Source: a virus
Taxonomy: Duplodnaviria > Caudoviricetes
Virus record (IMG/VR): IMGVR_UViG_3300033069_001639
Coordinates: 3,418-67,417 of that record
Reading direction: 5' to 3' (one strand)
Length of the DNA: 64,000 bases
Shown here: in pieces, positions 1-64,000 of the stretch
Layout: every line of letters starts with the position of its first letter
Position numbering within the stretch: position 1 is the first letter of the stretch
Made by a program: the position numbers and the translations under genes
The notes under the pieces: generated by a model
Databases searched by the model: none
What the model saw: the letters and a program-made list of their open reading frames with translations, nothing else
What the model was told of the DNA's origin: nothing

Positions 1-67
1 AAGGCTGCCGGGGAAGCTGACAACGGCAAGGCTTCCCAACTTTCAAACTCACTCACGGGAATCAGCC

Positions 68-1564
68 ATGAACGCTATTCACGAAATCACTCTCACCAAC
101 GTCGGGCCAATCAAGCACTCCGTCATTCCTTGCCCTGGCCCGGGGCAACTCATCGTCCTGCAGGGCCGCAACGGTACCGGCAAATCCACGGCGCTCGCTC
201 ATGCCGAACTTGCGATCACCGGGCGCGGTAAGGGAAACGTCAGCGACGGCGCAGAATCCGGACGAGTCGACGCCTTCGGCGTCACGCTCAAACTCGGCAA
301 GAGCACGCGCCGCAGCGGTACGCTCGAAGTCGAAGCGCTCGAAGGCAAGTTCAATATCTCGGATCTGATTGATCCCGGTTACGTCGATCCAAAGGCCGCG
401 GATAGCTGCCGGATCAAAGCTTTCGCGCAGATTCAAAAGGTGCTGCCGTCGGCGGACCTCTTCTATGATCTCGTGGGTGGCCGCGAGCAACTCGAGAAGT
501 TGGTCCGCCCGGCATCACTGCACAGCGACGACTTCGTGCAGATGGCCGAACGGATCAAGGCCGATCTGAACGACGCCGCGAAGCGCGAAGAGGGCCAAGC
601 CGAGAATGCCGAGGGTCGCGCGACGGGCGCCAAGGAAGCCGCGCGGGGCGTCGATCTTTCCGCCGAATCCGATGCGACAAAACTGTCTGCGGACTTGAAC
701 GACGCAATTCGTGAAGAGGCCAGAATCACGGCCGAGAAAGCGGCGGCGGTGAAAGCGGCCAGCGCGGCACGGCTGGCGCAGGATCAACTTTCCGATGCCG
801 AATCCGAGTACGATGGGCCGACCGTAGCCGCGGCAGTCGACGCCGAACAGTTTGCCAAGGGTGCGGCGGACGCTGCGGCAATGCTTGTACGAGAGGCCGA
901 GGAAGCGCTTCGCAACGCCCAGGCACATGCCGCGCTGGCCCGCGAAAAGTATTCGGCAGCGATCGCGGCCCGCAAGACTGCCGAGCAGCACGAAATGGCC
1001 ATGAAGCAATGGCGCGCCCAGGTCGCCGCGGCTGTGCCAGTTGAACCCGCGCCCGAGCTTCTCGCCGCCGCTAAGGAACGCGTCGCCGCTTGTCATGCCG
1101 CTTGTGAGCTTGGTACGCAGGTCCGCAAGGCCCGCGAACAACTGGCCGCTGCCGAGCAGCACGTGAAGACTGCCGGCGAACATCGCAAGCGCGCCGGTGA
1201 ACTCCGCGACGCCGCCAAGGGTACCGACGACGTTCTCTCCGGCATTGTGCAACGCAGCGGCTCTCGGCTGCGGGTGGAGCAAGGTCGGCTCGTGCTGGAC
1301 ACGCCGAAGCGCGGCAAGACGTTCTTCCATGAACTGTCGGCCGGGGAACGGGCGCGGATTGCGGTCGATATCGGGATCGATTCGATGCCCGAGGGTAAGC
1401 CGGGCGTGATCATCATCTCGCAGGAGGTGTGGGAAGGATTAGACGGTCACTCGCGAACCGCGATTAACGATCACATCAAAGAGCGCGGCGTCGGAATCCT
1501 GACTGCGGAAGTGGGACTGAGCGATGAACTAGTCGCGGAGGTGTACGATGCCAGCGCTGCTTAA
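68..1564 (+). CDS. Rad50/SbcC-like ABC ATPase with coiled coil
   Basis: Walker [10 protein letters not shown], long Ala/Glu-rich coiled coil, signature ELSAGE, degenerate Walker B IIISQE. Confidence 0.75.
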
Positions 1565-2264
1565 CATTTTGTTGCAACGTTTCGGGCGCTTGGTCGCTGT
1601 TGAGTACGTCGGCAACGGCCGGTGGAAATGCCTTTGCGACTGCGGGCAGTATCACGTGTCGTCGTCAACTCACCTGCGTAGCGGCGGCTGCCAATCGTGC
1701 GGATGCCTTCAGCGCGAGCGAGTAATCGAGCACTTCAATAACAAGCGGTTGCATTCAGCGGAGGACGTTAATGCCCGCTTCCAACGGTCATACTCCGTTG
1801 ATCAACAAAGCGGTTGCTGGATATGGAACGCGCTGCGAGGCAAAGACGGCTACGGTCGGCTCAAAGGACCAAGCCCACAGCATGCAGGTCTGCAGGCGCA
1901 TCGATATTCGTACGAATTGCATTTTGGGCCATTTGATTACAGCCTGATGGTTTGCCACAGGTGCGATAACCCGCCGTGTGTGAATCCGAATCACTTGTTT
2001 CTCGGCACGGCGACTGACAACACGCAGGATGCGATTGCCAAGGGACGAATGGCAGTCGGCGAGGCCAATCCACGCGCGACCATTACGGCCGAAGTCGCCG
2101 CTGCAATTCGCAAGGCCTATCAGGACGCACCACTTAGCCCAAACGGCAAGCGGAAGCGCAACGGCGAAGCGAAACGTATCCGTGACGAGTTTGGTGTCTC
2201 GCCGAGCGTCTTCGCTGACATCGTTCAGGGTAGGAGCTGGCAATCAGCGGAAGCGGTGGCGTAG
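1548..2264 (+). CDS. HNH homing endonuclease
   Basis: [20 protein letters not shown] motif, N-terminal WKCLCDCG, C-terminal HTH-like tail. Confidence 0.9.
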
Positions 2265-2316
2265 GCCGTTTTACAAATCCGCCGCGATTGTCGCGGGGCG
2301 TTTTACAAGCGAGGGG

Positions 2317-3123
2317 ATGATGATCGATCGAGTAACTATCACGGGTGCCGACGACAGTATTCGGCCACAAGAACTATTGGCGATAACCCGCGATTTCCCG
2401 TTCGTCGAATGGGGCATCTTGGCCAGCCACAACAACACGCTTATGGGTATTAACCGGTATCCATCGGCAAAGTGGATTTCAGATCTTCAGGCAGTTGCTG
2501 AAACTACTGGGGCACTTCCGCAGCTGTCGCTGCACATCAATGGGCACTGGGTTCGCGAACTGCTTCTTGGGCGATTCGTTATGCCTGTTGAATTGCTGCA
2601 TTGCTTCTCGCGGATGCAGTTGAACTTCCACGCCGAGAAGAATTCTTGCAATGCCGAACCGTTCGCTCATCGCCTGATGGGCATCGGCAAAGATTTCATC
2701 TTCCAATTGGACGGCGCAAACGGCAACGCTCATCTCGATGCCGCGTGCGAATACGAAGTAGGTCGCTGCTTTGGCCTGTTCGATGTATCTGGCGGGGCTG
2801 GCATTTTGCCGCAGGAATGGCCGAAACCGATCTACATCAACATGGACCCCGGCCCCGATGGTGGCGGACGCGAGCAGTGGGCCTATCACGGCTACGCAGG
2901 CGGACTCGGCCCCGAGAATCTTGCCGAGCAAATCCCGCAGATCCTCAAAGCATCGGCGACGCACAAGGGCGAGGACGGCACGATCTTTACCCACGAAGGT
3001 CCGATCTGGATCGACATGGAAACCCGGGTTCGGTCCAGCGACGACTTGCAATTTGATCTTCAAAAAGTGCGGCGTTGCTTGGAGATCGCGGCCCCTTACG
3101 TAAAGGCCTCCGCCGTTGCGTGA
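2317..3123 (+). CDS. Phage TrpF-like (phosphoribosylanthranilate isomerase-like) TIM-barrel protein
   Basis: TITGADD, VEWGIL, LFDxSGGxG, GYAGGLGPEN and WIDMET motifs; start moved to ATG 2317 after GAGGGG. Confidence 0.7.
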   Translation: MMIDRVTITGADDSIRPQELLAITRDFPFVEWGILASHNNTLMGINRYPSAKWISDLQAVAETTGALPQLSLHINGHWVRELLLGRFVMPVELLHCFSRMQLNFHAEKNSCNAEPFAHRLMGIGKDFIFQLDGANGNAHLDAACEYEVGRCFGLFDVSGGAGILPQEWPKPIYINMDPGPDGGGREQWAYHGYAGGLGPENLAEQIPQILKASATHKGEDGTIFTHEGPIWIDMETRVRSSDDLQFDLQKVRRCLEIAAPYVKASAVA

Positions 3124-3385
3124 TTACCTCCTCACCCTCCTGTACCGCTGCGGTTTCACCACGGACGAGATCATCGGCCTGGCGATTCAAACGCAGCCAA
3201 CCGGGATCGTGATCGGGGAAATCGAGCCAGCGCTCAATCAACTGCTGGCCGATGGCGAAGTGATACGGGAAGGGGAGTTTTGGGAGCGAGTTGAGAAAGA
3301 AGAACAGCCAGTGGACGTGAAGCCGGCGAAGGTTGGGAAGGCGAAGGAATTGCAGAAAGGATTTGCGTTCGATGTGTGCGAATGA
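3116..3385 (+). CDS. Hypothetical protein
   Basis: ORF overlapping both neighbours in a tightly packed operon. Confidence 0.55.
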   Translation: MRDYLLTLLYRCGFTTDEIIGLAIQTQPTGIVIGEIEPALNQLLADGEVIREGEFWERVEKEEQPVDVKPAKVGKAKELQKGFAFDVCE

Positions 3386-3926
3386 AGTGATTGCAGCCGA
3401 AGCAAAGGTTTCCTGCATCGAAGTGCGCGTCGATGGCGAGTGGGGCACGTTCTTCGTGAAGGAATATCCGATTGTGCCGCGAGAGAACGGCAAAGGCGTT
3501 ATCGCCAAGGCCACATGGACCGCAGAATCATCGTATGGGGTCTACGGCTATCACTGGTCCGGCATGGGGCAGCCATTTGGCGACTTCATCGCACAGATGA
3601 ACGACGGCTATCTGCTCGGCAAGATCGGCAAGCAAGTCCTCAATGACGAACTGACGATTCGCGAGATCAAAAAGTACGTTCGCGAATGCCGGCGAGAGAA
3701 ACACATTAACGCGGAGACTGCCCGCGATGCCTATGAAGCGATCGACTCGATTGCCGCAGATTACGAGGGCGACGTCCTCTGTAGTCATTTGATGTGCGCC
3801 TCTGAACTGAGTTTCATCTGCGACTGGCACTTCGCCGTGCAGGAGTACGAAGGCAACGTACAGCAATTCGCCAAGCGGTTGTGGCCCGAATTCGTCAAGC
3901 AATTCAACGCTGCGAGGGCCGCATGA
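3372..3926 (+). CDS. Hypothetical phage protein
   Basis: Coupled ORF; YGYHWSGMG...YLLGKI motif. Confidence 0.65.
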   Translation: MCANEVIAAEAKVSCIEVRVDGEWGTFFVKEYPIVPRENGKGVIAKATWTAESSYGVYGYHWSGMGQPFGDFIAQMNDGYLLGKIGKQVLNDELTIREIKKYVRECRREKHINAETARDAYEAIDSIAADYEGDVLCSHLMCASELSFICDWHFAVQEYEGNVQQFAKRLWPEFVKQFNAARAA

Positions 3927-4258
3927 GCATCGCCGAAAACATCGCCGCCCGTCGCGGCGCCGAAGAAATGATCGCATTCATCGGTGAACAATCGCAGCGC
4001 TATTGGGAATGCCTGATCGAGTTGGCGAAGGGGAAACTTCCGCCGAAGCCCGAACCGGTCGATCCCTGCCCAGCGATGAGCGACTTCGAAGCCGCTCGTT
4101 TCGAAAACACGCTCGTTCCCTATGGCAAATTCGATGGCAAATTCGTCGGTGATGTCGATCCCAGCTATTTGCTATTTCTGACCGAAGGTGACGAATGGTC
4201 GAAGAAGCTGCGCCGCTACGTCAAGTCAGATCGGTTTCAGCGGAGGCAATCGGAATGA
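3923..4258 (+). CDS. Hypothetical protein with DUF3820-like motif
   Basis: VPYGKFDGKFVGDVDPSYLLFL resembles the PFGKxxG...PxxYLxW motif; ATGA overlap. Confidence 0.6.
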   Translation: MSIAENIAARRGAEEMIAFIGEQSQRYWECLIELAKGKLPPKPEPVDPCPAMSDFEAARFENTLVPYGKFDGKFVGDVDPSYLLFLTEGDEWSKKLRRYVKSDRFQRRQSE

Positions 4259-4650
4259 TCCACACCGTCGAAATCAAACACGCCGGCCACACATTCCTTA
4301 CGCGCTTTCGCGCAGATCAGATCCCCGATGTCCGCGTGCGGCTCGCGATTCAAGCCGATCGGGAGTGGTTCCCCTTCGACAAGGCCTTTCAAGCAAACGA
4401 GCAACTATCACGAATCGAGAAGGAACACGGTATGGACATGGAAGCAATCAAACTGCGCTGGACTCGGCAGGGGTTCTGCCCGCTGATCCTGGGCAATGCC
4501 GAGGAATGGATCGTCACGCTCAACCACAGCTTTCCGACGCACGAACTGCATCGACCGCCGACGGGGCGCGGGGAAACGCTGCGGGATGCCTTTGCCGTGG
4601 CGGAAGCGGATCTGCACGAGATGTTGAGCAAGCGGAAGGCGAAGGTCTAA
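4255..4650 (+). CDS. Hypothetical protein
   Basis: ATGA overlap with upstream gene. Confidence 0.6.
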   Translation: MIHTVEIKHAGHTFLTRFRADQIPDVRVRLAIQADREWFPFDKAFQANEQLSRIEKEHGMDMEAIKLRWTRQGFCPLILGNAEEWIVTLNHSFPTHELHRPPTGRGETLRDAFAVAEADLHEMLSKRKAKV

Positions 4651-4680
4651 ACGGAATCTATTGCGTCAAGGATGTGCCCG

Positions 4681-4998
4681 ATGCCTGCCAAACCCAAACT
4701 CGAAATCCGCCGCCTGCAGCAAGTCGTGATGAATGGCTCTGCGCGATATTTCCTGAACGAAGTCAACGGTCTGCTGCTCGACGGCTGGTTTGTCGTGCCG
4801 GGCTCCTACTATCACACCCGCGTTCTCGGCATCGCCGACGAGAAGACGCCGAAGCATTTCATTGACGAAGACGGCTACACCTGGCGGGATCACTATTTCA
4901 TCGCCTTGGAGCGAGAAGAACACGTCGATCCAGATGCGGCGAAGAAGGTTATTCAGGCTATTGAGCAGCGCGAGCTTGCAGAGTTTGGGGTGGCGTGA
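4681..4998 (+). CDS. Hypothetical protein
   Basis: ORF coupled to the DUF5131 gene. Confidence 0.55.
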   Translation: MPAKPKLEIRRLQQVVMNGSARYFLNEVNGLLLDGWFVVPGSYYHTRVLGIADEKTPKHFIDEDGYTWRDHYFIALEREEHVDPDAAKKVIQAIEQRELAEFGVA

Positions 4999-6062
4999 TG
5001 GGAACAATCTCAAAAATCGAATGGCTCCGCGGTGGTCATACGGCATCGCCTTGGTACGGCTGCCAGCACGCAAAGTTGCCCGACGGCAGTGATCATCCCG
5101 GCTGCCCGAACTGCTACGCCGAAGCGCTGAGCAAGCGAAATCCCGGCACGCTGGGTGAGTGGGGGGCCGACGGTCGACGCGTTGTCAGCAAGAGCTTTCA
5201 CGACGCCTGCAGGAAGTGGAATGCGGCGGCATTGAAGGCCAATAAACGGTCGTGCGTGTTCCCGTCGCTGTGTGATCCTTTCGAGGATTGGACAGGACCG
5301 ATTCACAACAACGATGGCGACGAACTTTGCATCTGCGATGGCTGCGGCAAGCGCGTGTTCTTCACCGAGGACTGCGAGGGCGAAGCGGCTTTGTGCCAAA
5401 AGCTCCCGCGGTTGCTCACGATGAACGATCTGCGCCGCGATCTATTCGCGACGATCGACAAGTGCCCGATGCTGGATTTCCTGCTGCTGACGAAGCGGCC
5501 GCAGAACATTCGGAAGATGTGGCCTGCGTATCAAAACAATGGCCGCGGAGATCGTGACTTTACGCCAAACGTGGACGGCGTGATGTACGGCGGGCTTCGA
5601 ATGGACAACGTCTGGCTGCTCTACTCTGCCAGCGATCAAAAGTCACTTGATGCCGGCCTGCCATCCCTTCTGCATTGTCGCGATCTTGTTCCGGTGATCG
5701 GTTTGAGCCTGGAGCCGCTGACCGGGCCAATCGATTTATCGCATTACCTTCCGCCGACGCCGCGCAGCGAATGCCCTCCAGAGATGTTGCCGCACAATCT
5801 CGATTGGGTGATCGTTGGCGGTGAATCAGGCCACGGCGCTCGACCGTGCAAGGCCAAGTGGATTGCCGACATCGTTAATCAGTGCCGGGCCGCATCGGTT
5901 CCGGTGTTTGTAAAGCAGCTCGGTAGTGAGCCGGACTTCGTGGGCTTCTCCGAATCGTTTCGTTGGCCGCTTAAAGACAAGAAGGGGGGCGATTGCGAGG
6001 AGTGGCCGAAGTCGCTGCGCGTGAGGGAATTTCCTCGCATGGAAAGCGAGGCGGCGGCATGA
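4995..6062 (+). CDS. DUF5131 (phage Gp37/Gp68, radical-SAM-like) protein
   Basis: SKIEW, GC...GCPNCYAE, LLLTKRPQN, DWVIVGGESG and VPVFVKQLG motifs. Confidence 0.9.
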   Translation: MMGTISKIEWLRGGHTASPWYGCQHAKLPDGSDHPGCPNCYAEALSKRNPGTLGEWGADGRRVVSKSFHDACRKWNAAALKANKRSCVFPSLCDPFEDWTGPIHNNDGDELCICDGCGKRVFFTEDCEGEAALCQKLPRLLTMNDLRRDLFATIDKCPMLDFLLLTKRPQNIRKMWPAYQNNGRGDRDFTPNVDGVMYGGLRMDNVWLLYSASDQKSLDAGLPSLLHCRDLVPVIGLSLEPLTGPIDLSHYLPPTPRSECPPEMLPHNLDWVIVGGESGHGARPCKAKWIADIVNQCRAASVPVFVKQLGSEPDFVGFSESFRWPLKDKKGGDCEEWPKSLRVREFPRMESEAAA

Positions 6063-6325
6063 GCGGCATTATGTCCCCCGCACAACGAAACACGGCAATT
6101 GCGCGGCTGAAGTCCGCTGCTGAGCGCGTCATCTCCGCTTATGCCAGCGTGACCAAGGGCAAGGTCGGTGCACTTCGCAAGGCGACTGCTGCGCTCGAAG
6201 CCGCGTGGCGAGCGTTTCCCGAATGTGAACGCGACGAAGAAGTTCCACGGGCCGGTCGCGTGCTGGAGATCTGCGCGCGACTTGAGGCGGAAGAGGCTGA
6301 GCGGTTGAGAAGGGAGGCTCTGTGA
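6059..6325 (+). CDS. Hypothetical protein
   Basis: ATGA/GTGA overlaps on both sides. Confidence 0.55.
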   Translation: MSGIMSPAQRNTAIARLKSAAERVISAYASVTKGKVGALRKATAALEAAWRAFPECERDEEVPRAGRVLEICARLEAEEAERLRREAL

Positions 6326-7221
6326 GCACGTTATTTGATACCGAAGCTGAGCTGGAAATGAAGATCGGCGCGCTGGCCCCGTGGTTTGGCTCAAAACGAA
6401 CCTTGGCGCCGACGATCGTTCGCGAGTTGGGCCCGCATTGTTCGTATTGGGAACCGTTCTGCGGATCGATGGCTGTGCTGATGGAAAAGAAGCCGTGCGG
6501 CATGGAGGTTGTGAACGACCTTCACCGCGACCTGATCAACTTGGCCCGCGTTGTCGCCAGCAAGCGAGCGCATGAACTGTTCGATCTGTGCCAGCGCACG
6601 TGGTCATGCGAGGAGCTTTTTAACGAAGCCAAAGAGAATTGTTTCACCGTCGAATGCGAACCCGCCAAATCGATCGAGGAGATCACAGACGCGAACCTAA
6701 CGCGGGCCTGGGCATTTATGACGATGTCTTGGCAGGGAATGAACGGCCGCGCTGGCACGGTTGCTTCGAACATCACCGTGGCCCGCCGGTTTACCCATAA
6801 CGGCGGCGCAGGCGGGATGCGCTGGCGATCGGCCGTCGATTCGATTCCCGCGTGGAGTGAACGGCTCCGGTCTGTGCAGATCTTGAATATGGATGCGTTT
6901 GAAATGCTCAAGCGGATTGGCGATCAGGAAGGATCGGCTATCTACGTCGATTCGCCCTACGTCAAAAAGACAGCCAAATACGTTCACGACTTTGCCGCGG
7001 CTGATCACGAAAAACTGGCGGCTTCGCTTCAGCGATTCAAGAAGGCCCGCGTTGTGGTGAGTTACTACGACGATCCGTTGCTCGATCGACTTTATGCCGG
7101 GTGGACGAAGCGAAGCGTCGCCATCACCAAGAATCTAGTCAATCAGGGCAAGCGCGACACGGAAGGCGAAGTCGTCAAAGCGCCCGAAGTGCTGCTAATC
7201 AACGGGGAGTCCTACGCATGA
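6322..7221 (+). CDS. dam: DNA adenine methyltransferase (Dam-like)
   Basis: PWFGSK, YWEPFCGS, EVVNDL; catalytic motif DSPY (DPPY variant). Confidence 0.88.
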   Translation: MSTLFDTEAELEMKIGALAPWFGSKRTLAPTIVRELGPHCSYWEPFCGSMAVLMEKKPCGMEVVNDLHRDLINLARVVASKRAHELFDLCQRTWSCEELFNEAKENCFTVECEPAKSIEEITDANLTRAWAFMTMSWQGMNGRAGTVASNITVARRFTHNGGAGGMRWRSAVDSIPAWSERLRSVQILNMDAFEMLKRIGDQEGSAIYVDSPYVKKTAKYVHDFAAADHEKLAASLQRFKKARVVVSYYDDPLLDRLYAGWTKRSVAITKNLVNQGKRDTEGEVVKAPEVLLINGESYA

Positions 7222-8900
7222 AATTCCCAATCGCCGCACTCAATCAGCATATCGCGGTGCTCGGTAAAACGCGCAGCGGCAAAACAAACTCGGTCAAAGT
7301 CATCATCGAGCAAGTCGCGGCCGCTGGCTCCCGCGTCTGCATCATCGATCCAATCAAGGCCGATTATTGGGGCCTGACGTCGAGCGCCGACGGTAAACAG
7401 CCCGCTTTACCGTTTCACATCATCGGCGGAAAGCACGGGCATGTACCGCTCCACGCCAGCGCCGGCAAGGCTATCGCGGAAGTCGTCGCAACCGGCGCAT
7501 TGCGCCTTTCGATCGTCGATATGGAACTGTTCGGCCCTCGAGAGTCCGGCCCATTCTTCGGCGACTTCATGGACACCATTTTTCGCAAGATGGAAGGTGT
7601 TCTGTATCTGGTCGTCGATGAGGCTCATCTGTTCGCGCCCAAAGAAGGCCGCGGCGGCGACGAAAGCATGGCGACTTACTGGTTCAAGCGGATGGCCAGT
7701 GGTTCGGGCTCCAAGGGGGTTCGGCTCATTGTGAGCACCCAGCGCATTCAAGATCTACACAACACAGTTCTCAGTAACTGCGACACGGTTGTCGCGCACC
7801 GTGTCACGTTCCCTGACGATCAGAAGCGCATCGCCGATTGGGTCGCCAGTCATTGCACCAAGGAGCAAGTCGCCGAGGTCAAGCGGACGCTTCCGAACCT
7901 GCAACGTGGCGAGGCGTGGCTGTGCTCCGGAGAGGCCGGGATCTTCGAGCGAGTCCAATTGCCGCTGTGCACGACCTACGATAATTCTCGGACGCCCACC
8001 GAAGGCGACAAACAGCGAAGTGTTAAGACCGCGCAGATCGATCAAAATCAACTGCGGTCGATCATCGGCGATGCAGTCAAAGAGGCCGAGGCGAATGATC
8101 CGAAGTTGCTCCGCGCAAAAATTGCAGAACTGTCAAAGCAACTTGACAAATCTGCCAAAACCGTGCAAACGGACCAGGCGGCAATCGATCGAGCGTTTCA
8201 ACAGGGCGTTGCCGCTGAACTGCAGCGGCTGAAGCCGACACTTGCTGACCTAAAAAGAGCCCGCGAATTGTTCGCTGACGCTGCATCAATCGTTGGTAAG
8301 TGCGTCGGCGATCTCATTCCTGATCCAGCCGGAGAACCATTTCACAACCAGTCGGCGAATCACGTTTCCAAGCCGGTGACCAAGCCGCTCGAAAAACGAC
8401 CGCTAATCGCCGCAAAGCCTTCACCTACAAGAGAAAACCGCCGCTCGGAAGGTGATCTCTCCAAGGGCGAAGCCGCCGTTCTCTCCGCCCTGATCCAATA
8501 CCCCGACGGTCTCCGCAACGAGCAGCTGACCGTTCTCACCGGCTACAAACGCAGCTCGCGCGACGCCTACCTGCAGCGGTTGCGAGAAAAGGGCCTCACG
8601 GAACGCCGCGGTGATCTGCACCTGGCCACGGCTGAAGGCCGGGCCGCTTTACCCGATGCCGAACCATTGCCAACGGGCCTGGCCCTGCAGCAGTTCTGGT
8701 TCTCGCGTCTTCCGGAAGGCGAGCGCGTGATTCTCGAGGTGCTGATCGAATCGTACCCAAGTTCGGTCGATCGCGAGCAGCTCAGCAATGCCACGAATTA
8801 CAAGCGATCGAGCCGCGACGCCTATTTGCAGCGGCTGAAGGCGAAAAAGTTGATCGAGACTTCCAGCGACGGAGTAACGGCGAGCGAAACGCTGTTTTAA
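7218..8900 (+). CDS. HerA/FtsK-like ATPase with tandem C-terminal wHTH domains
   Basis: GKTRSGKT, LVVDEAH, STQR; two copies of YKRSSRDAYLQRL. Confidence 0.8.
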   Translation: MKFPIAALNQHIAVLGKTRSGKTNSVKVIIEQVAAAGSRVCIIDPIKADYWGLTSSADGKQPALPFHIIGGKHGHVPLHASAGKAIAEVVATGALRLSIVDMELFGPRESGPFFGDFMDTIFRKMEGVLYLVVDEAHLFAPKEGRGGDESMATYWFKRMASGSGSKGVRLIVSTQRIQDLHNTVLSNCDTVVAHRVTFPDDQKRIADWVASHCTKEQVAEVKRTLPNLQRGEAWLCSGEAGIFERVQLPLCTTYDNSRTPTEGDKQRSVKTAQIDQNQLRSIIGDAVKEAEANDPKLLRAKIAELSKQLDKSAKTVQTDQAAIDRAFQQGVAAELQRLKPTLADLKRARELFADAASIVGKCVGDLIPDPAGEPFHNQSANHVSKPVTKPLEKRPLIAAKPSPTRENRRSEGDLSKGEAAVLSALIQYPDGLRNEQLTVLTGYKRSSRDAYLQRLREKGLTERRGDLHLATAEGRAALPDAEPLPTGLALQQFWFSRLPEGERVILEVLIESYPSSVDREQLSNATNYKRSSRDAYLQRLKAKKLIETSSDGVTASETLF

Positions 8901-8909
8901 GAGCACAGC

Positions 8910-9224
8910 ATGAGCGAACAACAAACCATCCTGCAGGCCGACGACTTCGAAATCGGCATGGCCATCACCGTCCTGAACGGCGCCTGCTGCGAAGCCGGTT
9001 GCTGCGAGCGTTATCAGCAACTCAAGGGTGTCCCGCTGCTGATCCTCGAAGTCGATCTGCCCTACATCGTCTGCGGCGTCGCCGGCGGTCACTTCACGCA
9101 CATCGATGTCAGAGACTGCGAACTGAAGCGCGTCAAGGATTCGTATGCCGCACTGTTTGGGGTTGTGAGGGCGCCAAAGGAGACGAAGGAACCGGAAAAA
9201 ACAGATTCGCAAAATGCAGGGTGA
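8910..9224 (+). CDS. Hypothetical protein
   Basis: ORF with host-like codon use. Confidence 0.55.
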   Translation: MSEQQTILQADDFEIGMAITVLNGACCEAGCCERYQQLKGVPLLILEVDLPYIVCGVAGGHFTHIDVRDCELKRVKDSYAALFGVVRAPKETKEPEKTDSQNAG

Positions 9225-9387
9225 TTACTTGTTTAAGCACACTACTAACAGTGGTTGATACTGCCTCATTGTTCACGGGTTTATTGTCCAGGACTTGTAG
9301 ATGGTTGGTTGATATTGAGCATAGGACGGTGGATTTCCGCTGGGATTCAGCGCGGGCTATTAGGCACGGAAAAAGGATTGAGCCGAA

Positions 9388-10281
9388 GTGAAACGAGGAA
9401 CGCCAGAACATCCGAAAACGATGGAACTTGCCGAAGCCGTCCAGGGCTACCTGGCCGATGCCGGCGCCCGCCTGTCGTTTGATATGTGCCAAACCTTCGC
9501 CTGTGGGCTGCTTGAGCGACTCCATCACTTCACCGCGCGATACGCTCCGGCGGGCGATATCGGCAAGCATTCCAACCTCCGAATAGCCAATGCCATCGGT
9601 TGGACCCTGGATGCACCCTGGATCATTGCCACATTGGCCGACAAGAGACTGCTTGATACCGCGGTAAGCGGGGTAAGGTTGTACGTTCACGACTGGCACG
9701 ATCACAGCGACGACGCCGCAGATAAGTGGCTATTTGACAAGGGTTTGCTGTACGCGAATGGACACCCAACGCGGAGAGGCAAAAAGTCGCGACCCAGTCT
9801 AGACCACGTCGCGACGCAGTCGCGTCAGTCAGAGTCAAAGTCAGAGTCAGACCCAGAGCCAAAGTCAGACCCAGAGTCAGACCCAGTATCTCTCGTTGGC
9901 GACACGGAATTGCGTGACTGGTTGATTTGGTGGAACACGTTGAAAGCCTGCGGGCTTGTGGCTGCGGCCGTCAACGTGGATGAACCCAGCCAAGGAGCGA
10001 TTGCGGGTTGGAAACGGGCGCAGAAGAGCAAGAGCCTGCGGGCGCTGCTATCCGATCGTGACGCCATTAGGCGGGAAATCGAAGCGAGCTCAATCTGCAA
10101 ACGTGGGTGGTTTGATTTTGCGAAGTTGTTCGGCGGTAAGAACCGCGATGGCGAGGTCGTGATCTCGAAGCTGCTTGCGGGTGGCTATCGAGATTTCAAC
10201 CAAGCCGCAAATCGTCAGGGAGCGGGCCAAAACTACGATCCGGCGGCAGCCGAGAAGGATTTGCAGCATGGAACTTTCTGA
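9388..10281 (+). CDS. Phage replication initiator (putative)
   Basis: MKRGTPEHPK N-terminus, YVHDWHDH, low-complexity linker; directly upstream of a DnaC-like gene. Confidence 0.65.
   Translation: MKRGTPEHPKTMELAEAVQGYLADAGARLSFDMCQTFACGLLERLHHFTARYAPAGDIGKHSNLRIANAIGWTLDAPWIIATLADKRLLDTAVSGVRLYVHDWHDHSDDAADKWLFDKGLLYANGHPTRRGKKSRPSLDHVATQSRQSESKSESDPEPKSDPESDPVSLVGDTELRDWLIWWNTLKACGLVAAAVNVDEPSQGAIAGWKRAQKSKSLRALLSDRDAIRREIEASSICKRGWFDFAKLFGGKNRDGEVVISKLLAGGYRDFNQAANRQGAGQNYDPAAAEKDLQHGTF
9785..9886 (+). repeat. Short tandem repeats in the initiator gene (candidate origin iterons)
   Basis: GTCGCGAC twice, then AGTCAG/ACCCAG/AGTCAA 6-nt periodic repeats. Confidence 0.55.
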
Positions 10282-11086
10282 GCACGAAATCATCGCCGAC
10301 ATCGAGCGGCGACAGCGTGAAGCGGCGGCTGCGGCGCCAGCCACAATCACGGTTGCGAAGTTGCTGCGGGCGCCACCCAAGGCACTTTCGGCCAGTGAAA
10401 TCGCCATTCGCGATGCCGAGATCGCCGATCGCGAACGTCGACGACATCAGCAGTTGCTTACCGAGCGATGGAATGAGTTCATCGGCGTGCGAGGCCAGCG
10501 GTACAAAACCGCAACGCTGGGCAACTTCACGGCGACCGAGCAAAAGCAGGCCGATGCGATCGTTGCACTGACCGAGTATCGCGACACGTTGCCGATTCGC
10601 ATTGCCGAAGGCGAGGGCGTGGTGTTATTCGGGCCAAAGGGTACCGGCAAAGATCACCTACTGGTCGCGCTTGCTCGCGCCGCCATCATCGCTGGGTTCC
10701 GCGTGACGTGGCAAAACGGCATGGATCTCTTCGGTGAAATGCGGGACCGCATCGACTCGCAGGATTCCGAACGGGCGTTTGTGAACCGGTTCATTTACCC
10801 AGACATCCTGTACCTCAGCGACCCGGTACCGCCGATCGGAAGTCTGACCGAGTTTCAGGCCGCGATGATGTTTCGGATTTTGGACGCACGGTATTCCCGA
10901 CAGAAGCCGACCTGGTGCAGCGTCAACGTCAGCAAGGGCAGCGAACTTGATGCCCGCATGGGATCGCAGAACGTCGACCGTCTGCGGCATGGCGCCTTGT
11001 CGATTCACTGCGATTGGCCAAGTTACCGCGCAGTTGCGAAGCATGTGACCGGCCAACCACTTCCGCGAAAGGAGTCAACCCCATGA
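10268..11086 (+). CDS. DnaC/IstB-like helicase loader ATPase
   Basis: GPKGTGKDHL Walker A, ILDARYS and VDRL motifs. Confidence 0.85.
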   Translation: MELSEHEIIADIERRQREAAAAAPATITVAKLLRAPPKALSASEIAIRDAEIADRERRRHQQLLTERWNEFIGVRGQRYKTATLGNFTATEQKQADAIVALTEYRDTLPIRIAEGEGVVLFGPKGTGKDHLLVALARAAIIAGFRVTWQNGMDLFGEMRDRIDSQDSERAFVNRFIYPDILYLSDPVPPIGSLTEFQAAMMFRILDARYSRQKPTWCSVNVSKGSELDARMGSQNVDRLRHGALSIHCDWPSYRAVAKHVTGQPLPRKESTP

Positions 11087-11652
11087 ACCTCAAAGCCAAA
11101 GAGTTCGAAGAAGTCTGCCTCTATCGGATGCGCGAGCACGAGAAACGTGGCGAGGCCACGATGTCGCGCTATGGTGTGCAGGGTAACTTCATCGACGGCA
11201 ACTGGCAGCCGGTGCAAAGCCTGCCCGATTTCGAAGGGCTTGTCGCTGGTCGCCAGTTCATCACGGACTGCAAGGTTTGCTCGCAGGCATCGTTCCCGCT
11301 TGACGACGACAAGTTCAAGAGGCGGCAGTTGCGGCACATGCTGACCCGCGCGAAGTTCGGTGCGATTTGCTTTCTGTTGATCCACTTCAACCCGCGCGAG
11401 TTGACCAAGGGCGTTGTGCCGGCATCGACCTGGGCGTTTCCGGTTTTCGCGGACCATCCGCTGTGGGTCGCGTTTGATCGATCGGAGACGAAACGGATTC
11501 GACCAGCGGACTGCGAAGAGTACGCGGCTCGCGTGGAATGGAACACGTTGCCTGGTGGACGAACGGAGCGCCCGGATCTTTTGGCGGCTGTGCTGCGGCT
11601 GGCGGAAGGGATTGCACCGCGTGCGGCGGAGCATCAGGCGTCGTTCATTTGA
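11083..11652 (+). CDS. RecU-like Holliday junction resolvase/nuclease
   Basis: PDFEG...ITDCK, GAICFLLIHF pattern. Confidence 0.55.
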   Translation: MNLKAKEFEEVCLYRMREHEKRGEATMSRYGVQGNFIDGNWQPVQSLPDFEGLVAGRQFITDCKVCSQASFPLDDDKFKRRQLRHMLTRAKFGAICFLLIHFNPRELTKGVVPASTWAFPVFADHPLWVAFDRSETKRIRPADCEEYAARVEWNTLPGGRTERPDLLAAVLRLAEGIAPRAAEHQASFI

Positions 11653-11721
11653 GGTCAGGATCGAGGTTATCGCGTAGGTAGGATTCGGGGCGATTTTTCG
11701 GAGTTTTAAGAAAGGGATCAC

Positions 11722-11991
11722 ATGAGTGCAATACCAACAATTCGAGACAACCCAAGCGGCCTGCATCAGCGATACACCGTCACGAAAAACAACGGCGAGC
11801 CAACTGACCCGATGGCCACCTATTTCGTTCTGCGGCTTGATCACTTCGGGCGCGATGGATTGCATATCGCAGCTTGTCGTGCGGCTGCTCGCGCTTATGC
11901 GGATTTCGTTACGTCGGGCGAGGCTCCCCACCTTGCGAAGGTTGGCGAGCAGTTGCGAACAGTGGTTGATAATCTCGAATCAATGTCGTGA
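11722..11991 (+). CDS. Hypothetical protein
   Basis: SD AAGGGA; YFVLRLD...AARAYA motif. Confidence 0.6.
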   Translation: MSAIPTIRDNPSGLHQRYTVTKNNGEPTDPMATYFVLRLDHFGRDGLHIAACRAAARAYADFVTSGEAPHLAKVGEQLRTVVDNLESMS

Positions 11992-12015
11992 AGTTTTCTA
12001 GGAGCAAGTGATACA

Positions 12016-12447
12016 ATGCCCGAACCCACCCCCGTCAGCCGCGAACCCGAAAGGGGATTTGGGGCCGGTGTGCCCAAAGGACCGGAATGCCCGCACTGCG
12101 GCAAGGAATTCTCGAAGCTCAAGGGCGGGAAGATCCCAACTCACGATTTTCCGCCGCCGTGCCGATCGGTGTGCCGCGGTTCTGGGCAATCGCCGCGTAC
12201 AAAGGATGCCCCGCTTTGGAAAGACGATCCGAAGCAAGAGGGCCGCGACGCGCGGAAGGCGATGCGGCTTGAGTTGCTGATCTATGGCTTTGCTGCTGCA
12301 AAAGCGTTGGCCGAGATGGACGGCGAACAATCGGGCACGATGGAATGTCCGCTCTGTTTGAAGCAGCTGAAATTCTCGGTGGCCAAGTCAAACCGGCACA
12401 TGGCGGCACGCTGCGAAACGTCCGGTTGCATCAACATGACGGAGTGA
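12016..12447 (+). CDS. Cys-rich hypothetical protein (putative zinc-binding)
   Basis: CPHC, CRSVC, CPLC and CETSGC. Confidence 0.6.
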   Translation: MPEPTPVSREPERGFGAGVPKGPECPHCGKEFSKLKGGKIPTHDFPPPCRSVCRGSGQSPRTKDAPLWKDDPKQEGRDARKAMRLELLIYGFAAAKALAEMDGEQSGTMECPLCLKQLKFSVAKSNRHMAARCETSGCINMTE

Positions 12448-12449
12448 AT

Positions 12450-13016
12450 ATGAACTTCTCCCCCATCTACAGCCGCTGCCCCGTGATCCGTACCGAGCGC
12501 ATGACGCTTTGGCAGCAAGTGCAGGTCGCCGGTGCAACTCGCATGATCTCCTTCGAGCGCGAGATCATCTGGCTGCGCGAATCCGAAACGGAGATGGTGC
12601 TCGAACATCGCGGGGAACACGTCGCCGGTCTCTGCACGTTGGGCGATCACGGCGGGTTTATGACCAGCCTGGAAATTGCCGTTCGTGAGTCCAAACGCTT
12701 TCGCGAGCAGTACAAGATCGAGCCAGGCGATTCGCTGCAGATCACGGCCATTGTCATTGTCAAAGATCGGCCGGTAGCTGCGGACACATCGGACGAAGCC
12801 GCGAACTGGAACGCGGGCCACGAAGTCAAGCAGTATCGCTACGTCGAGAAGGACTGGTTCACCAGCGAGCATTTCAGCAAGGAAACCGGCTGGTCGCGTC
12901 TGGAGCCCGTCGAGGTCGACTCGCTGAGGCTCAACATCACCGACGGCAAGTTGGGCCGTGCTGCGAAGTGGATCGCGAAGATGCGGGAGAAGGCCGCGGC
13001 GGTCGCGGTCACTTAA
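12450..13016 (+). CDS. Hypothetical protein
   Basis: ORF downstream of GGAG. Confidence 0.55.
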   Translation: MNFSPIYSRCPVIRTERMTLWQQVQVAGATRMISFEREIIWLRESETEMVLEHRGEHVAGLCTLGDHGGFMTSLEIAVRESKRFREQYKIEPGDSLQITAIVIVKDRPVAADTSDEAANWNAGHEVKQYRYVEKDWFTSEHFSKETGWSRLEPVEVDSLRLNITDGKLGRAAKWIAKMREKAAAVAVT

Positions 13017-13067
13017 CAATTCCGCCCGAAAACGACGGATTACTGAATAGCTTGGAGCGTGTTAAGG

Positions 13068-13427
13068 ATGAACGTCATCGAAATCGTAAAGGCCCTTCGC
13101 CAATACCGAATCCGCTTCGGCACTGAAGCGTTTATGCACGCCGACGTCGCTCGCGTACTGAACCAACTTGATCAGCTGCATGTCTGCGAGGAGCCACTAT
13201 CGGCAGCCGACCGAATCGACTTCTATTTGCCGGACACTCACTGCGGCATCGAATGCAAGGTTGCTGGCGGGCCATCGGAAGTTCTCGCACAACTGCTCCG
13301 TTACGCGAACTCACCGAGTATCGAGCATCTCATTTTGGTGACATCGCGACGCACTCATCAGTTCGAACAAACCACTTTGGCAGGAAAGCCATTTGCGGTC
13401 GTCTACTGTGGAGCAGGTGGAATCTAA
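13068..13427 (+). CDS. PD-(D/E)XK-like nuclease
   Basis: RIDF...GIECK...QLLRYA; coupled to the SNF2 helicase. Confidence 0.65.
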   Translation: MNVIEIVKALRQYRIRFGTEAFMHADVARVLNQLDQLHVCEEPLSAADRIDFYLPDTHCGIECKVAGGPSEVLAQLLRYANSPSIEHLILVTSRRTHQFEQTTLAGKPFAVVYCGAGGI

Positions 13428-15112
13428 TGCACGTTGCACCCGAAAAAACGTATGGTCGTCTTTGGCTCGATGGAGACGATTGGCACTTGCAGTGCGAGCC
13501 TCACGTTGCGTTGATGGCCAAGCGGATCTTCCAGCGGATTGACAAGGGATCCGCGGGGACTCTCAAGATTAAACATAGCGATTCGGTGGCCCGCGATCTC
13601 GAATGGTTCGTGCAGCGGTACCCATTGCAGATCGAGAGCCTGGCTGATTTGACCGCGGCGTCGCGACGTCATCAAGACAAAATCCTCACACTTAATCAGA
13701 TCCTCGGCGGTGAATACAAGCCACGGACGTTCAAGCTGGCGTTGCCGCCGCGTGACTATCAATCGGTAGCTGCCGAGCTTTATACCGCTCAGGGCTACTT
13801 GCTGCTCGGCGACGACGTTGGAATTGGCAAGACGGTATCGGCGATTGCCGCACTACGCGACTCGCGCACGTTGCCGGCGTGCATTGTGACACTCGCTCAC
13901 TTGCCGCGGCAGTGGGAGAAAGAAATCAATCGTTTCGCGCCGGACCTGTTCACGCACGTGCTGAAGAAGGGAACGCCGTACGAGCTGCCAATGCGCAAAG
14001 GCCGCCGGCCGGACGTGCTGATTACCAACTATCACAAACTCACTGGCTGGGCAGACGTGCTGGCGTCTTACTGCAAGAGCGTCACATACGATGAAATTCA
14101 AGAGCTTCGGCATAGCGGAACGAACCGATACACCGCCGCTAAACACATTTCATGGTCCGCCGATTTTTGCCTCGGTCTCTCCGCAACGCCGATCTACAAC
14201 TATGGCGGCGAGATTTTCAACGTGCTGAATGCCATCAAGCCGGGCCTTCTCGGTACAGCGGATGAATTCTACCGCGAGTGGTGCACGTCGCTGGGCAATG
14301 GCAAATACAAGATCAGGGAGCCGCACGCGTTCGGTTCGCACCTGCGCGAGCAGCACATCATGCTTCGGCGAACCCGCAGCGACGTCGGTCGCGAATTGCC
14401 GCCGATGCAAAAGATCGTTCAGGAAGTCGACTCAGACACCAAGGCCTTCGAAGCGATCGAAGATGCTGCGAGCGAACTCGCGAGAATCATTCTTTCCCGC
14501 GGTGAAGACTCAAACTTTGCGAAGATGCAAGCCGCTGAAGAATTCAACTCGTTGATGCGGCAAACGACCGGCATTGCCAAGGCCCCCCACGTCGCTGCGT
14601 TTGTGAAGATGCTTATCGAAAGCGGCGAATCAGTCGTGTTGTTTGGCTGGCATCGGGCCGTTTATGAAATCTGGAAAGCGCGCCTCGCGGAATTCGAGCC
14701 AGCGATCTATACAGGCAGCGAGTCAGTCACGCAGAAACAGGCCGCAGCCGAGCGATTCACGAGCGGCCAAACGAAGTTGCTGATCTTATCCCTTCGCAGT
14801 GGTGCTGGTCTCGATGGCCTGCAGCACTGCTGCCGAACCACGGTGCACGGCGAACTTGATTGGAGCCCAGGCGTTCACGAGCAAAACATTGGCCGAGTCT
14901 TTCGAGATGGCCAAAAGGATCCGGTGATCTCGTACTTTTTGCTGGCCGATTCTGGGAGTGATCCAATCATCGCCGAAACGCTTGGCCTCAAGCGCGAACA
15001 GATCGAAGGCATCCGCGACGCTGGAAAGGCGGCTGACCTTGAGCGACTGAGTCGCGACGAGGCCGGTATCAAAAAGCTGGCTGAAGCCTATTTAGCGAGG
15101 AAGAGAACGTAA
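13427..15112 (+). CDS. SNF2-family helicase
   Basis: DDVGIGKT, YDEIQ, LSATP, GLDGLQ, EQNIGRVFRDGQ. Confidence 0.92.
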   Translation: MHVAPEKTYGRLWLDGDDWHLQCEPHVALMAKRIFQRIDKGSAGTLKIKHSDSVARDLEWFVQRYPLQIESLADLTAASRRHQDKILTLNQILGGEYKPRTFKLALPPRDYQSVAAELYTAQGYLLLGDDVGIGKTVSAIAALRDSRTLPACIVTLAHLPRQWEKEINRFAPDLFTHVLKKGTPYELPMRKGRRPDVLITNYHKLTGWADVLASYCKSVTYDEIQELRHSGTNRYTAAKHISWSADFCLGLSATPIYNYGGEIFNVLNAIKPGLLGTADEFYREWCTSLGNGKYKIREPHAFGSHLREQHIMLRRTRSDVGRELPPMQKIVQEVDSDTKAFEAIEDAASELARIILSRGEDSNFAKMQAAEEFNSLMRQTTGIAKAPHVAAFVKMLIESGESVVLFGWHRAVYEIWKARLAEFEPAIYTGSESVTQKQAAAERFTSGQTKLLILSLRSGAGLDGLQHCCRTTVHGELDWSPGVHEQNIGRVFRDGQKDPVISYFLLADSGSDPIIAETLGLKREQIEGIRDAGKAADLERLSRDEAGIKKLAEAYLARKRT

Positions 15113-15158
15113 CCTGCCCACCGCAACTGAACGCGGGCCACAGACGACGGAGCGAATT

Positions 15159-15317
15159 ATGAAACGGAAGTCCTACGAGCGGAGGCTGCGCGCCGAAACC
15201 GTTCGCATCAACGGCTGCCCGGTGATTTTCTATAAATGCCCCAAGAGACGGAAATGGTGTTGGCGCGCGATCGGGGGGCGGGTGCAGCTGAAGAAGGGAA
15301 AGCCAAGATGCCCGTAA
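15159..15317 (+). CDS. Small basic hypothetical protein (52 aa)
   Basis: Hand-translated MKRKSYERRLRAETVRINGCPVIFYKC...; SD GGAG. Confidence 0.4.
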   Translation: MKRKSYERRLRAETVRINGCPVIFYKCPKRRKWCWRAIGGRVQLKKGKPRCP

Positions 15318-15421
15318 CGTTTATCAACCCGTACTATTGGCAAAACAATGGTAACTATCCATTTGACTCATCACGACTTAGGACGATTGCTGGAAATTTT
15401 GGCATTTTCTTTCCAATACGC

Positions 15422-15449
15422 TTGACACATCACCGAATACAGCTATAGT
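15422..15449 (+). promoter_or_regulatory. Sigma70-like promoter inside the IS left end
   Basis: TTGACA-16 nt-TATAGT. Confidence 0.5.
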
Positions 15450-15501
15450 TATACGCATGACGCATCACTTGATGCGGCACAACAACACAAGGGTAACGAC
15501 A

Positions 15502-15825
15502 ATGACCACCACTCAGAAGATTTACATTTACAACGAAAATTGCACGATGAAGGGCCGCATCTGCCACGGAAATTCCCACTACGAAGACTTGGCAGACTTT
15601 GGCGACGTGAGCCTGTTTGGTGAAGGAACCGATGAAGAACTGATCGCTCAGGCTCTGGATGAATTGGCTAACCGCTACGATTTCCGATCTGGCGGTGCTC
15701 GCGACAGTTTCCGCTGGCGCTGTGCTCGCGAAGTGCTTCGCTATCTTGACGGGCCGAAGGTCGAATACAGCGAAGAGGAACGGGTCTACCTGCCGGTCGT
15801 TGAAGAAGTCGAAGAGGCTGAATAA
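15502..15825 (+). CDS. IS passenger hypothetical protein 1
   Basis: Acidic ORF inside the TIRs. Confidence 0.6.
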   Translation: MTTTQKIYIYNENCTMKGRICHGNSHYEDLADFGDVSLFGEGTDEELIAQALDELANRYDFRSGGARDSFRWRCAREVLRYLDGPKVEYSEEERVYLPVVEEVEEAE

Positions 15826-16079
15826 TGGAAATCCTGCTTTGGAACTGGCCTGCCGGCGACGAATCGGCATGGCAGGCTTTGGTTGGCGGCGTGATGACAC
15901 ACGCTCAATATCAAACCACGCTTGCTGCGGTGCAGGCTGATCAAGAGCGGCAAGGGCGAACCGTTCGCCGCGTGAGCATGACGGTTGCCGCGATGCGAGC
16001 GGCCCTAACAAAACACAATCTGCAAAACACGCCAGACGGTCGCGCTGCGGCCTTGGCTCTTGAGGGGACAAATGCCTGA
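15825..16079 (+). CDS. IS passenger hypothetical protein 2
   Basis: Coupled to passenger 1 and to the transposase. Confidence 0.6.
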   Translation: MEILLWNWPAGDESAWQALVGGVMTHAQYQTTLAAVQADQERQGRTVRRVSMTVAAMRAALTKHNLQNTPDGRAAALALEGTNA

Positions 16080-17040
16080 CACTCCGCAAACCTTGATGGA
16101 AGCAGTCCGCTATTACGCCGATCCGAAGGTCTGCTTTGAAACCATGCTGGCCGTGAAGTGGCCAGACGGAAAGATCGTCTGCCCGAAGTGCGGAGGCGAT
16201 GCAGTTGGCGTCGTCGCATCGCGGTCCCTGCTGCAATGCAAGGCGAAGGGGTGCCGCAAGCAATTCAGCGTGAAGGTCGGCACGATCTTCGAAGATAGCC
16301 CTCTCGGCCTGGACAAGTGGTTTGTCGCAGTCTGGTGCATTGCCAACGCAAAGAACGGAATCAGCAGTCTGGAACTGTCGCGAGCGCTGGGAGTTCGCCA
16401 GCCCACTGCGTGGTTCATGCTCCACCGGATTCGGCTCGCGATGCGAACTAAGACCTTCCGCAAGCTCAGCGGAACAGTCGAGGGCGACGAAACATTCATC
16501 GGCGGCAAGGCGAAGAATATGCACAAGAGCCGCCGTGAGAAGCTGATTCGCGGTCGCGGTGCTGTGAACAAGGCAATCATCCAAGGGCTGCTGGAGCGTG
16601 GCGACAGCGATAGTGTGAGCGAGTTCCGCGGCTGGGTGGTTCGCGATACATCGGCAGAGGAAATGCTGCCAAACATCACCCAGAACGTTTACCCAGAATC
16701 CACGATCTACACCGACGCCGCGCCCGCGTACAGCGAGTTGGGCGCTGGCTACTTCCACAAGTGGGTTGACCACATCGGCGAGTACGTTCGCGGGCGTGTT
16801 CACGTCAACGGCATTGAGAACTTTTGGTCGCTGCTCAAGCGAATGCTGCGAGGCACTTACGTTGCCGTCGCCAAGTTCCACCTTGAGCGGTATTTGGACG
16901 AACAAGCGTTTCGGTTCAATCTTCGCGATTTGAACGACGCAGGCCGCTTCCGGCGCGTGCTGGCTGCGGTAGTTGGCAAGAGGCTCACTTACCGGCTGCT
17001 CACCGCCCAGGGTGACGCCGGCTTTATGGGGATTCGCTAA
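16072..17040 (+). CDS. tnp: IS1595-family DDE transposase
   Basis: N-terminal CPKC...CKAKGC zinc ribbon, VEGDETFIGG, YTD, HVNGIENFWSLLKR, YLDEQAFRFN. Confidence 0.95.
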   Translation: MPDTPQTLMEAVRYYADPKVCFETMLAVKWPDGKIVCPKCGGDAVGVVASRSLLQCKAKGCRKQFSVKVGTIFEDSPLGLDKWFVAVWCIANAKNGISSLELSRALGVRQPTAWFMLHRIRLAMRTKTFRKLSGTVEGDETFIGGKAKNMHKSRREKLIRGRGAVNKAIIQGLLERGDSDSVSEFRGWVVRDTSAEEMLPNITQNVYPESTIYTDAAPAYSELGAGYFHKWVDHIGEYVRGRVHVNGIENFWSLLKRMLRGTYVAVAKFHLERYLDEQAFRFNLRDLNDAGRFRRVLAAVVGKRLTYRLLTAQGDAGFMGIR

Positions 17041-17186
17041 TGGTTCGGAAGCCTGAAGGTGTGAACGAAACGGAATCGCTACTTCGCAAACTGGTTCAAG
17101 TCCCCAAGCATGAGCTTGCTGCTGAAGTGGAGAAAGACAAGCGAAAGCCCAAAAAACGGGCAGCCAAGCGGAAGAAAAAATCATAA
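17040..17186 (+). CDS. Small Lys-rich IS accessory ORF (48 aa)
   Basis: MVRKPEG...LLRKLVQVPKHE...KKKS*; coupled to the transposase stop. Confidence 0.55.
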   Translation: MVRKPEGVNETESLLRKLVQVPKHELAAEVEKDKRKPKKRAAKRKKKS

Positions 17187-17541
17187 GTCACCTTGATGAG
17201 TCAAGTGGATAGTTACCAAAACAATTGGGGAGTGTTTGTTGTCATTCGCAGCAGCGACGGCAAAGTTGTAGCCCGATTCGATAACGAACATGACGCCTAC
17301 TCAAAGTGCCTGGAGCTCGCACGATCCGATCGAATTGAGTGGCAGACAAAGCCCGTCACAGGTTTGACAGAACCCCCGCCTTCGGTATGATGCGAGAAGA
17401 CTTTACGGGGTCGGGGGTCAATTCCGCCCTGTATCAAAATAGCGCCTGGTGCACGGGCGCACGTACACATCCAAGTTGTGGCGTGCGCTTGTCTCTTGAG
17501 TGAATATCAGGCCACGCCGCGGCTCTTTCCGCGGAGTTCTT

Positions 17542-17934
17542 ATGTCGGCCTCCTATCTGCAGATCCTCGTCGCCCTCACGACCTACGCCGTTTCACATCC
17601 AGCCGCTTTCGCCCAACTCTGGCAAGCGCTCGTGAATCTCTGGCAGGCCGGTCAACAGGCCGCTGCGACCATCGTCGAGCAGTTCAACGATGCCACGGCC
17701 GCCTTGCCGCGCGACGCTGGCGAGTTGATCGAGGTCACGCCGGAAGTGCTCGCCGCCGAGGGGAACTTCGAAAAGGCTCTGGCGAATGTCCCCACCCCCC
17801 GCGCCAGCACTCGCGGCATCTTCGCCCAGGGCAACGGCAACTTCCGCAAGATCCTCGGCCAGCTGATGAGCTCGCCGCTCGGCCAGGTCCTGCTGCAACA
17901 GCTGCTCGCGAAGATCGGCAGCGCGGCCTCGTAA
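17542..17934 (+). CDS. Helical, possibly membrane-associated hypothetical protein
   Basis: SD GGAG; hydrophobic or amphipathic N- and C-terminal helices. Confidence 0.65.
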   Translation: MSASYLQILVALTTYAVSHPAAFAQLWQALVNLWQAGQQAAATIVEQFNDATAALPRDAGELIEVTPEVLAAEGNFEKALANVPTPRASTRGIFAQGNGNFRKILGQLMSSPLGQVLLQQLLAKIGSAAS

Positions 17935-17983
17935 CGGCAAGGGCTTGTGTCAGGGGTTCCCTCGCAACGTCAAGGGTTCGGCG

Positions 17984-18889
17984 ATGGCTAATCACGGCTT
18001 GTTCATCGGGATCAACTACACCGGGAGCGGCAACGCGCTGCGTGGTTGCATCAATGACGCGCGGAACTGGCTCGCCTTCTTCGGCCCGTTCTGTGCCAGC
18101 GTCAAGGAACTGCTCGAGCAATCCGCCACCAAGGCCGGCATGGTTGTCGCGATCAGCGAGGTCCTCGGCAAGCTCAAGGCCGATGATACGGCCATCGTCA
18201 CGTTTTCGGGGCATGGCACCTACATTCCGGATCGGTCCGGCGACGAAGACGACCGGCGGGATGAAGCTCTCTGCCCGTTTGACCTCAACATGAACTTGCT
18301 GCTGGATGACGAGCTCCGCGACCTGCTGGCCAATCGTGCGGCCGGTTCGCGCGTGTTGATCATCACGGACTGCTGCCATTCCGGCACGATGACGAGAGGC
18401 ATCGGCGCGGATTCCCCGGAACTGCTCCCATCGCCGCGTTACGTCGACTTCGCTTCGCTGACGGGCTGCATGTGTCCCAATGATGTCGATCGGATCACGC
18501 GCAAGGCTCGCGAGTTCCGCAAGCGACGACGGCATGCAAAGGCTGCAGAGCCAGCCATGAACATTGTTCACCTCGCCGGCTGCCTGGACACCGAGGTCAG
18601 CTATGACGCCACGATCGGCGGTCTGCCCTGCGGAGCGTTCACGTATTACGCGCTGGCCGCGCTGAAGGCCCGGCAGACCAAGGGGCTGACCTTCGGTGAA
18701 TGGCGCGATGCCGTGACGCCGGTTCGGCTGCCCAGCAAATACTACCCGCAGACGCCGGTTTTTAACGGGCCGATGTCGCTGGTTGTGCCGGGATTTGAGC
18801 CGGTGATCTCGCCGCCGGTTCCTGCCCAGGGCGAAGTCGTTCGATATGTGCTGGGCGGCAAAACGTTCGAAGTGAGGGAGGTGAAGTGA
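17984..18889 (+). CDS. Metacaspase/orthocaspase (peptidase C14)
   Basis: IGINY...LRGCINDA, FSGHG (His), DCCHSG (Cys), GAFTYY, QTP. Confidence 0.93.
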   Translation: MANHGLFIGINYTGSGNALRGCINDARNWLAFFGPFCASVKELLEQSATKAGMVVAISEVLGKLKADDTAIVTFSGHGTYIPDRSGDEDDRRDEALCPFDLNMNLLLDDELRDLLANRAAGSRVLIITDCCHSGTMTRGIGADSPELLPSPRYVDFASLTGCMCPNDVDRITRKAREFRKRRRHAKAAEPAMNIVHLAGCLDTEVSYDATIGGLPCGAFTYYALAALKARQTKGLTFGEWRDAVTPVRLPSKYYPQTPVFNGPMSLVVPGFEPVISPPVPAQGEVVRYVLGGKTFEVREVK

Positions 18890-19416
18890 TGGACGCTGAC
18901 GTTGTTGGCGGATTTCCAATTGCCGACCCGAATTGCAAGGGCTGCGGCAAACCACTGCTGATTGAAAACGCCTGGATGACCGATGGTTGTCCATGCAATA
19001 CGCCACTCGGTGTAAACAGCATGAACGAAACTCGCTGGCGGTTGCTTCAGCAGCTTCAGCAGCAACAGGCGCACGAACTGGAGTCCATCAGGACAGAACT
19101 GGCGCACATGCGAGATACCGATGCCGTTCAGGATCGACAGGCACTGCTTGAGAATGTAGCAGCGCTGTCGCGAGAACTTGAAACACTCAAGGCTGCCGGG
19201 GAGTCGGCACTTGCCTTTTTGAAGCGAGCTGCATTCAACGAACATCGCATCGTTTCGTCGGGCGACTTGACGCCGATGCAAATCACAGAAGCGCAGGCCC
19301 GCAAGTTGTTCTATGTCGAACCGGGCGGCGGTCTTGGCTGGGCGCTGGTGCCGTGGGAGTTAACGACTCCCAAGGATCGCAAGCGCGAAGAAGAGTATTT
19401 CGCGAACAAAAAGTAG
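18886..19416 (+). CDS. Hypothetical protein (Cys motif plus coiled coil)
   Basis: CKGC...CPC; GTGA overlap. Confidence 0.6.
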   Translation: MMDADVVGGFPIADPNCKGCGKPLLIENAWMTDGCPCNTPLGVNSMNETRWRLLQQLQQQQAHELESIRTELAHMRDTDAVQDRQALLENVAALSRELETLKAAGESALAFLKRAAFNEHRIVSSGDLTPMQITEAQARKLFYVEPGGGLGWALVPWELTTPKDRKREEEYFANKK

Positions 19417-19431
19417 GCCGGAGCGCCCGGC

Positions 19432-21033
19432 ATGTACTGGATTATCGCAATGGTCGCACTCGCACAAATCGACGCCGCACAACCAGCGGTCGCGGTGCGC
19501 AGTACGCCAGTGCTGGCCAAAGTTGCCGACCCATACGACGCTGCGGCCTGGGCGCTCGAAGATGCCTTGGCCCTGCGTGCCAACAATCAATCCGCCGCCG
19601 GCTGCCTCTACATCTGGATTGGGCCCGACGAGTCGCCGGCCATTGCCAATATCAATTCGCTCGCGGTCAATTCCGCCCTCTCGCATTCGTCAACGATTCA
19701 GCTTCCCGACCTCACCGCCGGCGGCCGTCTGATTCGCTGGGATCTCGCGAAGCTCGCGCCGAAGCGCACCGACTTCCTGCGGCTGGTTGGCGTCATCAAC
19801 GATCTGTCGATCGGCGAACCGTTCTGGCATGTTGATCTGAAGGCCCTCGGGCTGCCCGCCGCGAAGTGCCCGCCATTCGTCTGGATGGATGGGCGAACCT
19901 ACTCCCTGACGTTCTCTGTGCCTGCGCCAGCGACGGCTGAAGCGTATCAACTTCTACAGCACGAAACCGGGCTGAAAACGCCGCTGCTGCGTGCGGATTA
20001 CTTTCTGCGGCGGATCTCGTCGACGATCCAATCGGGCCGGTATTACCACGTCCGCGGCTTTATCACTTACGACGAACACGGGAAAGAGAAGCGGTTGACC
20101 GAAACTGAGATTTTCAAGCAATTCGGCAACGATGTCGGCTTGTCGCGGAAGGTTGAGGGCGACGATCGAGTGGGCATTGTGATCTCGGGAGTGACCGGCC
20201 AGGCCCGCGCGGTGGAATTCGGCCAGGGTGCAATCGGCGGCTGGCGGATTACCTACGATCGCTTCTCAGACAACGAGAAGATCACTGCCCATCCGCTGTA
20301 CAACCTGCTGTCGGTGGTTGAGAAGTCAGACGGCCGCGAAACGATCTTCGAAATGCCGAACGGGCTGCTGGCGTACATTCTGACCAACGGCAAGGGTGAG
20401 TTGGTCGATGAAGCTCCGAATAAGCTGGTAACGGATCATCGCACGCCGGTTCCACATCCCGCGCAGTTGTTTCCGCCGCTGTCGTGCGTGCGCTGCCACG
20501 GGCCGGCAGGTGGAGTGCAAAGGACGCCGAACGATGTTTCACGACTCCTTAAGACGCCAACTCAACTGGACGCTTTCGCCGATTTCGGGGGCACTGGTTT
20601 TTCGGGAGTCGACATTGACCGACTTGCCGGCCTTTACGGCGGCGACTTCGAACGCCGTTCTCGCGACGCCCGCAACCGTTACGCCGATGCCGTCTTCACA
20701 GCGACGCGCGGACTTACGGCGACGCAAGCGGCTGCTGGATGGGCTGCTCAATACGAAGGCTACTGGCAAACGCCGGTAAACGCCGATCGGCAATTGCTCA
20801 ATCTCGGCTGGCGTGCTCGATCTCCGCAGGCCGCGAACAAAGCCCTTGAAACGCTGCTCGCGAAACAGGAAACCGATCTGCTTGTGTTCGGGCAGAAAGC
20901 GACGCGCGAGGATCCGCTCATTGTCGCCCCGCGGCTGGGCATTCCGATCCGGTCGCAGGACTTGGAGCGCGTGCAGGCCGAGCAGTTCCGCCGAGCTTAT
21001 TTGCATCGCGGGGAATTGGGGGTGGCACCGTGA
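19432..21033 (+). CDS. Secreted protein with c-type heme motif
   Basis: Signal peptide MYWIIAMVALAQ; GRETIFEMPNGL..Y.L.NGKG...SCVRCH. Confidence 0.7.
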   Translation: MYWIIAMVALAQIDAAQPAVAVRSTPVLAKVADPYDAAAWALEDALALRANNQSAAGCLYIWIGPDESPAIANINSLAVNSALSHSSTIQLPDLTAGGRLIRWDLAKLAPKRTDFLRLVGVINDLSIGEPFWHVDLKALGLPAAKCPPFVWMDGRTYSLTFSVPAPATAEAYQLLQHETGLKTPLLRADYFLRRISSTIQSGRYYHVRGFITYDEHGKEKRLTETEIFKQFGNDVGLSRKVEGDDRVGIVISGVTGQARAVEFGQGAIGGWRITYDRFSDNEKITAHPLYNLLSVVEKSDGRETIFEMPNGLLAYILTNGKGELVDEAPNKLVTDHRTPVPHPAQLFPPLSCVRCHGPAGGVQRTPNDVSRLLKTPTQLDAFADFGGTGFSGVDIDRLAGLYGGDFERRSRDARNRYADAVFTATRGLTATQAAAGWAAQYEGYWQTPVNADRQLLNLGWRARSPQAANKALETLLAKQETDLLVFGQKATREDPLIVAPRLGIPIRSQDLERVQAEQFRRAYLHRGELGVAP

Positions 21034-21287
21034 ACCCCTATGAATCGCCGACGCACTGCGAAGAACTTCGTCCCGTGGATCTGACCGCGTTATGGGTGTT
21101 GCTGGTAGTAGCGTTTTGGCCGGCCTTGTTCCTTGTGGTGTTTCCGGTCGCATTGATTGAGCAAATTCGCAAAAAGGACGATTTAGGCCAGTTTGTCTGG
21201 GGAATGTTCTGGGCAGCAGTCCTTGTCTTTGACGTCGCAATCGGATGGTTCCTGCTGATTCAATTCGTATCGAAGATTTTTATTTGA
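21030..21287 (+). CDS. Two-TM membrane protein with NPYESP N-terminus
   Basis: Two hydrophobic helices. Confidence 0.65.
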   Translation: MNPYESPTHCEELRPVDLTALWVLLVVAFWPALFLVVFPVALIEQIRKKDDLGQFVWGMFWAAVLVFDVAIGWFLLIQFVSKIFI

Positions 21288-21295
21288 GGAAACCA

Positions 21296-22069
21296 ATGAG
21301 TCCGTACACTTTCGCCGCAATCGTAATTCTCGTCTTTGAAATGCTACTCGCATCGCAAGCCAGCGCCTGTGGCCGTTGCGGCATCTTCGGCCGCGGCTGC
21401 CGATTCGCCCACGCCCCCGTCGTTCACCACGCCGCGCCGGCCATCGTGAAAGCCCCCGACACGATCCAGAACTTCGTGTTCAACAACATTTCGCCGCCGG
21501 GTGATCTCGCTCCCCGCGGCGCCACGGTCTACGGCCTGTCCCGCGCCCTCGAATACAACGCACCCAATTCCGCTCTGTACCTCGATAACGCCCGCCGGGC
21601 ACTTGAATTCGCTGGCGATACAACGGTAAGCGCTCGCACGATCGACACACTGACCTTAGACGCCGCAGCGATTGACGCCCGCGGCCGAGCGGTAGAAGCG
21701 GCTTTCCGGTCACTGGCTCCCGATACGGCGACGGCAACGCGCAGCACGACAACGAAGGTGACGATCCGCAACGGCATTCCGGTGATCGACGAACTGCCCA
21801 CCCTGCCTGCCCTGCCTGCCCAAGACGATCCGCCACCAGTGCCGCGTGACCTGCCATTGCGCCCGGTTGACAACGTTACCTGTATGCGATGCCACGGCAA
21901 GGAAGGTGTCGCGGCCAGTGAATTCTTGCTCGATGGCCCGTTGACCTTGGAGCAGTTCGCCAAAGCAAAGGACGCCATTGAAGCCGGACGGATGCCCCCA
22001 AAGACAAACTTGACGCCAGCCGAAAAACTTAGCCTTGTCGCGAGGTTCGGAAAGCTGGTTCGCCAATAA
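21296..22069 (+). CDS. Secreted protein with C-terminal cytochrome c-like domain
   Basis: Signal peptide; CMRCH...GRMPP (putative axial Met). Confidence 0.72.
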   Translation: MSPYTFAAIVILVFEMLLASQASACGRCGIFGRGCRFAHAPVVHHAAPAIVKAPDTIQNFVFNNISPPGDLAPRGATVYGLSRALEYNAPNSALYLDNARRALEFAGDTTVSARTIDTLTLDAAAIDARGRAVEAAFRSLAPDTATATRSTTTKVTIRNGIPVIDELPTLPALPAQDDPPPVPRDLPLRPVDNVTCMRCHGKEGVAASEFLLDGPLTLEQFAKAKDAIEAGRMPPKTNLTPAEKLSLVARFGKLVRQ

Positions 22070-22124
22070 CTCACGCCGCCGCCTGCTGTGTCCAGCAGTG
22101 GGGAGAATCGGCGGCACTTTAACT

Positions 22125-22538
22125 ATGAACATCGTACGTCAAACCGAAAGTGGTCTTTGCCTTGCTGCATGCGTGGCGATGGTCGCGAACTGCTCGCTCG
22201 AGGAAGTCGTCGAAAAGACGCGAATCCTCAAGTCGCAGGACGGCGTACGGTTCTTGCCCGACAACGAAGCCATCAAGTTTCTCGCCTCACGAATGTTGTG
22301 CTACGGGCTGCGTTTGGCTCCCGGCAGCGAAGTGAACGAAGACACGCCCGATTTTACGGTAACGGTCACAACCGATTGCCCTGCGATCCTGGGCGTCCTT
22401 AGCGAGAACTTCCCCGGCTTCAATCACGCCGTCGTTTGGGACAACCAGCGGCGGAAGATTCTCGACCCATTGCATGACGAGCCGCAACCGCTGTCTCGCT
22501 ATACGGTCGTCGAGTGGGTTCCGATTTCACACGTTTAA
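22125..22538 (+). CDS. Peptidase C39-like (papain-fold) protein
   Basis: RQ...CLAACVAM, HAVVWD, ILDP give Q/C/H/D. Confidence 0.65.
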   Translation: MNIVRQTESGLCLAACVAMVANCSLEEVVEKTRILKSQDGVRFLPDNEAIKFLASRMLCYGLRLAPGSEVNEDTPDFTVTVTTDCPAILGVLSENFPGFNHAVVWDNQRRKILDPLHDEPQPLSRYTVVEWVPISHV

Positions 22539-22559
22539 CCCTGAAAGGTTGGTGATCCT

Positions 22560-22814
22560 ATGAAGAGTTTGCTTTTGGCCCTGTTGGCCATCGTGGCGAT
22601 GTGCGTCGCCGTTTCGTCCGCTGAAGCCCACGGCGGCGGTGTGTTTGTCCGCGATGCGTTCGGCAATACGGTGTTTGTGCCGAATCAAGGTGTGATCATT
22701 TCGCGCGGCTTCGGTGGTCCGGTTGTTGTCCAGCGCGGGCCGGTCGTAGTTCGCGGCCACGTCAACCAGTTCAACCAGAACGGTGGCCGGAATCGCATCG
22801 GCTTCCGTCGTTAA
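22560..22814 (+). CDS. Small secreted Gly/Val/Arg-rich protein
   Basis: Signal peptide ending in AEA. Confidence 0.65.
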   Translation: MKSLLLALLAIVAMCVAVSSAEAHGGGVFVRDAFGNTVFVPNQGVIISRGFGGPVVVQRGPVVVRGHVNQFNQNGGRNRIGFRR

Positions 22815-22854
22815 TCCATTCGTGCCGGTCGGGATTTATCCCACTGGTGCAACC

Positions 22855-22888
22855 CCGCCGTTCCGAACGATTCGGGCGGCGGACTTTT
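22855..22888 (+). terminator. Rho-independent terminator (putative)
   Basis: CCGCCG..CCGAA/TTCGG..CGGCGG followed by ACTTTT. Confidence 0.55.
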
Positions 22889-22918
22889 AACCCCAGCCCC
22901 TAGAAAGCCCGCCGTGCG

Positions 22919-23203
22919 ATGTCCCCAGAAGCCTGGATCGGTTTAGCCGCGATGATCCTTACTGCCTTGGGGGTGCTGCTTGGCGCTGCCTGGTGGATGT
23001 CGGCGCTGTACTCGCAGGTCAGCAATATCCAAACGAACACGGAAACGACGAACACCAAAATCGACACGCTCACCGAAAAGATGGACGGCGAGTTACATGA
23101 CGTGCGAACCGTCCAGCGCGAGCAAGGCAAAGACATTGCGGAACTTCGCGGGCGAGTCGGCAAGGTCGAGGGAATTTTAGAAGCGGAGTTTGGAGCGGAG
23201 TAA
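22919..23203 (+). CDS. Single-TM coiled-coil protein (holin/hemolysin XhlA-like architecture)
   Basis: N-terminal TM, then heptad repeats ending RVGKVE. Confidence 0.55.
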   Translation: MSPEAWIGLAAMILTALGVLLGAAWWMSALYSQVSNIQTNTETTNTKIDTLTEKMDGELHDVRTVQREQGKDIAELRGRVGKVEGILEAEFGAE

Positions 23204-23253
23204 CACAATTCGCCCGTTGCTGCCCGGCGCGGGTGAGTTTTGGAGCAATCGAA

Positions 23254-23397
23254 ATGCGAGAACGTTTTTGGTGGGCTGTCCATAACCTGTTTGCGCATCC
23301 TGCAAGCGAAATCTTGTACTGGATTTGGCTAGAGCGTGCTGGAAATTGGCTGCATGACTGGACGGTTCCACGGGACCACAAAGAGGGTCGAGGCTAA
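23254..23397 (+). CDS. Trp/His-rich microprotein (47 aa)
   Basis: MRERFWWAVHNLFAHP...WLHDWT; SD GGAG; paralog at 32117. Confidence 0.65.
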   Translation: MRERFWWAVHNLFAHPASEILYWIWLERAGNWLHDWTVPRDHKEGRG

Positions 23398-23458
23398 TCA
23401 TCGCCCCAGCGGGCGGCTTGGAACTGGAGAGGACTGGGCCGCTCGCTGATTTTGAAAC

Positions 23459-23575
23459 ATGACCCAATCCCGAATCATCCTCGACAAAGTTACCGGCAAG
23501 TTCGCCGTTGTTCGTAACGGAAAAACGGTGTGCTGGTGTACTCGGAAAGAACAAGCGGAGAGGTTTTGCAAGTGA
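23459..23575 (+). CDS. Microprotein (38 aa)
   Basis: MTQSRIILDKVTGKF...FCK*; GTGA overlap with next gene. Confidence 0.4.
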   Translation: MTQSRIILDKVTGKFAVVRNGKTVCWCTRKEQAERFCK

Positions 23576-23910
23576 AGGCCCAACCACTCAAACAAACCGA
23601 AACAGGCTACGTCGCTTGCGATGTCAAGGAAGCTACGCACGTAATGCTGAATATGCCAGGGCCGATTCCGACTCGCATTATTCCAGTAATGATCGGCGGC
23701 ACTCGCGCGGGTACAGGCAACTGGACCTGGAACGGCAGTGTTGATAGCCCGACGCTGAAGCCGAGCATTCTCACTCGCGGCGGTCACGTTGATAAGCCGG
23801 TTGTGTGCCACACATTCGTCAACGACGGAATGGCGCAGTTTCTTGGCGACTGCTCGCACGAACTTGCAGGGCAAACAATTCCGTTGCTGGAGGTGGATTT
23901 CAAATGCTGA
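23572..23910 (+). CDS. DUF6527-like protein
   Basis: WTWNGSVDSPTLKPSIL...CHTFV.DG..QFLGDCSH.LAGQT. Confidence 0.8.
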   Translation: MKAQPLKQTETGYVACDVKEATHVMLNMPGPIPTRIIPVMIGGTRAGTGNWTWNGSVDSPTLKPSILTRGGHVDKPVVCHTFVNDGMAQFLGDCSHELAGQTIPLLEVDFKC

Positions 23911-24302
23911 TTCTCCTCCTACTCGCCGTCCTCCCGCTCGACTCCATCGCCCGCGAATCGTGCGACAAGATCGAAGTCAATTTGTTTTACGACGACCAAG
24001 CGCGGCTCGTGTTCGAGCAGTTGCTGTTTTACGACTGGCACGACAGCGCCGAACGGTTCAACCTCCGCGGCTGGCGAATGGTGAAGAATCAATCGCAACT
24101 CCCGCGGCTGAACCAATTCACGAACCGCTACGAATGTCACTGGATGGACGGCGACATTGAACGAATCGTAACCGCGCCGGTGGTGAGCTATTCGCAGACG
24201 CAGTTTGATCCTGAACTGACGGAGCGGGAGTTCTTAGCGAAGGAGCGGCGCCGCGAACTTCGAAGCCCGAAATCAATCCACCCCACACGCAAAGGAAGTT
24301 GA
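23904..24302 (+). CDS. Secreted hypothetical protein of planctomycete type
   Basis: Signal peptide; IEVNLFYD...VFEQLLFYDW. Confidence 0.6.
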   Translation: MLILLLLAVLPLDSIARESCDKIEVNLFYDDQARLVFEQLLFYDWHDSAERFNLRGWRMVKNQSQLPRLNQFTNRYECHWMDGDIERIVTAPVVSYSQTQFDPELTEREFLAKERRRELRSPKSIHPTRKGS

Positions 24303-25396
24303 CTGTGCCCACTTGCGAAATCGTCCGCCGGCAGTCCCATCAACACCGCGCAGGCTGGTTCTCCATCCAGATCGACGGCTGGGATACCGAGTACATGAAC
24401 AACCCGGCTCAGCACTTCGAGAAGATGCTCGGCAAGCTGATCAGGGAAGGGCATTCGCCCGAATTGCCCGACACGACGGCCGCCGCCCATGAGCGAGCGG
24501 ACGAGCAGTCGCAGTATGTGCTGCAGCGCATCGCCAGGCGGCTCGCGTCTGGCAGCCTGTTCCCCGGCGGGATGCAGGCCGATCTTGCGAAGCCGACGGA
24601 TGCACTGCCGAAGAAAGCCAAACTGCGTGGTTCGCTCGAAGAGGCCTGCGGGGCGTTTCTCAATCGCGGCAACTTCATGCTGCCGGAGTTAGACGCCAAC
24701 GGCAACATTGTCGCCCGTCGGCCGATGACCGAAGACGAGCGGCATGCCCGCATCGTCGAGCGCGACACCAAGCGGGACCACGAAGGGGAATGGAAGGAGC
24801 GACGCAAGCAGCTCGTTATCGCCAGGCACCGTGAGCATGAGCGGCTCAAGAGCGAGTTGCCCACGTGCGATCCCAAGTATCGCCATCGGCTCGTCCAGGC
24901 CATCGCGCGAATCGAGCTCGAGCTGGCCCGCCTGGAGGGATCCGGCATCGTCAACGCGACGCATGGATTTCAGTATGCGAACGGGCAATACCTGCAGGCC
25001 GGCGTGAACTTCGTCAGCGGCGATATTCGTCTCGTTCCCTGCATGACCAACACCACGGTTGATTCGGAGCGCGATGCCAAGGACCAGGTCAGCGACTTCA
25101 CAACGCTCGATGAGTTCGACGGCTCGGGTTACTCGACGGGCGGCAGCCCCCTCGATAACCAAGCGGTCAACATCGACGACGCGAACGACAGGGCTGAATG
25201 CGACGCGGACGATGAGACGCGCAGCTCACTCGGAGCTGGCACGCGTTCGATCGACGGCGAGCTGGTGATCCTCTGGAACACCAACCTCAATTCGTCGATG
25301 CCGCTGCACTGGCTGGAGTACGCGACGGACAAGACGCCCGATGGCTCGGACTTCATCGTGCAGATCAACGCCGAAGGGTATATCCAGGCAGCGTAA
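24299..25396 (+). CDS. Two-domain protein with C-terminal virion-type beta domain
   Basis: C-terminal MTNTTVD...FTTLDEFDGSGY motif, typical of phage structural proteins. Confidence 0.6.
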   Translation: MTVPTCEIVRRQSHQHRAGWFSIQIDGWDTEYMNNPAQHFEKMLGKLIREGHSPELPDTTAAAHERADEQSQYVLQRIARRLASGSLFPGGMQADLAKPTDALPKKAKLRGSLEEACGAFLNRGNFMLPELDANGNIVARRPMTEDERHARIVERDTKRDHEGEWKERRKQLVIARHREHERLKSELPTCDPKYRHRLVQAIARIELELARLEGSGIVNATHGFQYANGQYLQAGVNFVSGDIRLVPCMTNTTVDSERDAKDQVSDFTTLDEFDGSGYSTGGSPLDNQAVNIDDANDRAECDADDETRSSLGAGTRSIDGELVILWNTNLNSSMPLHWLEYATDKTPDGSDFIVQINAEGYIQAA

Positions 25397-25400
25397 ACCG

Positions 25401-25814
25401 ATGGCCTATCGCATCCTCTCAATCGAGCGCATCGACCCAGCGAGCTTGCCTACGCCGCTGCCGGAGGGGCATGCGCGATTCAAGGCCGTCGTTGAGATGT
25501 GGGATGGGGATGCCGTCGGTCCGCCGCACATAGTCGAGGAGTTCATTCTGCAGCGGCCGACGAAGTTCATGCGGCCTGCCGGCGGCGACGAATGGGAGCT
25601 GGCCACGAAGCACGATGCGCTAGTGGCCTTCACGACGCAGTTGATTGAACAGATGGAAGATCACTACGGCGAACAGATCCGTGCCGGTGTTCGCGGGTTT
25701 CGGGGGGACGTGCGCGAAGATCAGCATGGGAGGGTAAAGCCGCTCGATCCTATCGCCCACCATGCCGAAGTGCGAAAGCTCATCGGCAAGGTCCGCGGGA
25801 AGCGAGGGCGCTAG
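25401..25814 (+). CDS. Hypothetical protein
   Basis: ORF coupled to the next gene. Confidence 0.6.
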   Translation: MAYRILSIERIDPASLPTPLPEGHARFKAVVEMWDGDAVGPPHIVEEFILQRPTKFMRPAGGDEWELATKHDALVAFTTQLIEQMEDHYGEQIRAGVRGFRGDVREDQHGRVKPLDPIAHHAEVRKLIGKVRGKRGR

Positions 25815-27232
25815 TGACCACGCTTTCGATCAGCCCGGCAACCGGAACGGATGACGGTCAAAGCGGCACCGGCACCGGCTACACAAACAGCGCCGGAAAT
25901 ATCCAACTCGGCGGTTACTTCGGAACCGCAAACGGCTGGTTTCGCACGCCAAACGTCACAATCTCCGGCGACGCGACGATCTCAAATCTCACGCTCACCG
26001 GCGACAAACTAACATCCGCCGGCACAGCGGAGCTGATTTTCAAGTTTGTCAAGGAAGCGAACCCAACCTACCCGACGAGTGGAACAGACTATGACGGGCG
26101 AACGCTGACAACGGCCAGTGTTATCGATTCGGAGTCAGGGACAGGAGCCTACACGTCGCCAAACCTAGCCACGCCCGGCCAGGAGATCATTGACCAAGGC
26201 GGCTGGTCGAGCGGCAACGCTCAAATGCTGTTTGTCAAAGACAACAATTCGAACGCGACCCACGGTGGTTTTGAGAACCGCATTCAGCTGCGAGCGATGG
26301 AGTCGGCCCCGTCAACGATCCCTGCGCTGAACTGGACCTACAGCGTGCCGATCACAGCCCCGCTCGTCGTGGGCAGTGTCACGCTCACTGGTGTTGCCCC
26401 CACGACGAAGAAGCAGGCACCATTAGCCGTTGGCTCAGTGACGTTCACTGGCGTCGCAACTACCGCTGTGCTGCCGGTCCGTGCCGATCTGGCCATAGGG
26501 AGCGTGACGTTTTCGGGAGTTTCACCGAGCACCGCCCATTCCGACTTTCTACCAGTCGGCGAAGTGGAGTTTGGGGCCCGCCCGCGCAACGCGAAGCAAG
26601 AGATTTCTTTCGGCGGCGCAACTTTCGGGAATCTGTTCATCAGCTGCGCTGGTGTCTTCAGTTTTGCCGTGCAAAGTGTGACGGCGTCGGCGGCGCAATG
26701 GCAAACGGCGATCAACAACCAGGCGACCGTTACGTCGATCAGCGGCGGGATTCGCTTTACGTTCGACCAATCGCCGCACTCTAACAAAGAAATCCCGCTG
26801 ATCTCGATCGACATCAACACGAGCGACGGCACGCCGATAGTTTCGCATCTTGTTCACGGCCGTGGCTATCCAGTCACGGTCCGCAAGGAGGCCCCCGCGC
26901 CAATCGGGTCGGTGACCTTCACGGGTGTTGCGCCGACAGCCACGCATCAGGCTCCGCTCACTGTCGGCACGGTGACGCTGACCGGTGTGACGCCAGGAGC
27001 CAGCAAGGTTGCCGCCCTGGCGATCGGCTCCGTGACGTTCACGGGCGTCGAAGTGAACACGCGCATCACGGTTAACCTCGCTATTGGCATAGTGACGATT
27101 ACGGGCGTTGAGGCCACCGTTTTTATAGTGGCTCCGAAGTTTCCCGGCTCCGGAACCTTTGTCTCCGCTGGTCTGTGTGGCGAATTCATCCACGACAACA
27201 TGACGGGTGGATTTGCGAGAGGAGAGAACTAG
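25814..27232 (+). CDS. Putative virion structural/fibre protein with repeats
   Basis: Thr/Gly-rich; 7 (P/A/N)L(A/T/V)(V/I)G(S/T)VT(F/L)(T/S)GV-like repeats in two blocks. Confidence 0.65.
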   Translation: MTTLSISPATGTDDGQSGTGTGYTNSAGNIQLGGYFGTANGWFRTPNVTISGDATISNLTLTGDKLTSAGTAELIFKFVKEANPTYPTSGTDYDGRTLTTASVIDSESGTGAYTSPNLATPGQEIIDQGGWSSGNAQMLFVKDNNSNATHGGFENRIQLRAMESAPSTIPALNWTYSVPITAPLVVGSVTLTGVAPTTKKQAPLAVGSVTFTGVATTAVLPVRADLAIGSVTFSGVSPSTAHSDFLPVGEVEFGARPRNAKQEISFGGATFGNLFISCAGVFSFAVQSVTASAAQWQTAINNQATVTSISGGIRFTFDQSPHSNKEIPLISIDINTSDGTPIVSHLVHGRGYPVTVRKEAPAPIGSVTFTGVAPTATHQAPLTVGTVTLTGVTPGASKVAALAIGSVTFTGVEVNTRITVNLAIGIVTITGVEATVFIVAPKFPGSGTFVSAGLCGEFIHDNMTGGFARGEN

Positions 27233-27233
27233 C

Positions 27234-27650
27234 ATGCCAACCCTGATCGTTCCTGAAGTAATCGCCGTTGCCGGCCGCACCGAGGACTTTACCTGGTCTG
27301 CGTACGCCGCAGATGGCGCAACCCCCGTTGCCTTTGCGGCCAGCGACAAGGTCCGCTTCAAGCTGGCCCGAAAAGCTGGTGATACGCCGTTGCTCGACCT
27401 GGTCTCCGGTTCGGTCACCGCCAATGGGTCCACCGTATCGATCACGGATCTCGGCGATGTCAACGCAGACGAACCAGCCACCGGCGGCGTGCGTCTCGCC
27501 CAGGCCGACACCGACGACTTCGACGGGGAATATCACTTCGAACTCAATCTCGTCGACGACAGCGAAACCAACCCCGCGGATGCGATCAAGCAGATCTGCC
27601 GCGGCAAGATCAAGTTCCTGAAATCCCAAGGCGGAAGCCTCGGGTTGTAG
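27234..27650 (+). CDS. BppU-N-like virion protein (putative)
   Basis: Beta-rich; EYHFELNLVD. Confidence 0.5.
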   Translation: MPTLIVPEVIAVAGRTEDFTWSAYAADGATPVAFAASDKVRFKLARKAGDTPLLDLVSGSVTANGSTVSITDLGDVNADEPATGGVRLAQADTDDFDGEYHFELNLVDDSETNPADAIKQICRGKIKFLKSQGGSLGL

Positions 27651-27677
27651 TTTTCACTTTCACAAGGATGCAACGGA

Positions 27678-28718
27678 ATGGGCCAGATTATTTCTTTCAC
27701 CGCCATTCGTGCCGCGGTTGATCTATTGGAAGAAACCGTCAAGGAATGGCAACAGACACCGCCACATGAGGCCGTGATCGTGCAATGGCGAGGGATGCCA
27801 AGCCACGCCGTTAGTCAGGGAATCGAGGAGGCGGCGACGCAACTCTTCGAACTCGTTGCCACCAGCGATATCGAGGATACGCACGCCGCGCATGCGCTCG
27901 TGCTCGCGATCGACGCCTTCGACGACGCCTTCGCAAAGTGGGCCGAGGGCTGCCAGGTCAATCCGGACCGAACCGATCCGAGTGGCGGCCCTGATGTGTG
28001 GGAACCCTTCAGTCAGATGTTGGCGGCGCGCGAACAGCGGACGTTCCCGAAGCCGGAGCCGATTGGGGCCCTGCTCGCGCAGAAGGTCACCCATGGCCAG
28101 ATCGCGAAGATCTACGGTTGGCGAGACGCCAGCGGTGCGCCGGATCTCGAGAAAGTGCAGGAAGAGATCACGACGCCGGGAACGCATTTCAAACCATCGG
28201 AATGGGTCCACCCTGGACAACGCCGATCCGTGGCCGATGTCGCCGATCGCTGGGCGGCCCGCAATGCGAAGCAACGGCCAAGCCGACTGCCGGCGCAGCC
28301 CAAAGCCCCGCGCGAGGCCCCGGAATCGCTCGACGATCTGATCTATGGCGGCGTCAACGTTCAGCAGATCGCCAAGATGAAGCGGATCACGGTGGACGAG
28401 GTCCGCGAACGTGCCGCTCTGCTCGGCGTTCCCCTTGATGGCGGCGTGCTCGCCGCGGCAGCTGCCATGGCCCGCCGACCTTCACCGACCGAGGACGAAG
28501 AGGAGATCGCTCGCAAGGCCGAAGAACTGCGACTGCTCGGCGCCAGGGATTACGGCGAACTCGGCGACGACAAAGAGGCCCGTATTCTCGCGCTTCATAC
28601 CGACAAACGGCCGCCGGCGGACATCGTCAAGATTCTCGGCAAAGCCTTCCCGGGTCTGACCTATCAAAAGGTCACCAAGATCATCGATCAAGCGAAGCTG
28701 GCCGCAACTGCCAAGTAA
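27678..28718 (+). CDS. Hypothetical protein
   Basis: Long ORF upstream of the packaging genes. Confidence 0.65.
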   Translation: MGQIISFTAIRAAVDLLEETVKEWQQTPPHEAVIVQWRGMPSHAVSQGIEEAATQLFELVATSDIEDTHAAHALVLAIDAFDDAFAKWAEGCQVNPDRTDPSGGPDVWEPFSQMLAAREQRTFPKPEPIGALLAQKVTHGQIAKIYGWRDASGAPDLEKVQEEITTPGTHFKPSEWVHPGQRRSVADVADRWAARNAKQRPSRLPAQPKAPREAPESLDDLIYGGVNVQQIAKMKRITVDEVRERAALLGVPLDGGVLAAAAAMARRPSPTEDEEEIARKAEELRLLGARDYGELGDDKEARILALHTDKRPPADIVKILGKAFPGLTYQKVTKIIDQAKLAATAK

Positions 28719-28730
28719 GAAAGGACGCCC

Positions 28731-29237
28731 ATGAGCGGCGAACCCCATGAAGAGCCCATCGACACAACTCAGCAACCGCCAGCAAGCCAAACCGGCGAAG
28801 GCGGCGCGGGTGATGGGTTCATTTCCGTAACGACAGAACAGCGGCTGATTCGCCGCTGCCTGAAAGATAAGGACTGGGCTAAACAGCGATGGCCGACGCG
28901 AGCAACAGCGGAGGAAATCGAGGAGATCAAGGAAGAGCGGCCGCTGAATTTCATCGAGCTGGCCGTGCAAGCCGTCGGGAAGGATCTAACCGATCAGGAT
29001 CGACGCGTGCGAAGGATCGCGATCAAAAACCTGATTTCGATGGAGAAACAGAATCAGGCGGATGATCACCGAGAGGATCCGGATGGAGGCAGCAAGGGGC
29101 CAGTTCAGCTTGTGCGGGTTGTCGTCGGCGATCGGTCCGAGGTGAAGAACTTCGAGTCGATCAAGATGAAGCAGCTCGGCGAAATCATTGAGAACGAACC
29201 ACAACCCACAGACGAGGAGATCGAGGATGTTGACTGA
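28731..29237 (+). CDS. Hypothetical protein, possibly terminase small subunit
   Basis: Position two genes upstream of TerL; helical. Confidence 0.45.
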   Translation: MSGEPHEEPIDTTQQPPASQTGEGGAGDGFISVTTEQRLIRRCLKDKDWAKQRWPTRATAEEIEEIKEERPLNFIELAVQAVGKDLTDQDRRVRRIAIKNLISMEKQNQADDHREDPDGGSKGPVQLVRVVVGDRSEVKNFESIKMKQLGEIIENEPQPTDEEIEDVD

Positions 29238-29562
29238 AGCCCTGGGACCCGTGAAGTATGCGGCGATTGCCGCGAGTAGCAATGGCGACAACACAATCGT
29301 AGCGGCCGTCGAAGGCTACAAGATTCGCGTGCTCGGCTATGTGATGGTGGGCGCCGGTGCCGTGAATGCGTTCTGGCAGTCCGCGGCGGCCGGCGACGTG
29401 CTCAGCGGAACGATGGCCATCGCTGCCGCGGGTGGAAAGATCGAAGCTGCTTTGAGCGGCCTCGGCCATTTCGAGACCGACAAGGGCGAATTGCTGAACC
29501 TCAATCTGTCGGGTGCTGTGTCCGTCGCCGGTCACCTGACTTACCAACTGGTCAAGGGCTAA
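29227..29562 (+). CDS. Putative head decoration/structural protein
   Basis: Ala/Gly beta-rich; GELLNLNLSGAVSVAGHLTY. Confidence 0.5.
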   Translation: MLTEALGPVKYAAIAASSNGDNTIVAAVEGYKIRVLGYVMVGAGAVNAFWQSAAAGDVLSGTMAIAAAGGKIEAALSGLGHFETDKGELLNLNLSGAVSVAGHLTYQLVKG

Positions 29563-30975
29563 ATGGGTGCCGTTGTCCGACGACCGTCGCCGGTCCGCTA
29601 TGCTCTGCCGGTCTATCAGAAGCAAGAGGACTTCTTTCAAAGCACGAACTTCATCACGGGGTTCTGTGCCGGCCGCGGTTCGGGCAAATCGTATGTTGGT
29701 GCCTTGAAGGTTTTGACAACCGCCAAGGCCGGCGAACGGTGGATGGCGATTTCGCCGACTTACACCGTCATTGAGGATACGACCTGGCCGACGTTCAAGG
29801 ATATCTGCAAGCTCGCGCGAGCCTGGCGATCGGGGGTCAAGAGTCCGACGCCAGTTGCTCGGTTCTATACGCAGGACGGCGGAACTGCAGAACTCGTCTT
29901 TCGCTCGGCGGACAAACCGGAGCTGCTCCGCGGGCCTTCGCTCCCGGGCATGTGGTATGACGAGGCCTCGGTGATGTCCGAGGAGGCCTTCAAAAACGGC
30001 CTGCCGTCGCTGCGGTACAAAGGCCGGATGGGAAAATGCTTTCTGACCTTCACGCCCAAGGGACGACGGCATTGGACGTTTAGCGCGTTCTATCGCGAGA
30101 TCCCCGCGGGCGAAGATACGACCGGTGCGATTGAACTTGCCGGGAAATTCTATCGACCGAAGAACAATCGGGCGCTCATCCGCGCCCACACGCTCGAGAA
30201 TCCATTCCTGGCCGAAGAGTATTACGAGCTCCAGCGCGACAACATGACATCGGCCATGGCGGCCCAGGAACTTGCCGGCGACTTCGTCGATCTGCAGGGC
30301 CTGATCTTCACCGCGGCTTGGCGCTACGTCGATGCCGCCCCGCGGATTGCTGCTCGCGTCCGCTATTGGGATCGTGCGGCGACGCCTGGCGGCGGCAAAT
30401 ACACCGCTGGCGTTCTGATGTCGCGCAGCGAAGCGGGAGCGTATTACGTCGAGGATGTTGTCCGCGGGCAATGGTCCGCAGCGGAGCGCGACAAGATCAT
30501 CGTCGAGACCGCGCGACGCGATGCCCGCCGATACGAAAACGAAGTCGTGATCTATGCCGAACAGGAAGGCGGATCCGCGGGCAAGGAAATCAGCGAACAG
30601 TTCATTCTGATGCTGGCGGGTTTCCCAGTTTACCGCGACATCGTCAGCGGCCAACGTCGCAAGATCATCGACAAGCAAGAAATGCCGGGTGAAGCCAAGA
30701 TTATTCGCGCGCAGCCGCTTGCCGCGCAGTGCGAGGCCGGTAACGTTTACTTGGTTCGCGGGCCATGGAACGACGAGTTCACAACGGAGTTGATCGGCTT
30801 CCCGTTCTATACCTTCAGCGATCAGGTCGACGGTGCTTCCGGGGCGTTCAATAAGCTGGCGAAGGGAATCAACAGCGATCCCGGCGAGGTCAGCAGGCCA
30901 GACAGCCCGACGGGTGGCGATCAGTTCGGTTTGACGTTGATGAAAAGCCGGCAGCGGCGGAAAGGTGGGATGTGA
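29563..30975 (+). CDS. terL: Terminase large subunit
   Basis: AGRGSGKS, LRGPSL...WYDEA, RYWDRAAT, DQVDG. Confidence 0.93.
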   Translation: MGAVVRRPSPVRYALPVYQKQEDFFQSTNFITGFCAGRGSGKSYVGALKVLTTAKAGERWMAISPTYTVIEDTTWPTFKDICKLARAWRSGVKSPTPVARFYTQDGGTAELVFRSADKPELLRGPSLPGMWYDEASVMSEEAFKNGLPSLRYKGRMGKCFLTFTPKGRRHWTFSAFYREIPAGEDTTGAIELAGKFYRPKNNRALIRAHTLENPFLAEEYYELQRDNMTSAMAAQELAGDFVDLQGLIFTAAWRYVDAAPRIAARVRYWDRAATPGGGKYTAGVLMSRSEAGAYYVEDVVRGQWSAAERDKIIVETARRDARRYENEVVIYAEQEGGSAGKEISEQFILMLAGFPVYRDIVSGQRRKIIDKQEMPGEAKIIRAQPLAAQCEAGNVYLVRGPWNDEFTTELIGFPFYTFSDQVDGASGAFNKLAKGINSDPGEVSRPDSPTGGDQFGLTLMKSRQRRKGGM

Positions 30976-31178
30976 TGCAAGGCGAACAAATACCAGAATC
31001 ATCATGGGATACTACAAATCGCGATATCGCAGCTGACCTGCGCGCTGCACTGAACTTTGCACAGAGCCATGTGGGCATGCCCGAACCGCCCGTCGATCCG
31101 CAACTAGAGGCGGTCTTGCAGACGCCATCCGGACAGCAGGCACTTGAGCGAATACTTGTAGCGAACGGATTTCTATAA
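30972..31178 (+). CDS. Hypothetical protein
   Basis: Coupled on both sides. Confidence 0.5.
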   Translation: MMQGEQIPESSWDTTNRDIAADLRAALNFAQSHVGMPEPPVDPQLEAVLQTPSGQQALERILVANGFL

Positions 31179-32113
31179 TGGCCAGTAACCTATTCGGTCA
31201 CGCCGCTCGTTCACTGCAACGCGTGCTCACCCGCACGACTGCGCGTCCCTCACCCCAGCCCTCTCCCGCGGTGGCTGTTGGTTCAATCTTGCGCACGCTC
31301 GGACCGATCGGCCAGTTGATCACCGCGATTGTCGCCGGCCCCGGACAGCAGCTGCGACGTGAATCCGAAGCCAAGGCCGCTCAACAGGTCCTCGAAGCCC
31401 TGAACCGGCAGCGATACGATCGCGAGGCCCGCGAGGCAGAGGCGCGGATTCGTCGCGCAGTCGAACCCGAAACGCGACCGGAGCCGCAACCGCAAACGCA
31501 GCCGAATCGAGTTCCTCCGCCCCCGGAACCGCCTGCGCCTCCGACCGCTCCCGCTGGCGGTGAATACGACGACATCCAGCTACTGGGTCGCGGTGCCTTC
31601 TATTACGAGCCCGACATCCGAGAGCTTGTCAGCCGCGAGCACCGCACGCCAGGAAGCTCCAACGTCTATTCCTATATGTGGGAGGCCGAGACTCCGCACG
31701 TCGGCATTCTCTATGTCACGTTCAAGCGATGGGTACCAGGTCAGCGCGGCAAGTCCGATTCGCCGGGTCCGACCTACGCCTATTACAACATCCCCACGCG
31801 GGTCTATCGGGACTTTCAGGCCACGGCCGCTGATTCCGCCGGCGGCGCCGTTTGGGATTACCTCCGCGTGCGTGACAGCGTCGATGGCCATCAATATCAA
31901 TACCGCGTGGTTGCCGGAACGCTGATGCAGGACGGTGGTACCTACGTGCCGCGGAAGGCAACGCGCGCGGGATTCAAAAGCCGGGCGGTTACGCACGTTG
32001 GAGCCGGTCGACGTGGTTTTCACCGCAGCAGTTTGCCGGAGCAGAACTTTTTACCGAATCGAGGAGCGCCGAACCGAGGGGATAACGGTGCGCCGGATCG
32101 AGGGAGGGGATAA
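31178..32113 (+). CDS. KTSC-like domain protein
   Basis: SSNVYSY.W.....LYVTF...YAYYNIP..VYRDF after a Pro-rich linker. Confidence 0.65.
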   Translation: MASNLFGHAARSLQRVLTRTTARPSPQPSPAVAVGSILRTLGPIGQLITAIVAGPGQQLRRESEAKAAQQVLEALNRQRYDREAREAEARIRRAVEPETRPEPQPQTQPNRVPPPPEPPAPPTAPAGGEYDDIQLLGRGAFYYEPDIRELVSREHRTPGSSNVYSYMWEAETPHVGILYVTFKRWVPGQRGKSDSPGPTYAYYNIPTRVYRDFQATAADSAGGAVWDYLRVRDSVDGHQYQYRVVAGTLMQDGGTYVPRKATRAGFKSRAVTHVGAGRRGFHRSSLPEQNFLPNRGAPNRGDNGAPDRGRG

Positions 32114-32116
32114 GCC

Positions 32117-32257
32117 ATGGAACGCAACGCCAGTTGGTACTTTTGGAAGTTCGTGCACAACTTCCTGATTCATCCGCTGCTGGCTTTCCCGTGGGAATCG
32201 AAATGGGTTCAAGATGCTCACGATTGGACCGCAAAGCGATGCCAAGGAGGTGGTTAG
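32117..32257 (+). CDS. Trp/His-rich microprotein (46 aa)
   Basis: FWKFVHNFLIHP...AHDWT; SD GGAGGG; paralog at 23254. Confidence 0.65.
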   Translation: MERNASWYFWKFVHNFLIHPLLAFPWESKWVQDAHDWTAKRCQGGG

Positions 32258-32261
32258 TCCT

Positions 32262-32351
32262 ATGGGATGCCAAGCGCCAGACCGTCCGCCACCGCGCAAG
32301 CCGGGCGAAGCGATTCCAATTCCGCCGCCACCTCCGCCGCGAAAACGATGA
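32262..32351 (+). CDS. Pro-rich micro-ORF (29 aa)
   Basis: SD GGAGG; ATGA overlap with next gene. Confidence 0.35.
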   Translation: MGCQAPDRPPPRKPGEAIPIPPPPPPRKR

Positions 32352-32830
32352 GTACAAGCTATTTGATCGAGACAGTTCACGTGCTCGCGCGTGCCGAGCG
32401 TAGGTATCAACAATGGGAAGAGGGCCAGAAAATGACAACCGTTCAACTACCTGACGAAGTTCAGTCCGCGCGAGAGATCACGATTGGCGAAGGCGATATT
32501 CTCGTCATCAAACACCAGTACGCGCTGCAAGGCGACGGCAGGCGACATCTGCACGACTGGGCACGCGAGCTAATCGACAAGATCGAAAAGAAAGTAAGCA
32601 TCATTGTTTGCCCTGATTCAAACGACATTGCCGCCATGCCGCGCGACGACGTAAGGGCAATGCTGCAGGAGATGGCGTCGGCAATCGACTGCGACATCGT
32701 CGACCGTGCGGTTCCAAAACTCGACGGACGACTGCGAGATGCTGTCCTGAATGCTATCAGCTGCACAGACATTGATCCGAGTGAGTTCATGGAGATCATA
32801 GACGAAAACCTCGCCAAATCGCCCGAATGA
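32348..32830 (+). CDS. Hypothetical protein
   Basis: Start is 32348 or 32432. Confidence 0.55.
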   Translation: MSTSYLIETVHVLARAERRYQQWEEGQKMTTVQLPDEVQSAREITIGEGDILVIKHQYALQGDGRRHLHDWARELIDKIEKKVSIIVCPDSNDIAAMPRDDVRAMLQEMASAIDCDIVDRAVPKLDGRLRDAVLNAISCTDIDPSEFMEIIDENLAKSPE

Positions 32831-33363
32831 TCACCTACACCCCCGCCGATGCCGACGTCCTCGATCGAGTCGCCCGCCTGATGGCAGCGCATCACGGCAT
32901 GCTCGTTGACTACAAGGTGCGCGTCGACTGCCTCTTCGCGCATCCCGACTTGGACGAGGATGGCGCACCGAAGGGCCCGCCGGTCACATTGAACGGTTAT
33001 CCATGCGCAGCCCGGGTGAAGATCACCAACGCCAGGGACCGCGCGAAAGGTTGCGGCGACGCCGAAATTCTGATCGATCACGATCTCTATCAGGAACTGC
33101 CGGACGCCGAGCGCGACGCCCTGCTTGATCACGAGCTGCAGCACCTCGAATCGACCGGCGAATACGACGATATGGGGCGGCCGAAGCTAACCATGCGGCT
33201 ACACGATCACAGTTTCGGCTGGTTTGATGTCATCGCGCAGCGTCACGGTCGGGCGAGTTTTGAGTTCCAGCAGTTCGAGCGGTTCCAACGGGGGACGTTT
33301 CAACCTTTCTGGGTTGGGTTCGCAGAGGCGGTTGATACAATCATGGCGGAGGAAACACTATGA
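32827..33363 (+). CDS. Phage putative metallopeptidase
   Basis: LDHELQH (HExxH), RLHDH. Confidence 0.8.
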   Translation: MITYTPADADVLDRVARLMAAHHGMLVDYKVRVDCLFAHPDLDEDGAPKGPPVTLNGYPCAARVKITNARDRAKGCGDAEILIDHDLYQELPDAERDALLDHELQHLESTGEYDDMGRPKLTMRLHDHSFGWFDVIAQRHGRASFEFQQFERFQRGTFQPFWVGFAEAVDTIMAEETL

Positions 33364-33638
33364 ACCGACGTGAAGCAATCGCGGCCCTGGCCGCTACATT
33401 TGCCGCCCCCACCGCACTGCTTGAAGGCAAGCCGAACTGTGCTGGTCCCTCATTCGCCTTAATCGGTCGAACTGGGCCAATTACCGTTAAGATGCCGATT
33501 GATCCAGTGGCAAGTGGATATTCGGTGCTTAGTGTGATACTTGCGCCTGGCGCAACGCTTATCCACGACGGCAAGACGCACTTCAATGACACGAGCAATC
33601 CGACGAGGATTGAATTATGGCGAAGGAGTGCCACATGA
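33360..33638 (+). CDS. Small protein with twin-Arg-like leader
   Basis: MNRREAIAALAATFAAP. Confidence 0.55.
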   Translation: MNRREAIAALAATFAAPTALLEGKPNCAGPSFALIGRTGPITVKMPIDPVASGYSVLSVILAPGATLIHDGKTHFNDTSNPTRIELWRRSAT

Positions 33639-33826
33639 TTCCGTGCTTTGAAAACGCCGAAGTGACGATCACGGTTCTGCCGGATTGCCCAGCGTGCGCG
33701 GAGTTGGTGACCGAACCGGCGAAACTAAAAATCGAGTACGGTCCGCCAGTGCTCGCAAACTGCCTCGAAACGCTCAGCTACCATCGGGCAATCACCGAGT
33801 ACATCAAGGAGCGATACTTATGCTGA
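33635..33826 (+). CDS. Hypothetical protein
   Basis: SD AGGAG; ATGA overlap. Confidence 0.5.
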   Translation: MIPCFENAEVTITVLPDCPACAELVTEPAKLKIEYGPPVLANCLETLSYHRAITEYIKERYLC

Positions 33827-34038
33827 CTGAAATCCTCGAAATACTCTCCCGGTCTGGCTGTGATCGTGTCTCGTTTACTCGCGACGAGAGCATTCGCGCC
33901 GTGACAATCTCGCTTCACCGAGACGCACCGCCATTGTCAGCAGACTATTGCGTGTCTCTGAAAGAACTGGAATTCGGTGTGGGTGCCGCCGGCTTAGAAG
34001 CTTTTGCAATCGACACACTGATCGCCAAGTTCCCATAA
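33820..34038 (+). CDS. Hypothetical protein
   Basis: SD AGGAG. Confidence 0.5.
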   Translation: MLTEILEILSRSGCDRVSFTRDESIRAVTISLHRDAPPLSADYCVSLKELEFGVGAAGLEAFAIDTLIAKFP

Positions 34039-34051
34039 AAACAAACCGACA

Positions 34052-34078
34052 ACTCATTTGCGGGCCAAGCCAATGAGT
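34052..34078 (+). promoter_or_regulatory. GCGGGCCAAGC hairpin upstream of the portal gene
   Basis: ACTCATT/AATGAGT stem; 13-mer identical to 38741-38753. Confidence 0.45.
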
Positions 34079-34082
34079 CGCC

Positions 34083-36578
34083 ATGACAACCGATTCCCGC
34101 GGCATCCCCGCGTCATTCATCCAAGCGGAAGCTCGTGATCCGGCGGAAGCATGGCCCGGCGCTCCGCCAAACTTCGGCCAACCTCTTGTCCCGCACATCG
34201 CAACCGTCTCCGGCATGACCGGCGGTGCAGGCCGCGCCTACTCTTGGGCCGACGAAGCGCTGCGCGACAGCCGCGAAAATGCCGACAAGATGCTGACGGA
34301 CTGCGGCATTACGGAATGCCTCGAAGCCCGCCTGCGATCGACCGCGCTTCTCAATTGGCACATCGCGCCGGAAAACGAAAACTCGTCCGACGAGAAGGCC
34401 CTCGCCGACGAGATGACGAAGATCATCACGTGCACGCCACACTTCGCGAAGTTCCGCTGGGCAATGGGGCTGGCGCGCTGGTACGGCCGCTACGCCGTTG
34501 TGCCGCAATATGGAATCGACTGGGTCAACGGAAAGCAGCGAACCGTTGTCACGCGCTGGGAGCCGCGCCACGGCGACAAGCTCGTCTTCCGTTACGACGA
34601 CGGCAGCCACCGAACCCAAGCCGACCAGGTAGGCATTCGCATCGGCGGCGCTCATACGTGGATCGACACCGACAAAAAAGATTACCGCGGCAACGATCTG
34701 CGGCAAGTCGAAGCGACAAATCACGGCCTCGTTTACTGGCTGACCGATAAACAACGCCGGCTGATCGTCGTCAATAAGCACATCATCGAGGACGGGCCCT
34801 TCGAGGATCCATTGCGGGCCGGTGCCATTCACGGCATCGGGATCCGCGATCGCATCTATTGGACTTGGTACGGGATGATCGAATGTCTGGCCGACATCCT
34901 TTGCTACCTCGAACGATCCGCCTTCGGTATTGAGATCTGGAAGTACCCCGCCGGCAACAAGCAGGCCCAGACCCGCGCGGAAGAGGCCGCAAAGAAGATC
35001 ACGAGCAACGGGCGAACTGTGCTGATCGTCCCCGTGTTTCAGGGAGAGAACAGCGAGCAATTCGGCGTCCAGCACATCGAGCCAGGCCTCGGCGGCGTCG
35101 AGCAAGCGATGACCATTGTAAGGGAATACTTTGGCCACAAAATCAAACGCTACATCCTGGGCCAAACCCTCACGAGCGAAGCCGATGCGACCGGCTTGGG
35201 TTCCGGTGTTGCCGATGCCCACCTCGCGACCTTCGCTGACATCATTCGCTGGGATGCGCTGAACGATCAGGAAACGCTGACCTCCGACAAACTGCGATGG
35301 ATGCAGCTTTGGAACTTCCCAACGTCGCGCGGCATCAAGCTGCGGATGGTGATCGACACCGATTCGCCTGACGCCGAGAAGAAAATGAAGGGCTACGAAT
35401 CGGCCTGGGGAATGGGCGCGCGGATCAAGGAAGAGGATGTTCTCAGCGTGATCGGGGCCTCAGTGCCAAAGAACACGGACAAGGTTTTGCTCAATCCCGC
35501 GGTCTCTGGTCAGCAGGGCGGCGGCTTCGGCAGTTTTGGCGGCGTGAACCTTGGTCAGGCTCAAGGCCAGCGGCCTCCGCTTCCCGATTCGCAGCAGGAG
35601 GCAATCAAGCGGCTGGCAGACGTCGAGAAGTTCATCAACGGCGTTTCGCTCGGAAAGATCATGGCGGATCGGCACACCTACACGCTAAGCCTCGATGAAG
35701 CCGCGAAACACACCGCGACGCCGAGCGAAGCGCAGGCCAAGGCCGGCAACTATCGCAAGGGCAAAACGAACCTGCACGGCCTCACGATCTCGATCGAGAA
35801 CGCCAAGGGGACGCGGCGGAAGCCGGACTGGCCGGAACTGTCGGCGCATTATGGGTACCTGAATCGAACCGAAGGCGGGGACGGCGAGCATATCGATGTT
35901 TTCATTGGCCCGAACCCCGATAGTGAATTGGTGTTTGTCATCGATCAGGTGAAAGAGTCCGGCCGGTTTGACGAGCACAAAATCGTGATGGGCACTACCT
36001 CACGACAGGAAGCATTGGACCTGTATCTCGCCAACTACCCGGCTGGCTGGAAAGTTGGGCCAGTGACGGCGATGACGATTGACCAATTCAAGGCGTGGTT
36101 GGCCGAAGGGGACACCTCGAAGCCGCTGGCGCCGCAAGTGTCAAAGTATACGTTCAAGGAAAGCGAGCACCCGCGCGACGATGCCGGGAAGTTCACGGAG
36201 GGGCCAGCAGTAGCGAGCAAAGCCGACAGGGCATCATCGGAGCCATCGAGCAACAAGGCCCCGGCAAAGGCCACCGGTGAAGTTGCGGGCAGCTTTACCG
36301 AACTGAAGGAGCGGCACCCCGAGCTTGCGAAGTTTGCCGACAACCCAGAACCATTGCCGAAAGTTCGCGGCGGCAAGATTGCATATCTAACGGCGCATCA
36401 GCACGCGATTTATCTGGACTTGGCCAAGGCCCGCAGCGCGGGCAACGTGACACCGGAAGAATGGAACGCGGGGCTTGCGGCAATCCGCGCGATGGATGTT
36501 CCCAGCAATCAGGTTGCGCCACCGACGGTCAAGAGTCGGCTGTTTAGCGCTATCGGCCGGGCAAAAGGTAAACGCTGA
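34083..36578 (+). CDS. DUF935 (Mu gp29-like) portal fused to an InPase-like domain
   Basis: ILGQTLTSEA portal motif; AGNYRKG...ISIEN.KG...HYGY..RTEG.DGEHIDVF...FDEHK; ESEHPRDDAGKF. Confidence 0.8.
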   Translation: MTTDSRGIPASFIQAEARDPAEAWPGAPPNFGQPLVPHIATVSGMTGGAGRAYSWADEALRDSRENADKMLTDCGITECLEARLRSTALLNWHIAPENENSSDEKALADEMTKIITCTPHFAKFRWAMGLARWYGRYAVVPQYGIDWVNGKQRTVVTRWEPRHGDKLVFRYDDGSHRTQADQVGIRIGGAHTWIDTDKKDYRGNDLRQVEATNHGLVYWLTDKQRRLIVVNKHIIEDGPFEDPLRAGAIHGIGIRDRIYWTWYGMIECLADILCYLERSAFGIEIWKYPAGNKQAQTRAEEAAKKITSNGRTVLIVPVFQGENSEQFGVQHIEPGLGGVEQAMTIVREYFGHKIKRYILGQTLTSEADATGLGSGVADAHLATFADIIRWDALNDQETLTSDKLRWMQLWNFPTSRGIKLRMVIDTDSPDAEKKMKGYESAWGMGARIKEEDVLSVIGASVPKNTDKVLLNPAVSGQQGGGFGSFGGVNLGQAQGQRPPLPDSQQEAIKRLADVEKFINGVSLGKIMADRHTYTLSLDEAAKHTATPSEAQAKAGNYRKGKTNLHGLTISIENAKGTRRKPDWPELSAHYGYLNRTEGGDGEHIDVFIGPNPDSELVFVIDQVKESGRFDEHKIVMGTTSRQEALDLYLANYPAGWKVGPVTAMTIDQFKAWLAEGDTSKPLAPQVSKYTFKESEHPRDDAGKFTEGPAVASKADRASSEPSSNKAPAKATGEVAGSFTELKERHPELAKFADNPEPLPKVRGGKIAYLTAHQHAIYLDLAKARSAGNVTPEEWNAGLAAIRAMDVPSNQVAPPTVKSRLFSAIGRAKGKR

Positions 36579-36834
36579 GCGGCCGTCTCGCGAATATGTG
36601 CTCAACTTTGACAGGCTCGCTGGTGACGTTCGAGAACGTCTTACCATCAACCCAATATTCATCGCCGGGATAAATGATGGCAGTGAACTTCCGAGATATT
36701 TTGTTGTACTGGCACCGCGACACTCCATGAACGTGAATGGGCTGCGCTTCTGGTTGTGTCGCGCTCGCCAACAGCCGCCACGGTTTGAAGATCACCGCCG
36801 CGAGGGCGGAAAGAATTGCGGTTCGTCGGTTCAT
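36550..36834 (-). CDS. Small protein with twin-Arg-like leader
   Basis: MNRRTAILSALAAVIF; coupled to the upstream minus-strand gene. Confidence 0.55.
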   Translation of the reverse strand: MNRRTAILSALAAVIFKPWRLLASATQPEAQPIHVHGVSRCQYNKISRKFTAIIYPGDEYWVDGKTFSNVTSEPVKVEHIFARRPLSVYLLPGR

Positions 36835-37211
36835 GCTGATTTCCTATAGCGCGGGTTCATCGTCCATGCCCAAAACGCAAAACTGATTTTCGCGAGTCCG
36901 TTTTCGTGCGATACCAACTTTGTGTGGATAAACAGCGCCTCGCAATCGGCAAGCGGCAGTGACGAGCCCACGGTGATGCGCAGTCGTTTTTTGGTATACC
37001 AAAAAGGCGTCATTGCTTCATTGGAATTTGTGCACTCCACTTCGCCGGTCCCCCTGAATTTCACCATAGACTCTTCGCGGTCGTAAACCATGACCGACGA
37101 CGAATCATCAACGGCGTCCTTGTCAAAGACAATTGTGCCCTCGACATTCTTCAGGGTAACGCCGTTGTAATTGAGCGTGATCGGCAGTTCTTCGTTTTCG
37201 GTGGCCATCAC
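36831..37211 (-). CDS. Hypothetical protein
   Basis: 4-nt overlaps on both sides. Confidence 0.6.
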   Translation of the reverse strand: MMATENEELPITLNYNGVTLKNVEGTIVFDKDAVDDSSSVMVYDREESMVKFRGTGEVECTNSNEAMTPFWYTKKRLRITVGSSLPLADCEALFIHTKLVSHENGLAKISFAFWAWTMNPRYRKSA

Positions 37212-37686
37212 TTCGCCTTTGCTAGTTGCGGCAGCTTGTCCAGCAGCTTTGCATAGTCCGCGCGCAGTCGCCGAATCTCAGCTTGCGAGGCTTTGTACTT
37301 CCGCTGCAGTTCTTCGTACTCGGCGATTGTCACACGATGCCGCTTCGGTCCTTTGTCGTCTTTTGAACCGCCCGACTTTCCGCGTTTCGCCGCGATTGCC
37401 TTGCAGGTTTCGTTGTATAGTCGTCGCAGATTGCCGTCTTTCCAGTCGGCCTCGTTCGGGAACTGCTCTAGCATCTGCAGCAGTTCGTTTAGATCGAAGT
37501 GAGTCGCTTCTATGAAACGAGACAGAATTCGGTCGGCTTCGTCTGGCCGTCCCTTGCATGCCTCGGCCAGGAACGTTTTGTCGTTCCACAACGATCTTAG
37601 CTCGACCGCGATTTCGTATGATCGATTTGCCGAACCCTTCAAGAGAGATTCCAACTTTGCGAGCCGCGACTTCCAAGAGGTATTCA
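37208..37686 (-). CDS. Hypothetical helical protein
   Basis: Probable GTG start at 37686; C-terminal coiled coil. Confidence 0.55.
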
Positions 37687-38333
37687 CGAAAAGACTCCTG
37701 TTCAAAAAGTGGTAAATGTAGATACGATCTTCCGCCGCAAATTCGCTGTGCGGTTTGCACTGGAACGCCCATCGCCGCCGCGGCGCATGTTGGCGTGGCA
37801 CCGAATTCGGCTGCAAGCCGAATGGAGACCGCCACATCGTCGCTTATGGTTCGTCGCTTACGACAGCGAACAGACATTAGTCGCGATTGAACTAAGCCAG
37901 CGCAACGGAGATCGCAGCAGGACAGGTGCTTCAAGGTGGAAGGGACTCTAACAAGCGGCCTTCCACAAGCTGCGCAAGCACGAATGTGAGACCGCCTCAC
38001 CTGCAGGTTTGATAAACGAAAGTCGTTCCTATCTCCATTGACGTGAACTACATGCTGCCCTCTTGCAATCTCCACGCCGGCCGCCTGCAGCACTAGAACC
38101 TTTTTCTTCACAAAGAAGAATCCATGACTGCCGACGAATCTCATTGGATTTGAAGAGTCAGCAGCAACCCTAACTATGACTTCGCCGCCAACAACGAACT
38201 CCCGCCCAATTGATTTGCCCCTAACGTCGTGATAGGGATCGCCGTGAACTCGTACGCGTCGCCAGTGCATTGCACAGTAGCCGTGCGAGCAGTATCGCTT
38301 TCCGCATCCAGGAATCTTGCAAATGCGTGGCAT
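37278..38333 (-). CDS. HNH endonuclease with extended C-terminus
   Basis: CKIPGC...GYCAMH, VHVNGDRNDFRLSNL, CAAC...CCDLRC. Confidence 0.75.
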   Translation of the reverse strand: MPRICKIPGCGKRYCSHGYCAMHWRRVRVHGDPYHDVRGKSIGREFVVGGEVIVRVAADSSNPMRFVGSHGFFFVKKKVLVLQAAGVEIARGQHVVHVNGDRNDFRLSNLQVRRSHIRACAACGRPLVRVPSTLKHLSCCDLRCAGLVQSRLMSVRCRKRRTISDDVAVSIRLAAEFGATPTCAAAAMGVPVQTAQRICGGRSYLHLPLFEQESFREYLLEVAARKVGISLEGFGKSIIRNRGRAKIVVERQNVPGRGMQGTARRSRPNSVSFHRSDSLRSKRTAADARAVPERGRLERRQSATTIQRNLQGNRGETRKVGRFKRRQRTEAASCDNRRVRRTAAEVQSLAS

Positions 38334-38336
38334 CGC

Positions 38337-38480
38337 CTACCCCAGCAATCTTTTTCGCAACAGTTCGCTGAACTTGTAGCCATACTTCTTGGCCTCGGCG
38401 AGCAACCACTTGCGCTCCGCCTTCGTCACGCGAACAACAATCAACACGGAGCGCCGTTCTGCGGCTTTTTTCTTGTTCAT
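38337..38480 (-). CDS. Ribbon-helix-helix-like small regulator (47 aa)
   Basis: IVVRVTKAERKWLLAEAKKYGYKFSELLRKRL. Confidence 0.6.
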   Translation of the reverse strand: MNKKKAAERRSVLIVVRVTKAERKWLLAEAKKYGYKFSELLRKRLLG

Positions 38481-38576
38481 TCGTGAAATGTATAACGTTT
38501 CGAAAGTCTGTCAATCGTTCGATTAGGGTTCTTCTAGGGTGCGATCTGGTGCGTTCTTAACGTGCGATTCGGCGGT

Positions 38577-38597
38577 AGTGCTTTTCTGAAAAGCACT
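38577..38597. promoter_or_regulatory. Perfect inverted repeat in the divergent intergenic region
   Basis: AGTGCTTTT-CTG-AAAAGCACT. Confidence 0.4.
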
Positions 38598-38740
38598 TAC
38601 GAACTCGGCTGGAGCGCAATCCCTGGCGGCAAATTTTTCTAAAAAAGCCGCTTACCTTTTCGGGGGGCAATAGCCGGAATCTTTTCCCGCCGCGTTTGAC
38701 AGGTGTCCCCGCGTTCGCAAAATGACCTGAGTCATCGGCA

Positions 38741-40318
38741 TTGCGGGCCAAGCAACTGCCAACCTTGGACGCATCTACTAACAACCCGACCGCTCAAGTC
38801 CCGGCCCCAACGCCGGACGAAAGCTATGAGCGATACACCATCCGCGCCCACAAAGCGCTGATGTCGTCGGTGCCGGATCCGGACGAACGCAATGCTTTGG
38901 TCTGGGGCACCTGGGATAAAGTTCGCGGCCAACGGCCCGAAGAAGCTGTCGCACTGAGCAAGTTTTCCGCTGATCGTTTCGAGCGGTCGGCTGGCCACTG
39001 CAATTTCACCGAACACGAAACCGTCGACCGTGACGGCAACCCGCGCAAGTACGGTCTTCGCGAATTGGCGACGATCGTGCGCGAGCATTCGAAACACGAG
39101 CGCAACGGTTACTTTCCCGCGGTCACCGCGCATCACACGCCGGATGATCCAGGTGGCAAGCAGCCCGACGTTCTCGGTTACAGCGGTTTGCAGCGGCTCG
39201 GCATGTTCGATCGAGACAATCCGAAGTGGGCGATTTTCTCGGACGAGTTTCATATTCCGGACGCCAAGGCGGAGCTTGCCCGAAAGCCGTACCGCTCTGT
39301 CGAGCTGCTCCGCTTTCGCGATGGCCGGATGAGATTTCATCCCGTTGCCGCAGTTGGCGCTGAGTCGCCGCGACTGCTGATGCCCACCAAATACACGCAA
39401 GGCAAATTCGACGAACTGAACGTCGAAGGGGCCGTGATTGAACGATACACCGTCGCCGCGGCCTTCCCCGGTGGCAGCAACACTTTTGTCAAAAAGCCGG
39501 TCAAGTATTCGACCGAAGGAGATTCGCAGATGCCCGAAGTCACCGAAATCATGGCAGCCCTGCAGGAAACTCCCCAATTCAAGTTTTTGACTCGGCTGAT
39601 GGAAGAGTTCGAAGCCGAACAGGCCGCAGCTGCGAATGGTGGCATGCCCGCCGCTGATCCGAACGCACCGCCCGCCGCGCCCGCGCCTGCACCTGGTGCA
39701 CCGCCGCCGGCCGCGCCCGCTGCTCCCGCAGCACCTGGCGATGATCTCGCCGATCTTCAAGATTTGCTGGGCCCTGAAGAACCTTCAAACCCCACTGCTC
39801 CGCCGCCCGCGGACAAGCCGCCGGAGAAAAATACCGTGGCTCACAATCCCAACGTCGTTTCGCTCCAGAAGTACAACGCCCTGCACGAATCGCATCAAAA
39901 GCTGATCGCGCAGACCGCCAAGCAGCACGGCCGCCTCGAAGCGCTGGAACGATCGGCAACCGATGCGAACCGCCGATCGAAGCTGACCGAACTCGCCGGC
40001 AAGTTCCCGGGCATCGTCGACGTCGACGAAGAGGCGAAGCTCTGCCTCTACTCGCTCGGCGCCCAGATGAGCGACGAACAATTCAATGCCCACGTCGGCA
40101 CGGTCGAGAAGTACGCCCAGCGGTTCGCCGATTCGCCGATGATCCCGCGCGGCGAGATGCCGGAACGCTACATCGCTCAAACCGACGCCGAGAAGTACGA
40201 AGAGCGATTGAGTCGCGAATCGATCAAGATTCACGGCGAAATCGTTCGCAAGGAAAATCGCCAACCGTCTTACGACGAATGCGAATCCGAAGCGAAGAAG
40301 CGGCTCGGGGCCAAGTAA
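38741..40318 (+). CDS. Prohead protease/scaffold (Mu I/Z-like)
   Basis: AHHTP...PYRSVE; Pro/Ala linker; internal SD plus ATG at 39530; true start may be TTG 38765. Confidence 0.65.
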   Translation: MRAKQLPTLDASTNNPTAQVPAPTPDESYERYTIRAHKALMSSVPDPDERNALVWGTWDKVRGQRPEEAVALSKFSADRFERSAGHCNFTEHETVDRDGNPRKYGLRELATIVREHSKHERNGYFPAVTAHHTPDDPGGKQPDVLGYSGLQRLGMFDRDNPKWAIFSDEFHIPDAKAELARKPYRSVELLRFRDGRMRFHPVAAVGAESPRLLMPTKYTQGKFDELNVEGAVIERYTVAAAFPGGSNTFVKKPVKYSTEGDSQMPEVTEIMAALQETPQFKFLTRLMEEFEAEQAAAANGGMPAADPNAPPAAPAPAPGAPPPAAPAAPAAPGDDLADLQDLLGPEEPSNPTAPPPADKPPEKNTVAHNPNVVSLQKYNALHESHQKLIAQTAKQHGRLEALERSATDANRRSKLTELAGKFPGIVDVDEEAKLCLYSLGAQMSDEQFNAHVGTVEKYAQRFADSPMIPRGEMPERYIAQTDAEKYEERLSRESIKIHGEIVRKENRQPSYDECESEAKKRLGAK

Positions 40319-40363
40319 ACCGAACACTGCCGGTTGTGGTGTGTAGCCCCAACTAGCGGAACC

Positions 40364-40405
40364 ATCACCGCCCGTCGACTTTGGCCCGCCGGCGGCGGTG
40401 ATTTT
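40364..40405 (+). terminator. Terminator-like hairpin
   Basis: ATCACCGCC/GGCGGTGAT followed by TTT. Confidence 0.55.
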
Positions 40406-40440
40406 ACAAATCATCAACGTTCCTTCACAGGATTTCAATC

Positions 40441-41166
40441 ATGCCCACCGAAAGCCCGTCGTTCGTCTACGGTGAAGACATCGCCCCCAGCTTGATCGTG
40501 AAGCGCAGCACGGCTGCGGATCACACCGTTCTCAAGTGCGGGTTCGGTGAACTGCCTTGCGGTGTCTCGCATGAAGGCAGCCGAGAGGCCCCGATTCCTG
40601 GCATCACGCCTTACGCCGCGCTTAGCGGTGAATCGGCTCGCGTTTACGGGCCTGGAGAAACTTGCGAAGTCGACGTCGGCACCGGTGTCGTTGTCACCGC
40701 TGGTTATCCGGTCATGGCCGATGCGAACAGCAAGGCCCGCCGCGGCATTCACGGCATGGGCTGCCTCGGCACCGCTGAAAAGACGGTCACGGGCCCCGCT
40801 CGTTGCCGCGTGCAGGTCCGCCCGCATGTGCACGACAACGGCGATCAATTCATTTCGGTTGCCAATGCAGATGGGCCGCGGACGGTCGTTGATTACGAAT
40901 CCGGTGCGTGCTTCGAAAACGCCGACGGTGCAGTTGAATTAGACTTGCCAGCCGCGGTGGTTGGCCTCGAATACCGCTTTCGCGTTGGCCATGCGTCGAA
41001 CCTGACCGTTGACCCCAACGGCACGGAAACGATCACCGGCACCGATGGCGTGCCGTTGGCTGGTGGCACTGCCCTGGCCGCCAATGCCGTCAACGAAACG
41101 CTGCACATCAAGTGCTTCGAAACTGGCGCTTGGACCGTGGTTGCATTCACTGGCACCTGGGCGTAA
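40441..41166 (+). CDS. Head decoration/capsid cement protein (putative)
   Basis: Position upstream of the capsid gene; DUF2190-like N-terminus. Confidence 0.55.
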   Translation: MPTESPSFVYGEDIAPSLIVKRSTAADHTVLKCGFGELPCGVSHEGSREAPIPGITPYAALSGESARVYGPGETCEVDVGTGVVVTAGYPVMADANSKARRGIHGMGCLGTAEKTVTGPARCRVQVRPHVHDNGDQFISVANADGPRTVVDYESGACFENADGAVELDLPAAVVGLEYRFRVGHASNLTVDPNGTETITGTDGVPLAGGTALAANAVNETLHIKCFETGAWTVVAFTGTWA

Positions 41167-41253
41167 TCCGCAAACCTTTACCCTTCACCAAACCGCGTCA
41201 ATTTTCAATTCGAACGCTTCTCGGCAGCGGGCCGCTGAGACGAGGAGCAAATC

Positions 41254-42312
41254 ATGGCTGCAGGAACCGCTGTCCTTCCCGGTGGATCAAACACCTACGT
41301 CCGAAACCACAAGGCCACCGGGAACCTTGTGATCGCGTTCTCGCGAAATCCGAATGACTTCGCGTTCAACCGGTACGCTCAGTACAAAACGGTGACCGAG
41401 GATTCCGGCTTCTATCTGCGGATCACGGCTGAAAACGCCGCGCGGGTGGTTGGCGGGAACCTGAACGAATTCGTTTGGCCCGACGGCGCCGATGCCCCGC
41501 GCCGCAACAGCGGAACGGAATCGTTCAAGTTCGTCGACTACCGCACTCAGCGATACGCCCCGGACTTCACGCTTGGCTACAAGTCGGTGAAGCAAGCTGG
41601 CTGGGACATCCTCGGTGTCGAGCAGGCCTTCCACATCCAGCAGGCCATGACGATTCGCGGTGTCAAGATCGCGAACGCGATGCAAACCACGGGCAACTGG
41701 GATGCGTCCCACAAGATCGATGCCACCACGATCACCGGTGTTACCGATTCGTGGGAATTGTCGACGACACAGCGAGCGGACATCAAGAAGTCGCTGAACT
41801 ATGCCCGCAAGATCATTCACCAGGACACGCTGGGTGTGGTCAAGCGGAAAGATGCAAAGTTGGTGATGAACCCGAATACCGCGATGCGGATCGGTGAATC
41901 GCAAGAAATCATCGACTACATCAAGCGGACCCCGGACGCCTTCAAGGCAGTCCAAGGCCAACTCGACGGGATGAACGAAGAGTGGGGCATGCCCAACACG
42001 CTCTACGGAATGCCGGTCGAAGTCGATGATACCGTCGTGGTTACGACCGCTCGCGGTGCCACGACAGCCACGAAGTCCTACACGTTCGCCGATGGCAATG
42101 TGTTCATCACATCGCAGCCTGGCGGTCTCGACGCCAATGCGGTCAAGGGACCGAGTTTCTCGACGATCACGGTCTTCTTCTACGAAGAATTGACCGTCGA
42201 AACGAAGGACGATCCCGATAACCGCCGCCACAACGGCCGAGTTGTCGACGATCTCGACGTCGCGGTGACCGCTCCGGCCTCCGGCTTCTGGTTCACGAAC
42301 ACGATCGAATAA
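41254..42312 (+). CDS. Major capsid protein
   Basis: Size (352 aa), position, strong SD GAGGAG, biased codon use. Confidence 0.75.
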   Translation: MAAGTAVLPGGSNTYVRNHKATGNLVIAFSRNPNDFAFNRYAQYKTVTEDSGFYLRITAENAARVVGGNLNEFVWPDGADAPRRNSGTESFKFVDYRTQRYAPDFTLGYKSVKQAGWDILGVEQAFHIQQAMTIRGVKIANAMQTTGNWDASHKIDATTITGVTDSWELSTTQRADIKKSLNYARKIIHQDTLGVVKRKDAKLVMNPNTAMRIGESQEIIDYIKRTPDAFKAVQGQLDGMNEEWGMPNTLYGMPVEVDDTVVVTTARGATTATKSYTFADGNVFITSQPGGLDANAVKGPSFSTITVFFYEELTVETKDDPDNRRHNGRVVDDLDVAVTAPASGFWFTNTIE

Positions 42313-42325
42313 TCGCGAGGGACCA

Positions 42326-42862
42326 ATGGCCCTTGCGACGGCTACCGATCTCATCACCCGGTGTGATACCCAACTCGTCGGCGACTTGATCACCGACGAC
42401 GATCCGGACACCGGGCGACGTAAACAACCGACGCGAGACGAGATTCTCGCGGATTCGGTTGTGAGCACGCACCTCGACGACGCGCATGCGTTGTTCCTGG
42501 CCGCGGTGAGAGTCGGCAACCGTTACACGACAGCGCAAATCGAAAGTGCGACCGGCGCTGCAGCCAACTACATCAAGCGAATTGAGTGCGACCTCTGCGT
42601 GCAACTGCTGTTTCAGCGGCGGCCGGACAAGGCGAACTCGGAGATCGCAAAGCAGTACGAAGACAGGGTCGACAAGCATTTGAAGGCCCTGCGAGCCGGC
42701 GAAGAGATCATCGGGTTGGCAGACAACACCGATGCCGATGCCGGCCTGATGGATACCGATGGCCCAACGGCCCTTGATTTACAAGACCGAAACCTGATCG
42801 ATGAACGCATGCACCGCTATTTTCCAAGCGGGTCGCAGCGTTTGCCGCTCAGCCGAAGATAA
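42326..42862 (+). CDS. Head-tail adaptor (Mu gp36/DUF1320-like)
   Basis: YIKRIECDLC..LLFQRR...HLKALRAG. Confidence 0.7.
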   Translation: MALATATDLITRCDTQLVGDLITDDDPDTGRRKQPTRDEILADSVVSTHLDDAHALFLAAVRVGNRYTTAQIESATGAAANYIKRIECDLCVQLLFQRRPDKANSEIAKQYEDRVDKHLKALRAGEEIIGLADNTDADAGLMDTDGPTALDLQDRNLIDERMHRYFPSGSQRLPLSRR

Positions 42863-42874
42863 ACGAGGTGACCG

Positions 42875-43399
42875 ATGCCATTCGCTCCCGTCCATTTCAA
42901 ATCCGGTCCCTGCGTCGCCAACTTTGGTGCGGACGTCAACACCCTGGTTCAACTCGGTTTCTCCGAAAACGGGTTCAACGGCATCATTCAGCCGTTCTTT
43001 GACGAAGTGAAGTCCGACGATAACGGCGGTCTCCGCGGTCCGCCTTCGGATGCCCAATTGCTCGGAGCGATCGGGATCATCGACGGCGACTTCACGAAAT
43101 ACGTCAAGGCGGAGCTCGACAAGCTGAGTTCGTTCAAGCGCGGCGGTACCGCTGGCGTCTTGCCGCCCGTTGGCAGTTTCGTGCGCCAAGACGGGCTCGG
43201 TGGCGTGCTGCGACTCACCGGCATCCACGAAACGATCACGTTCGGCTTCGCGTTCGTTCGCCGCAACTTCGAATTCAACTCTGGCACTCCGTACCGCAAA
43301 TACAAAGTTGGTTGGGAATGCTGGATGAGCCAGGCCGATTACAGCCTGATCTCGCAGGCTCAAAACCGCACACTCTTCACGCTCACAACGCCGTCATAA
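42875..43399 (+). CDS. Putative tail tube/completion protein
   Basis: Position; beta-rich; SD GAGG. Confidence 0.5.
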   Translation: MPFAPVHFKSGPCVANFGADVNTLVQLGFSENGFNGIIQPFFDEVKSDDNGGLRGPPSDAQLLGAIGIIDGDFTKYVKAELDKLSSFKRGGTAGVLPPVGSFVRQDGLGGVLRLTGIHETITFGFAFVRRNFEFNSGTPYRKYKVGWECWMSQADYSLISQAQNRTLFTLTTPS

Positions 43400-43412
43400 C
43401 GCGAGGCTCGCG

Positions 43413-43799
43413 ATGTCGTATTCACACGTTTTTGACTTTTCGGTGCAGACGCCGTCGGGCCAGATCACGACGCAGCGGACCTATACCGGAACGGGCCATG
43501 CCGCGATTGCCGAGGCGATCGCGGACGGCCAGACCGCGAAGCAGATCAACATCGCAATTGATGTCAGCGCGCTGAAATCGATCGTCATCAAGAGCGATCA
43601 GAACATCACGATCAAAACCAACAGCAGCGGCAGCCCTGATGACACGCTCACGATCGAGGCGAACAAGGAATACTCGTGGAATGAGGATTCTCTCGATACC
43701 TGCCAGCTTGGCACCGATGTAACCACGATCTTCATCGCCAACGCCAGCGGCTCCGAAGCCACCCTCACGATCGACGCTATTCAAGACGCCACCCCGTAA
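43413..43799 (+). CDS. Putative virion protein
   Basis: Thr/Ile beta-rich. Confidence 0.55.
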   Translation: MSYSHVFDFSVQTPSGQITTQRTYTGTGHAAIAEAIADGQTAKQINIAIDVSALKSIVIKSDQNITIKTNSSGSPDDTLTIEANKEYSWNEDSLDTCQLGTDVTTIFIANASGSEATLTIDAIQDATP

Positions 43800-44317
43800 T
43801 GCTCAAATTCTTCGCCTGGCTCCGCTCCCTGTTCATCGTCCGCAAAGCGGAGCGGGATTTGTTCGCCTATTTCGATGGCGAGAAGACGCGGAACATCGAT
43901 CCGCTGGTTGCCTGGCGCGGGATCTGGGGGCACCGGGAAATCGATCTCAGCAGTGAGGTCAAGATCTCGGCGAACCTCACTCTGGCCGATGGAAAAACGG
44001 CCTACACGCCCGAAGAGGTCTATGCCGCCGAAGATCGAATTCGGCAACTGACCCGCGAAGTATTCGACTTGAAGGCGTGGAGCGAAACCGCCCCCGGGCT
44101 GACTGTCGCGGAGACCGACGAGGTGCTCGCCAACTTCCTCGACTACATGGAAGGTCTCAAAAAAAAACGCAAGACCTTGCCGATGACGTCGCGACCTTCG
44201 GATTCGAGGCCGCAGCTCGACTCCATGGCTTCAGCAGCCGCTGCCCCTATCACATCGCCATCGGGCTCTGGCTCCACCGAGAACGAATCGAGCGCAGACG
44301 CGCTTTCTGGCTCGTAG
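43799..44317 (+). CDS. Tail assembly chaperone (gpG-like)
   Basis: A9 slippery run in frame at 44159-44167; upstream of the tape-measure gene. Confidence 0.7.
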   Translation: MLKFFAWLRSLFIVRKAERDLFAYFDGEKTRNIDPLVAWRGIWGHREIDLSSEVKISANLTLADGKTAYTPEEVYAAEDRIRQLTREVFDLKAWSETAPGLTVAETDEVLANFLDYMEGLKKKRKTLPMTSRPSDSRPQLDSMASAAAAPITSPSGSGSTENESSADALSGS

Positions 44318-44454
44318 CAGCAATCAAGGGAGCGCTCAGCCCCACACTGTCGCTGGAGTGGTATCAGGCCCTCGCAAGCTATCCGGAGGAAGCGCTCGCA
44401 AATTACAACGCTGCCGTCGCTGAACAACAGGACGCAGCTCATCCGCTGAGGTAA
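44159..44454 (+). CDS. -1 frameshift extension (gpGT-like)
   Basis: -1 frame is open from the A9 run to TAA at 44454, 4 nt before the next gene. Confidence 0.7.
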
Positions 44455-44458
44455 TCCG

Positions 44459-45796
44459 ATGCTCCAAGCACTTGCCGCACTTCTGCCGTTGGTTGAATCG
44501 CTCGGTGCCTCTGGCGTCGCCGCTGGTTCAACGGCCGCAGCAACCGGATCCGCAGCAGGCACGGCGGCAGCAGGCACAGCCGGAGGTCTCGGCGCCAACT
44601 TCACCAGCATCGTCAATAAGGTGATGGGGACCGTTGAAGGCTTTAAGTCGCCGCAGCAGCTCGGCGAAGGGATTCAGCAAGCGCAGCAGCTAGCCGATGT
44701 GATCGCTGGCCTGAAGCAATCGATTGGCAAGACCGACGACAAGCAGGCCGAGATGATCTCCTCGGCGAAGGGGCGGCCTGGCGAAGTCGACCCATATACC
44801 GGCGCCCGAGGCGCAGCCACGCCGGACCGGTCGCAGGATCCTGCACACCTGCAGGCATTGGCCGAGATTCAGCAGCAACGCGCAGCCTTCGAAAAAGAAG
44901 CGAAGGCCAAAAACGCCCAACTCGTCGACCTGCATGCCCGCATCAGCCAAACGACAAACCCGCGCAGCCCGATTCAAACGCTCGGCAATCTCGGCGGCAT
45001 CGCAGCCGGCGGCGGCATGCTCGGTCAAATGATGGGTCTCTTCGGTGGCGGCAAGGGTGGCGACAGCGGAACGCAGGGCGGGAGCCAACTCGCGCATCAA
45101 CTCGCGAACGCGCCTCGCAATTCCCTCCCCGGCCCGTTGGCTGGTCTTGCGAACTGGATCCCCGGCATGAAGCTGGGGCAGAACACCGCGCAAACCTTCC
45201 TGCAGCCGGCTACTGACCTCGGCATGAACTCGGCCGAACGCAATGTTGCCGGTGGCGCCACGCAGTTCGGAACCGATCTGGCCAGCAAAACGCTGAACCC
45301 GTTCGCGATGATGCGCGGCGAAACGATGACTCATCTCGCGAAACTGCCGGGCCTGCTTGCGGAATGGGGAGAGGGGCTGGTCGAGAGCAAAAAGCACCTG
45401 ATGCAGTTCAACGGCACGCTGGCGGCCGCTTTCCTCGAGGCGGAACGCCGCGGGCTGATCAGAAACATTCAAAGCGGAGAGCGGACCAGCGGGGCAACCG
45501 CAGGGCTGAGCGATGCGCTGCAGGACCTGCAGGATACCGTTCAGCCGATTAAGGATACGGTTACGATCGTGATGGCGCGGGGAGTGGAGTCGCTTGTGCG
45601 CGGAGTTGACGAAGCAGTCAAAGTGCTAAAGCAAGGGTTTGATTTGTGGAAGAAACTAGACTGGCGAATTGAATTCCTGCAGAGATTTGTTGACCGGATG
45701 GGACAGGGACAACAGAACGACACCGGCCTGATGAATTTTCTTAAAGACATCAACGAGCGAGACATCACGCAGCCGCGCCGGATTCCGCGCCGATAG
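44459..45796 (+). CDS. Tape-measure-like protein (short)
   Basis: Ala/Gly/Gln-rich helical; follows the G/GT pair. Confidence 0.6.
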   Translation: MLQALAALLPLVESLGASGVAAGSTAAATGSAAGTAAAGTAGGLGANFTSIVNKVMGTVEGFKSPQQLGEGIQQAQQLADVIAGLKQSIGKTDDKQAEMISSAKGRPGEVDPYTGARGAATPDRSQDPAHLQALAEIQQQRAAFEKEAKAKNAQLVDLHARISQTTNPRSPIQTLGNLGGIAAGGGMLGQMMGLFGGGKGGDSGTQGGSQLAHQLANAPRNSLPGPLAGLANWIPGMKLGQNTAQTFLQPATDLGMNSAERNVAGGATQFGTDLASKTLNPFAMMRGETMTHLAKLPGLLAEWGEGLVESKKHLMQFNGTLAAAFLEAERRGLIRNIQSGERTSGATAGLSDALQDLQDTVQPIKDTVTIVMARGVESLVRGVDEAVKVLKQGFDLWKKLDWRIEFLQRFVDRMGQGQQNDTGLMNFLKDINERDITQPRRIPRR

Positions 45797-45868
45797 CTCC
45801 CAACCATCGGGGGGCAATGGCCGTTTTCTTTCCAGGCCGGTTTTGACGCCTGCCCACTCTCCCGGACA

Positions 45869-47671
45869 ATGCCCAATGCACCCGCGGGCCAGCGGTCATC
45901 GTCTGTGCAGACAAGGATTTCCTACAACTCGGTCACAATTCTCGATGTCCTGACGGACGGGATTTCGCACGTACCGGAATATGAATCCGGCGTTCATCAA
46001 GTCGGCGTGCGCGTGCGGGCCAGTTTCACCGGCAATGTTCACACCAGCAACCAAGACTTGCACGGGAAGCGCTCGCCGCGGGCCGCGCTTGGCGATGGTC
46101 TCAATGTGCTGCTGAAGGACCTGACAATCGGGCGACGGCCGTTCCTGTTGACGATCGGAACATCGGTGGTTTACGACGTGCGACCCGGGGCGGTGGCACC
46201 TAACGCACCGAGAGGCGCGGTAACGGCCGACTTGGAGAAGATGGACATCGACAACGGGCCAAAGCCTCAAGTCGAAATTCTCAAGATCACATCGGGAACG
46301 TCGGCCACAATCCGGTTCACGATCGAATTCGTCGTTCCGAATTGCGGCGGCGGGTATGCAAAGAACACCACGGGCCTGGTCAATTTCCATTTCTGGATCG
46401 CGGAAGACATCGACTGCAGGACCTGGCTGACAACGCGAACCTATACCGGCCGCCTGCGCGTGGCTCACAAGGGCATTTCGGCCCAATCTCTGGCGCGACA
46501 AATCGCGATCCCACCGCAGCAGCGAGGGGTCAAGAGAAGCGTTGCGCAACTTGCCGAATCGGAAGATGGCCTGCATCTCGATTTCACGGTTGTCGACCAA
46601 GAGATCATTGCCGCTCCGCCCTGGAGCCCGAATGGAAAATACGGTGCTGTTGAATGGGATGGTATCCATCAGATGTCCACGCAAGCCGGTGGAGCGGTCA
46701 CGGTTTCTGATATCACCCTTCGGCTGGTAGGCCCTAAGGGCACTTCTAAGGAAGACTTATTTACGCTCGCCCTGCGTGTCGTGGAGGCGAAAACACACTT
46801 CTTTGCATTGCTCAAAAACAACAACAGCGTCTACCTTGAACACTTCGGCATGAAGGATGTCCTCAAAGACAACGACATTGAAGTCGGTCTGCGAATGAGG
46901 TACACGGGCAGCGAATCGTATGCCCTTGCCATCTGGGGCCTCGGCGGCCGTTTCGATATGGGGAAGCCAATCGGTGATCTTGGTATTGGCTTCGACGATC
47001 AAGTCGCTTTCCAGCCCGGTCAATCGGCAACGCTCACCGGTCTGTTTCTTTCCGTGCTGCAGACGCCATGCGCGCCGGCAACCATGCCTCAGATTAGAGA
47101 CACACCAGTCAAGGAATACGAGCCGAAGTACAAGCCAGGCGCAAAGAAAATTGAGCCAGAAGGGGCAGTTGAAAAGTATCCCGCGGAGCAACCATCCCCC
47201 GGCCATCTTTCAGCAATGTATCTCGATTATGCGATCGAGTCCGATCTTATCGTGAATAGCGGCAAACTCGCACTGCCGACCGGTGCCGCCAGTAATAGCA
47301 ACTCTCCGTCCCTCGCCGTGATTCAACTCTACCGCCCGACCGCGATGCGAGAGATCCGCCTTGAAGCAACTCGCGTTGGGAAGCCGCCGGAACTGCCGGC
47401 CCCAAACACAAACTTCACTGACAGCAATGGCATCGTTCACACGCAGATCGGTGACGCCAACATCGTTCCGACGGTTCCGCAGCTTTCCGCCGATGCTCGC
47501 CGGCTGCTTTACGGCGCCAGCATGCAGATCCGCTACGCGATGTCACGGCCACCGCGGATTGGTGAGTCCGTTTCGATCGGCTGCCTGCCCTATCGAACAT
47601 CGTCGCCAGGCGATTCATCGCGGCGCCTTCCCGCAGACATCTTCGTGAACCCAGCCAAACTTTTGACATGA
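45869..47671 (+). CDS. Putative tail protein
   Basis: Long ORF after tape measure; start may be GTG 45905. Confidence 0.6.
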   Translation: MPNAPAGQRSSSVQTRISYNSVTILDVLTDGISHVPEYESGVHQVGVRVRASFTGNVHTSNQDLHGKRSPRAALGDGLNVLLKDLTIGRRPFLLTIGTSVVYDVRPGAVAPNAPRGAVTADLEKMDIDNGPKPQVEILKITSGTSATIRFTIEFVVPNCGGGYAKNTTGLVNFHFWIAEDIDCRTWLTTRTYTGRLRVAHKGISAQSLARQIAIPPQQRGVKRSVAQLAESEDGLHLDFTVVDQEIIAAPPWSPNGKYGAVEWDGIHQMSTQAGGAVTVSDITLRLVGPKGTSKEDLFTLALRVVEAKTHFFALLKNNNSVYLEHFGMKDVLKDNDIEVGLRMRYTGSESYALAIWGLGGRFDMGKPIGDLGIGFDDQVAFQPGQSATLTGLFLSVLQTPCAPATMPQIRDTPVKEYEPKYKPGAKKIEPEGAVEKYPAEQPSPGHLSAMYLDYAIESDLIVNSGKLALPTGAASNSNSPSLAVIQLYRPTAMREIRLEATRVGKPPELPAPNTNFTDSNGIVHTQIGDANIVPTVPQLSADARRLLYGASMQIRYAMSRPPRIGESVSIGCLPYRTSSPGDSSRRLPADIFVNPAKLLT

Positions 47672-49368
47672 TCGACTTCGAAACCCTATTTCGACGCATC
47701 GGCAATTTCCTGCAAACAGGAGATAGCATCGGTGCTGCGCTGGGAACGGTGACACCGACCGACGTCGACGGCTCACTGCAAGGTCTCGGCGACGAACTGC
47801 CGGCCAGTTACGAAGCTGTGCGCGAAACACTTCTGCAGGCACTGGGGAGTTTGCAATCCGCCGGCGGTACCGCGGTGGCATCGCTGGTCGATGCGCCGGT
47901 GCTGCAGCTTGTTTTGCTGACGGTTTCCGATGACAACCCGATTGCATCGACGCAGGATCTGGCCATCCGCGAACTGATCCGGCAAATGGAAATCGCCGGC
48001 GAAACACTCGCGGCAAATACCGTGACCGCATCGCTGTCCTACGGCTCCTCGAACATCGGCACCGGCAAAGCAGTCGCGAGCGTCAAGCGGGCCGATGGCA
48101 AGGCCGCCCAATTCATCATTGCTGAAGACATTCTCGCGCAGGTGACTTCGCTCAACACCGACGGCACTGCGCAGTTTGATTTGCTCGCGGAACCGTCGGT
48201 TGCTCCGCAAATGCCGACCTGGCCGCAAGGATCCGGAACCGATGGATCGATCACGAGTAAACGGGCGGCTTCCGCGGACAATCTCCTCGCGAACGGTGAC
48301 TTCGAAACCGAGGACGATAACGAGGATGATCTTCCGGCGGGTTGGCTGGCTCCGGTCGCGACCCTGGGAACGACGCTGAAGCTATCGGCGATCGAAGAGC
48401 AGACCGTTGCAATCTCCGGCACGCCGACGGGTGGTTATTACACGCTGAGTTGGACGAACGCCGCTGGGGAATCGCAGACAACGGCGACGCTCGCTTTCGA
48501 TGCTTCGGCTTCCGATGTCCAAACCGCGCTGCAGGCCTTGGCAGGCCTTGAGGGAGTGACCGTCGAAGCAACGGGCACATCTCCGGACCTCACACACACG
48601 ATCACTTTCACGGGCGTGACGAATCCGGCTCAACTCACGAGCACGAGCGCCCTGACCGGCGGTACCCCCGCGATCAACCATGCCACGACGGTCGCCGGAT
48701 CGGCCAACGTGCTGCGCGGGGCCCGCTCTGTTGAGTTTGATAGCGATGGGGCGGAACTGACCACACTAATGTTTCCGGTGGCCGTGGACCCGTCGACGAG
48801 TTACGCGGTGAACGTGTTCCTGAAGGCCGATGTCGTGCCGGCCGCAGGAATCTTGTCGGTCGACCTGGTCAATGGCGTTGGCGGGTCGATCATCACCGAC
48901 GATGAATCAACGGCGAACGCTTACGACGTGAATGCCGCTTCGGCGATCACGACTGCCTGGCAGGGGTTTCCGGGTGTGTTCCGCACTCCGGCCGTGTTGC
49001 CCAGCCAGGTCTATTTCCGGATCCGCATTTCGACTGCGGTTACCGTCGGCTCGAGCATCTTCCTCGACGAAGCGTATTTCGGTCCGATCGACGAACTCTA
49101 CACCGATGGGGCACTGCTCGCGATGTTCGATGGTGAAACGGAATTCGAGATCGGCGATCGAGTCATTTTGACCCTCGAAAACAATCGGGCCGGCGACATT
49201 CACGAGTGGATGGATCGCATCTTCGCGTTGCGCGAGAACCGGTTGATCTTCCCAACGGCAGCTCCCGGCACGGAAACGATCAACGATGACTGGGCGGCCG
49301 GCGCCCTGTTGCTCGAAGACGGCGCAACGCTGCTGACGGAAGACAGTACACCAATTTTGCTCGGTTGA
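47668..49368 (+). CDS. Putative tail protein with carbohydrate-binding-like domains
   Basis: NLLANGDFE; C-terminal LLLEDGATLLTED motif. Confidence 0.6.
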   Translation: MIDFETLFRRIGNFLQTGDSIGAALGTVTPTDVDGSLQGLGDELPASYEAVRETLLQALGSLQSAGGTAVASLVDAPVLQLVLLTVSDDNPIASTQDLAIRELIRQMEIAGETLAANTVTASLSYGSSNIGTGKAVASVKRADGKAAQFIIAEDILAQVTSLNTDGTAQFDLLAEPSVAPQMPTWPQGSGTDGSITSKRAASADNLLANGDFETEDDNEDDLPAGWLAPVATLGTTLKLSAIEEQTVAISGTPTGGYYTLSWTNAAGESQTTATLAFDASASDVQTALQALAGLEGVTVEATGTSPDLTHTITFTGVTNPAQLTSTSALTGGTPAINHATTVAGSANVLRGARSVEFDSDGAELTTLMFPVAVDPSTSYAVNVFLKADVVPAAGILSVDLVNGVGGSIITDDESTANAYDVNAASAITTAWQGFPGVFRTPAVLPSQVYFRIRISTAVTVGSSIFLDEAYFGPIDELYTDGALLAMFDGETEFEIGDRVILTLENNRAGDIHEWMDRIFALRENRLIFPTAAPGTETINDDWAAGALLLEDGATLLTEDSTPILLG

Positions 49369-49385
49369 GCGAGGAGTTTTTAGCA

Positions 49386-49601
49386 ATGGCACTCACGTTT
49401 TCGCAGGAAATGGACAAGGCCCTGAACGGCATGGACACCGACGTAAAGGTGGCGGTGAAGACGGCCTTCACGGACTTCAATACCGCGATGGCGACGGAGC
49501 ACACGACGTACGGTACGCCACCTTCGGAACTCGCTGCGTTCAAGGATGAACTGATCGAGCTCGCGAAAAACCAAACTGCCCGCATGCGGCCGAAGCCCTA
49601 A
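49386..49601 (+). CDS. Small helical protein (paralog A)
   Basis: SD GAGGAG; ungapped similarity to the next gene. Confidence 0.6.
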   Translation: MALTFSQEMDKALNGMDTDVKVAVKTAFTDFNTAMATEHTTYGTPPSELAAFKDELIELAKNQTARMRPKP

Positions 49602-49612
49602 CGGAGGTTCCC

Positions 49613-49903
49613 TTGTCGTTTAGCACATTGATCAACAACGCGATTCTGCCGATGGCAGATAGCTTGCGGCCGGCCGTCGCCGACGCATTTAGCGACTTCC
49701 AGGCGGCGATCGACCTGGAAATGGTCGCGTGCGGACTGGGCGCGCCGGAGCGGTCTCGCTTCCAGGATCAACTAGCGGCCTTGGGCCGCGAACTGGCCGT
49801 CAGCATGCGGCCGGGAACCAATTCAATCGGCAGCGCGTTGCTGACCGAATCCCAGCTCGTCCTCTGCACTGAGGGCGGCGAAGCCATTGTCACAGAGAGC
49901 TAA
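49613..49903 (+). CDS. Small helical protein (paralog B)
   Basis: SD GGAGG; C-terminal LLTES..LCTEGG motif. Confidence 0.6.
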   Translation: MSFSTLINNAILPMADSLRPAVADAFSDFQAAIDLEMVACGLGAPERSRFQDQLAALGRELAVSMRPGTNSIGSALLTESQLVLCTEGGEAIVTES

Positions 49904-49909
49904 CAGACC

Positions 49910-50428
49910 ATGTCGAGCAAAATTACCGATCTCACCGCCAATACTTCCTTAGCGGGTGGCGACCTGATTCCCGTCGTGGACGATCCGGGCGGCACGCCGC
50001 TGACCCAGAAAATCACGTTCACCAATTTCATCGCGTCGATCGTAGCGTTGCTATCGGCTGCGCTGACCGCTGCCCATGCAGCCGTTGTTGCCAACGTCAA
50101 CACGTCTGGCGGGCTCCCGGTCTTATTCCGCATCACCGCGTCGGCGCTCACCGGCGACGTCGATGTGACCATGACGCACAAGGTCCGTGTGCTGGATGTG
50201 TGGTGCGTTCAAACCGCCGCTGGCGGCGCCGGTGACACGATTACCGTGAAGAACGGCGCAACTGCAATCACGGATGCGATCGACTGCAACAAATCGGACA
50301 ACGTGATCAGCCGCGCCGGCACGATCGATGACGCCCAGCATGAAATCGCTGCCGCCGGCACACTGCGGGTCTCTGGGGCCTCGGCCGTTACCTGCCAGGT
50401 CTACGTTCTCGCTATCCGGGTGGCCTAA
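49910..50428 (+). CDS. Putative tail fibre/minor virion protein
   Basis: KITDLTA...GDLIPVVD...TQKIT N-terminal motif. Confidence 0.65.
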   Translation: MSSKITDLTANTSLAGGDLIPVVDDPGGTPLTQKITFTNFIASIVALLSAALTAAHAAVVANVNTSGGLPVLFRITASALTGDVDVTMTHKVRVLDVWCVQTAAGGAGDTITVKNGATAITDAIDCNKSDNVISRAGTIDDAQHEIAAAGTLRVSGASAVTCQVYVLAIRVA

Positions 50429-50991
50429 TGTCTGCTGGCGAGACCATCGACGCAACCGATAACGATCTGCTTCTGCGGGTCAAAGATCGGCTGCGCGAGA
50501 AGATAACGAAGCTGGAACCAGACGGGCTCGTCATGATCTGCGACGAGCCGATCCCGCCGGATTCGTATTTTCCTCGAGGGGAACTCTGCGCGTCGCTTGC
50601 GGTTAGCGATGGAACCTTTGACAAGGCCAATTATGCCGGCGGCGGCGCGAACGTGCTGACCGAGAAAAAGCAGCTGATCGTGACCGTGTTTTCTCGCGTG
50701 AAGATCGATCAGCCCCCGCGGGCCGAGAACGCGTTATTGGATACTCAGCGCGGCATGCTGGCTGCTTACAAGCCGCAAGTTCTCTCGGCAATGCTGGTCG
50801 ATGATCCCGCGGCGGAGATTGTCGAGCCGTGGGAGCCACTGAAGGACGGCAAGTCAATCCTGCGACAGTCACTTTGCCCCGATCGCTGCCGCGGCCCGAT
50901 TCAGGTGGCAGGCAATCCGGACTGGCTCGGCATGTCGCTCTACTTCGACGTCGAATTCGACTGGAACCTTCGCACGCCGATCACGGAGTAA
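50428..50991 (+). CDS. Putative tail completion protein
   Basis: Position; C-terminal FDVEFDW. Confidence 0.5.
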   Translation: MSAGETIDATDNDLLLRVKDRLREKITKLEPDGLVMICDEPIPPDSYFPRGELCASLAVSDGTFDKANYAGGGANVLTEKKQLIVTVFSRVKIDQPPRAENALLDTQRGMLAAYKPQVLSAMLVDDPAAEIVEPWEPLKDGKSILRQSLCPDRCRGPIQVAGNPDWLGMSLYFDVEFDWNLRTPITE

Positions 50992-50994
50992 CGC

Positions 50995-53100
50995 ATGCTC
51001 CTTTACGGCGGCGTCGAATTGTTGTTTCCCGATCAGGATGGTGAGCTCGCGAAATGGCTGCGCGAGCACCAGAACCTTGAAGACATGGTCGACTTCGGCG
51101 AACCGCGGCTTGCGGAGATCTCACCACGTCGCGGCCTGCAGTCGTGGTACGGCGTCCGCAAAGGTATCGGGCAAACCGTCGCGAACTATCCAAAGGCGCC
51201 GAAGCCGCGGCTGAACACGCTGTACTGGCCAACGGGGGCGACGCGCTGGGCCCGCGGCTTCTTTCTGGCGACGGGTGCTTCTAAAGAGAAGATCGTCGCG
51301 CAGGCCCACGCCGCCGGAAACGTCCCGCTCAAGTTGACGATGGGCGAGGATGGCATGTATGTGCAGACCAATATGTACCTGCTCCCGCCGCGGGTGGTCG
51401 CGCGACAAGCAAACGCGGCCGAGGCTCTTTGGATCCTGCCGTTGGTCGACGTCCGCTATTGGTGGCAGAACCGATCGACGGATGACCTCGAAGTAACCAC
51501 GTCGACGACTTGGGCAAGTCTCTTCAGCACACTGGCGACGAAGCTGGGGACGAGCGTTTCGATGACGGCTCCCATTGCGGCTTACCTGCAGCCGGATCCG
51601 ATCGAGTTCACGCGTCGATATGAAAACGCGGCCGCAATGCTCGATGCCGCGGCCCTGTCCGTTGGGAAGCGGATCGTGCGCCACCTGGACGGGACCGTGC
51701 GGGCGCTGTCCGCGGAAGAGTCAGCGATCATTCACGATCGGACCAACTTCCGCGGGACCTGGCAGCAGATCTGCGGCGGCGGTGATTCACTGCCAAAAGG
51801 TTCATTGCCAGCAACGGTGGTCACCAGCTTCCGGAAGTGGCGGGACTATGCGTTGCTGGCTCGCGGCCGAGTTTACACCGAGAGTCAAAATGCTCCTGTA
51901 GGTACTATCGTCGCGGCCGGCACGAAGCGGACGATTCACTCGACTGCTTTCGCGAATTGCACCGACAGCGACAGTTCGCCTTCGAATACGTCGGAGCTAA
52001 ACGCGCTGGCCGTTGTGATCGGCAACGATGCCTTCGCCTGGATGAGCAGGACGCACGATTACACCTTCGCCGGCGTGAAGCCGTGGTATCCGTCTGGTTT
52101 TGACGATGCCGTTGAATTTGCTTTCGGCTATCAGGGGCCCAGCGGCAAATGTCAGGCGCAGACACGCGTTCAGTCGCTGCCCCATGACTTCGGTTTCGAC
52201 CTGCAGCTGTCGCAGTTTGCCGACATGGGGGCCCCGCTCTCCGAAGATGAGGAAACCGATCGTCCCGCTGGCCTGTTCGAACCGGTGATGCGCGGAAAGC
52301 CAGTAGAGGCCATCGCCGCCGGCGAGCGGGGCATCGTCAAGATTTGGACCGGGCGAGCAGACAGCAAGACAGAGTCTGATTTCGAGGTCTACGCTTATTC
52401 GGAAAATGGTGCGGAACAGGACAAGTTCTATACGGTTCGCTGGATTGAGGATGACTGGGAAATTGATGAAGTCGGCAGCACCGGAATCGTTCAATTCACC
52501 ACCACGGAGTACATGGCGGAAAGTATTCCAGGCGCTGCAGAAGGAACACTGAGTTGGGAGCACGGCGTAGGCGTGCCAAGCGGCGACACTGTTCTGCTCT
52601 ATCACGTCAACAGCCAATTCCCTGACGTGCATTCCGGCGCGAAGGGAACGGCGATTTACGACGTTGATCTGAGCTCCGAAGAGCAAAGGGCATTTCGCAT
52701 CATCAGCAGTCAGCGGGTCGCGAAGTTCGCCGAGGCAACGATCTCTGAGAGCCTTTGCCCTGACGCCGATCCGGCGCCGACGACGGTCGCAATCAGCGGA
52801 TTCGCTGTGCTGCCATGCGGAGACGAAGTTGGCGCGCCGCCGACAACTCCGACCGTCGCCAACATTGGCACGATCCACGCGGGAACGAACGGCGACAAGG
52901 TCAAGCTGCGGCGCGTCAACAACACAATGCCGAATCCGACTTGGGAAATCATCGCGATCGACAAGCACCTAGTTGAAAACGTCGTCGATGTTACATGGGA
53001 CGGCACTAGCAAAATCCGGCAAGGCAAGGTTAAGCAGTACGTGGAATTGTGCGACCCGACCGAGACGACGACCGACGTCGTGGAATTTGAGGAGTGCTGA
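50995..53100 (+). CDS. Putative tail hub/tip protein
   Basis: 701-aa ORF in the tail operon. Confidence 0.55.
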   Translation: MLLYGGVELLFPDQDGELAKWLREHQNLEDMVDFGEPRLAEISPRRGLQSWYGVRKGIGQTVANYPKAPKPRLNTLYWPTGATRWARGFFLATGASKEKIVAQAHAAGNVPLKLTMGEDGMYVQTNMYLLPPRVVARQANAAEALWILPLVDVRYWWQNRSTDDLEVTTSTTWASLFSTLATKLGTSVSMTAPIAAYLQPDPIEFTRRYENAAAMLDAAALSVGKRIVRHLDGTVRALSAEESAIIHDRTNFRGTWQQICGGGDSLPKGSLPATVVTSFRKWRDYALLARGRVYTESQNAPVGTIVAAGTKRTIHSTAFANCTDSDSSPSNTSELNALAVVIGNDAFAWMSRTHDYTFAGVKPWYPSGFDDAVEFAFGYQGPSGKCQAQTRVQSLPHDFGFDLQLSQFADMGAPLSEDEETDRPAGLFEPVMRGKPVEAIAAGERGIVKIWTGRADSKTESDFEVYAYSENGAEQDKFYTVRWIEDDWEIDEVGSTGIVQFTTTEYMAESIPGAAEGTLSWEHGVGVPSGDTVLLYHVNSQFPDVHSGAKGTAIYDVDLSSEEQRAFRIISSQRVAKFAEATISESLCPDADPAPTTVAISGFAVLPCGDEVGAPPTTPTVANIGTIHAGTNGDKVKLRRVNNTMPNPTWEIIAIDKHLVENVVDVTWDGTSKIRQGKVKQYVELCDPTETTTDVVEFEEC

Positions 53101-53618
53101 TGGCCAACCCGAAAATGCTGGCCGGAGTTCCGTTGATGTGCGGCGGCGTACCTGCGCTTAGTTGCTGCCATTGCTGCTCAGGCTACCTCGAAAAAACGCT
53201 GTATCTGACGATCACAGATTTGATAATGGACCCCGGCAGTACATGTTTCGACGCGCTCTGCGATGCGCCTCTGGAACTGTCGGCATTCCCCAGCGACAAC
53301 AGCAGTGGCACCGCGATCTGGAACGTGACTTCCGGCGCAAGCAGGTTCCGCGGGGCGCTCGGCCTAGCATGTTCAGAATCACCAGGACCGGGGCTGCCAT
53401 CAAATGTGTTCTACCTGACACAGACGATTCTCGGCGTCCCGCAGATCAAAGATGGCGTAACCACACGCTGCACGTTCAGCGTTGACTCAACACCTAACTT
53501 TGGGGCCGGTGTTTGCGACCCGTTTTACCTCGACGCCCGGTTAAACCTGCAGTTCGCGAACTCATTGATTGACCCGGTTTGCGCCACTGGCTCAGCTCGA
53601 TTCATCATCACGGAGTAG
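53100..53618 (+). CDS. Cys-rich putative tail-tip protein
   Basis: CGG...CCHCC; many scattered Cys. Confidence 0.55.
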   Translation: MANPKMLAGVPLMCGGVPALSCCHCCSGYLEKTLYLTITDLIMDPGSTCFDALCDAPLELSAFPSDNSSGTAIWNVTSGASRFRGALGLACSESPGPGLPSNVFYLTQTILGVPQIKDGVTTRCTFSVDSTPNFGAGVCDPFYLDARLNLQFANSLIDPVCATGSARFIITE

Positions 53619-53620
53619 CC

Positions 53621-54085
53621 ATGAATCGCCCTTGTGGTTGCGATAGTTGCGTGATTGGCGAGCCGCTGCATCCGCAGAGGGATTGCCGGCTGTGCTGGCT
53701 CTATCACAACCACCCGGGCTATCGGCGACTATGGACGCAGGCGCGTGGCACAATGCGAGAGGCGGAGCGCGGACCTGGCACTCAACTGAAACTGCTGCTG
53801 CAGGAATTGGGTGTCACGAGTTTCGCTGGCTGTGGCTGCGACGACAAGGTTTCGCAGATGAACCGCTGGGGTGTCGAGGGTTGCCGCGAAAACTTCGACA
53901 CGATCCGCGGTTGGATTGCCGACGCCCAGGCCAAGGCCAGTTGGTCAACGAAGATCGCCGCGACAATTGCCGCGGCATCGACCGGCATCGCTCGCGAGAT
54001 CAACCCGGTCGACATCGCAGGGAGTTTGGTTCGCATTGCGATCGAGCGCACTGAGTTGCTTCTCGTCACGGTCGGCGCGCGATAG
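53621..54085 (+). CDS. Cys-rich hypothetical phage protein
   Basis: CGCDSC...CRLC; GPGTQLK..L...CGC...MNRWG..GC. Confidence 0.6.
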   Translation: MNRPCGCDSCVIGEPLHPQRDCRLCWLYHNHPGYRRLWTQARGTMREAERGPGTQLKLLLQELGVTSFAGCGCDDKVSQMNRWGVEGCRENFDTIRGWIADAQAKASWSTKIAATIAAASTGIAREINPVDIAGSLVRIAIERTELLLVTVGAR

Positions 54086-54109
54086 AGTCGAGGGATTACC
54101 ATCGCCAAG

Positions 54110-54143
54110 GCAAAGCCCAGAGTTAGCAGCTCTGGGTTTTTGC
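54110..54143. terminator. Bidirectional terminator between the tail operon and integrase
   Basis: GCAAAGCCCAGAG/CTCTGGGTTTTTGC. Confidence 0.7.
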
Positions 54144-54245
54144 ATTATATAGCCTTTTCGGGTGGCGTCCAATCTGCCCAATCTTCTCGAAGTGCTGCAG
54201 CATTTCACCCTTTCACTCAGGCGGTGAATCGGTCGCCCTCTTGGT

Positions 54246-55808
54246 TCACTCCTCGAAGTCTTTCCGCCGAAGAGTGGCCTTTTTGCGACTACTGACCGTG
54301 GGATTACCTTCCAGGTGGTGATTCAACGGTCCGTAGTTAAAAAAAAAGACTGTGCCCCCGACCGGGAACCATTTCCGCCGGTCGACCTTGCTCTGCTCAA
54401 ACGCGAGCTCGACACGGTCGATGACCTGCGCCAGCGCGGCGCGAACGGTCAGCAAATCGCCGTGCTGCAGAACATGGTCGAGTTCCCAGATCTGTGCCGC
54501 AATCGCCTCTGGCGATCGTCCACTACGTTCAACCTTGGCAGCTTTTACCTGCTCGGCAATCGCTTCTCGCTTCTCCTTCAGCTTTCGCATGGCCTCTTGA
54601 ACGGCTGGAACTAGATCAGGCTCGACATCGAGAAGCCGCTCTGCAGCTGAAGCGATTTTGCGATCGATTTCGGCCAGTTGCTTGGCGACGTCGGCTTGAA
54701 CCGTTTTCCGCCGGCCGGGCCCGCGCAAATGGGCGATGTGTTCGGCGAGCGCCTTTCGCGAGCCCATCAGGATCAGATCGCGGATCTTGTTGACGACGAG
54801 CTTCATCGCCAGCTTGTTCAGAATCGAATTATTGGTGCACCCCTGGCCGGTGTAGTTGGTTTGGCAGATGTAGCGGTCATAGCGCTTCTCATAGAGCATC
54901 TTCGCACCGCACTTCTTACAGACCAGCAGACTCGACAGCGGGCCGCCTGGCTTCTTGCCGCTGCGGCTGGAGTGATTGTTCGTGCGGCGCCGGTTCACTC
55001 GCTGCACGCGTTCCCAGAGGGCTTCGTCGATGATGGCCGGATGCGTCCCCGCGTTTGTAAATTCCTTGTCTGTGATCCTGCAGAACTTGGCGCGCGAATA
55101 CCGGCCGATGACCTGATTGCCGCGATAGGATTCGTTCTCCAGCATCTTGCGGACCTGCCGCGCATACCAACAACAGCCGCGCGGCGATGGAATGTTCTCG
55201 GCATTTAACACCGCGGCAATCGACGGCATGCCCATCCCTTCGGCGCGCATTTCGAAGATCCGCCGAACCGTTGCAACTTCGGTCGCATCGCCTAGCACAA
55301 GAGTTCCACTCTGCTTTTTGTAGCCATAGGGCGAGATCGTCAGCCACTTTCGCGCGACCACCGCGGCACGACGGCCGCGGACTGAATCATGCGCGAGCGA
55401 TTTGACGTATTCCGCTTTGCCGTGCTGATTAACCGAAGCTGTGAGCCAACCGCCGAGCGAGTTCCAATCGATCGGGCCTTCCTTGACTGTTTCGAGTGTT
55501 ACACCAGCGACGCGGAGCCGATGCCAATAGTAGTTGGCTTCCATCGGGTCGAACCGCGAGAAGCGGGACTGGTCCCAGCACAGCACAGCTTTGAACAGTT
55601 CCTTCTCGGCATCAGTGATGAGATTTTGGAATTCAAGGCGCTGCTTGCTCTTCCAGCCACTGATCCCCTCATCGATGTACCATTTCACGATGCGGTAGCC
55701 GCGCTTCGCAGCATAGGCGGCTACCTCGGTTCGCTGCTCCTCGATCGATTTGTCCTGCTTGTCCGAAGACATCCGCAGATAAGCGGCAACGGGAATCGTC
55801 GCTTTCAT
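54246..55808 (-). CDS. int: Large serine recombinase (integrase)
   Basis: AYLRMSSDKQ..SI..Q, YIDEGISG, DQSRFSR, PYGY, LVCKKCG zinc ribbon, coiled coil. Confidence 0.95.
   Translation of the reverse strand: MKATIPVAAYLRMSSDKQDKSIEEQRTEVAAYAAKRGYRIVKWYIDEGISGWKSKQRLEFQNLITDAEKELFKAVLCWDQSRFSRFDPMEANYYWHRLRVAGVTLETVKEGPIDWNSLGGWLTASVNQHGKAEYVKSLAHDSVRGRRAAVVARKWLTISPYGYKKQSGTLVLGDATEVATVRRIFEMRAEGMGMPSIAAVLNAENIPSPRGCCWYARQVRKMLENESYRGNQVIGRYSRAKFCRITDKEFTNAGTHPAIIDEALWERVQRVNRRRTNNHSSRSGKKPGGPLSSLLVCKKCGAKMLYEKRYDRYICQTNYTGQGCTNNSILNKLAMKLVVNKIRDLILMGSRKALAEHIAHLRGPGRRKTVQADVAKQLAEIDRKIASAAERLLDVEPDLVPAVQEAMRKLKEKREAIAEQVKAAKVERSGRSPEAIAAQIWELDHVLQHGDLLTVRAALAQVIDRVELAFEQSKVDRRKWFPVGGTVFFFNYGPLNHHLEGNPTVSSRKKATLRRKDFEE
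54288..54337. other. Candidate attP site
   Basis: 50-bp imperfect inverted repeat: ACTACTGACCGT...ACGGTCCGTAGT (11/12), inner arms 6/9, central dinucleotide CA at 54312-54313. Confidence 0.6.
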
Positions 55809-56245
55809 GCTGCCTCCCCGCGGTAGATGCCGAGCTTCAGATTGAGCTTCGGCCGCCTGGCCAGCCATTCGAGACGCTTCTTCACGTCGTCGAACATCTT
55901 GCTGCGCGCTTTCCGCGTTGGCTGATATTCCTTGCCGATCCAGTCGACCAGCGATTCGCCGGGGGCAAACAGCCCCATGCGCAAAGTCGGCAGGTAATAG
56001 TTCGGCGTCGCCTCAAGATAGAACTTGCGAGGTTCGTCAACGAAGAGATCGATGCCGTAGATCAAAATCGAGCCACGACGAAGCAGCGGCCGCTCGAGGA
56101 AATCCTTGGGATCGATCGGCGCTTGCGAGTAGTCGCGAACTTCCGTGACTTGAAATGACCGGCGGACCCATTCCAGCGGGATGCCCATCTTGTTGCAGAC
56201 CGGATACCAATCCGAAAACACTTCTCCAACCACAGGACGCTTCAT
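55805..56245 (-). CDS. Hypothetical protein with WYL-like segment, coupled to integrase
   Basis: RPLLRRGSILIYGIDL..DEPRKFYL; ATGA overlap with int. Confidence 0.55.
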   Translation of the reverse strand: MKRPVVGEVFSDWYPVCNKMGIPLEWVRRSFQVTEVRDYSQAPIDPKDFLERPLLRRGSILIYGIDLFVDEPRKFYLEATPNYYLPTLRMGLFAPGESLVDWIGKEYQPTRKARSKMFDDVKKRLEWLARRPKLNLKLGIYRGEAA

Positions 56246-56427
56246 TGCAGACCTCGTCAGTGAGGTTGCCGGCCGAATGACGCCTCGGCTTTGCGGGTGC
56301 CACAGCTTTTGCTGCTTAGGTAACTTGCGTACAGTGTACGGAACTGCACAGAGAAGAAAAGCGCTTTTGCTAGCATTGGCGAAAATGCGTCTTTTCGTGG
56401 TGATTTGTGGGGAAAACCTGTCGATGG

Positions 56428-56991
56428 TTATTGTCGACTGATGTACGCCGCATAAATCGCCGAAGCGACACCAGCAATCACAGCGATGATCGAAACGATG
56501 AGCGATGCAAAGGCGACGCGAAATGAGCGGCGTTCGGCAGCAATTGCGAATTCCCGATCCTCTTTGCGGTGTTTTTCTGCATGCGATTTTGCCTCCGCAG
56601 CTGCCCTTTCCGCCTCAGCTTTGGCTTCGGCCTTCGCCGCTGCTGCCTCGGCGCGAGCAGTTGCCTGCGCTTCGGCAGCCGCCAACTGAACTCGCTCGAC
56701 AATCGACATCTCTTCGTGCTCTTGGGGCGATTTGCCTGGGTGGTATCGACGGAAGGTTCCGCAATCCACTTCGCATTTTAGCGCCTCGGACTTTTCAGCT
56801 GAAGATCCATCTTTTGGGATCTTCGGAAAAACAGGGCTGTTGCCGTAGCAAAGAAACTTGCACATCGGCGATGAACCGTTTGAGCATTGCTGGCGCCCCA
56901 TCTCTCGAGCGGAGCGAGTTGCTTCAACAACGAGATCAACCCGGTATTCGTCGCGCACGGCAAGCAGGCCGCAGTCGAAACAGCGGGGCAT
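56428..56991 (-). CDS. Cys-motif, coiled-coil, C-terminal TM protein
   Basis: CFDC...; Ala/Glu coiled coil; hydrophobic C-terminus. Confidence 0.6.
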   Translation of the reverse strand: MPRCFDCGLLAVRDEYRVDLVVEATRSAREMGRQQCSNGSSPMCKFLCYGNSPVFPKIPKDGSSAEKSEALKCEVDCGTFRRYHPGKSPQEHEEMSIVERVQLAAAEAQATARAEAAAAKAEAKAEAERAAAEAKSHAEKHRKEDREFAIAAERRSFRVAFASLIVSIIAVIAGVASAIYAAYISRQ

Positions 56992-56993
56992 GG

Positions 56994-57332
56994 CTACTTT
57001 CGCTTGTAGATGCTGTAAGCGGACTCAACTTTTCCATCGTCGCCGAAAGCGTACAGCTGCCGCGCTCCACCATTTAAGGTTGCAACAACGCACCGGTTAT
57101 TTGGGGATGTCCAGTTTGTGGCAAAGCCAGCGCGGGGATCATCGAAGAGATTTACTGCATATTCGCTGCATTTTCCGGATTCAATAATTTTGACTTGCGG
57201 AGGATCAACGCCATCGCCCGTGCCTTCGCGTATGTACGCCTTAATCGCTTTGGCGTCTGGCGACTCTGGCACGATTGACGTGCCGCAGCCGCTGCAAACG
57301 AGCAGCATCGCGAATGTTAGGAAACGCACCAT
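56994..57332 (-). CDS. Lipoprotein
   Basis: Lipobox-like VCSGC after a hydrophobic leader. Confidence 0.65.
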   Translation of the reverse strand: MVRFLTFAMLLVCSGCGTSIVPESPDAKAIKAYIREGTGDGVDPPQVKIIESGKCSEYAVNLFDDPRAGFATNWTSPNNRCVVATLNGGARQLYAFGDDGKVESAYSIYKRK

Positions 57333-57334
57333 CG

Positions 57335-57784
57335 CTATTGTCCTTTATTGAACTGCTCCGCGTATTCCGGCGTGAATGGCAATGGTTCTGCTGGGATCTC
57401 CTGCCCCGGCTGCGGCTTTGTCAGATCCTTGCTGAGCTGGTCGTGAAGGAAATCCATAAATGGCGGCGTGGCTGCGTCGGGCTCAGACTTGAACGGCCAC
57501 TTCAGGGTGTCGCCTTCGAAATAGAATGGAATCTCATCATGGTAGTGATCGCCAAACCGCACGCTGGGTGAAAACTTTGCGACATATACCATCCATTCCT
57601 TTCCCCCACTGGTATGTCCTTTGTAAACGCCGGCTTCTGACCAGTCGGCGATCTGCCAGTGTGAGTTTGTTGCGTTTTGCTTTACCCATTGGCGGGCTGT
57701 GTTTCGCCGAGATGAGGCCGGCGATTGAACGGAGCAGCCAGCGGCGGAAGCCAAAAAGGCCAGTAGCAACATGAGCCGGATCAT
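57335..57784 (-). CDS. Lipoprotein
   Basis: Lipobox AAGC. Confidence 0.65.
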   Translation of the reverse strand: MIRLMLLLAFLASAAGCSVQSPASSRRNTARQWVKQNATNSHWQIADWSEAGVYKGHTSGGKEWMVYVAKFSPSVRFGDHYHDEIPFYFEGDTLKWPFKSEPDAATPPFMDFLHDQLSKDLTKPQPGQEIPAEPLPFTPEYAEQFNKGQ

Positions 57785-58170
57785 TTCTTTGCTCGCTTTC
57801 GCTTCCGAACAACCGTTTCACCCTGGTCTGTGCCAGGCGGCAATTCATCGTCTTTCTGCGAGGATGCCGCAGAGTCCTTAATGCGAAAAATTTTGCGGTT
57901 AAGCTCAGCGGTGGCGCCGGCGATTTCGCCCACGCTTTGTGCGGCGATTCTATTGCAATAGCCTTCGCTGATATTGCCGAAAAACTTGCAAACCTTGCCG
58001 AGCCCTTCCATCCCCGTGATGAGGCCAAGGGCCTCAATTGAATCCGCTTTTTCGCTGTCGAGCGCAGCAACAACGCGGTCGTATTCCGCAGCGATCGCAC
58101 GTAGGCCATCTGCCATTCCGCGAAGCGCGGCAATCGGCACGACTTTCTTGTTGTCTGGATATCTGGTCAT
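57781..58170 (-). CDS. Hypothetical protein (first gene of the leftward lysogeny operon)
   Basis: Helical; next to a divergent AT-rich intergenic region. Confidence 0.55.
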   Translation of the reverse strand: MTRYPDNKKVVPIAALRGMADGLRAIAAEYDRVVAALDSEKADSIEALGLITGMEGLGKVCKFFGNISEGYCNRIAAQSVGEIAGATAELNRKIFRIKDSAASSQKDDELPPGTDQGETVVRKRKRAKK

Positions 58171-58185
58171 CCCAGAAGGGTACAC

Positions 58186-58449
58186 AGGTGTCGAAAAAAA
58201 TCAATAAGTCCTTTCTGTAACACGGGTTACGCAGCCATGTAATGTCAAATGTCTGTACTGCAACAGGAAATCTTTTGCACAAATCTTGGAATGCTCTTGT
58301 ATTTGAATCATTTGTTTCTATGATTGAACCGAGTTGATTCACATGGATGAACGCACCGGAAGCACACGCCACACAGGATGCCGCTAGGAAGCATCCACAA
58401 ACCCGGAGCGTTAGTCGTGATCGCAAATGTTAAAGGGATGTTGTTCGTC
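58186..58449. promoter_or_regulatory. Divergent AT-rich control region (lysis/lysogeny switch candidate)
   Basis: Transcription diverges here; AATCAT-N8-ATGATT palindrome. Confidence 0.45.
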
Positions 58450-58758
58450 ATGGACAGTGAACCAAAAGGCGCGGTGAAGCGACGGCTCGAAGAACTCGAC
58501 GCCGCTAACAAATGCGTCAGTTGCGAAATTCAATGCTCGCCCGGCAGCGAGGCTCCTGACGGACGTTGCAAGGGTCTCTGCCTTCGAAAGCGCGGCTGCT
58601 ACCACAAATACGATGCTCAGCGCCGCAGCATGAACGAAGAGCAGCGGGCGGCATATGACGCCAAATTGCAAAAGGCTGGGAAACTCCTCGAGCCGGATCC
58701 CGGTCGCAAGCCGGACGATTCCGAATTCGCGGCGATCGCCGAAGAGGTGAAGTCGTGA
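58450..58758 (+). CDS. Putative zinc-finger early protein
   Basis: CVSC...C..LC...C. Confidence 0.55.
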   Translation: MDSEPKGAVKRRLEELDAANKCVSCEIQCSPGSEAPDGRCKGLCLRKRGCYHKYDAQRRSMNEEQRAAYDAKLQKAGKLLEPDPGRKPDDSEFAAIAEEVKS

Positions 58759-58931
58759 CCGCCAAGCCCAAAACAAAACCGAAGGAGAAGAAGCGAAAGC
58801 CGCGCTCGCCGCCGGATCCGGATGACTTCCCGCTCAAAACGGCCGGTGAGTTCACGGATCAGCACGTGAAGGTGATCGCTCAATTGTTGGTGGATTTGGA
58901 AGACAAGCCGGCGCGAACGCCCGGCAAATAA
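58755..58931 (+). CDS. Small hypothetical protein
   Basis: GTGA overlap; SD GAGG. Confidence 0.45.
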   Translation: MTAKPKTKPKEKKRKPRSPPDPDDFPLKTAGEFTDQHVKVIAQLLVDLEDKPARTPGK

Positions 58932-58949
58932 CACACGGACCCCTGCCCA

Positions 58950-59078
58950 ATGCTCTCAATCCGCCCAGACGGCGTCTACCTGATCTTCCCGCTTGGCGAA
59001 GAGGCAGGACCGTTTGACTCGATTGACGACGCACGGGCGTTTTTGGATTACCTCGAATTGCGAAACACGGTTGGTTGA
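58950..59078 (+). CDS. Microprotein (42 aa)
   Basis: MLSIRPDGVYL...GPFDSIDDARAFL. Confidence 0.4.
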   Translation: MLSIRPDGVYLIFPLGEEAGPFDSIDDARAFLDYLELRNTVG

Positions 59079-59162
59079 TCGAAGGGATTGCCGGTCAAGG
59101 TCGGCTAGATGGCATGGAAACGGATGGACCTTGGCCACTTTTTGAAACAACGGAAACCTGCT

Positions 59163-59738
59163 ATGGCGAACTTTTTCAAAATCAACTCTGGCGAGCATAT
59201 CAACCGCGACCTAGTGATCTCCGCGCAGTGCATGGCTCACGGCGACGAGTTTCGCGTTGTGTATCGCTTTAGCCCGAATGGCATGGCAATCAGCCTGCAC
59301 GCGACCGAAGCGGAGGCGATGAAGGAACTGCAGACGTTTTTGCGGGGCCCGCGGCCGCGATCATTTGTCGAGCAGGAGCTGCAAGTCACCGGCGACGTTC
59401 GCGGCCAGGTCGTTCGGGAAGTCGATGGCTGGCGACAAATCGAGCTAGTTGTGCCGCTGCCTGACGATGCGATCTACCTGGTCGCCTATCTGCGGATGGA
59501 TGGCGTGAAGTTGTTGGAGTGGACGACTACGGCGCCGGATTGTTTTCAGACTCCGGAAACTCCTTCTCCAGAATCGCCGCAATCATCTGGCTCAGAAACA
59601 TGCCAACAGGCGGGATCGTGCCAGGGGACATGCCAACAGCAGTCCGGTACAGCTGAAGAATCGCAGTCGGGTTCGTCCCAATCAGCGACCGAAGTTGCGC
59701 CTCACGTTCGTCACGAGTCACTGCAGGATCTCCTCTAA
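59163..59738 (+). CDS. Hypothetical protein whose C-terminus overlaps an antisense gene
   Basis: Globular N-terminal ~125 aa; Ser/Gln-rich shadow-like tail. Confidence 0.55.
   Translation: MANFFKINSGEHINRDLVISAQCMAHGDEFRVVYRFSPNGMAISLHATEAEAMKELQTFLRGPRPRSFVEQELQVTGDVRGQVVREVDGWRQIELVVPLPDDAIYLVAYLRMDGVKLLEWTTTAPDCFQTPETPSPESPQSSGSETCQQAGSCQGTCQQQSGTAEESQSGSSQSATEVAPHVRHESLQDLL
59527..59721 (-). CDS. Small helical protein nested antisense
   Basis: SD GAGGAG 8 nt before GTG; protein-like composition. Confidence 0.6.
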   Translation of the reverse strand: MTRDEREAQLRSLIGTNPTAILQLYRTAVGMSPGTIPPVGMFLSQMIAAILEKEFPESENNPAP

Positions 59739-59792
59739 GTTTGGATGGCCGAAACGTCCTGATTTTCGCGAGTCACGGAAGAAAAGCAAACC

Positions 59793-60215
59793 ATGTTCAC
59801 CCTACCTGCCGCACTGATGGTCGATGAGTTCGCCGGCACATCCGCCGTTGAACTCAAGGCCGCGATTGATGCCGCGCTCGCTGAGTTGCCGCTTCGTCGC
59901 AATGGCGAAGTCTGCATGGCTGTGGCCAAAAAGGAATTCGCCGATGCCGCGAGCACGCTCGATCAATACAGCGGCGCCGAGATGGTCCTGAGGCGGCTCG
60001 CGTTCCTCCTCGGCGAAACGATCAAACACGGCGGAACCGGGAAGGCTGTCGCGCCGGTGACTGGCACTGATTACGAGTTGCCCGAGATGCCGAAGCGGCC
60101 GGTTCATTCAAGCCCGGTTGCTCGCGCGATGTCGGAGTTGGCGGAAGACGCGAAGAACGAGCCACAACTCGCTTCGTCGGGTTCCGGTGAACGTCGGGCG
60201 CGGAAACGAGCATAG
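59793..60215 (+). CDS. Hypothetical protein
   Basis: ORF with host-like codon use. Confidence 0.55.
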   Translation: MFTLPAALMVDEFAGTSAVELKAAIDAALAELPLRRNGEVCMAVAKKEFADAASTLDQYSGAEMVLRRLAFLLGETIKHGGTGKAVAPVTGTDYELPEMPKRPVHSSPVARAMSELAEDAKNEPQLASSGSGERRARKRA

Positions 60216-60289
60216 GTATTCCACTCCTCGGGCGGTGCGGATGGCAGGGCCAATCCGCTCGGGGGTGTGGTTTTTCAGGGACGGCAGAA

Positions 60290-60499
60290 ATGGATGGAAT
60301 CACCTTCGACTTACCGACCTGGGCGGCGAACAACTTGCCGATCGTGAAGCCGATCACGTTTCACGATCCGAAGAAAAACGAAGCGTTTTGGTTGGCGATA
60401 CATGCCGCGCTACGTGCGAAGCGAGCGCGGTTTGTGACGGTTGATTGCGGGTTGGAGAAAGCGGGGCTGAGGCAGGTGAAGGCGGCGAAATACGACTGA
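60290..60499 (+). CDS. Hypothetical protein
   Basis: Small ORF. Confidence 0.45.
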   Translation: MDGITFDLPTWAANNLPIVKPITFHDPKKNEAFWLAIHAALRAKRARFVTVDCGLEKAGLRQVKAAKYD

Positions 60500-60697
60500 T
60501 GATTCCAGCCCGTTACCACTACCGACTACTGCGAACCGGGCGATCGGCCTGGGCTGGTCATGGTGGCGGCGGATGTGGCAGTGCTGGCGGGTACGTTCCT
60601 GAACTGCTGCCGGTGGCTGGTGACGAAAAACGCGACGGTTGGAAAGCACATGGGAAATCGCGACCAGGAAGAAAGCACAGCAGCTATGGTTAGCGAC

Positions 60698-60877
60698 CTC
60701 ATCCAATCAACCGATTGTCGCGTGAACTTTATAGGAACCTGCTTGCCGAGAGCAGTGATGTCGAACCGGAGACGGAGAGTTCAAGGTTGTGGAAGTCAAA
60801 AGCCCAAATCCTTGCTCGTAGATGTTGTGGATGGGGAGGCAATGGCAAACCGCCGCGGCTGTGCACGAGCTGCGGCG
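60698..60877 (+). ncRNA. Candidate structured ncRNA 1, upstream of tRNA-fMet
   Basis: Nested stems CATCCA/TGGATG and TGAACTT/GAGTTCA, a GAGA tetraloop, and a 10-bp hairpin at 60851-60877. Confidence 0.4.
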
Positions 60878-60882
60878 AACAA

Positions 60883-60955
60883 TGCGGGGTGGAGCAGTTG
60901 GTAGCTCGCTGGGCTCATAACCCGGAGGTCGCTGGTTCGAGTCCAGCCCCCGCTA
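60883..60955 (+). tRNA. trnM: tRNA-fMet (CAT), initiator type
   Basis: Cloverleaf, 1:72 mismatch, GGG/CCC anticodon stem, GTTCGAG T-loop; no encoded CCA. Confidence 0.95.
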
Positions 60956-60957
60956 TT

Positions 60958-61089
60958 TGGTTCGACGGCTGTGAAAACAGCGCCACTACAACAAGCTGCT
61001 CGCGTAACGATCGCGATGTTACTCGACGTGGTGAGTCGCCCTCGAAAGATCGCAACTTTGGGGCCGACTTGTTCGACTCCGCCGGACCA
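60958..61089 (+). ncRNA. Candidate structured ncRNA 2, between the tRNAs
   Basis: 10/11-bp closing stem and three internal helices, GAAA tetraloop, TTCGACT T-loop-like motif. Confidence 0.5.
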
Positions 61090-61092
61090 TAC

Positions 61093-61166
61093 GACGCGTG
61101 TAGCTCACTAGGCAGAGCGTCTGATTCCAAATCAGAAGGAAGTCGGTTCAAAACCGACCCGCGTCG
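61093..61166 (+). tRNA. trnW: tRNA-Trp (CCA)
   Basis: TCTGA-TTCCAAA-TCAGA arm, GTCGG-TTCAAAA-CCGAC arm, G73 discriminator, one acceptor mismatch (T7:C). Confidence 0.9.
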
Positions 61167-61203
61167 CTGAAATTTGACGGACCAACATTTCATGAGGGAT
61201 CTC

Positions 61204-61413
61204 ATGCCTGCCATCTGCTTTACCGCCGAACTGCCATACAGAAACGGGCCTGCTGTGACCACATTCGAAACCGAGCTCGGTGCGAAAACAGCGGCGCGGC
61301 TGACCGGCGGGCGATACCTCGGCCCGATGTCCGTGGAAGTCGAGCCGGTTCAACTCGAGTTCAAGGGCAATCCGTTTTGGCGCCGGCACTATGAGCGAGG
61401 GCATGCCGCATGA
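61204..61413 (+). CDS. Hypothetical protein
   Basis: SD GAGGGA; coupled to rimI. Confidence 0.5.
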   Translation: MPAICFTAELPYRNGPAVTTFETELGAKTAARLTGGRYLGPMSVEVEPVQLEFKGNPFWRRHYERGHAA

Positions 61414-61895
61414 ATACGTTTGCCAAACTCACCGCCGGCCAAATTCATATCCGCTGGACAATCCGCCGCGATATGCCGGAAGTGCTCGCGATCGAAGATG
61501 CCTGCTTTCCGTTTCCGTGGAGCGAAGAAGATTTCATTCGCGTCATGCGGCAGCGCAACAACATCGGCATGGTTGCGGAAGTCAGCGAACGCGTTGCCGG
61601 TTCGATGCTTTACGAATTGCACCGCAATCGGATACATGTTCTCAACTTTGCCGTTCACCCCGAATTTCAGCGCCGCGGCGTCGGTACGGCGATGGTTGCC
61701 AAGCTGATCAGCAAACTCAGCCCCTCGCGCCGCAATCGGATCATGCTCGAAGTTCGCGAGGGCAATCTAGCGGCGCAGTTGTTCTTCAAGTCGCAGGGCT
61801 TCCGCGCCGTCTCGCTGCTGCGGGATTTCTATGAGGACACGACCGAAGACGCCTATTTGATGCAGTATCGCTGCACTGCGCAGGTGCCCGCATGA
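61410..61895 (+). CDS. rimI: RimI-like GNAT acetyltransferase
   Basis: IRW.IRRDMPEVLAIE...FPWSEEDF, LNFAVHPEFQRRGVG, LEVRE.N..AQLFF...YEDT.EDAYLM. Confidence 0.9.
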   Translation: MNTFAKLTAGQIHIRWTIRRDMPEVLAIEDACFPFPWSEEDFIRVMRQRNNIGMVAEVSERVAGSMLYELHRNRIHVLNFAVHPEFQRRGVGTAMVAKLISKLSPSRRNRIMLEVREGNLAAQLFFKSQGFRAVSLLRDFYEDTTEDAYLMQYRCTAQVPA

Positions 61896-62152
61896 AGATC
61901 TGGAAATACGAACTGCGTGTTGATGATCGTTTGACCGTCATCATGCCGCGCGGCGCTCGAATTCTTTCCGTCGGCGTGCAGGGCAAAACGATTTGCTTGT
62001 GGGCGATGGTGAATCCGGAAACAGCCGAGCAGGAACTACGAATCATTGCGATCTACGGAACCGGCAACCCGCTTCCCGAGGATCCCGGCACGTTCATCGG
62101 CACCGTACAGACGCCACCGTTTGTTTGGCACGTATTCGAGGTGCCCGCATGA
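61892..62152 (+). CDS. Conserved phage hypothetical protein
   Basis: KIWKY.L...MPRGA.ILSV..Q....LWA.V...GTG...IGTVQ...VWHVFE. Confidence 0.75.
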   Translation: MKIWKYELRVDDRLTVIMPRGARILSVGVQGKTICLWAMVNPETAEQELRIIAIYGTGNPLPEDPGTFIGTVQTPPFVWHVFEVPA

Positions 62153-62316
62153 GCCATTACGACACCGCCGATCGTCTGACCGCTCGCGTCATTCGTGAAT
62201 CCAGAATCGAGGATGACGAAGGCGAATTGGAAATCGAGCGCGACGAACCGGAAGAGGACGAACCATCGTACGAGCCGGTTGATTGGGAGTTTTTCCAACC
62301 TGGGGGCGAGGGCTGA
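62149..62316 (+). CDS. Small acidic protein
   Basis: ATGA overlap. Confidence 0.5.
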   Translation: MSHYDTADRLTARVIRESRIEDDEGELEIERDEPEEDEPSYEPVDWEFFQPGGEG

Positions 62317-62319
62317 AAC

Positions 62320-62559
62320 ATGAGCCAGAAAGCGCAGGCGCACGGCGCCAACGATCTGCCGGTAGCAGTTGCGCCCTCGCGCGAAGCCGCCTGGGTTCAC
62401 TGCCCGCCGTGCAATCGTACCTGGATGGCGTTCAAGCTGCCGTGCGGATTGGGCCTGGCCGTGAAGCTGATGCGAGCGACATTTTGCCCGCACTGCCACG
62501 GCCGCAAGCAGATCGTTGTTGCCACCGAAGAGCAGATCGAAGCGGCGGAAACCAAATGA
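62320..62559 (+). CDS. Zinc-ribbon protein
   Basis: CPPC...CPHC. Confidence 0.6.
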   Translation: MSQKAQAHGANDLPVAVAPSREAAWVHCPPCNRTWMAFKLPCGLGLAVKLMRATFCPHCHGRKQIVVATEEQIEAAETK

Positions 62560-62717
62560 CCTGCAACCACATCGATCCGTCGAAATGGAGTCACCGCATC
62601 GAGAGCGGTCAGAAGAAAGCGTTTTGCATGGGGTGCGGAAAATTCATGGGATATGTGCATCAGGAAACGAAGCCGGCCAAGCCGGAGAAAGTGAAGTCGA
62701 AAAATGCCCACGTATAG
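62556..62717 (+). CDS. Small Cys/His protein
   Basis: CNH...CMGCGKFMGY; ATGA overlap. Confidence 0.55.
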   Translation: MTCNHIDPSKWSHRIESGQKKAFCMGCGKFMGYVHQETKPAKPEKVKSKNAHV

Positions 62718-63483
62718 AAAGGCCTCGGCCGAAGTAAATCAGATCGTCGAGGAGATGGTTGAAAAGTTCCACGGTCCGCTGCGTGATGCCGGCGTTCAAA
62801 TCGAATGCCTGTTCGCCTACGCGTTGACCGACGACAACGGCGATTCGACCGGGCCGGCGCTGAAGCTCGGCGGCTATCCCTGCAATGCAGTTGTCCGCGT
62901 GTTGAATCTCAAAGATCGGACCGTCGGGCGCGGCGATGCCGAGATCGTTATCGACGGCGATCAGTGGGACACTTGGGACGATGAACAGAAACGGGCCCTG
63001 ATTGATCACGAGATCGAACATCTCGAACTGAAGACGGATGACGACGGTGTTATCCGCGACGACCTCGGCCGGCCGAAGCTGCGCCTGCGAAAGCATGACC
63101 ATCAATTCGGCTGGTTCGATTCGATCGCCCGCCGGCATGGCGCCGCGTCGTTCGAAGTGCAGCAGTTTGCCGGCATTGTGAAGCGCCGGATTCAGGCTTG
63201 GCTGCCTGGCTTCGATATGGCCGCGACGGATGCGCCGGAGGTTTATGACCCGGAAGCGGAGAAGGATTTAAACAGCGATTTGCGGGCGACGGTTGAAGGA
63301 GCACTCGACGACGCCGGAATCTTGGCGAAGCGGTCCAGCGGCGGCATCGACTCGGTCACGTTCACTGCGAAATATCCGGGCCGAGAAACCAAGTCGGTCA
63401 CGATGACCTCGAAGCAGCTCGGCAAGGTCGCGAAGGCGGCGAAGTCCGGCAAGGGCCGGAAGCTCGCGGCGTCAACAAGATAG
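62704..63483 (+). CDS. Phage putative metallopeptidase (paralog of 32827)
   Basis: IDHEIEH (HExxH), RKHDHQFGWF. Confidence 0.8.
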   Translation: MPTYRKASAEVNQIVEEMVEKFHGPLRDAGVQIECLFAYALTDDNGDSTGPALKLGGYPCNAVVRVLNLKDRTVGRGDAEIVIDGDQWDTWDDEQKRALIDHEIEHLELKTDDDGVIRDDLGRPKLRLRKHDHQFGWFDSIARRHGAASFEVQQFAGIVKRRIQAWLPGFDMAATDAPEVYDPEAEKDLNSDLRATVEGALDDAGILAKRSSGGIDSVTFTAKYPGRETKSVTMTSKQLGKVAKAAKSGKGRKLAASTR

Positions 63484-63532
63484 ATCAAGTTCGTACCCCC
63501 GCGGCTTTAGAGTGTCGCGAGGGTTATTCAGG

Positions 63533-63569
63533 CCGGGCGGTGAGTGTTGTGGCTTGCCGCCCGGTTTTT
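63533..63569 (+). terminator. Rho-independent terminator
   Basis: CCGGGCGG/CCGCCCGG followed by TTTTT. Confidence 0.65.
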
Positions 63570-63596
63570 GAAACAAAGGTTAGGAGATTGCTTTTC

Positions 63597-63911
63597 ATGG
63601 TAGCGCAAGGCAAGATGGCGGATTCTCCAAACAGGGTCCGCATGGGTAATCCGCAAAAAGAACTGACGAAGCGCGAGGCCAAAAGCCTTGGCGAAGTCGG
63701 CGCGTTTGCGCTCCACTTAGCGGCCCTTCTCAAAGAACGCGGCTGGTCGCATGACGATCTAGCGGAGCGGTGCAAGGCGGCGAAGCTCGACATTAAAGAG
63801 CACGCCATTCGCGCTTGGCTTCGCGGTGAAAACATGCCGAAGTCGCATCATCTTCGCCCGCTCGCTGGCGTTCTCGGACTGAAAGACAAGCGGCACATTC
63901 TGCCCGAATAA
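63597..63911 (+). CDS. XRE/Cro-like HTH regulator
   Basis: LLKERGWSHDDLAER...IRAWLRGENMP...LAGVLG; SD AGGAG. Confidence 0.8.
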   Translation: MVAQGKMADSPNRVRMGNPQKELTKREAKSLGEVGAFALHLAALLKERGWSHDDLAERCKAAKLDIKEHAIRAWLRGENMPKSHHLRPLAGVLGLKDKRHILPE

Positions 63912-63914
63912 ATA

Positions 63915-63968
63915 ATCGTAGGAATTTTCTACGATTGCTATTGACCGTTCGTAGGAATTTCCTACAAT
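63915..63968 (+). promoter_or_regulatory. Two palindromic operators overlapping a promoter
   Basis: GTAGGAATTTTCTAC and GTAGGAATTTCCTAC; TTGACC-16 nt-TACAAT. Confidence 0.7.
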
Positions 63969-64000
63969 CGGGTGCAGTGACGAGACGATAAGTAGCCGGG

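Follow-up and report, generated by a model that had tools for sequence, protein, structure and literature searches.

A phage-encoded metacaspase-like protease that most likely fills an interchangeable slot in a mobile, envelope-directed cassette

A metacaspase-like protease of an uncultured phage most likely fills an interchangeable protease slot that heads a mobile, envelope-directed phage cassette. Its gene lies in a window of 64,000 nt, the whole stretch of DNA analysed here, corresponding to positions 3,418 to 67,417 of IMG/VR record IMGVR_UViG_3300033069_001639. In about half of the evaluable loci, the gene directly upstream of a secreted CxxCH protein (protein C) encodes a protease of variable class, nearly always lacking a signal peptide, and such a slot is therefore the most likely place of the caspase. 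Proteases of the caspase family have a central part in cell death and immunity, from bacteria to humans; to our knowledge, no function has been shown for any phage-encoded caspase. The phage caspase now has a defined genetic context, namely a private small partner (protein A) and a slot shared by three unrelated protease classes, and the vague annotation of a viral metacaspase with a possible part in cell death gives way to testable hypotheses on substrates, compartment, and timing.

The phage and its metacaspase-like protease

The virus record represents a complete (rated 100%), uncultured, temperate phage of 67 kb, whose identity is backed by genes for TerL, portal, capsid protein, and serine integrase. 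Relatives of its TerL were found neither in 400 sampled Planctomycetota genomes nor in 400 genomes from the order to which the bin of a related locus, L050, belongs. In the window, the cassette sits at the boundary between replication genes and packaging genes. Its features are as follows.

17364..17391, + strand: putative sigma70-like promoter, TTGACA, 16-nt spacer, TATGAT (11 of 12 consensus positions)
17392..17541, + strand: structured 5' leader with two strong hairpins (MFE -61.8 kcal/mol, z -3.7)
17542..17934, + strand: protein A, all-helical ORFan of 130 aa, the caspase-specific upstream partner
17984..18889, + strand: stand-alone metacaspase-like Peptidase_C14 protease of 301 aa (PF00656, catalytic dyad, PDB matches)
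18886..19416, + strand: Cys-rich and coiled-coil protein of 176 aa, a lineage-specific filler
19432..21033, + strand: protein C, secreted protein (signal peptide) of 533 aa with an invariant CxxCH (Cys352, Cys355, His356)
21030..21287, + strand: protein D, membrane protein of 85 aa with very hydrophobic segments
21245..22069, + strand: protein E, secreted cytochrome-c-like protein of 274 aa with a signal peptide and one C-terminal CxxCH
22125..22538, + strand: protein F, 137 aa, labelled a C39-like Cys peptidase in the sequence-only reading
22560..22814, + strand: protein G, small secreted Gly-rich protein of 84 aa with an N-terminal hydrophobic signal segment
22919..23203, + strand: protein H, spanin- or holin-like protein of 94 aa (N-terminal TM segment, coiled coil)

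The caspase ORF spans 17945-18889 (+), with a likely ATG at 17984 that gives 301 aa. Residues 6-232 matched Pfam Peptidase_C14 (PF00656; E 1.4e-20, 74.4 bits against a cutoff of 21.4), and the Pfam scan detected no other domain. The FSGHG motif starts at residue 74 (His77) and the DCCHSG motif at residue 129 (Cys131), and both were invariant across 31 relatives with identities down to 43%. The stand-alone C14 domain with an intact dyad that had been read from the sequence alone was thus confirmed. Four further residues, Cys22, Asp25, Ser75, and Asp129, were likewise invariant in the 31 relatives. According to motif spacing and the published residue list, they are equivalent at the sequence level to the S1-pocket residues Cys92, Asp95, Ser156, and Asp211 of TbMCA2 (PMC4357240). 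Metacaspases cleave after Arg or Lys (PMC4357240), and the phage enzyme is a putative Arg/Lys-directed (basic P1) protease. The pocket Cys and Asp lie in a GCINDA motif, and an acidic block after the catalytic His lines up with the one in MCA1.

The closest solved structure was GSU0716 (3bij, E 5e-23); type I metacaspases came next (7qp0, E 9e-22). We know of no biochemistry for 3bij. The phage protein belongs to the same fold family (PF00656) as 3bij and the type I metacaspases MCA1 (7qp0), Yca1 (4f6o), and TbMCA2 (4afr), and shares with them SGHG, D-x-CHSG, GCINDA, and the acidic block after the catalytic His. Unlike them, it is phage-encoded and is accompanied by a novel 130-aa partner and by secreted CxxCH proteins downstream, and its 301 aa contain neither a type I prodomain nor the long p20-p10 linker of type II enzymes. 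It begins at the first strand of the fold, with residue 5 aligned to residue 100 of 7qp0, and, as judged from its sequence, it resembles 3bij in being a minimal, stand-alone form. The N-terminus is not hydrophobic and carries no signal peptide. With a dN/dS of 0.18 against its closest relative, the caspase is apparently a genuine, intact protease, predicted to be active and under purifying selection.

Among named cellular proteins, the nearest homologues are betaproteobacterial 'caspase family proteins' (approximately 40-43% identity), and a search of 50,697 GenBank phage records returned a distant homologue in one uncultured huge phage only. In IMG/VR, the search recovered relatives at about 25-40% identity only, many of them on giant-virus contigs, and none was accompanied by A or C. 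Caspase homologues without A or C also exist in unrelated viral contexts, for example L132 and 48 IMG/VR loci.

The leader, protein A, and the secreted downstream proteins

The caspase had been proposed to start a cassette, and this is plausible, as the sigma70-like promoter and a conserved structured leader precede the gene of protein A. Both promoter hexamers are identical in L130. The leader is mostly near-identical to that of L130, while the flanking genes share just 52-64% protein identity; a GC hairpin with a weak U tract at 17517-17534 is terminator-like, specific to the window, and not kept in L130. The window has a single copy of the leader, the 21-nt core of which had no exact match in IMG/VR. 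A tRNA fragment or another known RNA was considered and rejected, given that no tRNA was found at the site and no Rfam family matched.

Protein A lies directly 5' of the caspase gene in all four close relatives examined (L050, L130, L131, and L134). Conservation of the pair, which had been put forward as a check, was thereby borne out in these relatives. For the approximately 30 closest caspase clusters and the 49 C-family clusters, co-occurrence is suggested only by equal lengths of the longest contig, with 16 matches between the caspase and C searches and the lengths 14910 and 4435 for A. Protein A was seen only beside the caspase and is absent from cassette versions with Peptidase_M10 or S8. 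It is also rare: it has 9 representatives among 1.84 billion proteins, and a profile search retrieved 12 proteins only, mostly on short contigs. No family was matched in Pfam, PHROG, PADLOC, or NCBIfam, no antitoxin family was found, and no known pore-former or toxin was matched.

Structure prediction of protein A had been suggested as a check. The AF2 model (pLDDT 74) yielded helices and a disordered loop (residues 87-98, at Pro86-Arg87) and matched no known fold or family; no structural match exceeded Z 4.2, a value that says nothing useful about a helical protein, and matches in the protein atlas all scored <0.9. The sequence-only reading had described a helical membrane-type protein. The helical part of this description agrees with the model. 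The membrane-type label is unsupported, because the maximal 19-residue Kyte-Doolittle window is only 1.28; no TM segment was predicted, and amphipathicity is moderate. The loop Pro-Arg is present in 9 of the 12 family members, with Arg replaced by Asp or Glu in the other three, and the most conserved segment is the C-terminal helical stretch after the loop, in which Gly114 and Leu118 are invariant. At a dN/dS of 0.43 versus 0.18, protein A changes faster than the caspase.

Across the cassette, intergenic gaps are tight or overlapping, as in an operon. No terminator was found 3' of the caspase gene, whose stop codon is overlapped by 4 nt by the ORF of the 176-aa Cys-rich protein; a homologue of the latter was found in L050 only. 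Protein C belongs to a family without Pfam or PHROG matches. In its AF2 model (pLDDT 84), residues 379-390 form a low-confidence linker that joins the CxxCH domain to a C-terminal helical domain. A weak resemblance to cytochrome c'-beta/P460 (Z 5.5, 5.4, and 4.8) covers residues of about 205-409, and we treat it as a lead only. Foldseek returned no match for C in PDB or BFVD and no gasdermin-like or pore-former match, and its sequence revealed no basic cleavage motif that is conserved. The protein is conserved (dN/dS 0.18), and most homologues have clear Sec signal peptides, with one Tat-like. Its cellular relatives occur in Planctomycetota, where they carry a fused PSCyt1 cytochrome c domain. 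These data point to a new family of secreted, haem-type phage proteins with cellular relatives in Planctomycetota.

Among the remaining genes, protein E showed a weak Cytochrome_CBB3 match, and most loci have, downstream of C, an E homologue that bears a signal peptide and a single CxxCH. Protein D reaches a maximal 19-residue Kyte-Doolittle value of 2.65, with 30 windows at >=1.6, and no homologues were found in other loci. Protein F matched PHROGs of unknown function only and had no PDB sequence match; its homologue adjoins C in L130. Homologues of protein G follow E in L050, L131, L216, L222, and L223, and many other loci have a similar-sized small protein with an N-terminal hydrophobic segment after E. 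Protein H, kept in L050 and L131, gave weak PHROG matches that include Rz-like spanin families (E 7e-5 to 9e-3). No endolysin or muralytic domain was recognised among the ORFs scanned, which are a part of those in the genome.

Protease classes upstream of protein C

C homologues were found at 27 distinct IMG/VR loci without a caspase or A within 8 kb. A three-gene unit of A, caspase, and C was considered and rejected, as C is widespread without A or the caspase. Across the C loci, C and E form a recurrent pair, which by gene neighbourhood is a more widely conserved partner than A. This secreted CxxCH pair, found behind metallo- or serine proteases elsewhere, had been overlooked in the sequence-only reading. 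The gene just 5' of C, on the same strand, encodes a protease in 14 of the 26 evaluable distinct loci and belongs to one of three catalytic classes; in the other 12 loci no recognisable protease was found at this position. The gene directly upstream of C was assigned as follows.

Peptidase_C14: the window, L050, L130, L131, and L134
Peptidase_M10: L210/211, L212 (with PG_binding_1), L216, and L222
Astacin-like: L233
Peptidase_S8: L223, L226, L228, and L236

The proteins in the slot of L215 and L217 had no PDB sequence match. A signal peptide is absent from 8 of the 9 non-caspase slot proteases, as it is from the caspase of the window; C, E, and G carry signal peptides, unlike nearly all slot proteases. 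Furthermore, the position of the cassette varies, being after capsid genes in L211 and after a DNA polymerase gene in L225.

Possible roles of the slot protease

Our preferred explanation is a tentative one, in which a slot protease acts on the envelope or on cassette products after membrane breach with A as its partner. The cassette of this lineage would be transcribed from its own sigma70-type promoter with the conserved leader, and the protease would build up in the cytoplasm. A breach of the inner membrane late in infection could then let the protease act on the envelope or on the secreted proteins of the cassette. Such post-breach action would amount to a lysis-type, envelope-directed function, with protease classes swapped as endolysin classes are. 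Protein A would be a small partner dedicated to the caspase, acting most likely as a cleavable inhibitor or as a substrate that restrains an Arg/Lys-directed enzyme; its cleavage is conjecture. The lysis-type reading draws on the nearby membrane protein D and on protein H, with its TM segment, coiled coil, and weak Rz-like matches. Against it, we know of no metacaspase that attacks peptidoglycan or acts in lysis and of no lysis role for haem-type proteins, and the variable cassette position in L211 and L225 would also fit an accessory or moron-type cassette.

A more specific form of this reading is possible but rather doubtful. Here the genes would make up an undescribed cassette that combines a signal-less, swappable protease with constant secreted, c-type-haem-like proteins C, E, and G. 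Release or killing would be gated by proteolysis in phages without a recognisable endolysin, the protease acting on C, E, G, or the envelope after breach, and A would be the brake or the first substrate. If a protease-based lysis or killing device of this kind is real, it would be a new mechanism for phage biology.

Comparison with phage lysis cassettes gave a mixed picture. The location at the replication/packaging boundary, the signal-less enzymes, the small membrane proteins nearby (hydrophobic D and weakly Rz-like H), and the exchange of classes within one slot are all reminiscent of them, and one slot protease (the M10 enzyme of L212) bears PG_binding_1. On the other hand, the present cassette differs in having no muralytic domain among the ORFs scanned, enzymes from protease classes for which no cleavage of peptidoglycan is known, constant secreted haem-type partners, and a variable position. 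A likeness to gasdermin operons also exists. In bacteria, 43 of 50 gasdermins adjoin C14, CHAT, or other protease genes (bioRxiv 10.1101/2021.06.07.447441), so that a conserved non-enzymatic protein stands beside a protease of variable family including Peptidase_C14, and the likeness suggests control by cleavage. Unlike in those operons, A is a helical protein of 130 aa, C is a secreted CxxCH protein, and the proteases lack repeat or NACHT sensor domains; moreover, gasdermin operons belong to defence islands and the genes described here to a phage operon.

Type III-E TPR-CHAT and caspase-gasdermin systems had been offered as analogies, and neither found a counterpart. The 301-aa protein has neither the CHAT domain nor the TPR repeats of the type III-E protease (Craspase), no CRISPR-associated gene was detected in the neighbours scanned, and Pfam and PADLOC detected no gasdermin in the neighbours, A being all-helical and C without gasdermin-like structure. 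The same two resources gave no TIR or Thoeris match (type IV Thoeris) in the flanking genes. The PADLOC 'caspase' model gave a domain-level match, and the score for EACC1-associated caspases (NCBIfam NF047832) was 29.6 bits against a cutoff of 140. By gene content, the caspase is placed outside gasdermin, type III-E CRISPR TPR-CHAT, and Thoeris systems.

Activation of a secreted effector by cleavage is an unlikely alternative role, in which the slot protease would cut C (or E or G) and A would merely modulate the caspase. The co-oriented protease gene directly 5' of C at 14 of 26 loci, the displacement of one class by a non-orthologous one, the low-confidence linker of C at 379-390, and the resemblance to the bacterial gasdermins beside protease genes would all suit it. 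Nevertheless, the compartments differ, since C, E, and G have signal peptides and the caspase and nearly all other slot proteases do not; C is not a gasdermin and has neither a pore-former match nor an identified conserved basic cleavage motif. We consider it improbable, to a similar degree in each case, that the caspase serves exclusion or host takeover. For exclusion, A would be a labile antitoxin-like inhibitor of a toxic caspase, expressed in the lysogen, and the pair would kill or arrest the cell on superinfection. A small upstream gene followed by an enzyme is the typical toxin-antitoxin order, and the serine integrase of a temperate phage, the consensus sigma70 promoter directly upstream, the faster evolution of A, and the domain-level PADLOC match all agree with such a pair. 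In addition, orthocaspase MaOC1 is reported to cleave the antitoxin of an adjoining toxin-antitoxin module (PMC7935541). Both systems place a prokaryotic caspase homologue beside small genes; the present locus differs in gene order, in its phage context, in an A of no known antitoxin family, and in the lack of an identified toxin gene. What speaks against exclusion is that A and the caspase always lie beside C and E, with no known defence partner detected. The pair is not an autonomous moron, since the caspase gene has no terminator behind it and its stop codon lies within the next gene, and the swapping of M10 and S8 enzymes in the slot points to a function held in common with C and E.

In the case of host takeover or counter-defence, a cytoplasmic caspase would cut host defence or housekeeping proteins, and C and E would be a shared accessory region only. 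The lack of a signal peptide, the purifying selection, the location at the early/late gene boundary, and the caspase homologues in viral contexts without A or C (L132 and 48 IMG/VR loci) are compatible with this, which leaves the recurrence of three protease classes 5' of C unexplained. Less probable still is the model of the sequence-only reading, in which A is a pro-toxin or membrane-active precursor that permeabilises the membrane after caspase cleavage. Strict adjacency in five loci fits this model, as does the loop Pro-Arg in 9 of 12 members before a conserved C-terminal helix, given cleavage after Arg or Lys by metacaspases (PMC4357240). Yet A has no TM-grade segment (maximum 1.28) and moderate amphipathicity, Arg becomes Asp or Glu in 3 of 12 members, no pore-former or toxin was matched, and A is missing from the M10 and S8 versions. 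It is very improbable that the caspase is a neutral passenger, that is, a recently captured cellular metacaspase with no phage role. The betaproteobacterial source of its nearest named cellular homologues (about 40-43% identity) would be in line with capture. A recent capture under no selection had also been named as grounds for dismissing a phage function, and the data speak otherwise: dN/dS is 0.18, the dyad and S1 pocket are invariant in 31 relatives, and the gene stays together with A and C in phages where caspase identity has fallen to 38%.

Viral metacaspases have been recorded before. A 'metacaspase-1' was described in sponge viral populations (bioRxiv 10.64898/2026.01.21.700432), phage-related metacaspase operons were reported in Clostridium botulinum (PMC3501461), and viral C14 genes also occur in giant-virus genomes assembled from metagenomes, all of these being descriptive records of C14 genes on viral or prophage DNA. 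These reports define neither partners nor mechanism, whereas here a partner, protein A, and a cassette with a swappable protease are defined.

The caspase and its private partner

Features of the caspase locus (window positions)
17364-17391: sigma70-like promoter, 11/12 consensus match, preceding A
17542-17934: A, a 130-aa protein with a homologue directly 5' of the caspase in 4/4 close relatives fetched
17945-18889, + strand: ORF with likely ATG at 17984; 301-aa product (the caspase) with FSGHG and DCCHSG
19432-21033: C, a 533-aa protein with an invariant CxxCH
21245-22069: E, a cytochrome-c-like protein with a signal peptide and one C-terminal CxxCH

The C14 assignment made in the sequence-only reading held, as the protein matched Pfam Peptidase_C14 (PF00656) over residues 6-232 (E 1.4e-20, 74.4 bits, cutoff 21.4), and the Pfam scan found no further domain in it. 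Its top relatives among solved structures were GSU0716 (3bij, E 5e-23), likewise a stand-alone protein and itself uncharacterised, followed by the type I metacaspases 7qp0, 4f6o, and 4afr. The protein failed the membership tests for Thoeris IV and for the EACC1-type caspases. His77 and Cys131 did not vary across 31 aligned relatives of down to 43% identity, and neither did Cys22, Asp25, Ser75, and Asp129. Matched by motif spacing, the latter four would correspond to Cys92, Asp95, Ser156, and Asp211 of TbMCA2, which were proposed to line its basic-P1 pocket (PMC4357240). The protein begins at the first strand of the fold and its N-terminus is not hydrophobic, so the enzyme should be cytoplasmic. 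With a dN/dS of 0.18 against the closest relative, L050, it is not a decaying capture, and sequence comparison shows a protease of predicted active type under purifying selection.

Metacaspases of viruses and prophages have already been mentioned descriptively. Among 50,697 GenBank phage records, the caspase matched only one, from an uncultured phage of 485 kb (26% identity). A 40% identical caspase with a Thr-rich N-terminal extension was observed at L132:4129-5013, a low-GC phage-like contig with SIS-domain protein, sigma factor, and phosphoesterase-like genes and with neither A nor C, so the caspase subfamily has entered unrelated phages.

A was shown to be a private partner of the caspase, and the pairing pointed out earlier is conserved: A lies upstream of the caspase in L050, L130, L131, and L134, whose caspases are 83, 64, 63, and 38% identical to that of the window, respectively. 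It was absent from approximately 200 other caspase-bearing loci, L132 among them, and its family is very small: a set of 1.84 billion proteins contains nine representatives at the 50% identity level. The AF2 model (pLDDT 74) shows an all-helical protein in which residues 87-98 form a disordered loop; Pro86 is near-invariant, with Arg as the next residue in 9 of 12 members, and the C-terminal helical segment is the best-conserved part. The dN/dS of A against L050 was 0.43, and searches by family, fold, and language model gave nothing informative. The former membrane-type label finds no support, given that A has no transmembrane-grade hydrophobic stretch (top 19-residue Kyte-Doolittle score 1.28).

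Secreted CxxCH proteins and the protease slot

No Pfam or PHROG family was found for C. Its AF2 model was confident (pLDDT 84), and Foldseek returned no match in PDB or BFVD. In an exhaustive structural search with residues about 205-409, cytochrome c'-beta and P460 proteins ranked top (Z 5.5, 5.4, 4.8, and 3.7), a weak resemblance that nevertheless agrees with the CxxCH motif. The dN/dS of C against L050 was 0.18. An IMG/VR profile scan recovered homologues in 27 further loci (22 distinct, 24-42% identity), none of which had a caspase or A within 8 kb of C. A clear Sec signal peptide is present in most of these homologues (about 500-690 aa) and a Tat-like RRSFL motif in one; the single CxxCH is kept by all. 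Of 27 distinct loci, 22 have an E homologue on the downstream side of C, and a small secreted protein resembling G (22560-22814) often comes next. Planctomycetota genomes encode N-terminal and central C domains as fusions, placed after a PSCyt1 cytochrome c domain, an arrangement in favour of joint action by C and E. C, E, and often G make up a conserved phage module of secreted proteins, present in 27 IMG/VR loci, that has no Pfam or PHROG family and has cellular relatives in Planctomycetota.

For the protease slot, the gene next to C on its upstream side was counted, in the same orientation and with at most one small ORF between. It held a protease in 14 of 26 evaluable distinct loci, and three catalytic classes were represented.

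Proteases in the slot upstream of C (L-numbers denote relative loci or contigs)
Peptidase_C14: window, L050, L130, L131, L134
Peptidase_M10: L210/211, L212 (E 2.4e-27, with PG_binding_1), L216, L222
Astacin-like: L233
Peptidase_S8: L223 (E 2e-51), L226, L228, L236

Signal peptides are missing from eight of the nine non-caspase slot proteases, and likewise from the window caspase. Besides the prohead protease, protease genes are usually very few in tailed phages, and by this comparison three independent classes in one position would be hard to ascribe to chance. We strongly infer that the caspase belongs to a set of interchangeable proteases that stand at the head of a mobile cassette, with C, E, and G as its constant secreted cargo.

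In four further loci the slot is taken by a shared unknown protein of 161-173 aa (L215:7290-7775, L219:7267-7788, L221:7226-7714, and L224:7233-7733), which had no match in Pfam, NCBIfam, or PDB sequences and could be another, unrecognised protease or an alternative partner. Small helical-looking ORFs of about 100-150 aa precede M10 and S8 proteases, placed as A is before the caspase (L211:6839-7144, L216:6932-7237, L222:6793-7179, L223:3268-3639, and L226:6049-6492); apart from the related pair L216/L222, no similarity to A or to each other was detectable.

Possible roles of the cassette

The slot resembles that of phage endolysins, whose classes also swap in one position, and one swapped-in enzyme bears a PG-binding domain. 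Further, the hydrophobic membrane protein D (21030..21287) and the spanin-like TM/coiled-coil protein H (22919..23203) are encoded nearby, and the tested ORFs included no recognisable muralytic enzyme. On these grounds the favoured reading, tentative and of rather low confidence, is that the cassette might have an envelope-directed, lysis-type role, in which the signal-less protease would reach its targets after the membrane is breached.

Other roles were weighed against this one. The conserved pairing would suit A as a pro-toxin, the model of the sequence-only reading, as well as a toxin-antitoxin-like exclusion pair formed by the caspase with A. With the downstream partners C and E, which also occur with other protease classes, the picture drawn from A alone changes. 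A host-takeover protease acting in the cytoplasm would fit the predicted location of the enzyme. By analogy with bacterial gasdermin systems, C might instead be specifically activated through cleavage. Cleavage of a neighbour would be the shared logic. The caspase locus fails the gasdermin membership test, and the earlier likening to type III-E TPR-CHAT fell in the same Pfam and PADLOC scans.

Operon start and phage background

Genes from A to at least 23203 are co-directional and either overlap or are closely spaced, and therefore the caspase belongs to a long operon, unlike an autonomous moron. The promoter is followed by a leader of approximately 135 nt with two strong hairpins (z -3.7) and no Rfam match. 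The stretch between the -35 hexamer and about 17527 is nearly unchanged in L130, although the proteins encoded on either side share only 52-64% identity between the two. Promoter and leader (17364-17541; L130:9376-9545) may serve the operon start as a regulatory or antitermination RNA element.

Phage genes of the window
DNA methyltransferase, DnaC-like loader, and SNF2 helicase
29563: large terminase
34083: portal
41254: capsid protein
54246-55868, minus strand: serine integrase

These genes indicate a temperate tailed phage; its IMG/VR record of 67,417 bp, of which the window covers bases 3418-67417, is rated 100% complete. It is very distant from cultured phages (TerL identity <42%, partial). 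L050, a syntenic phage contig of 26.5 kb, was binned with a metagenome-assembled Burkholderiaceae genome. Host pointers diverge, as the closest named cellular homologues of the caspase are betaproteobacterial and the domain relatives of C planctomycete; no related TerL was found in 400 sampled genomes each from Planctomycetota and the order of the L050 bin.

The portal (34083-36578) has an extra C-terminal domain (residues about 545-686) matching PHROGs annotated as minor head protein, DarB-like, or polyvalent-protein modules. The SNF2-family helicase (13253-15112) gave strong domain-level PADLOC matches to the DpdE, ZorD, and DrmD models, is missing from the corresponding place in L050, and may be a replication/recombination helicase or an accessory gene. 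Between it and the caspase operon, an IS1595-family element (~15308-17190; transposase 16060-17040, extra small ORFs) has inserted, whose flanking sequences are contiguous in L130, where the site is uninterrupted.

Follow-up and report, generated by a model that had tools for sequence, protein, structure and literature searches.

A putative pair of exported haem proteins encoded beside a caspase-family protease in an uncultured phage of planctomycete-type bacteria

Gene content and setting of the cassette

The window (the whole 64,000-nucleotide stretch of DNA that was analysed) comes from an uncultured phage of planctomycete-type bacteria, and a serine integrase found in it by PHROG search (54246-55868) indicates that the phage is temperate. 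The genes considered here form a co-directional, tightly packed cassette, in which stops and starts overlap those of neighbouring genes and the G+C content equals that of the phage. Its features are as follows.

17945..18889, + strand: caspase-family (C14) protease heading the cassette; probable start ATG 17984; signal peptide absent
18886..19416, + strand: orf176, the one gene separating ORF A from the caspase, with a start that overlaps the stop of the latter
19432..21033, + strand: ORF A, 533 aa, predicted exported, one putative haem c site
20485..20499, + strand: CVRCH haem-attachment motif of ORF A (C352, C355, H356), starting helix 350-359 after the beta domain
21030..21287, + strand: orf85, an 85-aa membrane protein with two hydrophobic helices, between ORF A and ORF B
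21296..22069, + strand: ORF B, 257 aa, predicted exported, possibly lipid-anchored
21881..21895, + strand: haem-attachment motif of ORF B (CMRCH), with a candidate distal Met in MPP at 21992-22000
22035..22538, + strand: orf167, between ORF B and ORF C here and after the terminase in locus L012
22560..22814, + strand: ORF C, 84 aa, secreted, low-complexity, V/Q/R/G-rich
22919..23203, + strand: orf94, of holin- or spanin-like shape, with a coiled coil and a single transmembrane helix at the N-terminus

The protease matches PF00656 (E = 1.6e-20) and contains the SGHG and DCCHSG dyad motifs; an 83% identical caspase copy occupies the same position in the closest relative, L012. The latter is also the only locus in which orf176, a protein matching no family in Pfam, NCBIfam or PHROG, is conserved (65% identity). 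The membrane protein orf85, with no Pfam match, is an insertion found in this phage only, and in L012 ORF B comes directly after ORF A. By eye, orf167 has Cys and His motifs resembling those of a small papain-type peptidase; it gave weak PHROG matches, all of unknown function, no Pfam match, and no PDB relative by sequence search. If ORF C is cut after AEA, its mature end would begin with HGGG, and a small secreted low-complexity ORF follows ORF B in 20 of 21 loci, as judged by eye rather than by homology. A 76% identical copy of orf94 is found in L012, and the analogous ORF in locus L006 matches phrog_2658, annotated "hol-like" (E = 3e-7).

The position of the cassette varies among phages: it precedes the packaging genes here, follows baseplate genes in L013 and L066, and follows a capsid gene in L002. 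Scans for promoters and terminators gave results at chance level only. Four wastewater runs labelled "RNA-Seq cDNA" (probably DNA) contained short contigs with 90 to 100% likeness to parts of the caspase, ORF A and ORF B.

The two predicted haem proteins

ORF B was called at 21245-22069, and we took its start as ATG 21296, the most likely one given a GAGGA 9 nt upstream, its location after the orf85 stop and the presence of the 257-aa form in the database. The protein consists of a signal peptide (clear by eye, with a hydrophobic stretch and then ASA/C), a Cys-rich CGRCGIFGRGCRF motif that recurs in 29 of 43 relatives, a conserved middle region and a C-terminal class I cytochrome c domain. Inspection of the letters alone had pointed to a CMRCH with a distal MPP, and both are there (TCMRCH at nt 21878-21895). 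The CxxCH is kept in 41 of the 43 relatives, the exceptions being fragments of 195 and 161 aa, and M-P-[PEK] lies about 37 residues past it in 40 of 43. The match of ORF B itself to PF13442 (E = 7.4e-4, 20 bits) falls under the cut-off of 27 bits; the same model matches 16 of 29 relatives (E ≤ 0.01) and PSCyt1 matches 3 of 29. All 12 matches of an ORF B profile in the PDB were c-type cytochromes.

The single CxxCH that had been claimed for ORF A was also found, as SCVRCH at residues 351-356 (nt 20482-20499). All 49 close homologues and all 100 diverse ones keep C352, C355 and H356, and exactly one CxxCH occurs in 149 of the 150 top cluster representatives of the family, the lone exception being a 293-aa fragment that does not include that region. 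Only Y204, E303, C352, C355, H356 and G361 are invariant among the 100 diverse sequences, so there is no conserved distal Met or His; the lack of any invariant Met, Lys or second His in this set is an indirect pointer to the predicted five-coordinate haem. By eye, the N-terminal signal of ORF A is short and has no charged n-region, while distant homologues begin with plain signal peptides or signal anchors. Taken together, the conserved motifs and the export signals seen by eye, that of ORF A itself being short, agree with the sequence-only reading that both products are exported c-type haem proteins.

The family of ORF A is large (at least 3,260 clusters) and unannotated. ORF A matched no Pfam, NCBIfam or PHROG family, and a Pfam scan of 20 long representatives revealed no extra domain apart from one NikA-like match. 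The family is mainly viral and very diverse: viruses make up 71 to 91% of the ESM Atlas clusters nearest to ORF A, at odds with the earlier remark that cytochrome c genes are not standard phage cargo. Among GenBank phages, the sole match (23% identity) was to an unannotated 595-kb metagenomic phage, LR756511.1, and ORF A was absent from all 24 viral records with related terminases, which are distant relatives (40 to 51% identity).

The ORF A sequence matched no solved structure, and its profile gave one chance match (E = 0.64). An AlphaFold2 model (pLDDT 88.3, pTM 0.87) predicts an N-terminal alpha/beta domain (about residues 28-195), a beta-sheet haem domain (about 197-370) and a C-terminal helical domain (about 390-525). 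Foldseek searches of the PDB and BFVD with ORF A returned nothing at E ≤ 0.001; the best structural matches to residues 197-412 were cytochromes of the P460/c'-beta type, and these were weak and had no sequence support. Folded alone from an 11-sequence alignment, residues 195-428 gave a poor model (pLDDT 52.7), whose search returned a weak echo of the same fold. PF16694 did not match the ORF A sequence even at E ≤ 10, and hhalign against 20 planctomycete P460 domains aligned only nine residues at the CxxCH (probability of 12 to 21%).

Cytochrome P460/c'-beta proteins (PF16694; PDB 2je3, 6hiu, 7s5o and 8brk) are periplasmic, mono-haem c and mainly beta, as predicted for ORF A; in both, the CxxCH helix would lie at the C-terminal end of the domain and the sixth ligand is not conserved. 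ORF A differs in being 3 to 4 times larger, with additional N- and C-terminal domains, and in always being paired with a separate cytochrome c. In P460 proper, the five-coordinate haem also has a lysine cross-link. PF16694 proteins are frequent in the host phylum, in 38 of 301 genomes.

That the CxxCH motifs bind no haem and instead form disulfides or bind metal in envelope proteins of a structural or enzymatic kind, as the failure of ORF A to match any cytochrome family by sequence might suggest, seems very improbable, given that the His after CxxC is as invariant as the two cysteines, that ORF B matches cytochrome c profiles with a Met at the expected distance, that the proteins matched by the fold of the ORF A model bind haem c and have the motif at the corresponding end of the domain, and that cellular relatives hold a Pfam-recognised cytochrome domain.

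Cellular homologues and gene linkage to proteases

HMM searches led from ORF B to cytochrome c profiles and from ORF A to cellular PSCyt1 proteins. Among 401 genomes from the phylum to which the L014-containing MAG belongs, the ORF A profile matched cellular proteins of 592 to 1,817 aa in 10 (E = 1e-8 to 1e-19). The similarity that the sequence-only reading proposed between the GRETIFEMPNGL...SCxxCH block and signalling proteins of planctomycete cells is real. Aligned profile to profile, ORF A and the cellular proteins match over 360 columns (ORF A 39-460; probability of 99.7%, E = 3.4e-25), and hhalign relates ORF B to the Pfam-recognised PSCyt1 part of the same A-like proteins (probability of 88.6%). 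Some cellular forms carry Pkinase as well as PSCyt1, a Ser/Thr kinase fusion that fits a sensing role.

Judged by homology, ORF A and ORF B together are the split form of one cellular planctomycete protein, made of PSCyt1 and the A body. The cellular PSCyt1-domain proteins (PF07635, "Planctomycete cytochrome C", about 600 to 950 aa) are true homologues, in which the C-terminal body corresponds to ORF A and the N-terminal PSCyt1 to the haem domain of ORF B; no Pfam or NCBIfam model covers that body. In the phages there are instead two separate genes in reversed order, and ORF B, unlike the cellular PSCyt1 part, has its own Cys-rich N-terminus and middle region. The two parts were never found in one polypeptide in the phage-type family, with no second CxxCH among the top 150 representatives.

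Related phage loci were found with a profile built from a 14-sequence subset of ORF A relatives. ORF A is followed by ORF B in 23 of the 24 distinct loci with at least 900 nt downstream. A protease gene lies no more than 2.6 kb upstream of ORF A in 15 of 23 distinct phage loci, and its class varies: matrixin (M10) in 10, caspase in 2, subtilase (S8) in 2 and papain (C1) in 1. No protease was recognised in the other eight. None of the 14 phage proteases inspected has a signal peptide, which implies that the protease and the haem proteins begin in different compartments. The varying protease class fits an interchangeable effector, and it fits equally well a mere co-location in a lysis or accessory region.

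In the cellular genomes, caspase domains were called by a PF00656 genome search together with purpose-built HMMs. In 11 of 14 loci, the A-like ORF has a caspase-domain ORF no farther than 3.5 kb away, and across five genomes (32 Mb) 6 of 12 PF00656 matches fall at A-like loci, where by our own arithmetic about 0.06 would be expected. By eye, these caspases look exported, and they often carry WD40 or else FGE-sulfatase-type domains. Between the cellular A-like and caspase genes lies one for a conserved secreted protein of about 380 aa, of which no homologue was detectable at the phage loci. The protease link that had been proposed from the window stands as a protease slot in phages and as a caspase specifically in cells; a caspase fills the phage slot in only 2 of 23 distinct loci. 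Against the suspicion that the homologues might never co-occur with caspases, they do so in the window, in L012 and in the 11 cellular loci.

Candidate roles and comparison with known systems

We think it moderately probable that ORF A and ORF B form one unit, an exported module with two haems that acts in redox chemistry or ligand sensing and is coupled to a protease. The motifs, the homology, the split or fused relation of the two proteins and the linkage of their genes, with proteases in phages and with caspases in cells, are direct observations, and the functional steps would be these. ORF A and ORF B would be c-type haem proteins exported by Sec and acting as a single unit, the host cytochrome c maturation system attaching haem to both after export. 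The central beta domain of the A body, with a predicted fold like that of cytochrome P460/c'-beta, would hold a second haem, probably five-coordinate. The His/Met haem of ORF B may exchange electrons with this open-sided haem of ORF A, which in turn may bind or react with a small molecule, whether ligand or oxidant (NO, O2, H2O2 or hydroxylamine, for example). The protease encoded by the first gene of the cassette, which is a caspase in this phage and of the matrixin, subtilase or papain type in others, would then be coupled to the state of the pair. As to the role in infection, we favour a late one, directed at the envelope or at killing the host. Conservation, homology and linkage are consistent with the earlier proposal of a periplasmic redox or sensor module tied to the protease, while the rarity of A-like genes in cells (10 of 401 genomes), the eight phage loci with no protease recognised, the variable protease class and the different starting compartments of the phage proteases and the haem proteins count against such a module.

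A rather unlikely alternative, which overlaps partly with this module, is that the cassette serves lysis and egress through the unusual planctomycete envelope. The signal-less protease would replace the endolysin and be released by a holin, while exported ORF A, ORF B and ORF C would accumulate in the periplasm in advance, to attack the wall or outer layers or loosen them in the manner of spanins; haem chemistry would then serve envelope breakdown or the timing of lysis rather than sensing. No canonical muralytic domain was found in 65 ORFs of the window (Pfam), in 41 (PHROGs) or in 145 neighbours of 18 loci, and the 14 inspected proteases resemble classical endolysins in having no signal peptide. 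In about 9 to 11 of 21 loci (by eye and with no control), the cassette is followed by small ORFs that encode a transmembrane helix and in some cases a coiled coil, among them the one with the "hol-like" match. Known phages hold their lysis genes near packaging, baseplate or capsid genes, the very neighbours of the cassette here, in L013 and L066 and in L002, respectively. The cassette also occurs in phages with different structural modules and in none of the 24 records with related terminases, a host-bound mosaic like that of lysis genes. Several points weaken the case. To our knowledge, there is no haem-dependent lysis protein, and the part of the literature available to us shows none; cellular genomes, in which phage lysis plays no part, show this haem protein linked to caspases too; and a missing endolysin is weak evidence in a poorly known phage group. 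PG_binding_1 together with M10 is the ordinary layout of a matrixin pro-domain in Pfam architectures and so is no evidence for wall binding.

We consider it improbable that ORF A and ORF B are an auxiliary redox pair expressed from the prophage to the benefit of the lysogen, for example in NO or hydroxylamine detoxification, with the protease as unrelated cargo. Cytochromes P460 and c'-beta detoxify NO or hydroxylamine, the ORF A model resembles their fold, the integrase marks the phage as temperate, and the frequency of PF16694 in the host phylum suggests that such chemistry matters there. However, a family that is mostly viral and very diverse would be unusual for a metabolic passenger gene, and ORF A, at 533 aa, has two further conserved domains that are missing from P460. 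The packing of the cassette, its overlapping stops and starts and its phage-like G+C argue in the same direction, as does a protease linkage that recurs in both phages and cells.

We likewise give little credence to a prophage exclusion or abortive-infection system in which ORF A, ORF B and ORF C would be the extracytoplasmic sensor and the interchangeable protease the effector. A swappable protease class beside conserved partners and the variable position of the cassette in phage genomes would suit such a system, and the WD40 and FGE-sulfatase-type domains of the cellular caspase partners are typical of conflict systems, as far as the available portion of PMC7159879 indicates. Yet the sensor would be exported and the phage proteases are not, and the cassette sits inside the main co-directional gene block rather than in a typical accessory hotspot.

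Returning to the two-haem module coupled to a protease, further points of comparison are phage lysis cassettes, bacterial caspase conflict systems and the animal apoptosome. Lysis cassettes (holin, endolysin and spanins) combine, as predicted here, one signal-less hydrolase with several small exported or lipid-anchored proteins and small membrane proteins, and they share with the A/B cassette a mosaic position and host-group specificity. In the A/B cassette, by contrast, neither a muralytic domain nor a member of a known holin or spanin family was recognised, and we know of no haem protein in phage lysis.

Bacterial caspase conflict systems, which are enriched in planctomycetes, join caspase-fold effectors to repeat or FGS-type domains and have interchangeable effectors (Kaur, Burroughs, Iyer and Aravind, 2020, PMC7159879). 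Caspases with repeat or FGS-type domains and exchangeable effectors are common to those systems and to our cellular and phage loci, as far as the available portion of that paper goes. According to the same portion, those systems are NTPase-centred and cytoplasmic, unlike the A/B pair with its predicted export; cytochrome c is mentioned there just for the animal apoptosome, and a haem partner is not described. In the part of the literature available to us, we found no report of P460-like cytochromes in phages, of a bacterial cytochrome-caspase neighbourhood or of a linkage of a cytochrome to a caspase-fold protease across chromosomes and phages.

The phage and bacterial loci point to an undescribed haem-plus-protease module. 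A name for the ORF A family, whose clusters (at least 3,260) carry no annotation, would label a block that recurs among the phages of a poorly studied phylum, and ORF A and ORF B, split in phages and fused in cells, provide a concrete, testable redox pair. If functional, the module would also be a new architecture around the P460/c'-beta fold, relevant to nitrogen-oxide chemistry.

The Apaf-1/cytochrome c/caspase-9 apoptosome combines a c-type cytochrome, WD40 and a caspase-fold protease, and the cellular A-like loci often do likewise; a cytochrome gene linked to a caspase gene is found in the window, in L012 and in 11 of 14 cellular loci. Neither NB-ARC nor WD40 was detected among the scanned ORFs of the window, WD40 being confined to the cellular caspase proteins. 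In contrast to the animal apoptosome, no STAND/NB-ARC ATPase was seen, the bacterial parts look extracytoplasmic, and the haem protein is unrelated to mitochondrial cytochrome c save for the class I fold of ORF B. The resemblance, drawn from gene linkage, is at most a functional analogy. A bolder and fairly unlikely proposal is that planctomycetes and their phages possess an extracytoplasmic counterpart of the cytochrome c-caspase axis, in which a dedicated two-haem protein, its class I cytochrome c part feeding a sensing haem of P460-like type, would directly gate a caspase-type protease. In cells, this would act through the caspase-fused WD40 or FGS domains; the haem protein, once taken over by phages, would have been divided between two genes and combined with exchangeable proteases of the zymogen type, triggering proteolysis of the host envelope or host death at a moment defined by redox state or ligand. 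The linkage, if functional, would amount to control of a caspase by a cytochrome in a prokaryote, with a bearing on the origin of animal apoptosome logic and on the means by which phages kill cells with protein-rich envelopes or open them.

Layout of the cassette in phage genomes

ORF A (533 aa) and ORF B (257 aa), both predicted to be exported, carry one conserved heme c site each and are homologous to a fused cellular protein. Their genes keep a fixed order, A then B, usually followed by ORF C (an 84-aa secreted low-complexity protein), and they are linked to protease genes in two independent settings. The window covers nearly all of the 67,417-base IMG/VR record (CheckV completeness of 100%), with most genes on the + strand and an even G+C content (0.55 to 0.62) over its whole length. 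Besides genes for replication and DNA handling (HNH, methyltransferase, DnaC-like loader and SNF2 helicase), it contains the features listed below. The block from the caspase to orf94 is co-directional and tightly packed, with overlapping stops and starts.

Main features of the window, with the cassette block in gene order
16060-17040, +, IS1595 transposase (DDE_Tnp_IS1595, E 3.4e-39, plus zinc ribbon)
17945-18889, caspase, followed by orf176
19432-21033, ORF A, followed by orf85
21296-22069, ORF B, followed by orf167
22560-22814, ORF C, followed by orf94
29563-30975, large terminase
34083-36578, +, Mu-type portal (PF06074); capsid and tail genes are also present
54246-55868, -, serine integrase
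60883-61167, tRNA-Met and tRNA-Trp

The IS1595-family transposase, with the SNF2 helicase on one side and the caspase block on the other, resembles an insertion sequence carried by the phage, and tblastn did not find it in the related locus L012. A near-consensus sigma-70-like site (17364-17391, +; TTGACA, 16-nt spacer, TATGAT; 11/12 match) immediately precedes orf144 and the caspase block, such sites occurring at chance level in the region. The portal has an unusual C-terminal addition, a fused "InPase" domain (PF18823, E 4.8e-41). Two separate genes, at 32827-33363 and 62704-63483 (+), contain the "putative phage metallopeptidase" domain PF18894, so that, counting the caspase and orf167, four peptidase-like proteins may be encoded in all.

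Viral contigs, GTDB genomes and metagenomes supplied 46 phage-type loci for comparison, the window among them, and ORF A occurs there in 29 distinct sequences. An ORF B-type gene, whose product has a signal peptide and a C-terminal CxxCH and matches the ORF B HMM (confirmed by tblastn in L006), came next after ORF A in 23 of the 24 distinct loci with at least 900 nt downstream, the exception being L081. Judged by eye, ORF B is followed in 20/21 loci by a small ORF C-like protein, secreted and of low complexity. Upstream of ORF A, within 2.6 kb and on the same strand, a Pfam-recognised peptidase was found in 15 of 23 distinct loci with enough sequence: matrixin M10 in 10 (a count slightly inflated by the near-identical relatives L077 and L086), caspase C14 in two (the window and L012), subtilase S8 in two and papain C1 in one. 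The other eight had no recognised peptidase there, one of them giving a weak M12 match. HExxH was kept in all 10 M10 proteins, and none of the 14 phage proteases inspected by eye had an N-terminal signal peptide. PG_binding_1, present at five of the M10 loci, should not be taken as wall binding, since pairing it with M10 is equally the usual pro-domain arrangement of matrixins.

The short phage matrixins (L006:9234-9872, L008:9183-9833 and L087:1179-1865) have LCGVED, LCGVDD or FCGLAE at their start. In animal matrixins a cysteine-switch motif, PRCGxPD, holds the enzyme latent; the phage motifs resemble it, so these short forms may be zymogens activated by thiols or oxidants. In L007 (11512-12090), L009 and L010 the homologues of ORF A and ORF B are separated by a gene for an HNH homing-type endonuclease (PF13392), so that the A/B pair, as with orf85 in the window, tolerates interruption. 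Two unrelated loci have a staphylococcal-nuclease-like gene (PF00565) between protease and ORF A (L012:6020-6406 and L083:2912-3370), a position where the window has none.

Predicted heme sites of ORF A and ORF B

The sequence-only reading had placed one CxxCH in each protein (SCVRCH in ORF A; CMRCH with a distal MPP in ORF B), and both positions agree with the sequence. A collection of 5.8 billion proteins yielded 49 ORF A homologues (28 to 100% identity), all unnamed or "hypothetical" and all devoid of Pfam domains, in which C352, C355 and H356 are invariant. Neither ORF A nor its relatives matched Pfam, NCBIfam or PHROGs. An exhaustive profile search related 3,260 cluster representatives to ORF A at E≤0.001, 638 of them at E≤1e-30, and exactly one CxxCH was present in 149 of the top 150, the sole exception being a fragment. 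Among 100 diverse sequences only Y204, E303, C352, C355, H356 and G361 were invariant; there is no conserved sixth ligand among them, which fits an open heme. The distant homologue L011:5162-7003 starts with MNRRSFLITGAK..., in appearance a twin-arginine export signal, which would be odd given that c-type cytochromes are normally exported unfolded by Sec.

The AlphaFold2 model of ORF A, built from 49 sequences, was confident (pLDDT 88.3, pTM 0.87) and consists of an alpha/beta N-domain, a beta-sheet domain closing with the CxxCH helix (350-359) and a C-domain made of helices. Neither PDB nor BFVD gave a Foldseek match to it. Exhaustive structural alignment against 48,161 PDB representatives placed five members of one family at ranks 1 to 5, matching model residues 197-412, three of them cytochromes P460 (6hiu_B, 4.9; 6amg_A, 3.7; 2je3_A, 3.6). 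A model of the isolated domain was poor (pLDDT 52.7), with 7s5o_A, 8brk_A and 6hiu_B again at the top. The models lend weak support to a likely P460/c'-beta-like fold. We do not assign ORF A to that family because sequence support is absent: PF16694 (cytochrome P460/c'-beta) did not match ORF A, and against 20 planctomycete P460 domains its profile aligned at the CxxCH alone.

The ORF B start is most likely at 21296, given the GAGGA upstream and the agreement with the 257-aa database form. Its last 70 residues are a predicted class I cytochrome c domain: all 12 PDB profile matches were c-type cytochromes, and PF13442 (cytochrome c family) scored 20 bits in the window protein, under the cut-off, and matched 16/29 relatives, with PSCyt1 (PF07635, planctomycete cytochrome c) matching 3/29. 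Many of the 43 ORF B homologues share contigs with ORF A homologues; they keep CxxCH in 41 cases, M-P-[PEK] about 37 residues downstream in 40, and CxxCGxFGxxC directly after the signal peptide in 29. A G-I-F-x-R/Q-G-type motif recurs near the mature N terminus of ORF B (CGIFGRGC), in a small secreted ORF that precedes ORF A in L014 (9424-9783; AGIFRSRRGG) and in orf144 (17500-17934; RGIFAQGNG); it could mark a common site of recognition or cleavage, or be due to chance. If cut after AxA, mature ORF C would begin with His, a residue able at the N terminus to bind metal or heme (HGGG in the window, 22560-22814; HGGT, L012:9235-9480; HGRV, L006:12449-12748; HGGL, L008:12471-12743); other loci differ.

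Cellular relatives and their caspases

The search for cellular relatives covered a sample of 401 genomes from the phylum to which the MAG with L014 belongs. The ORF A profile matched in 10, once as a full prophage copy and in the other nine genomes as partial matches (about ORF A residues 178-440) within proteins of 592 to 1817 aa with two CxxCH motifs. In these Pfam recognised only an N-terminal PSCyt1, with a Ser/Thr kinase domain, DUF4384 or TPR repeats in subsets, bearing out the likeness to cellular planctomycete signalling proteins that had been suggested for the block before the heme site. In profile alignments the ORF A family matched the body of the cellular proteins (probability 99.7%, E 3.4e-25, 360 columns, ORF A 39-460) and the ORF B family their PSCyt1 domain (probability 88.6%). 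On these alignments the phage pair is therefore a single cellular two-heme protein in split form, which is the main argument for ORF A and ORF B acting together.

The earlier suggestion of a link to caspases also held, at the two phage loci and in cells: of 14 A-like loci examined in eight genomes, 11 had a gene for a caspase-domain protein within 3.5 kb, ORF to ORF. None was found at L171, L180 or L181, the last cut by a contig end. The caspase domains were backed in three ways. PF00656 matched 12 times in five whole genomes (32 Mb in total), six times at A-like loci, including the sole match in each of two genomes, where our own arithmetic (10 A-like genes in five genomes, windows of ±8 kb) expects about 0.06 by chance; an HMM built from just the two phage caspases matched three kinase-type loci (E 5e-6 to 6e-5); and a mixed HMM supported L172 and L173. 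These proteins also bear WD40 repeats or an FGE-sulfatase-type domain. Each has, by eye, a signal peptide or membrane anchor and thus apparently resides in the same compartment as the heme protein.

Often a single conserved gene is all that separates the A-like and caspase genes. It encodes a secreted protein of about 380 aa, of which no homologue was detected at the phage loci. Nine examples (360 to 473 aa, 20 to 48% identical) follow cellular A-like genes at L168-L171 and L175-L179 (e.g., L177:7718-8911), usually lying between the A-like and caspase genes.

Possible role of the cassette

We propose that ORF A and ORF B would both be exported and matured by the host, that the His/Met heme of B would exchange electrons with the open heme of A, and that the latter would sense or convert a small molecule. 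We favor sensing because some cellular forms are kinase fused. The state of the heme pair would be coupled to the protease, which the pair may activate, be cut by or merely act beside. Caspases, matrixins, subtilases and papains are normally made as latent enzymes, so a triggered step would suit them. As the phage proteases have no export signal, contact with the heme pair would need membrane permeabilization late in infection.

The strongest specific rival is a function in lysis or egress. The cassette stands where lysis genes do in known phages, alongside small membrane proteins (one with a "hol-like" PHROG match), and it is present in phages with different structural modules, yet in 0/24 phages with related terminases. 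Neither the window nor 145 neighboring ORFs showed a recognisable endolysin, holin or spanin of canonical type, although this is weak evidence in so unexplored a phage group, and lysis does not account for the caspase linkage in cells. A metabolic helper function is possible, as is one in exclusion or defense.

Open-access PMC and bioRxiv listings and abstracts revealed no report of P460-like cytochromes in phages or of bacterial cytochrome-caspase gene neighborhoods, and cytochrome c is mentioned solely for the animal apoptosome in the portions consulted of Kaur et al. 2020 (PMC7159879). The linkage of cytochrome and protease genes appears undescribed and the ORF A family large and unannotated; the kinds of element involved, c-type cytochromes and protease-bearing cassettes, are known.
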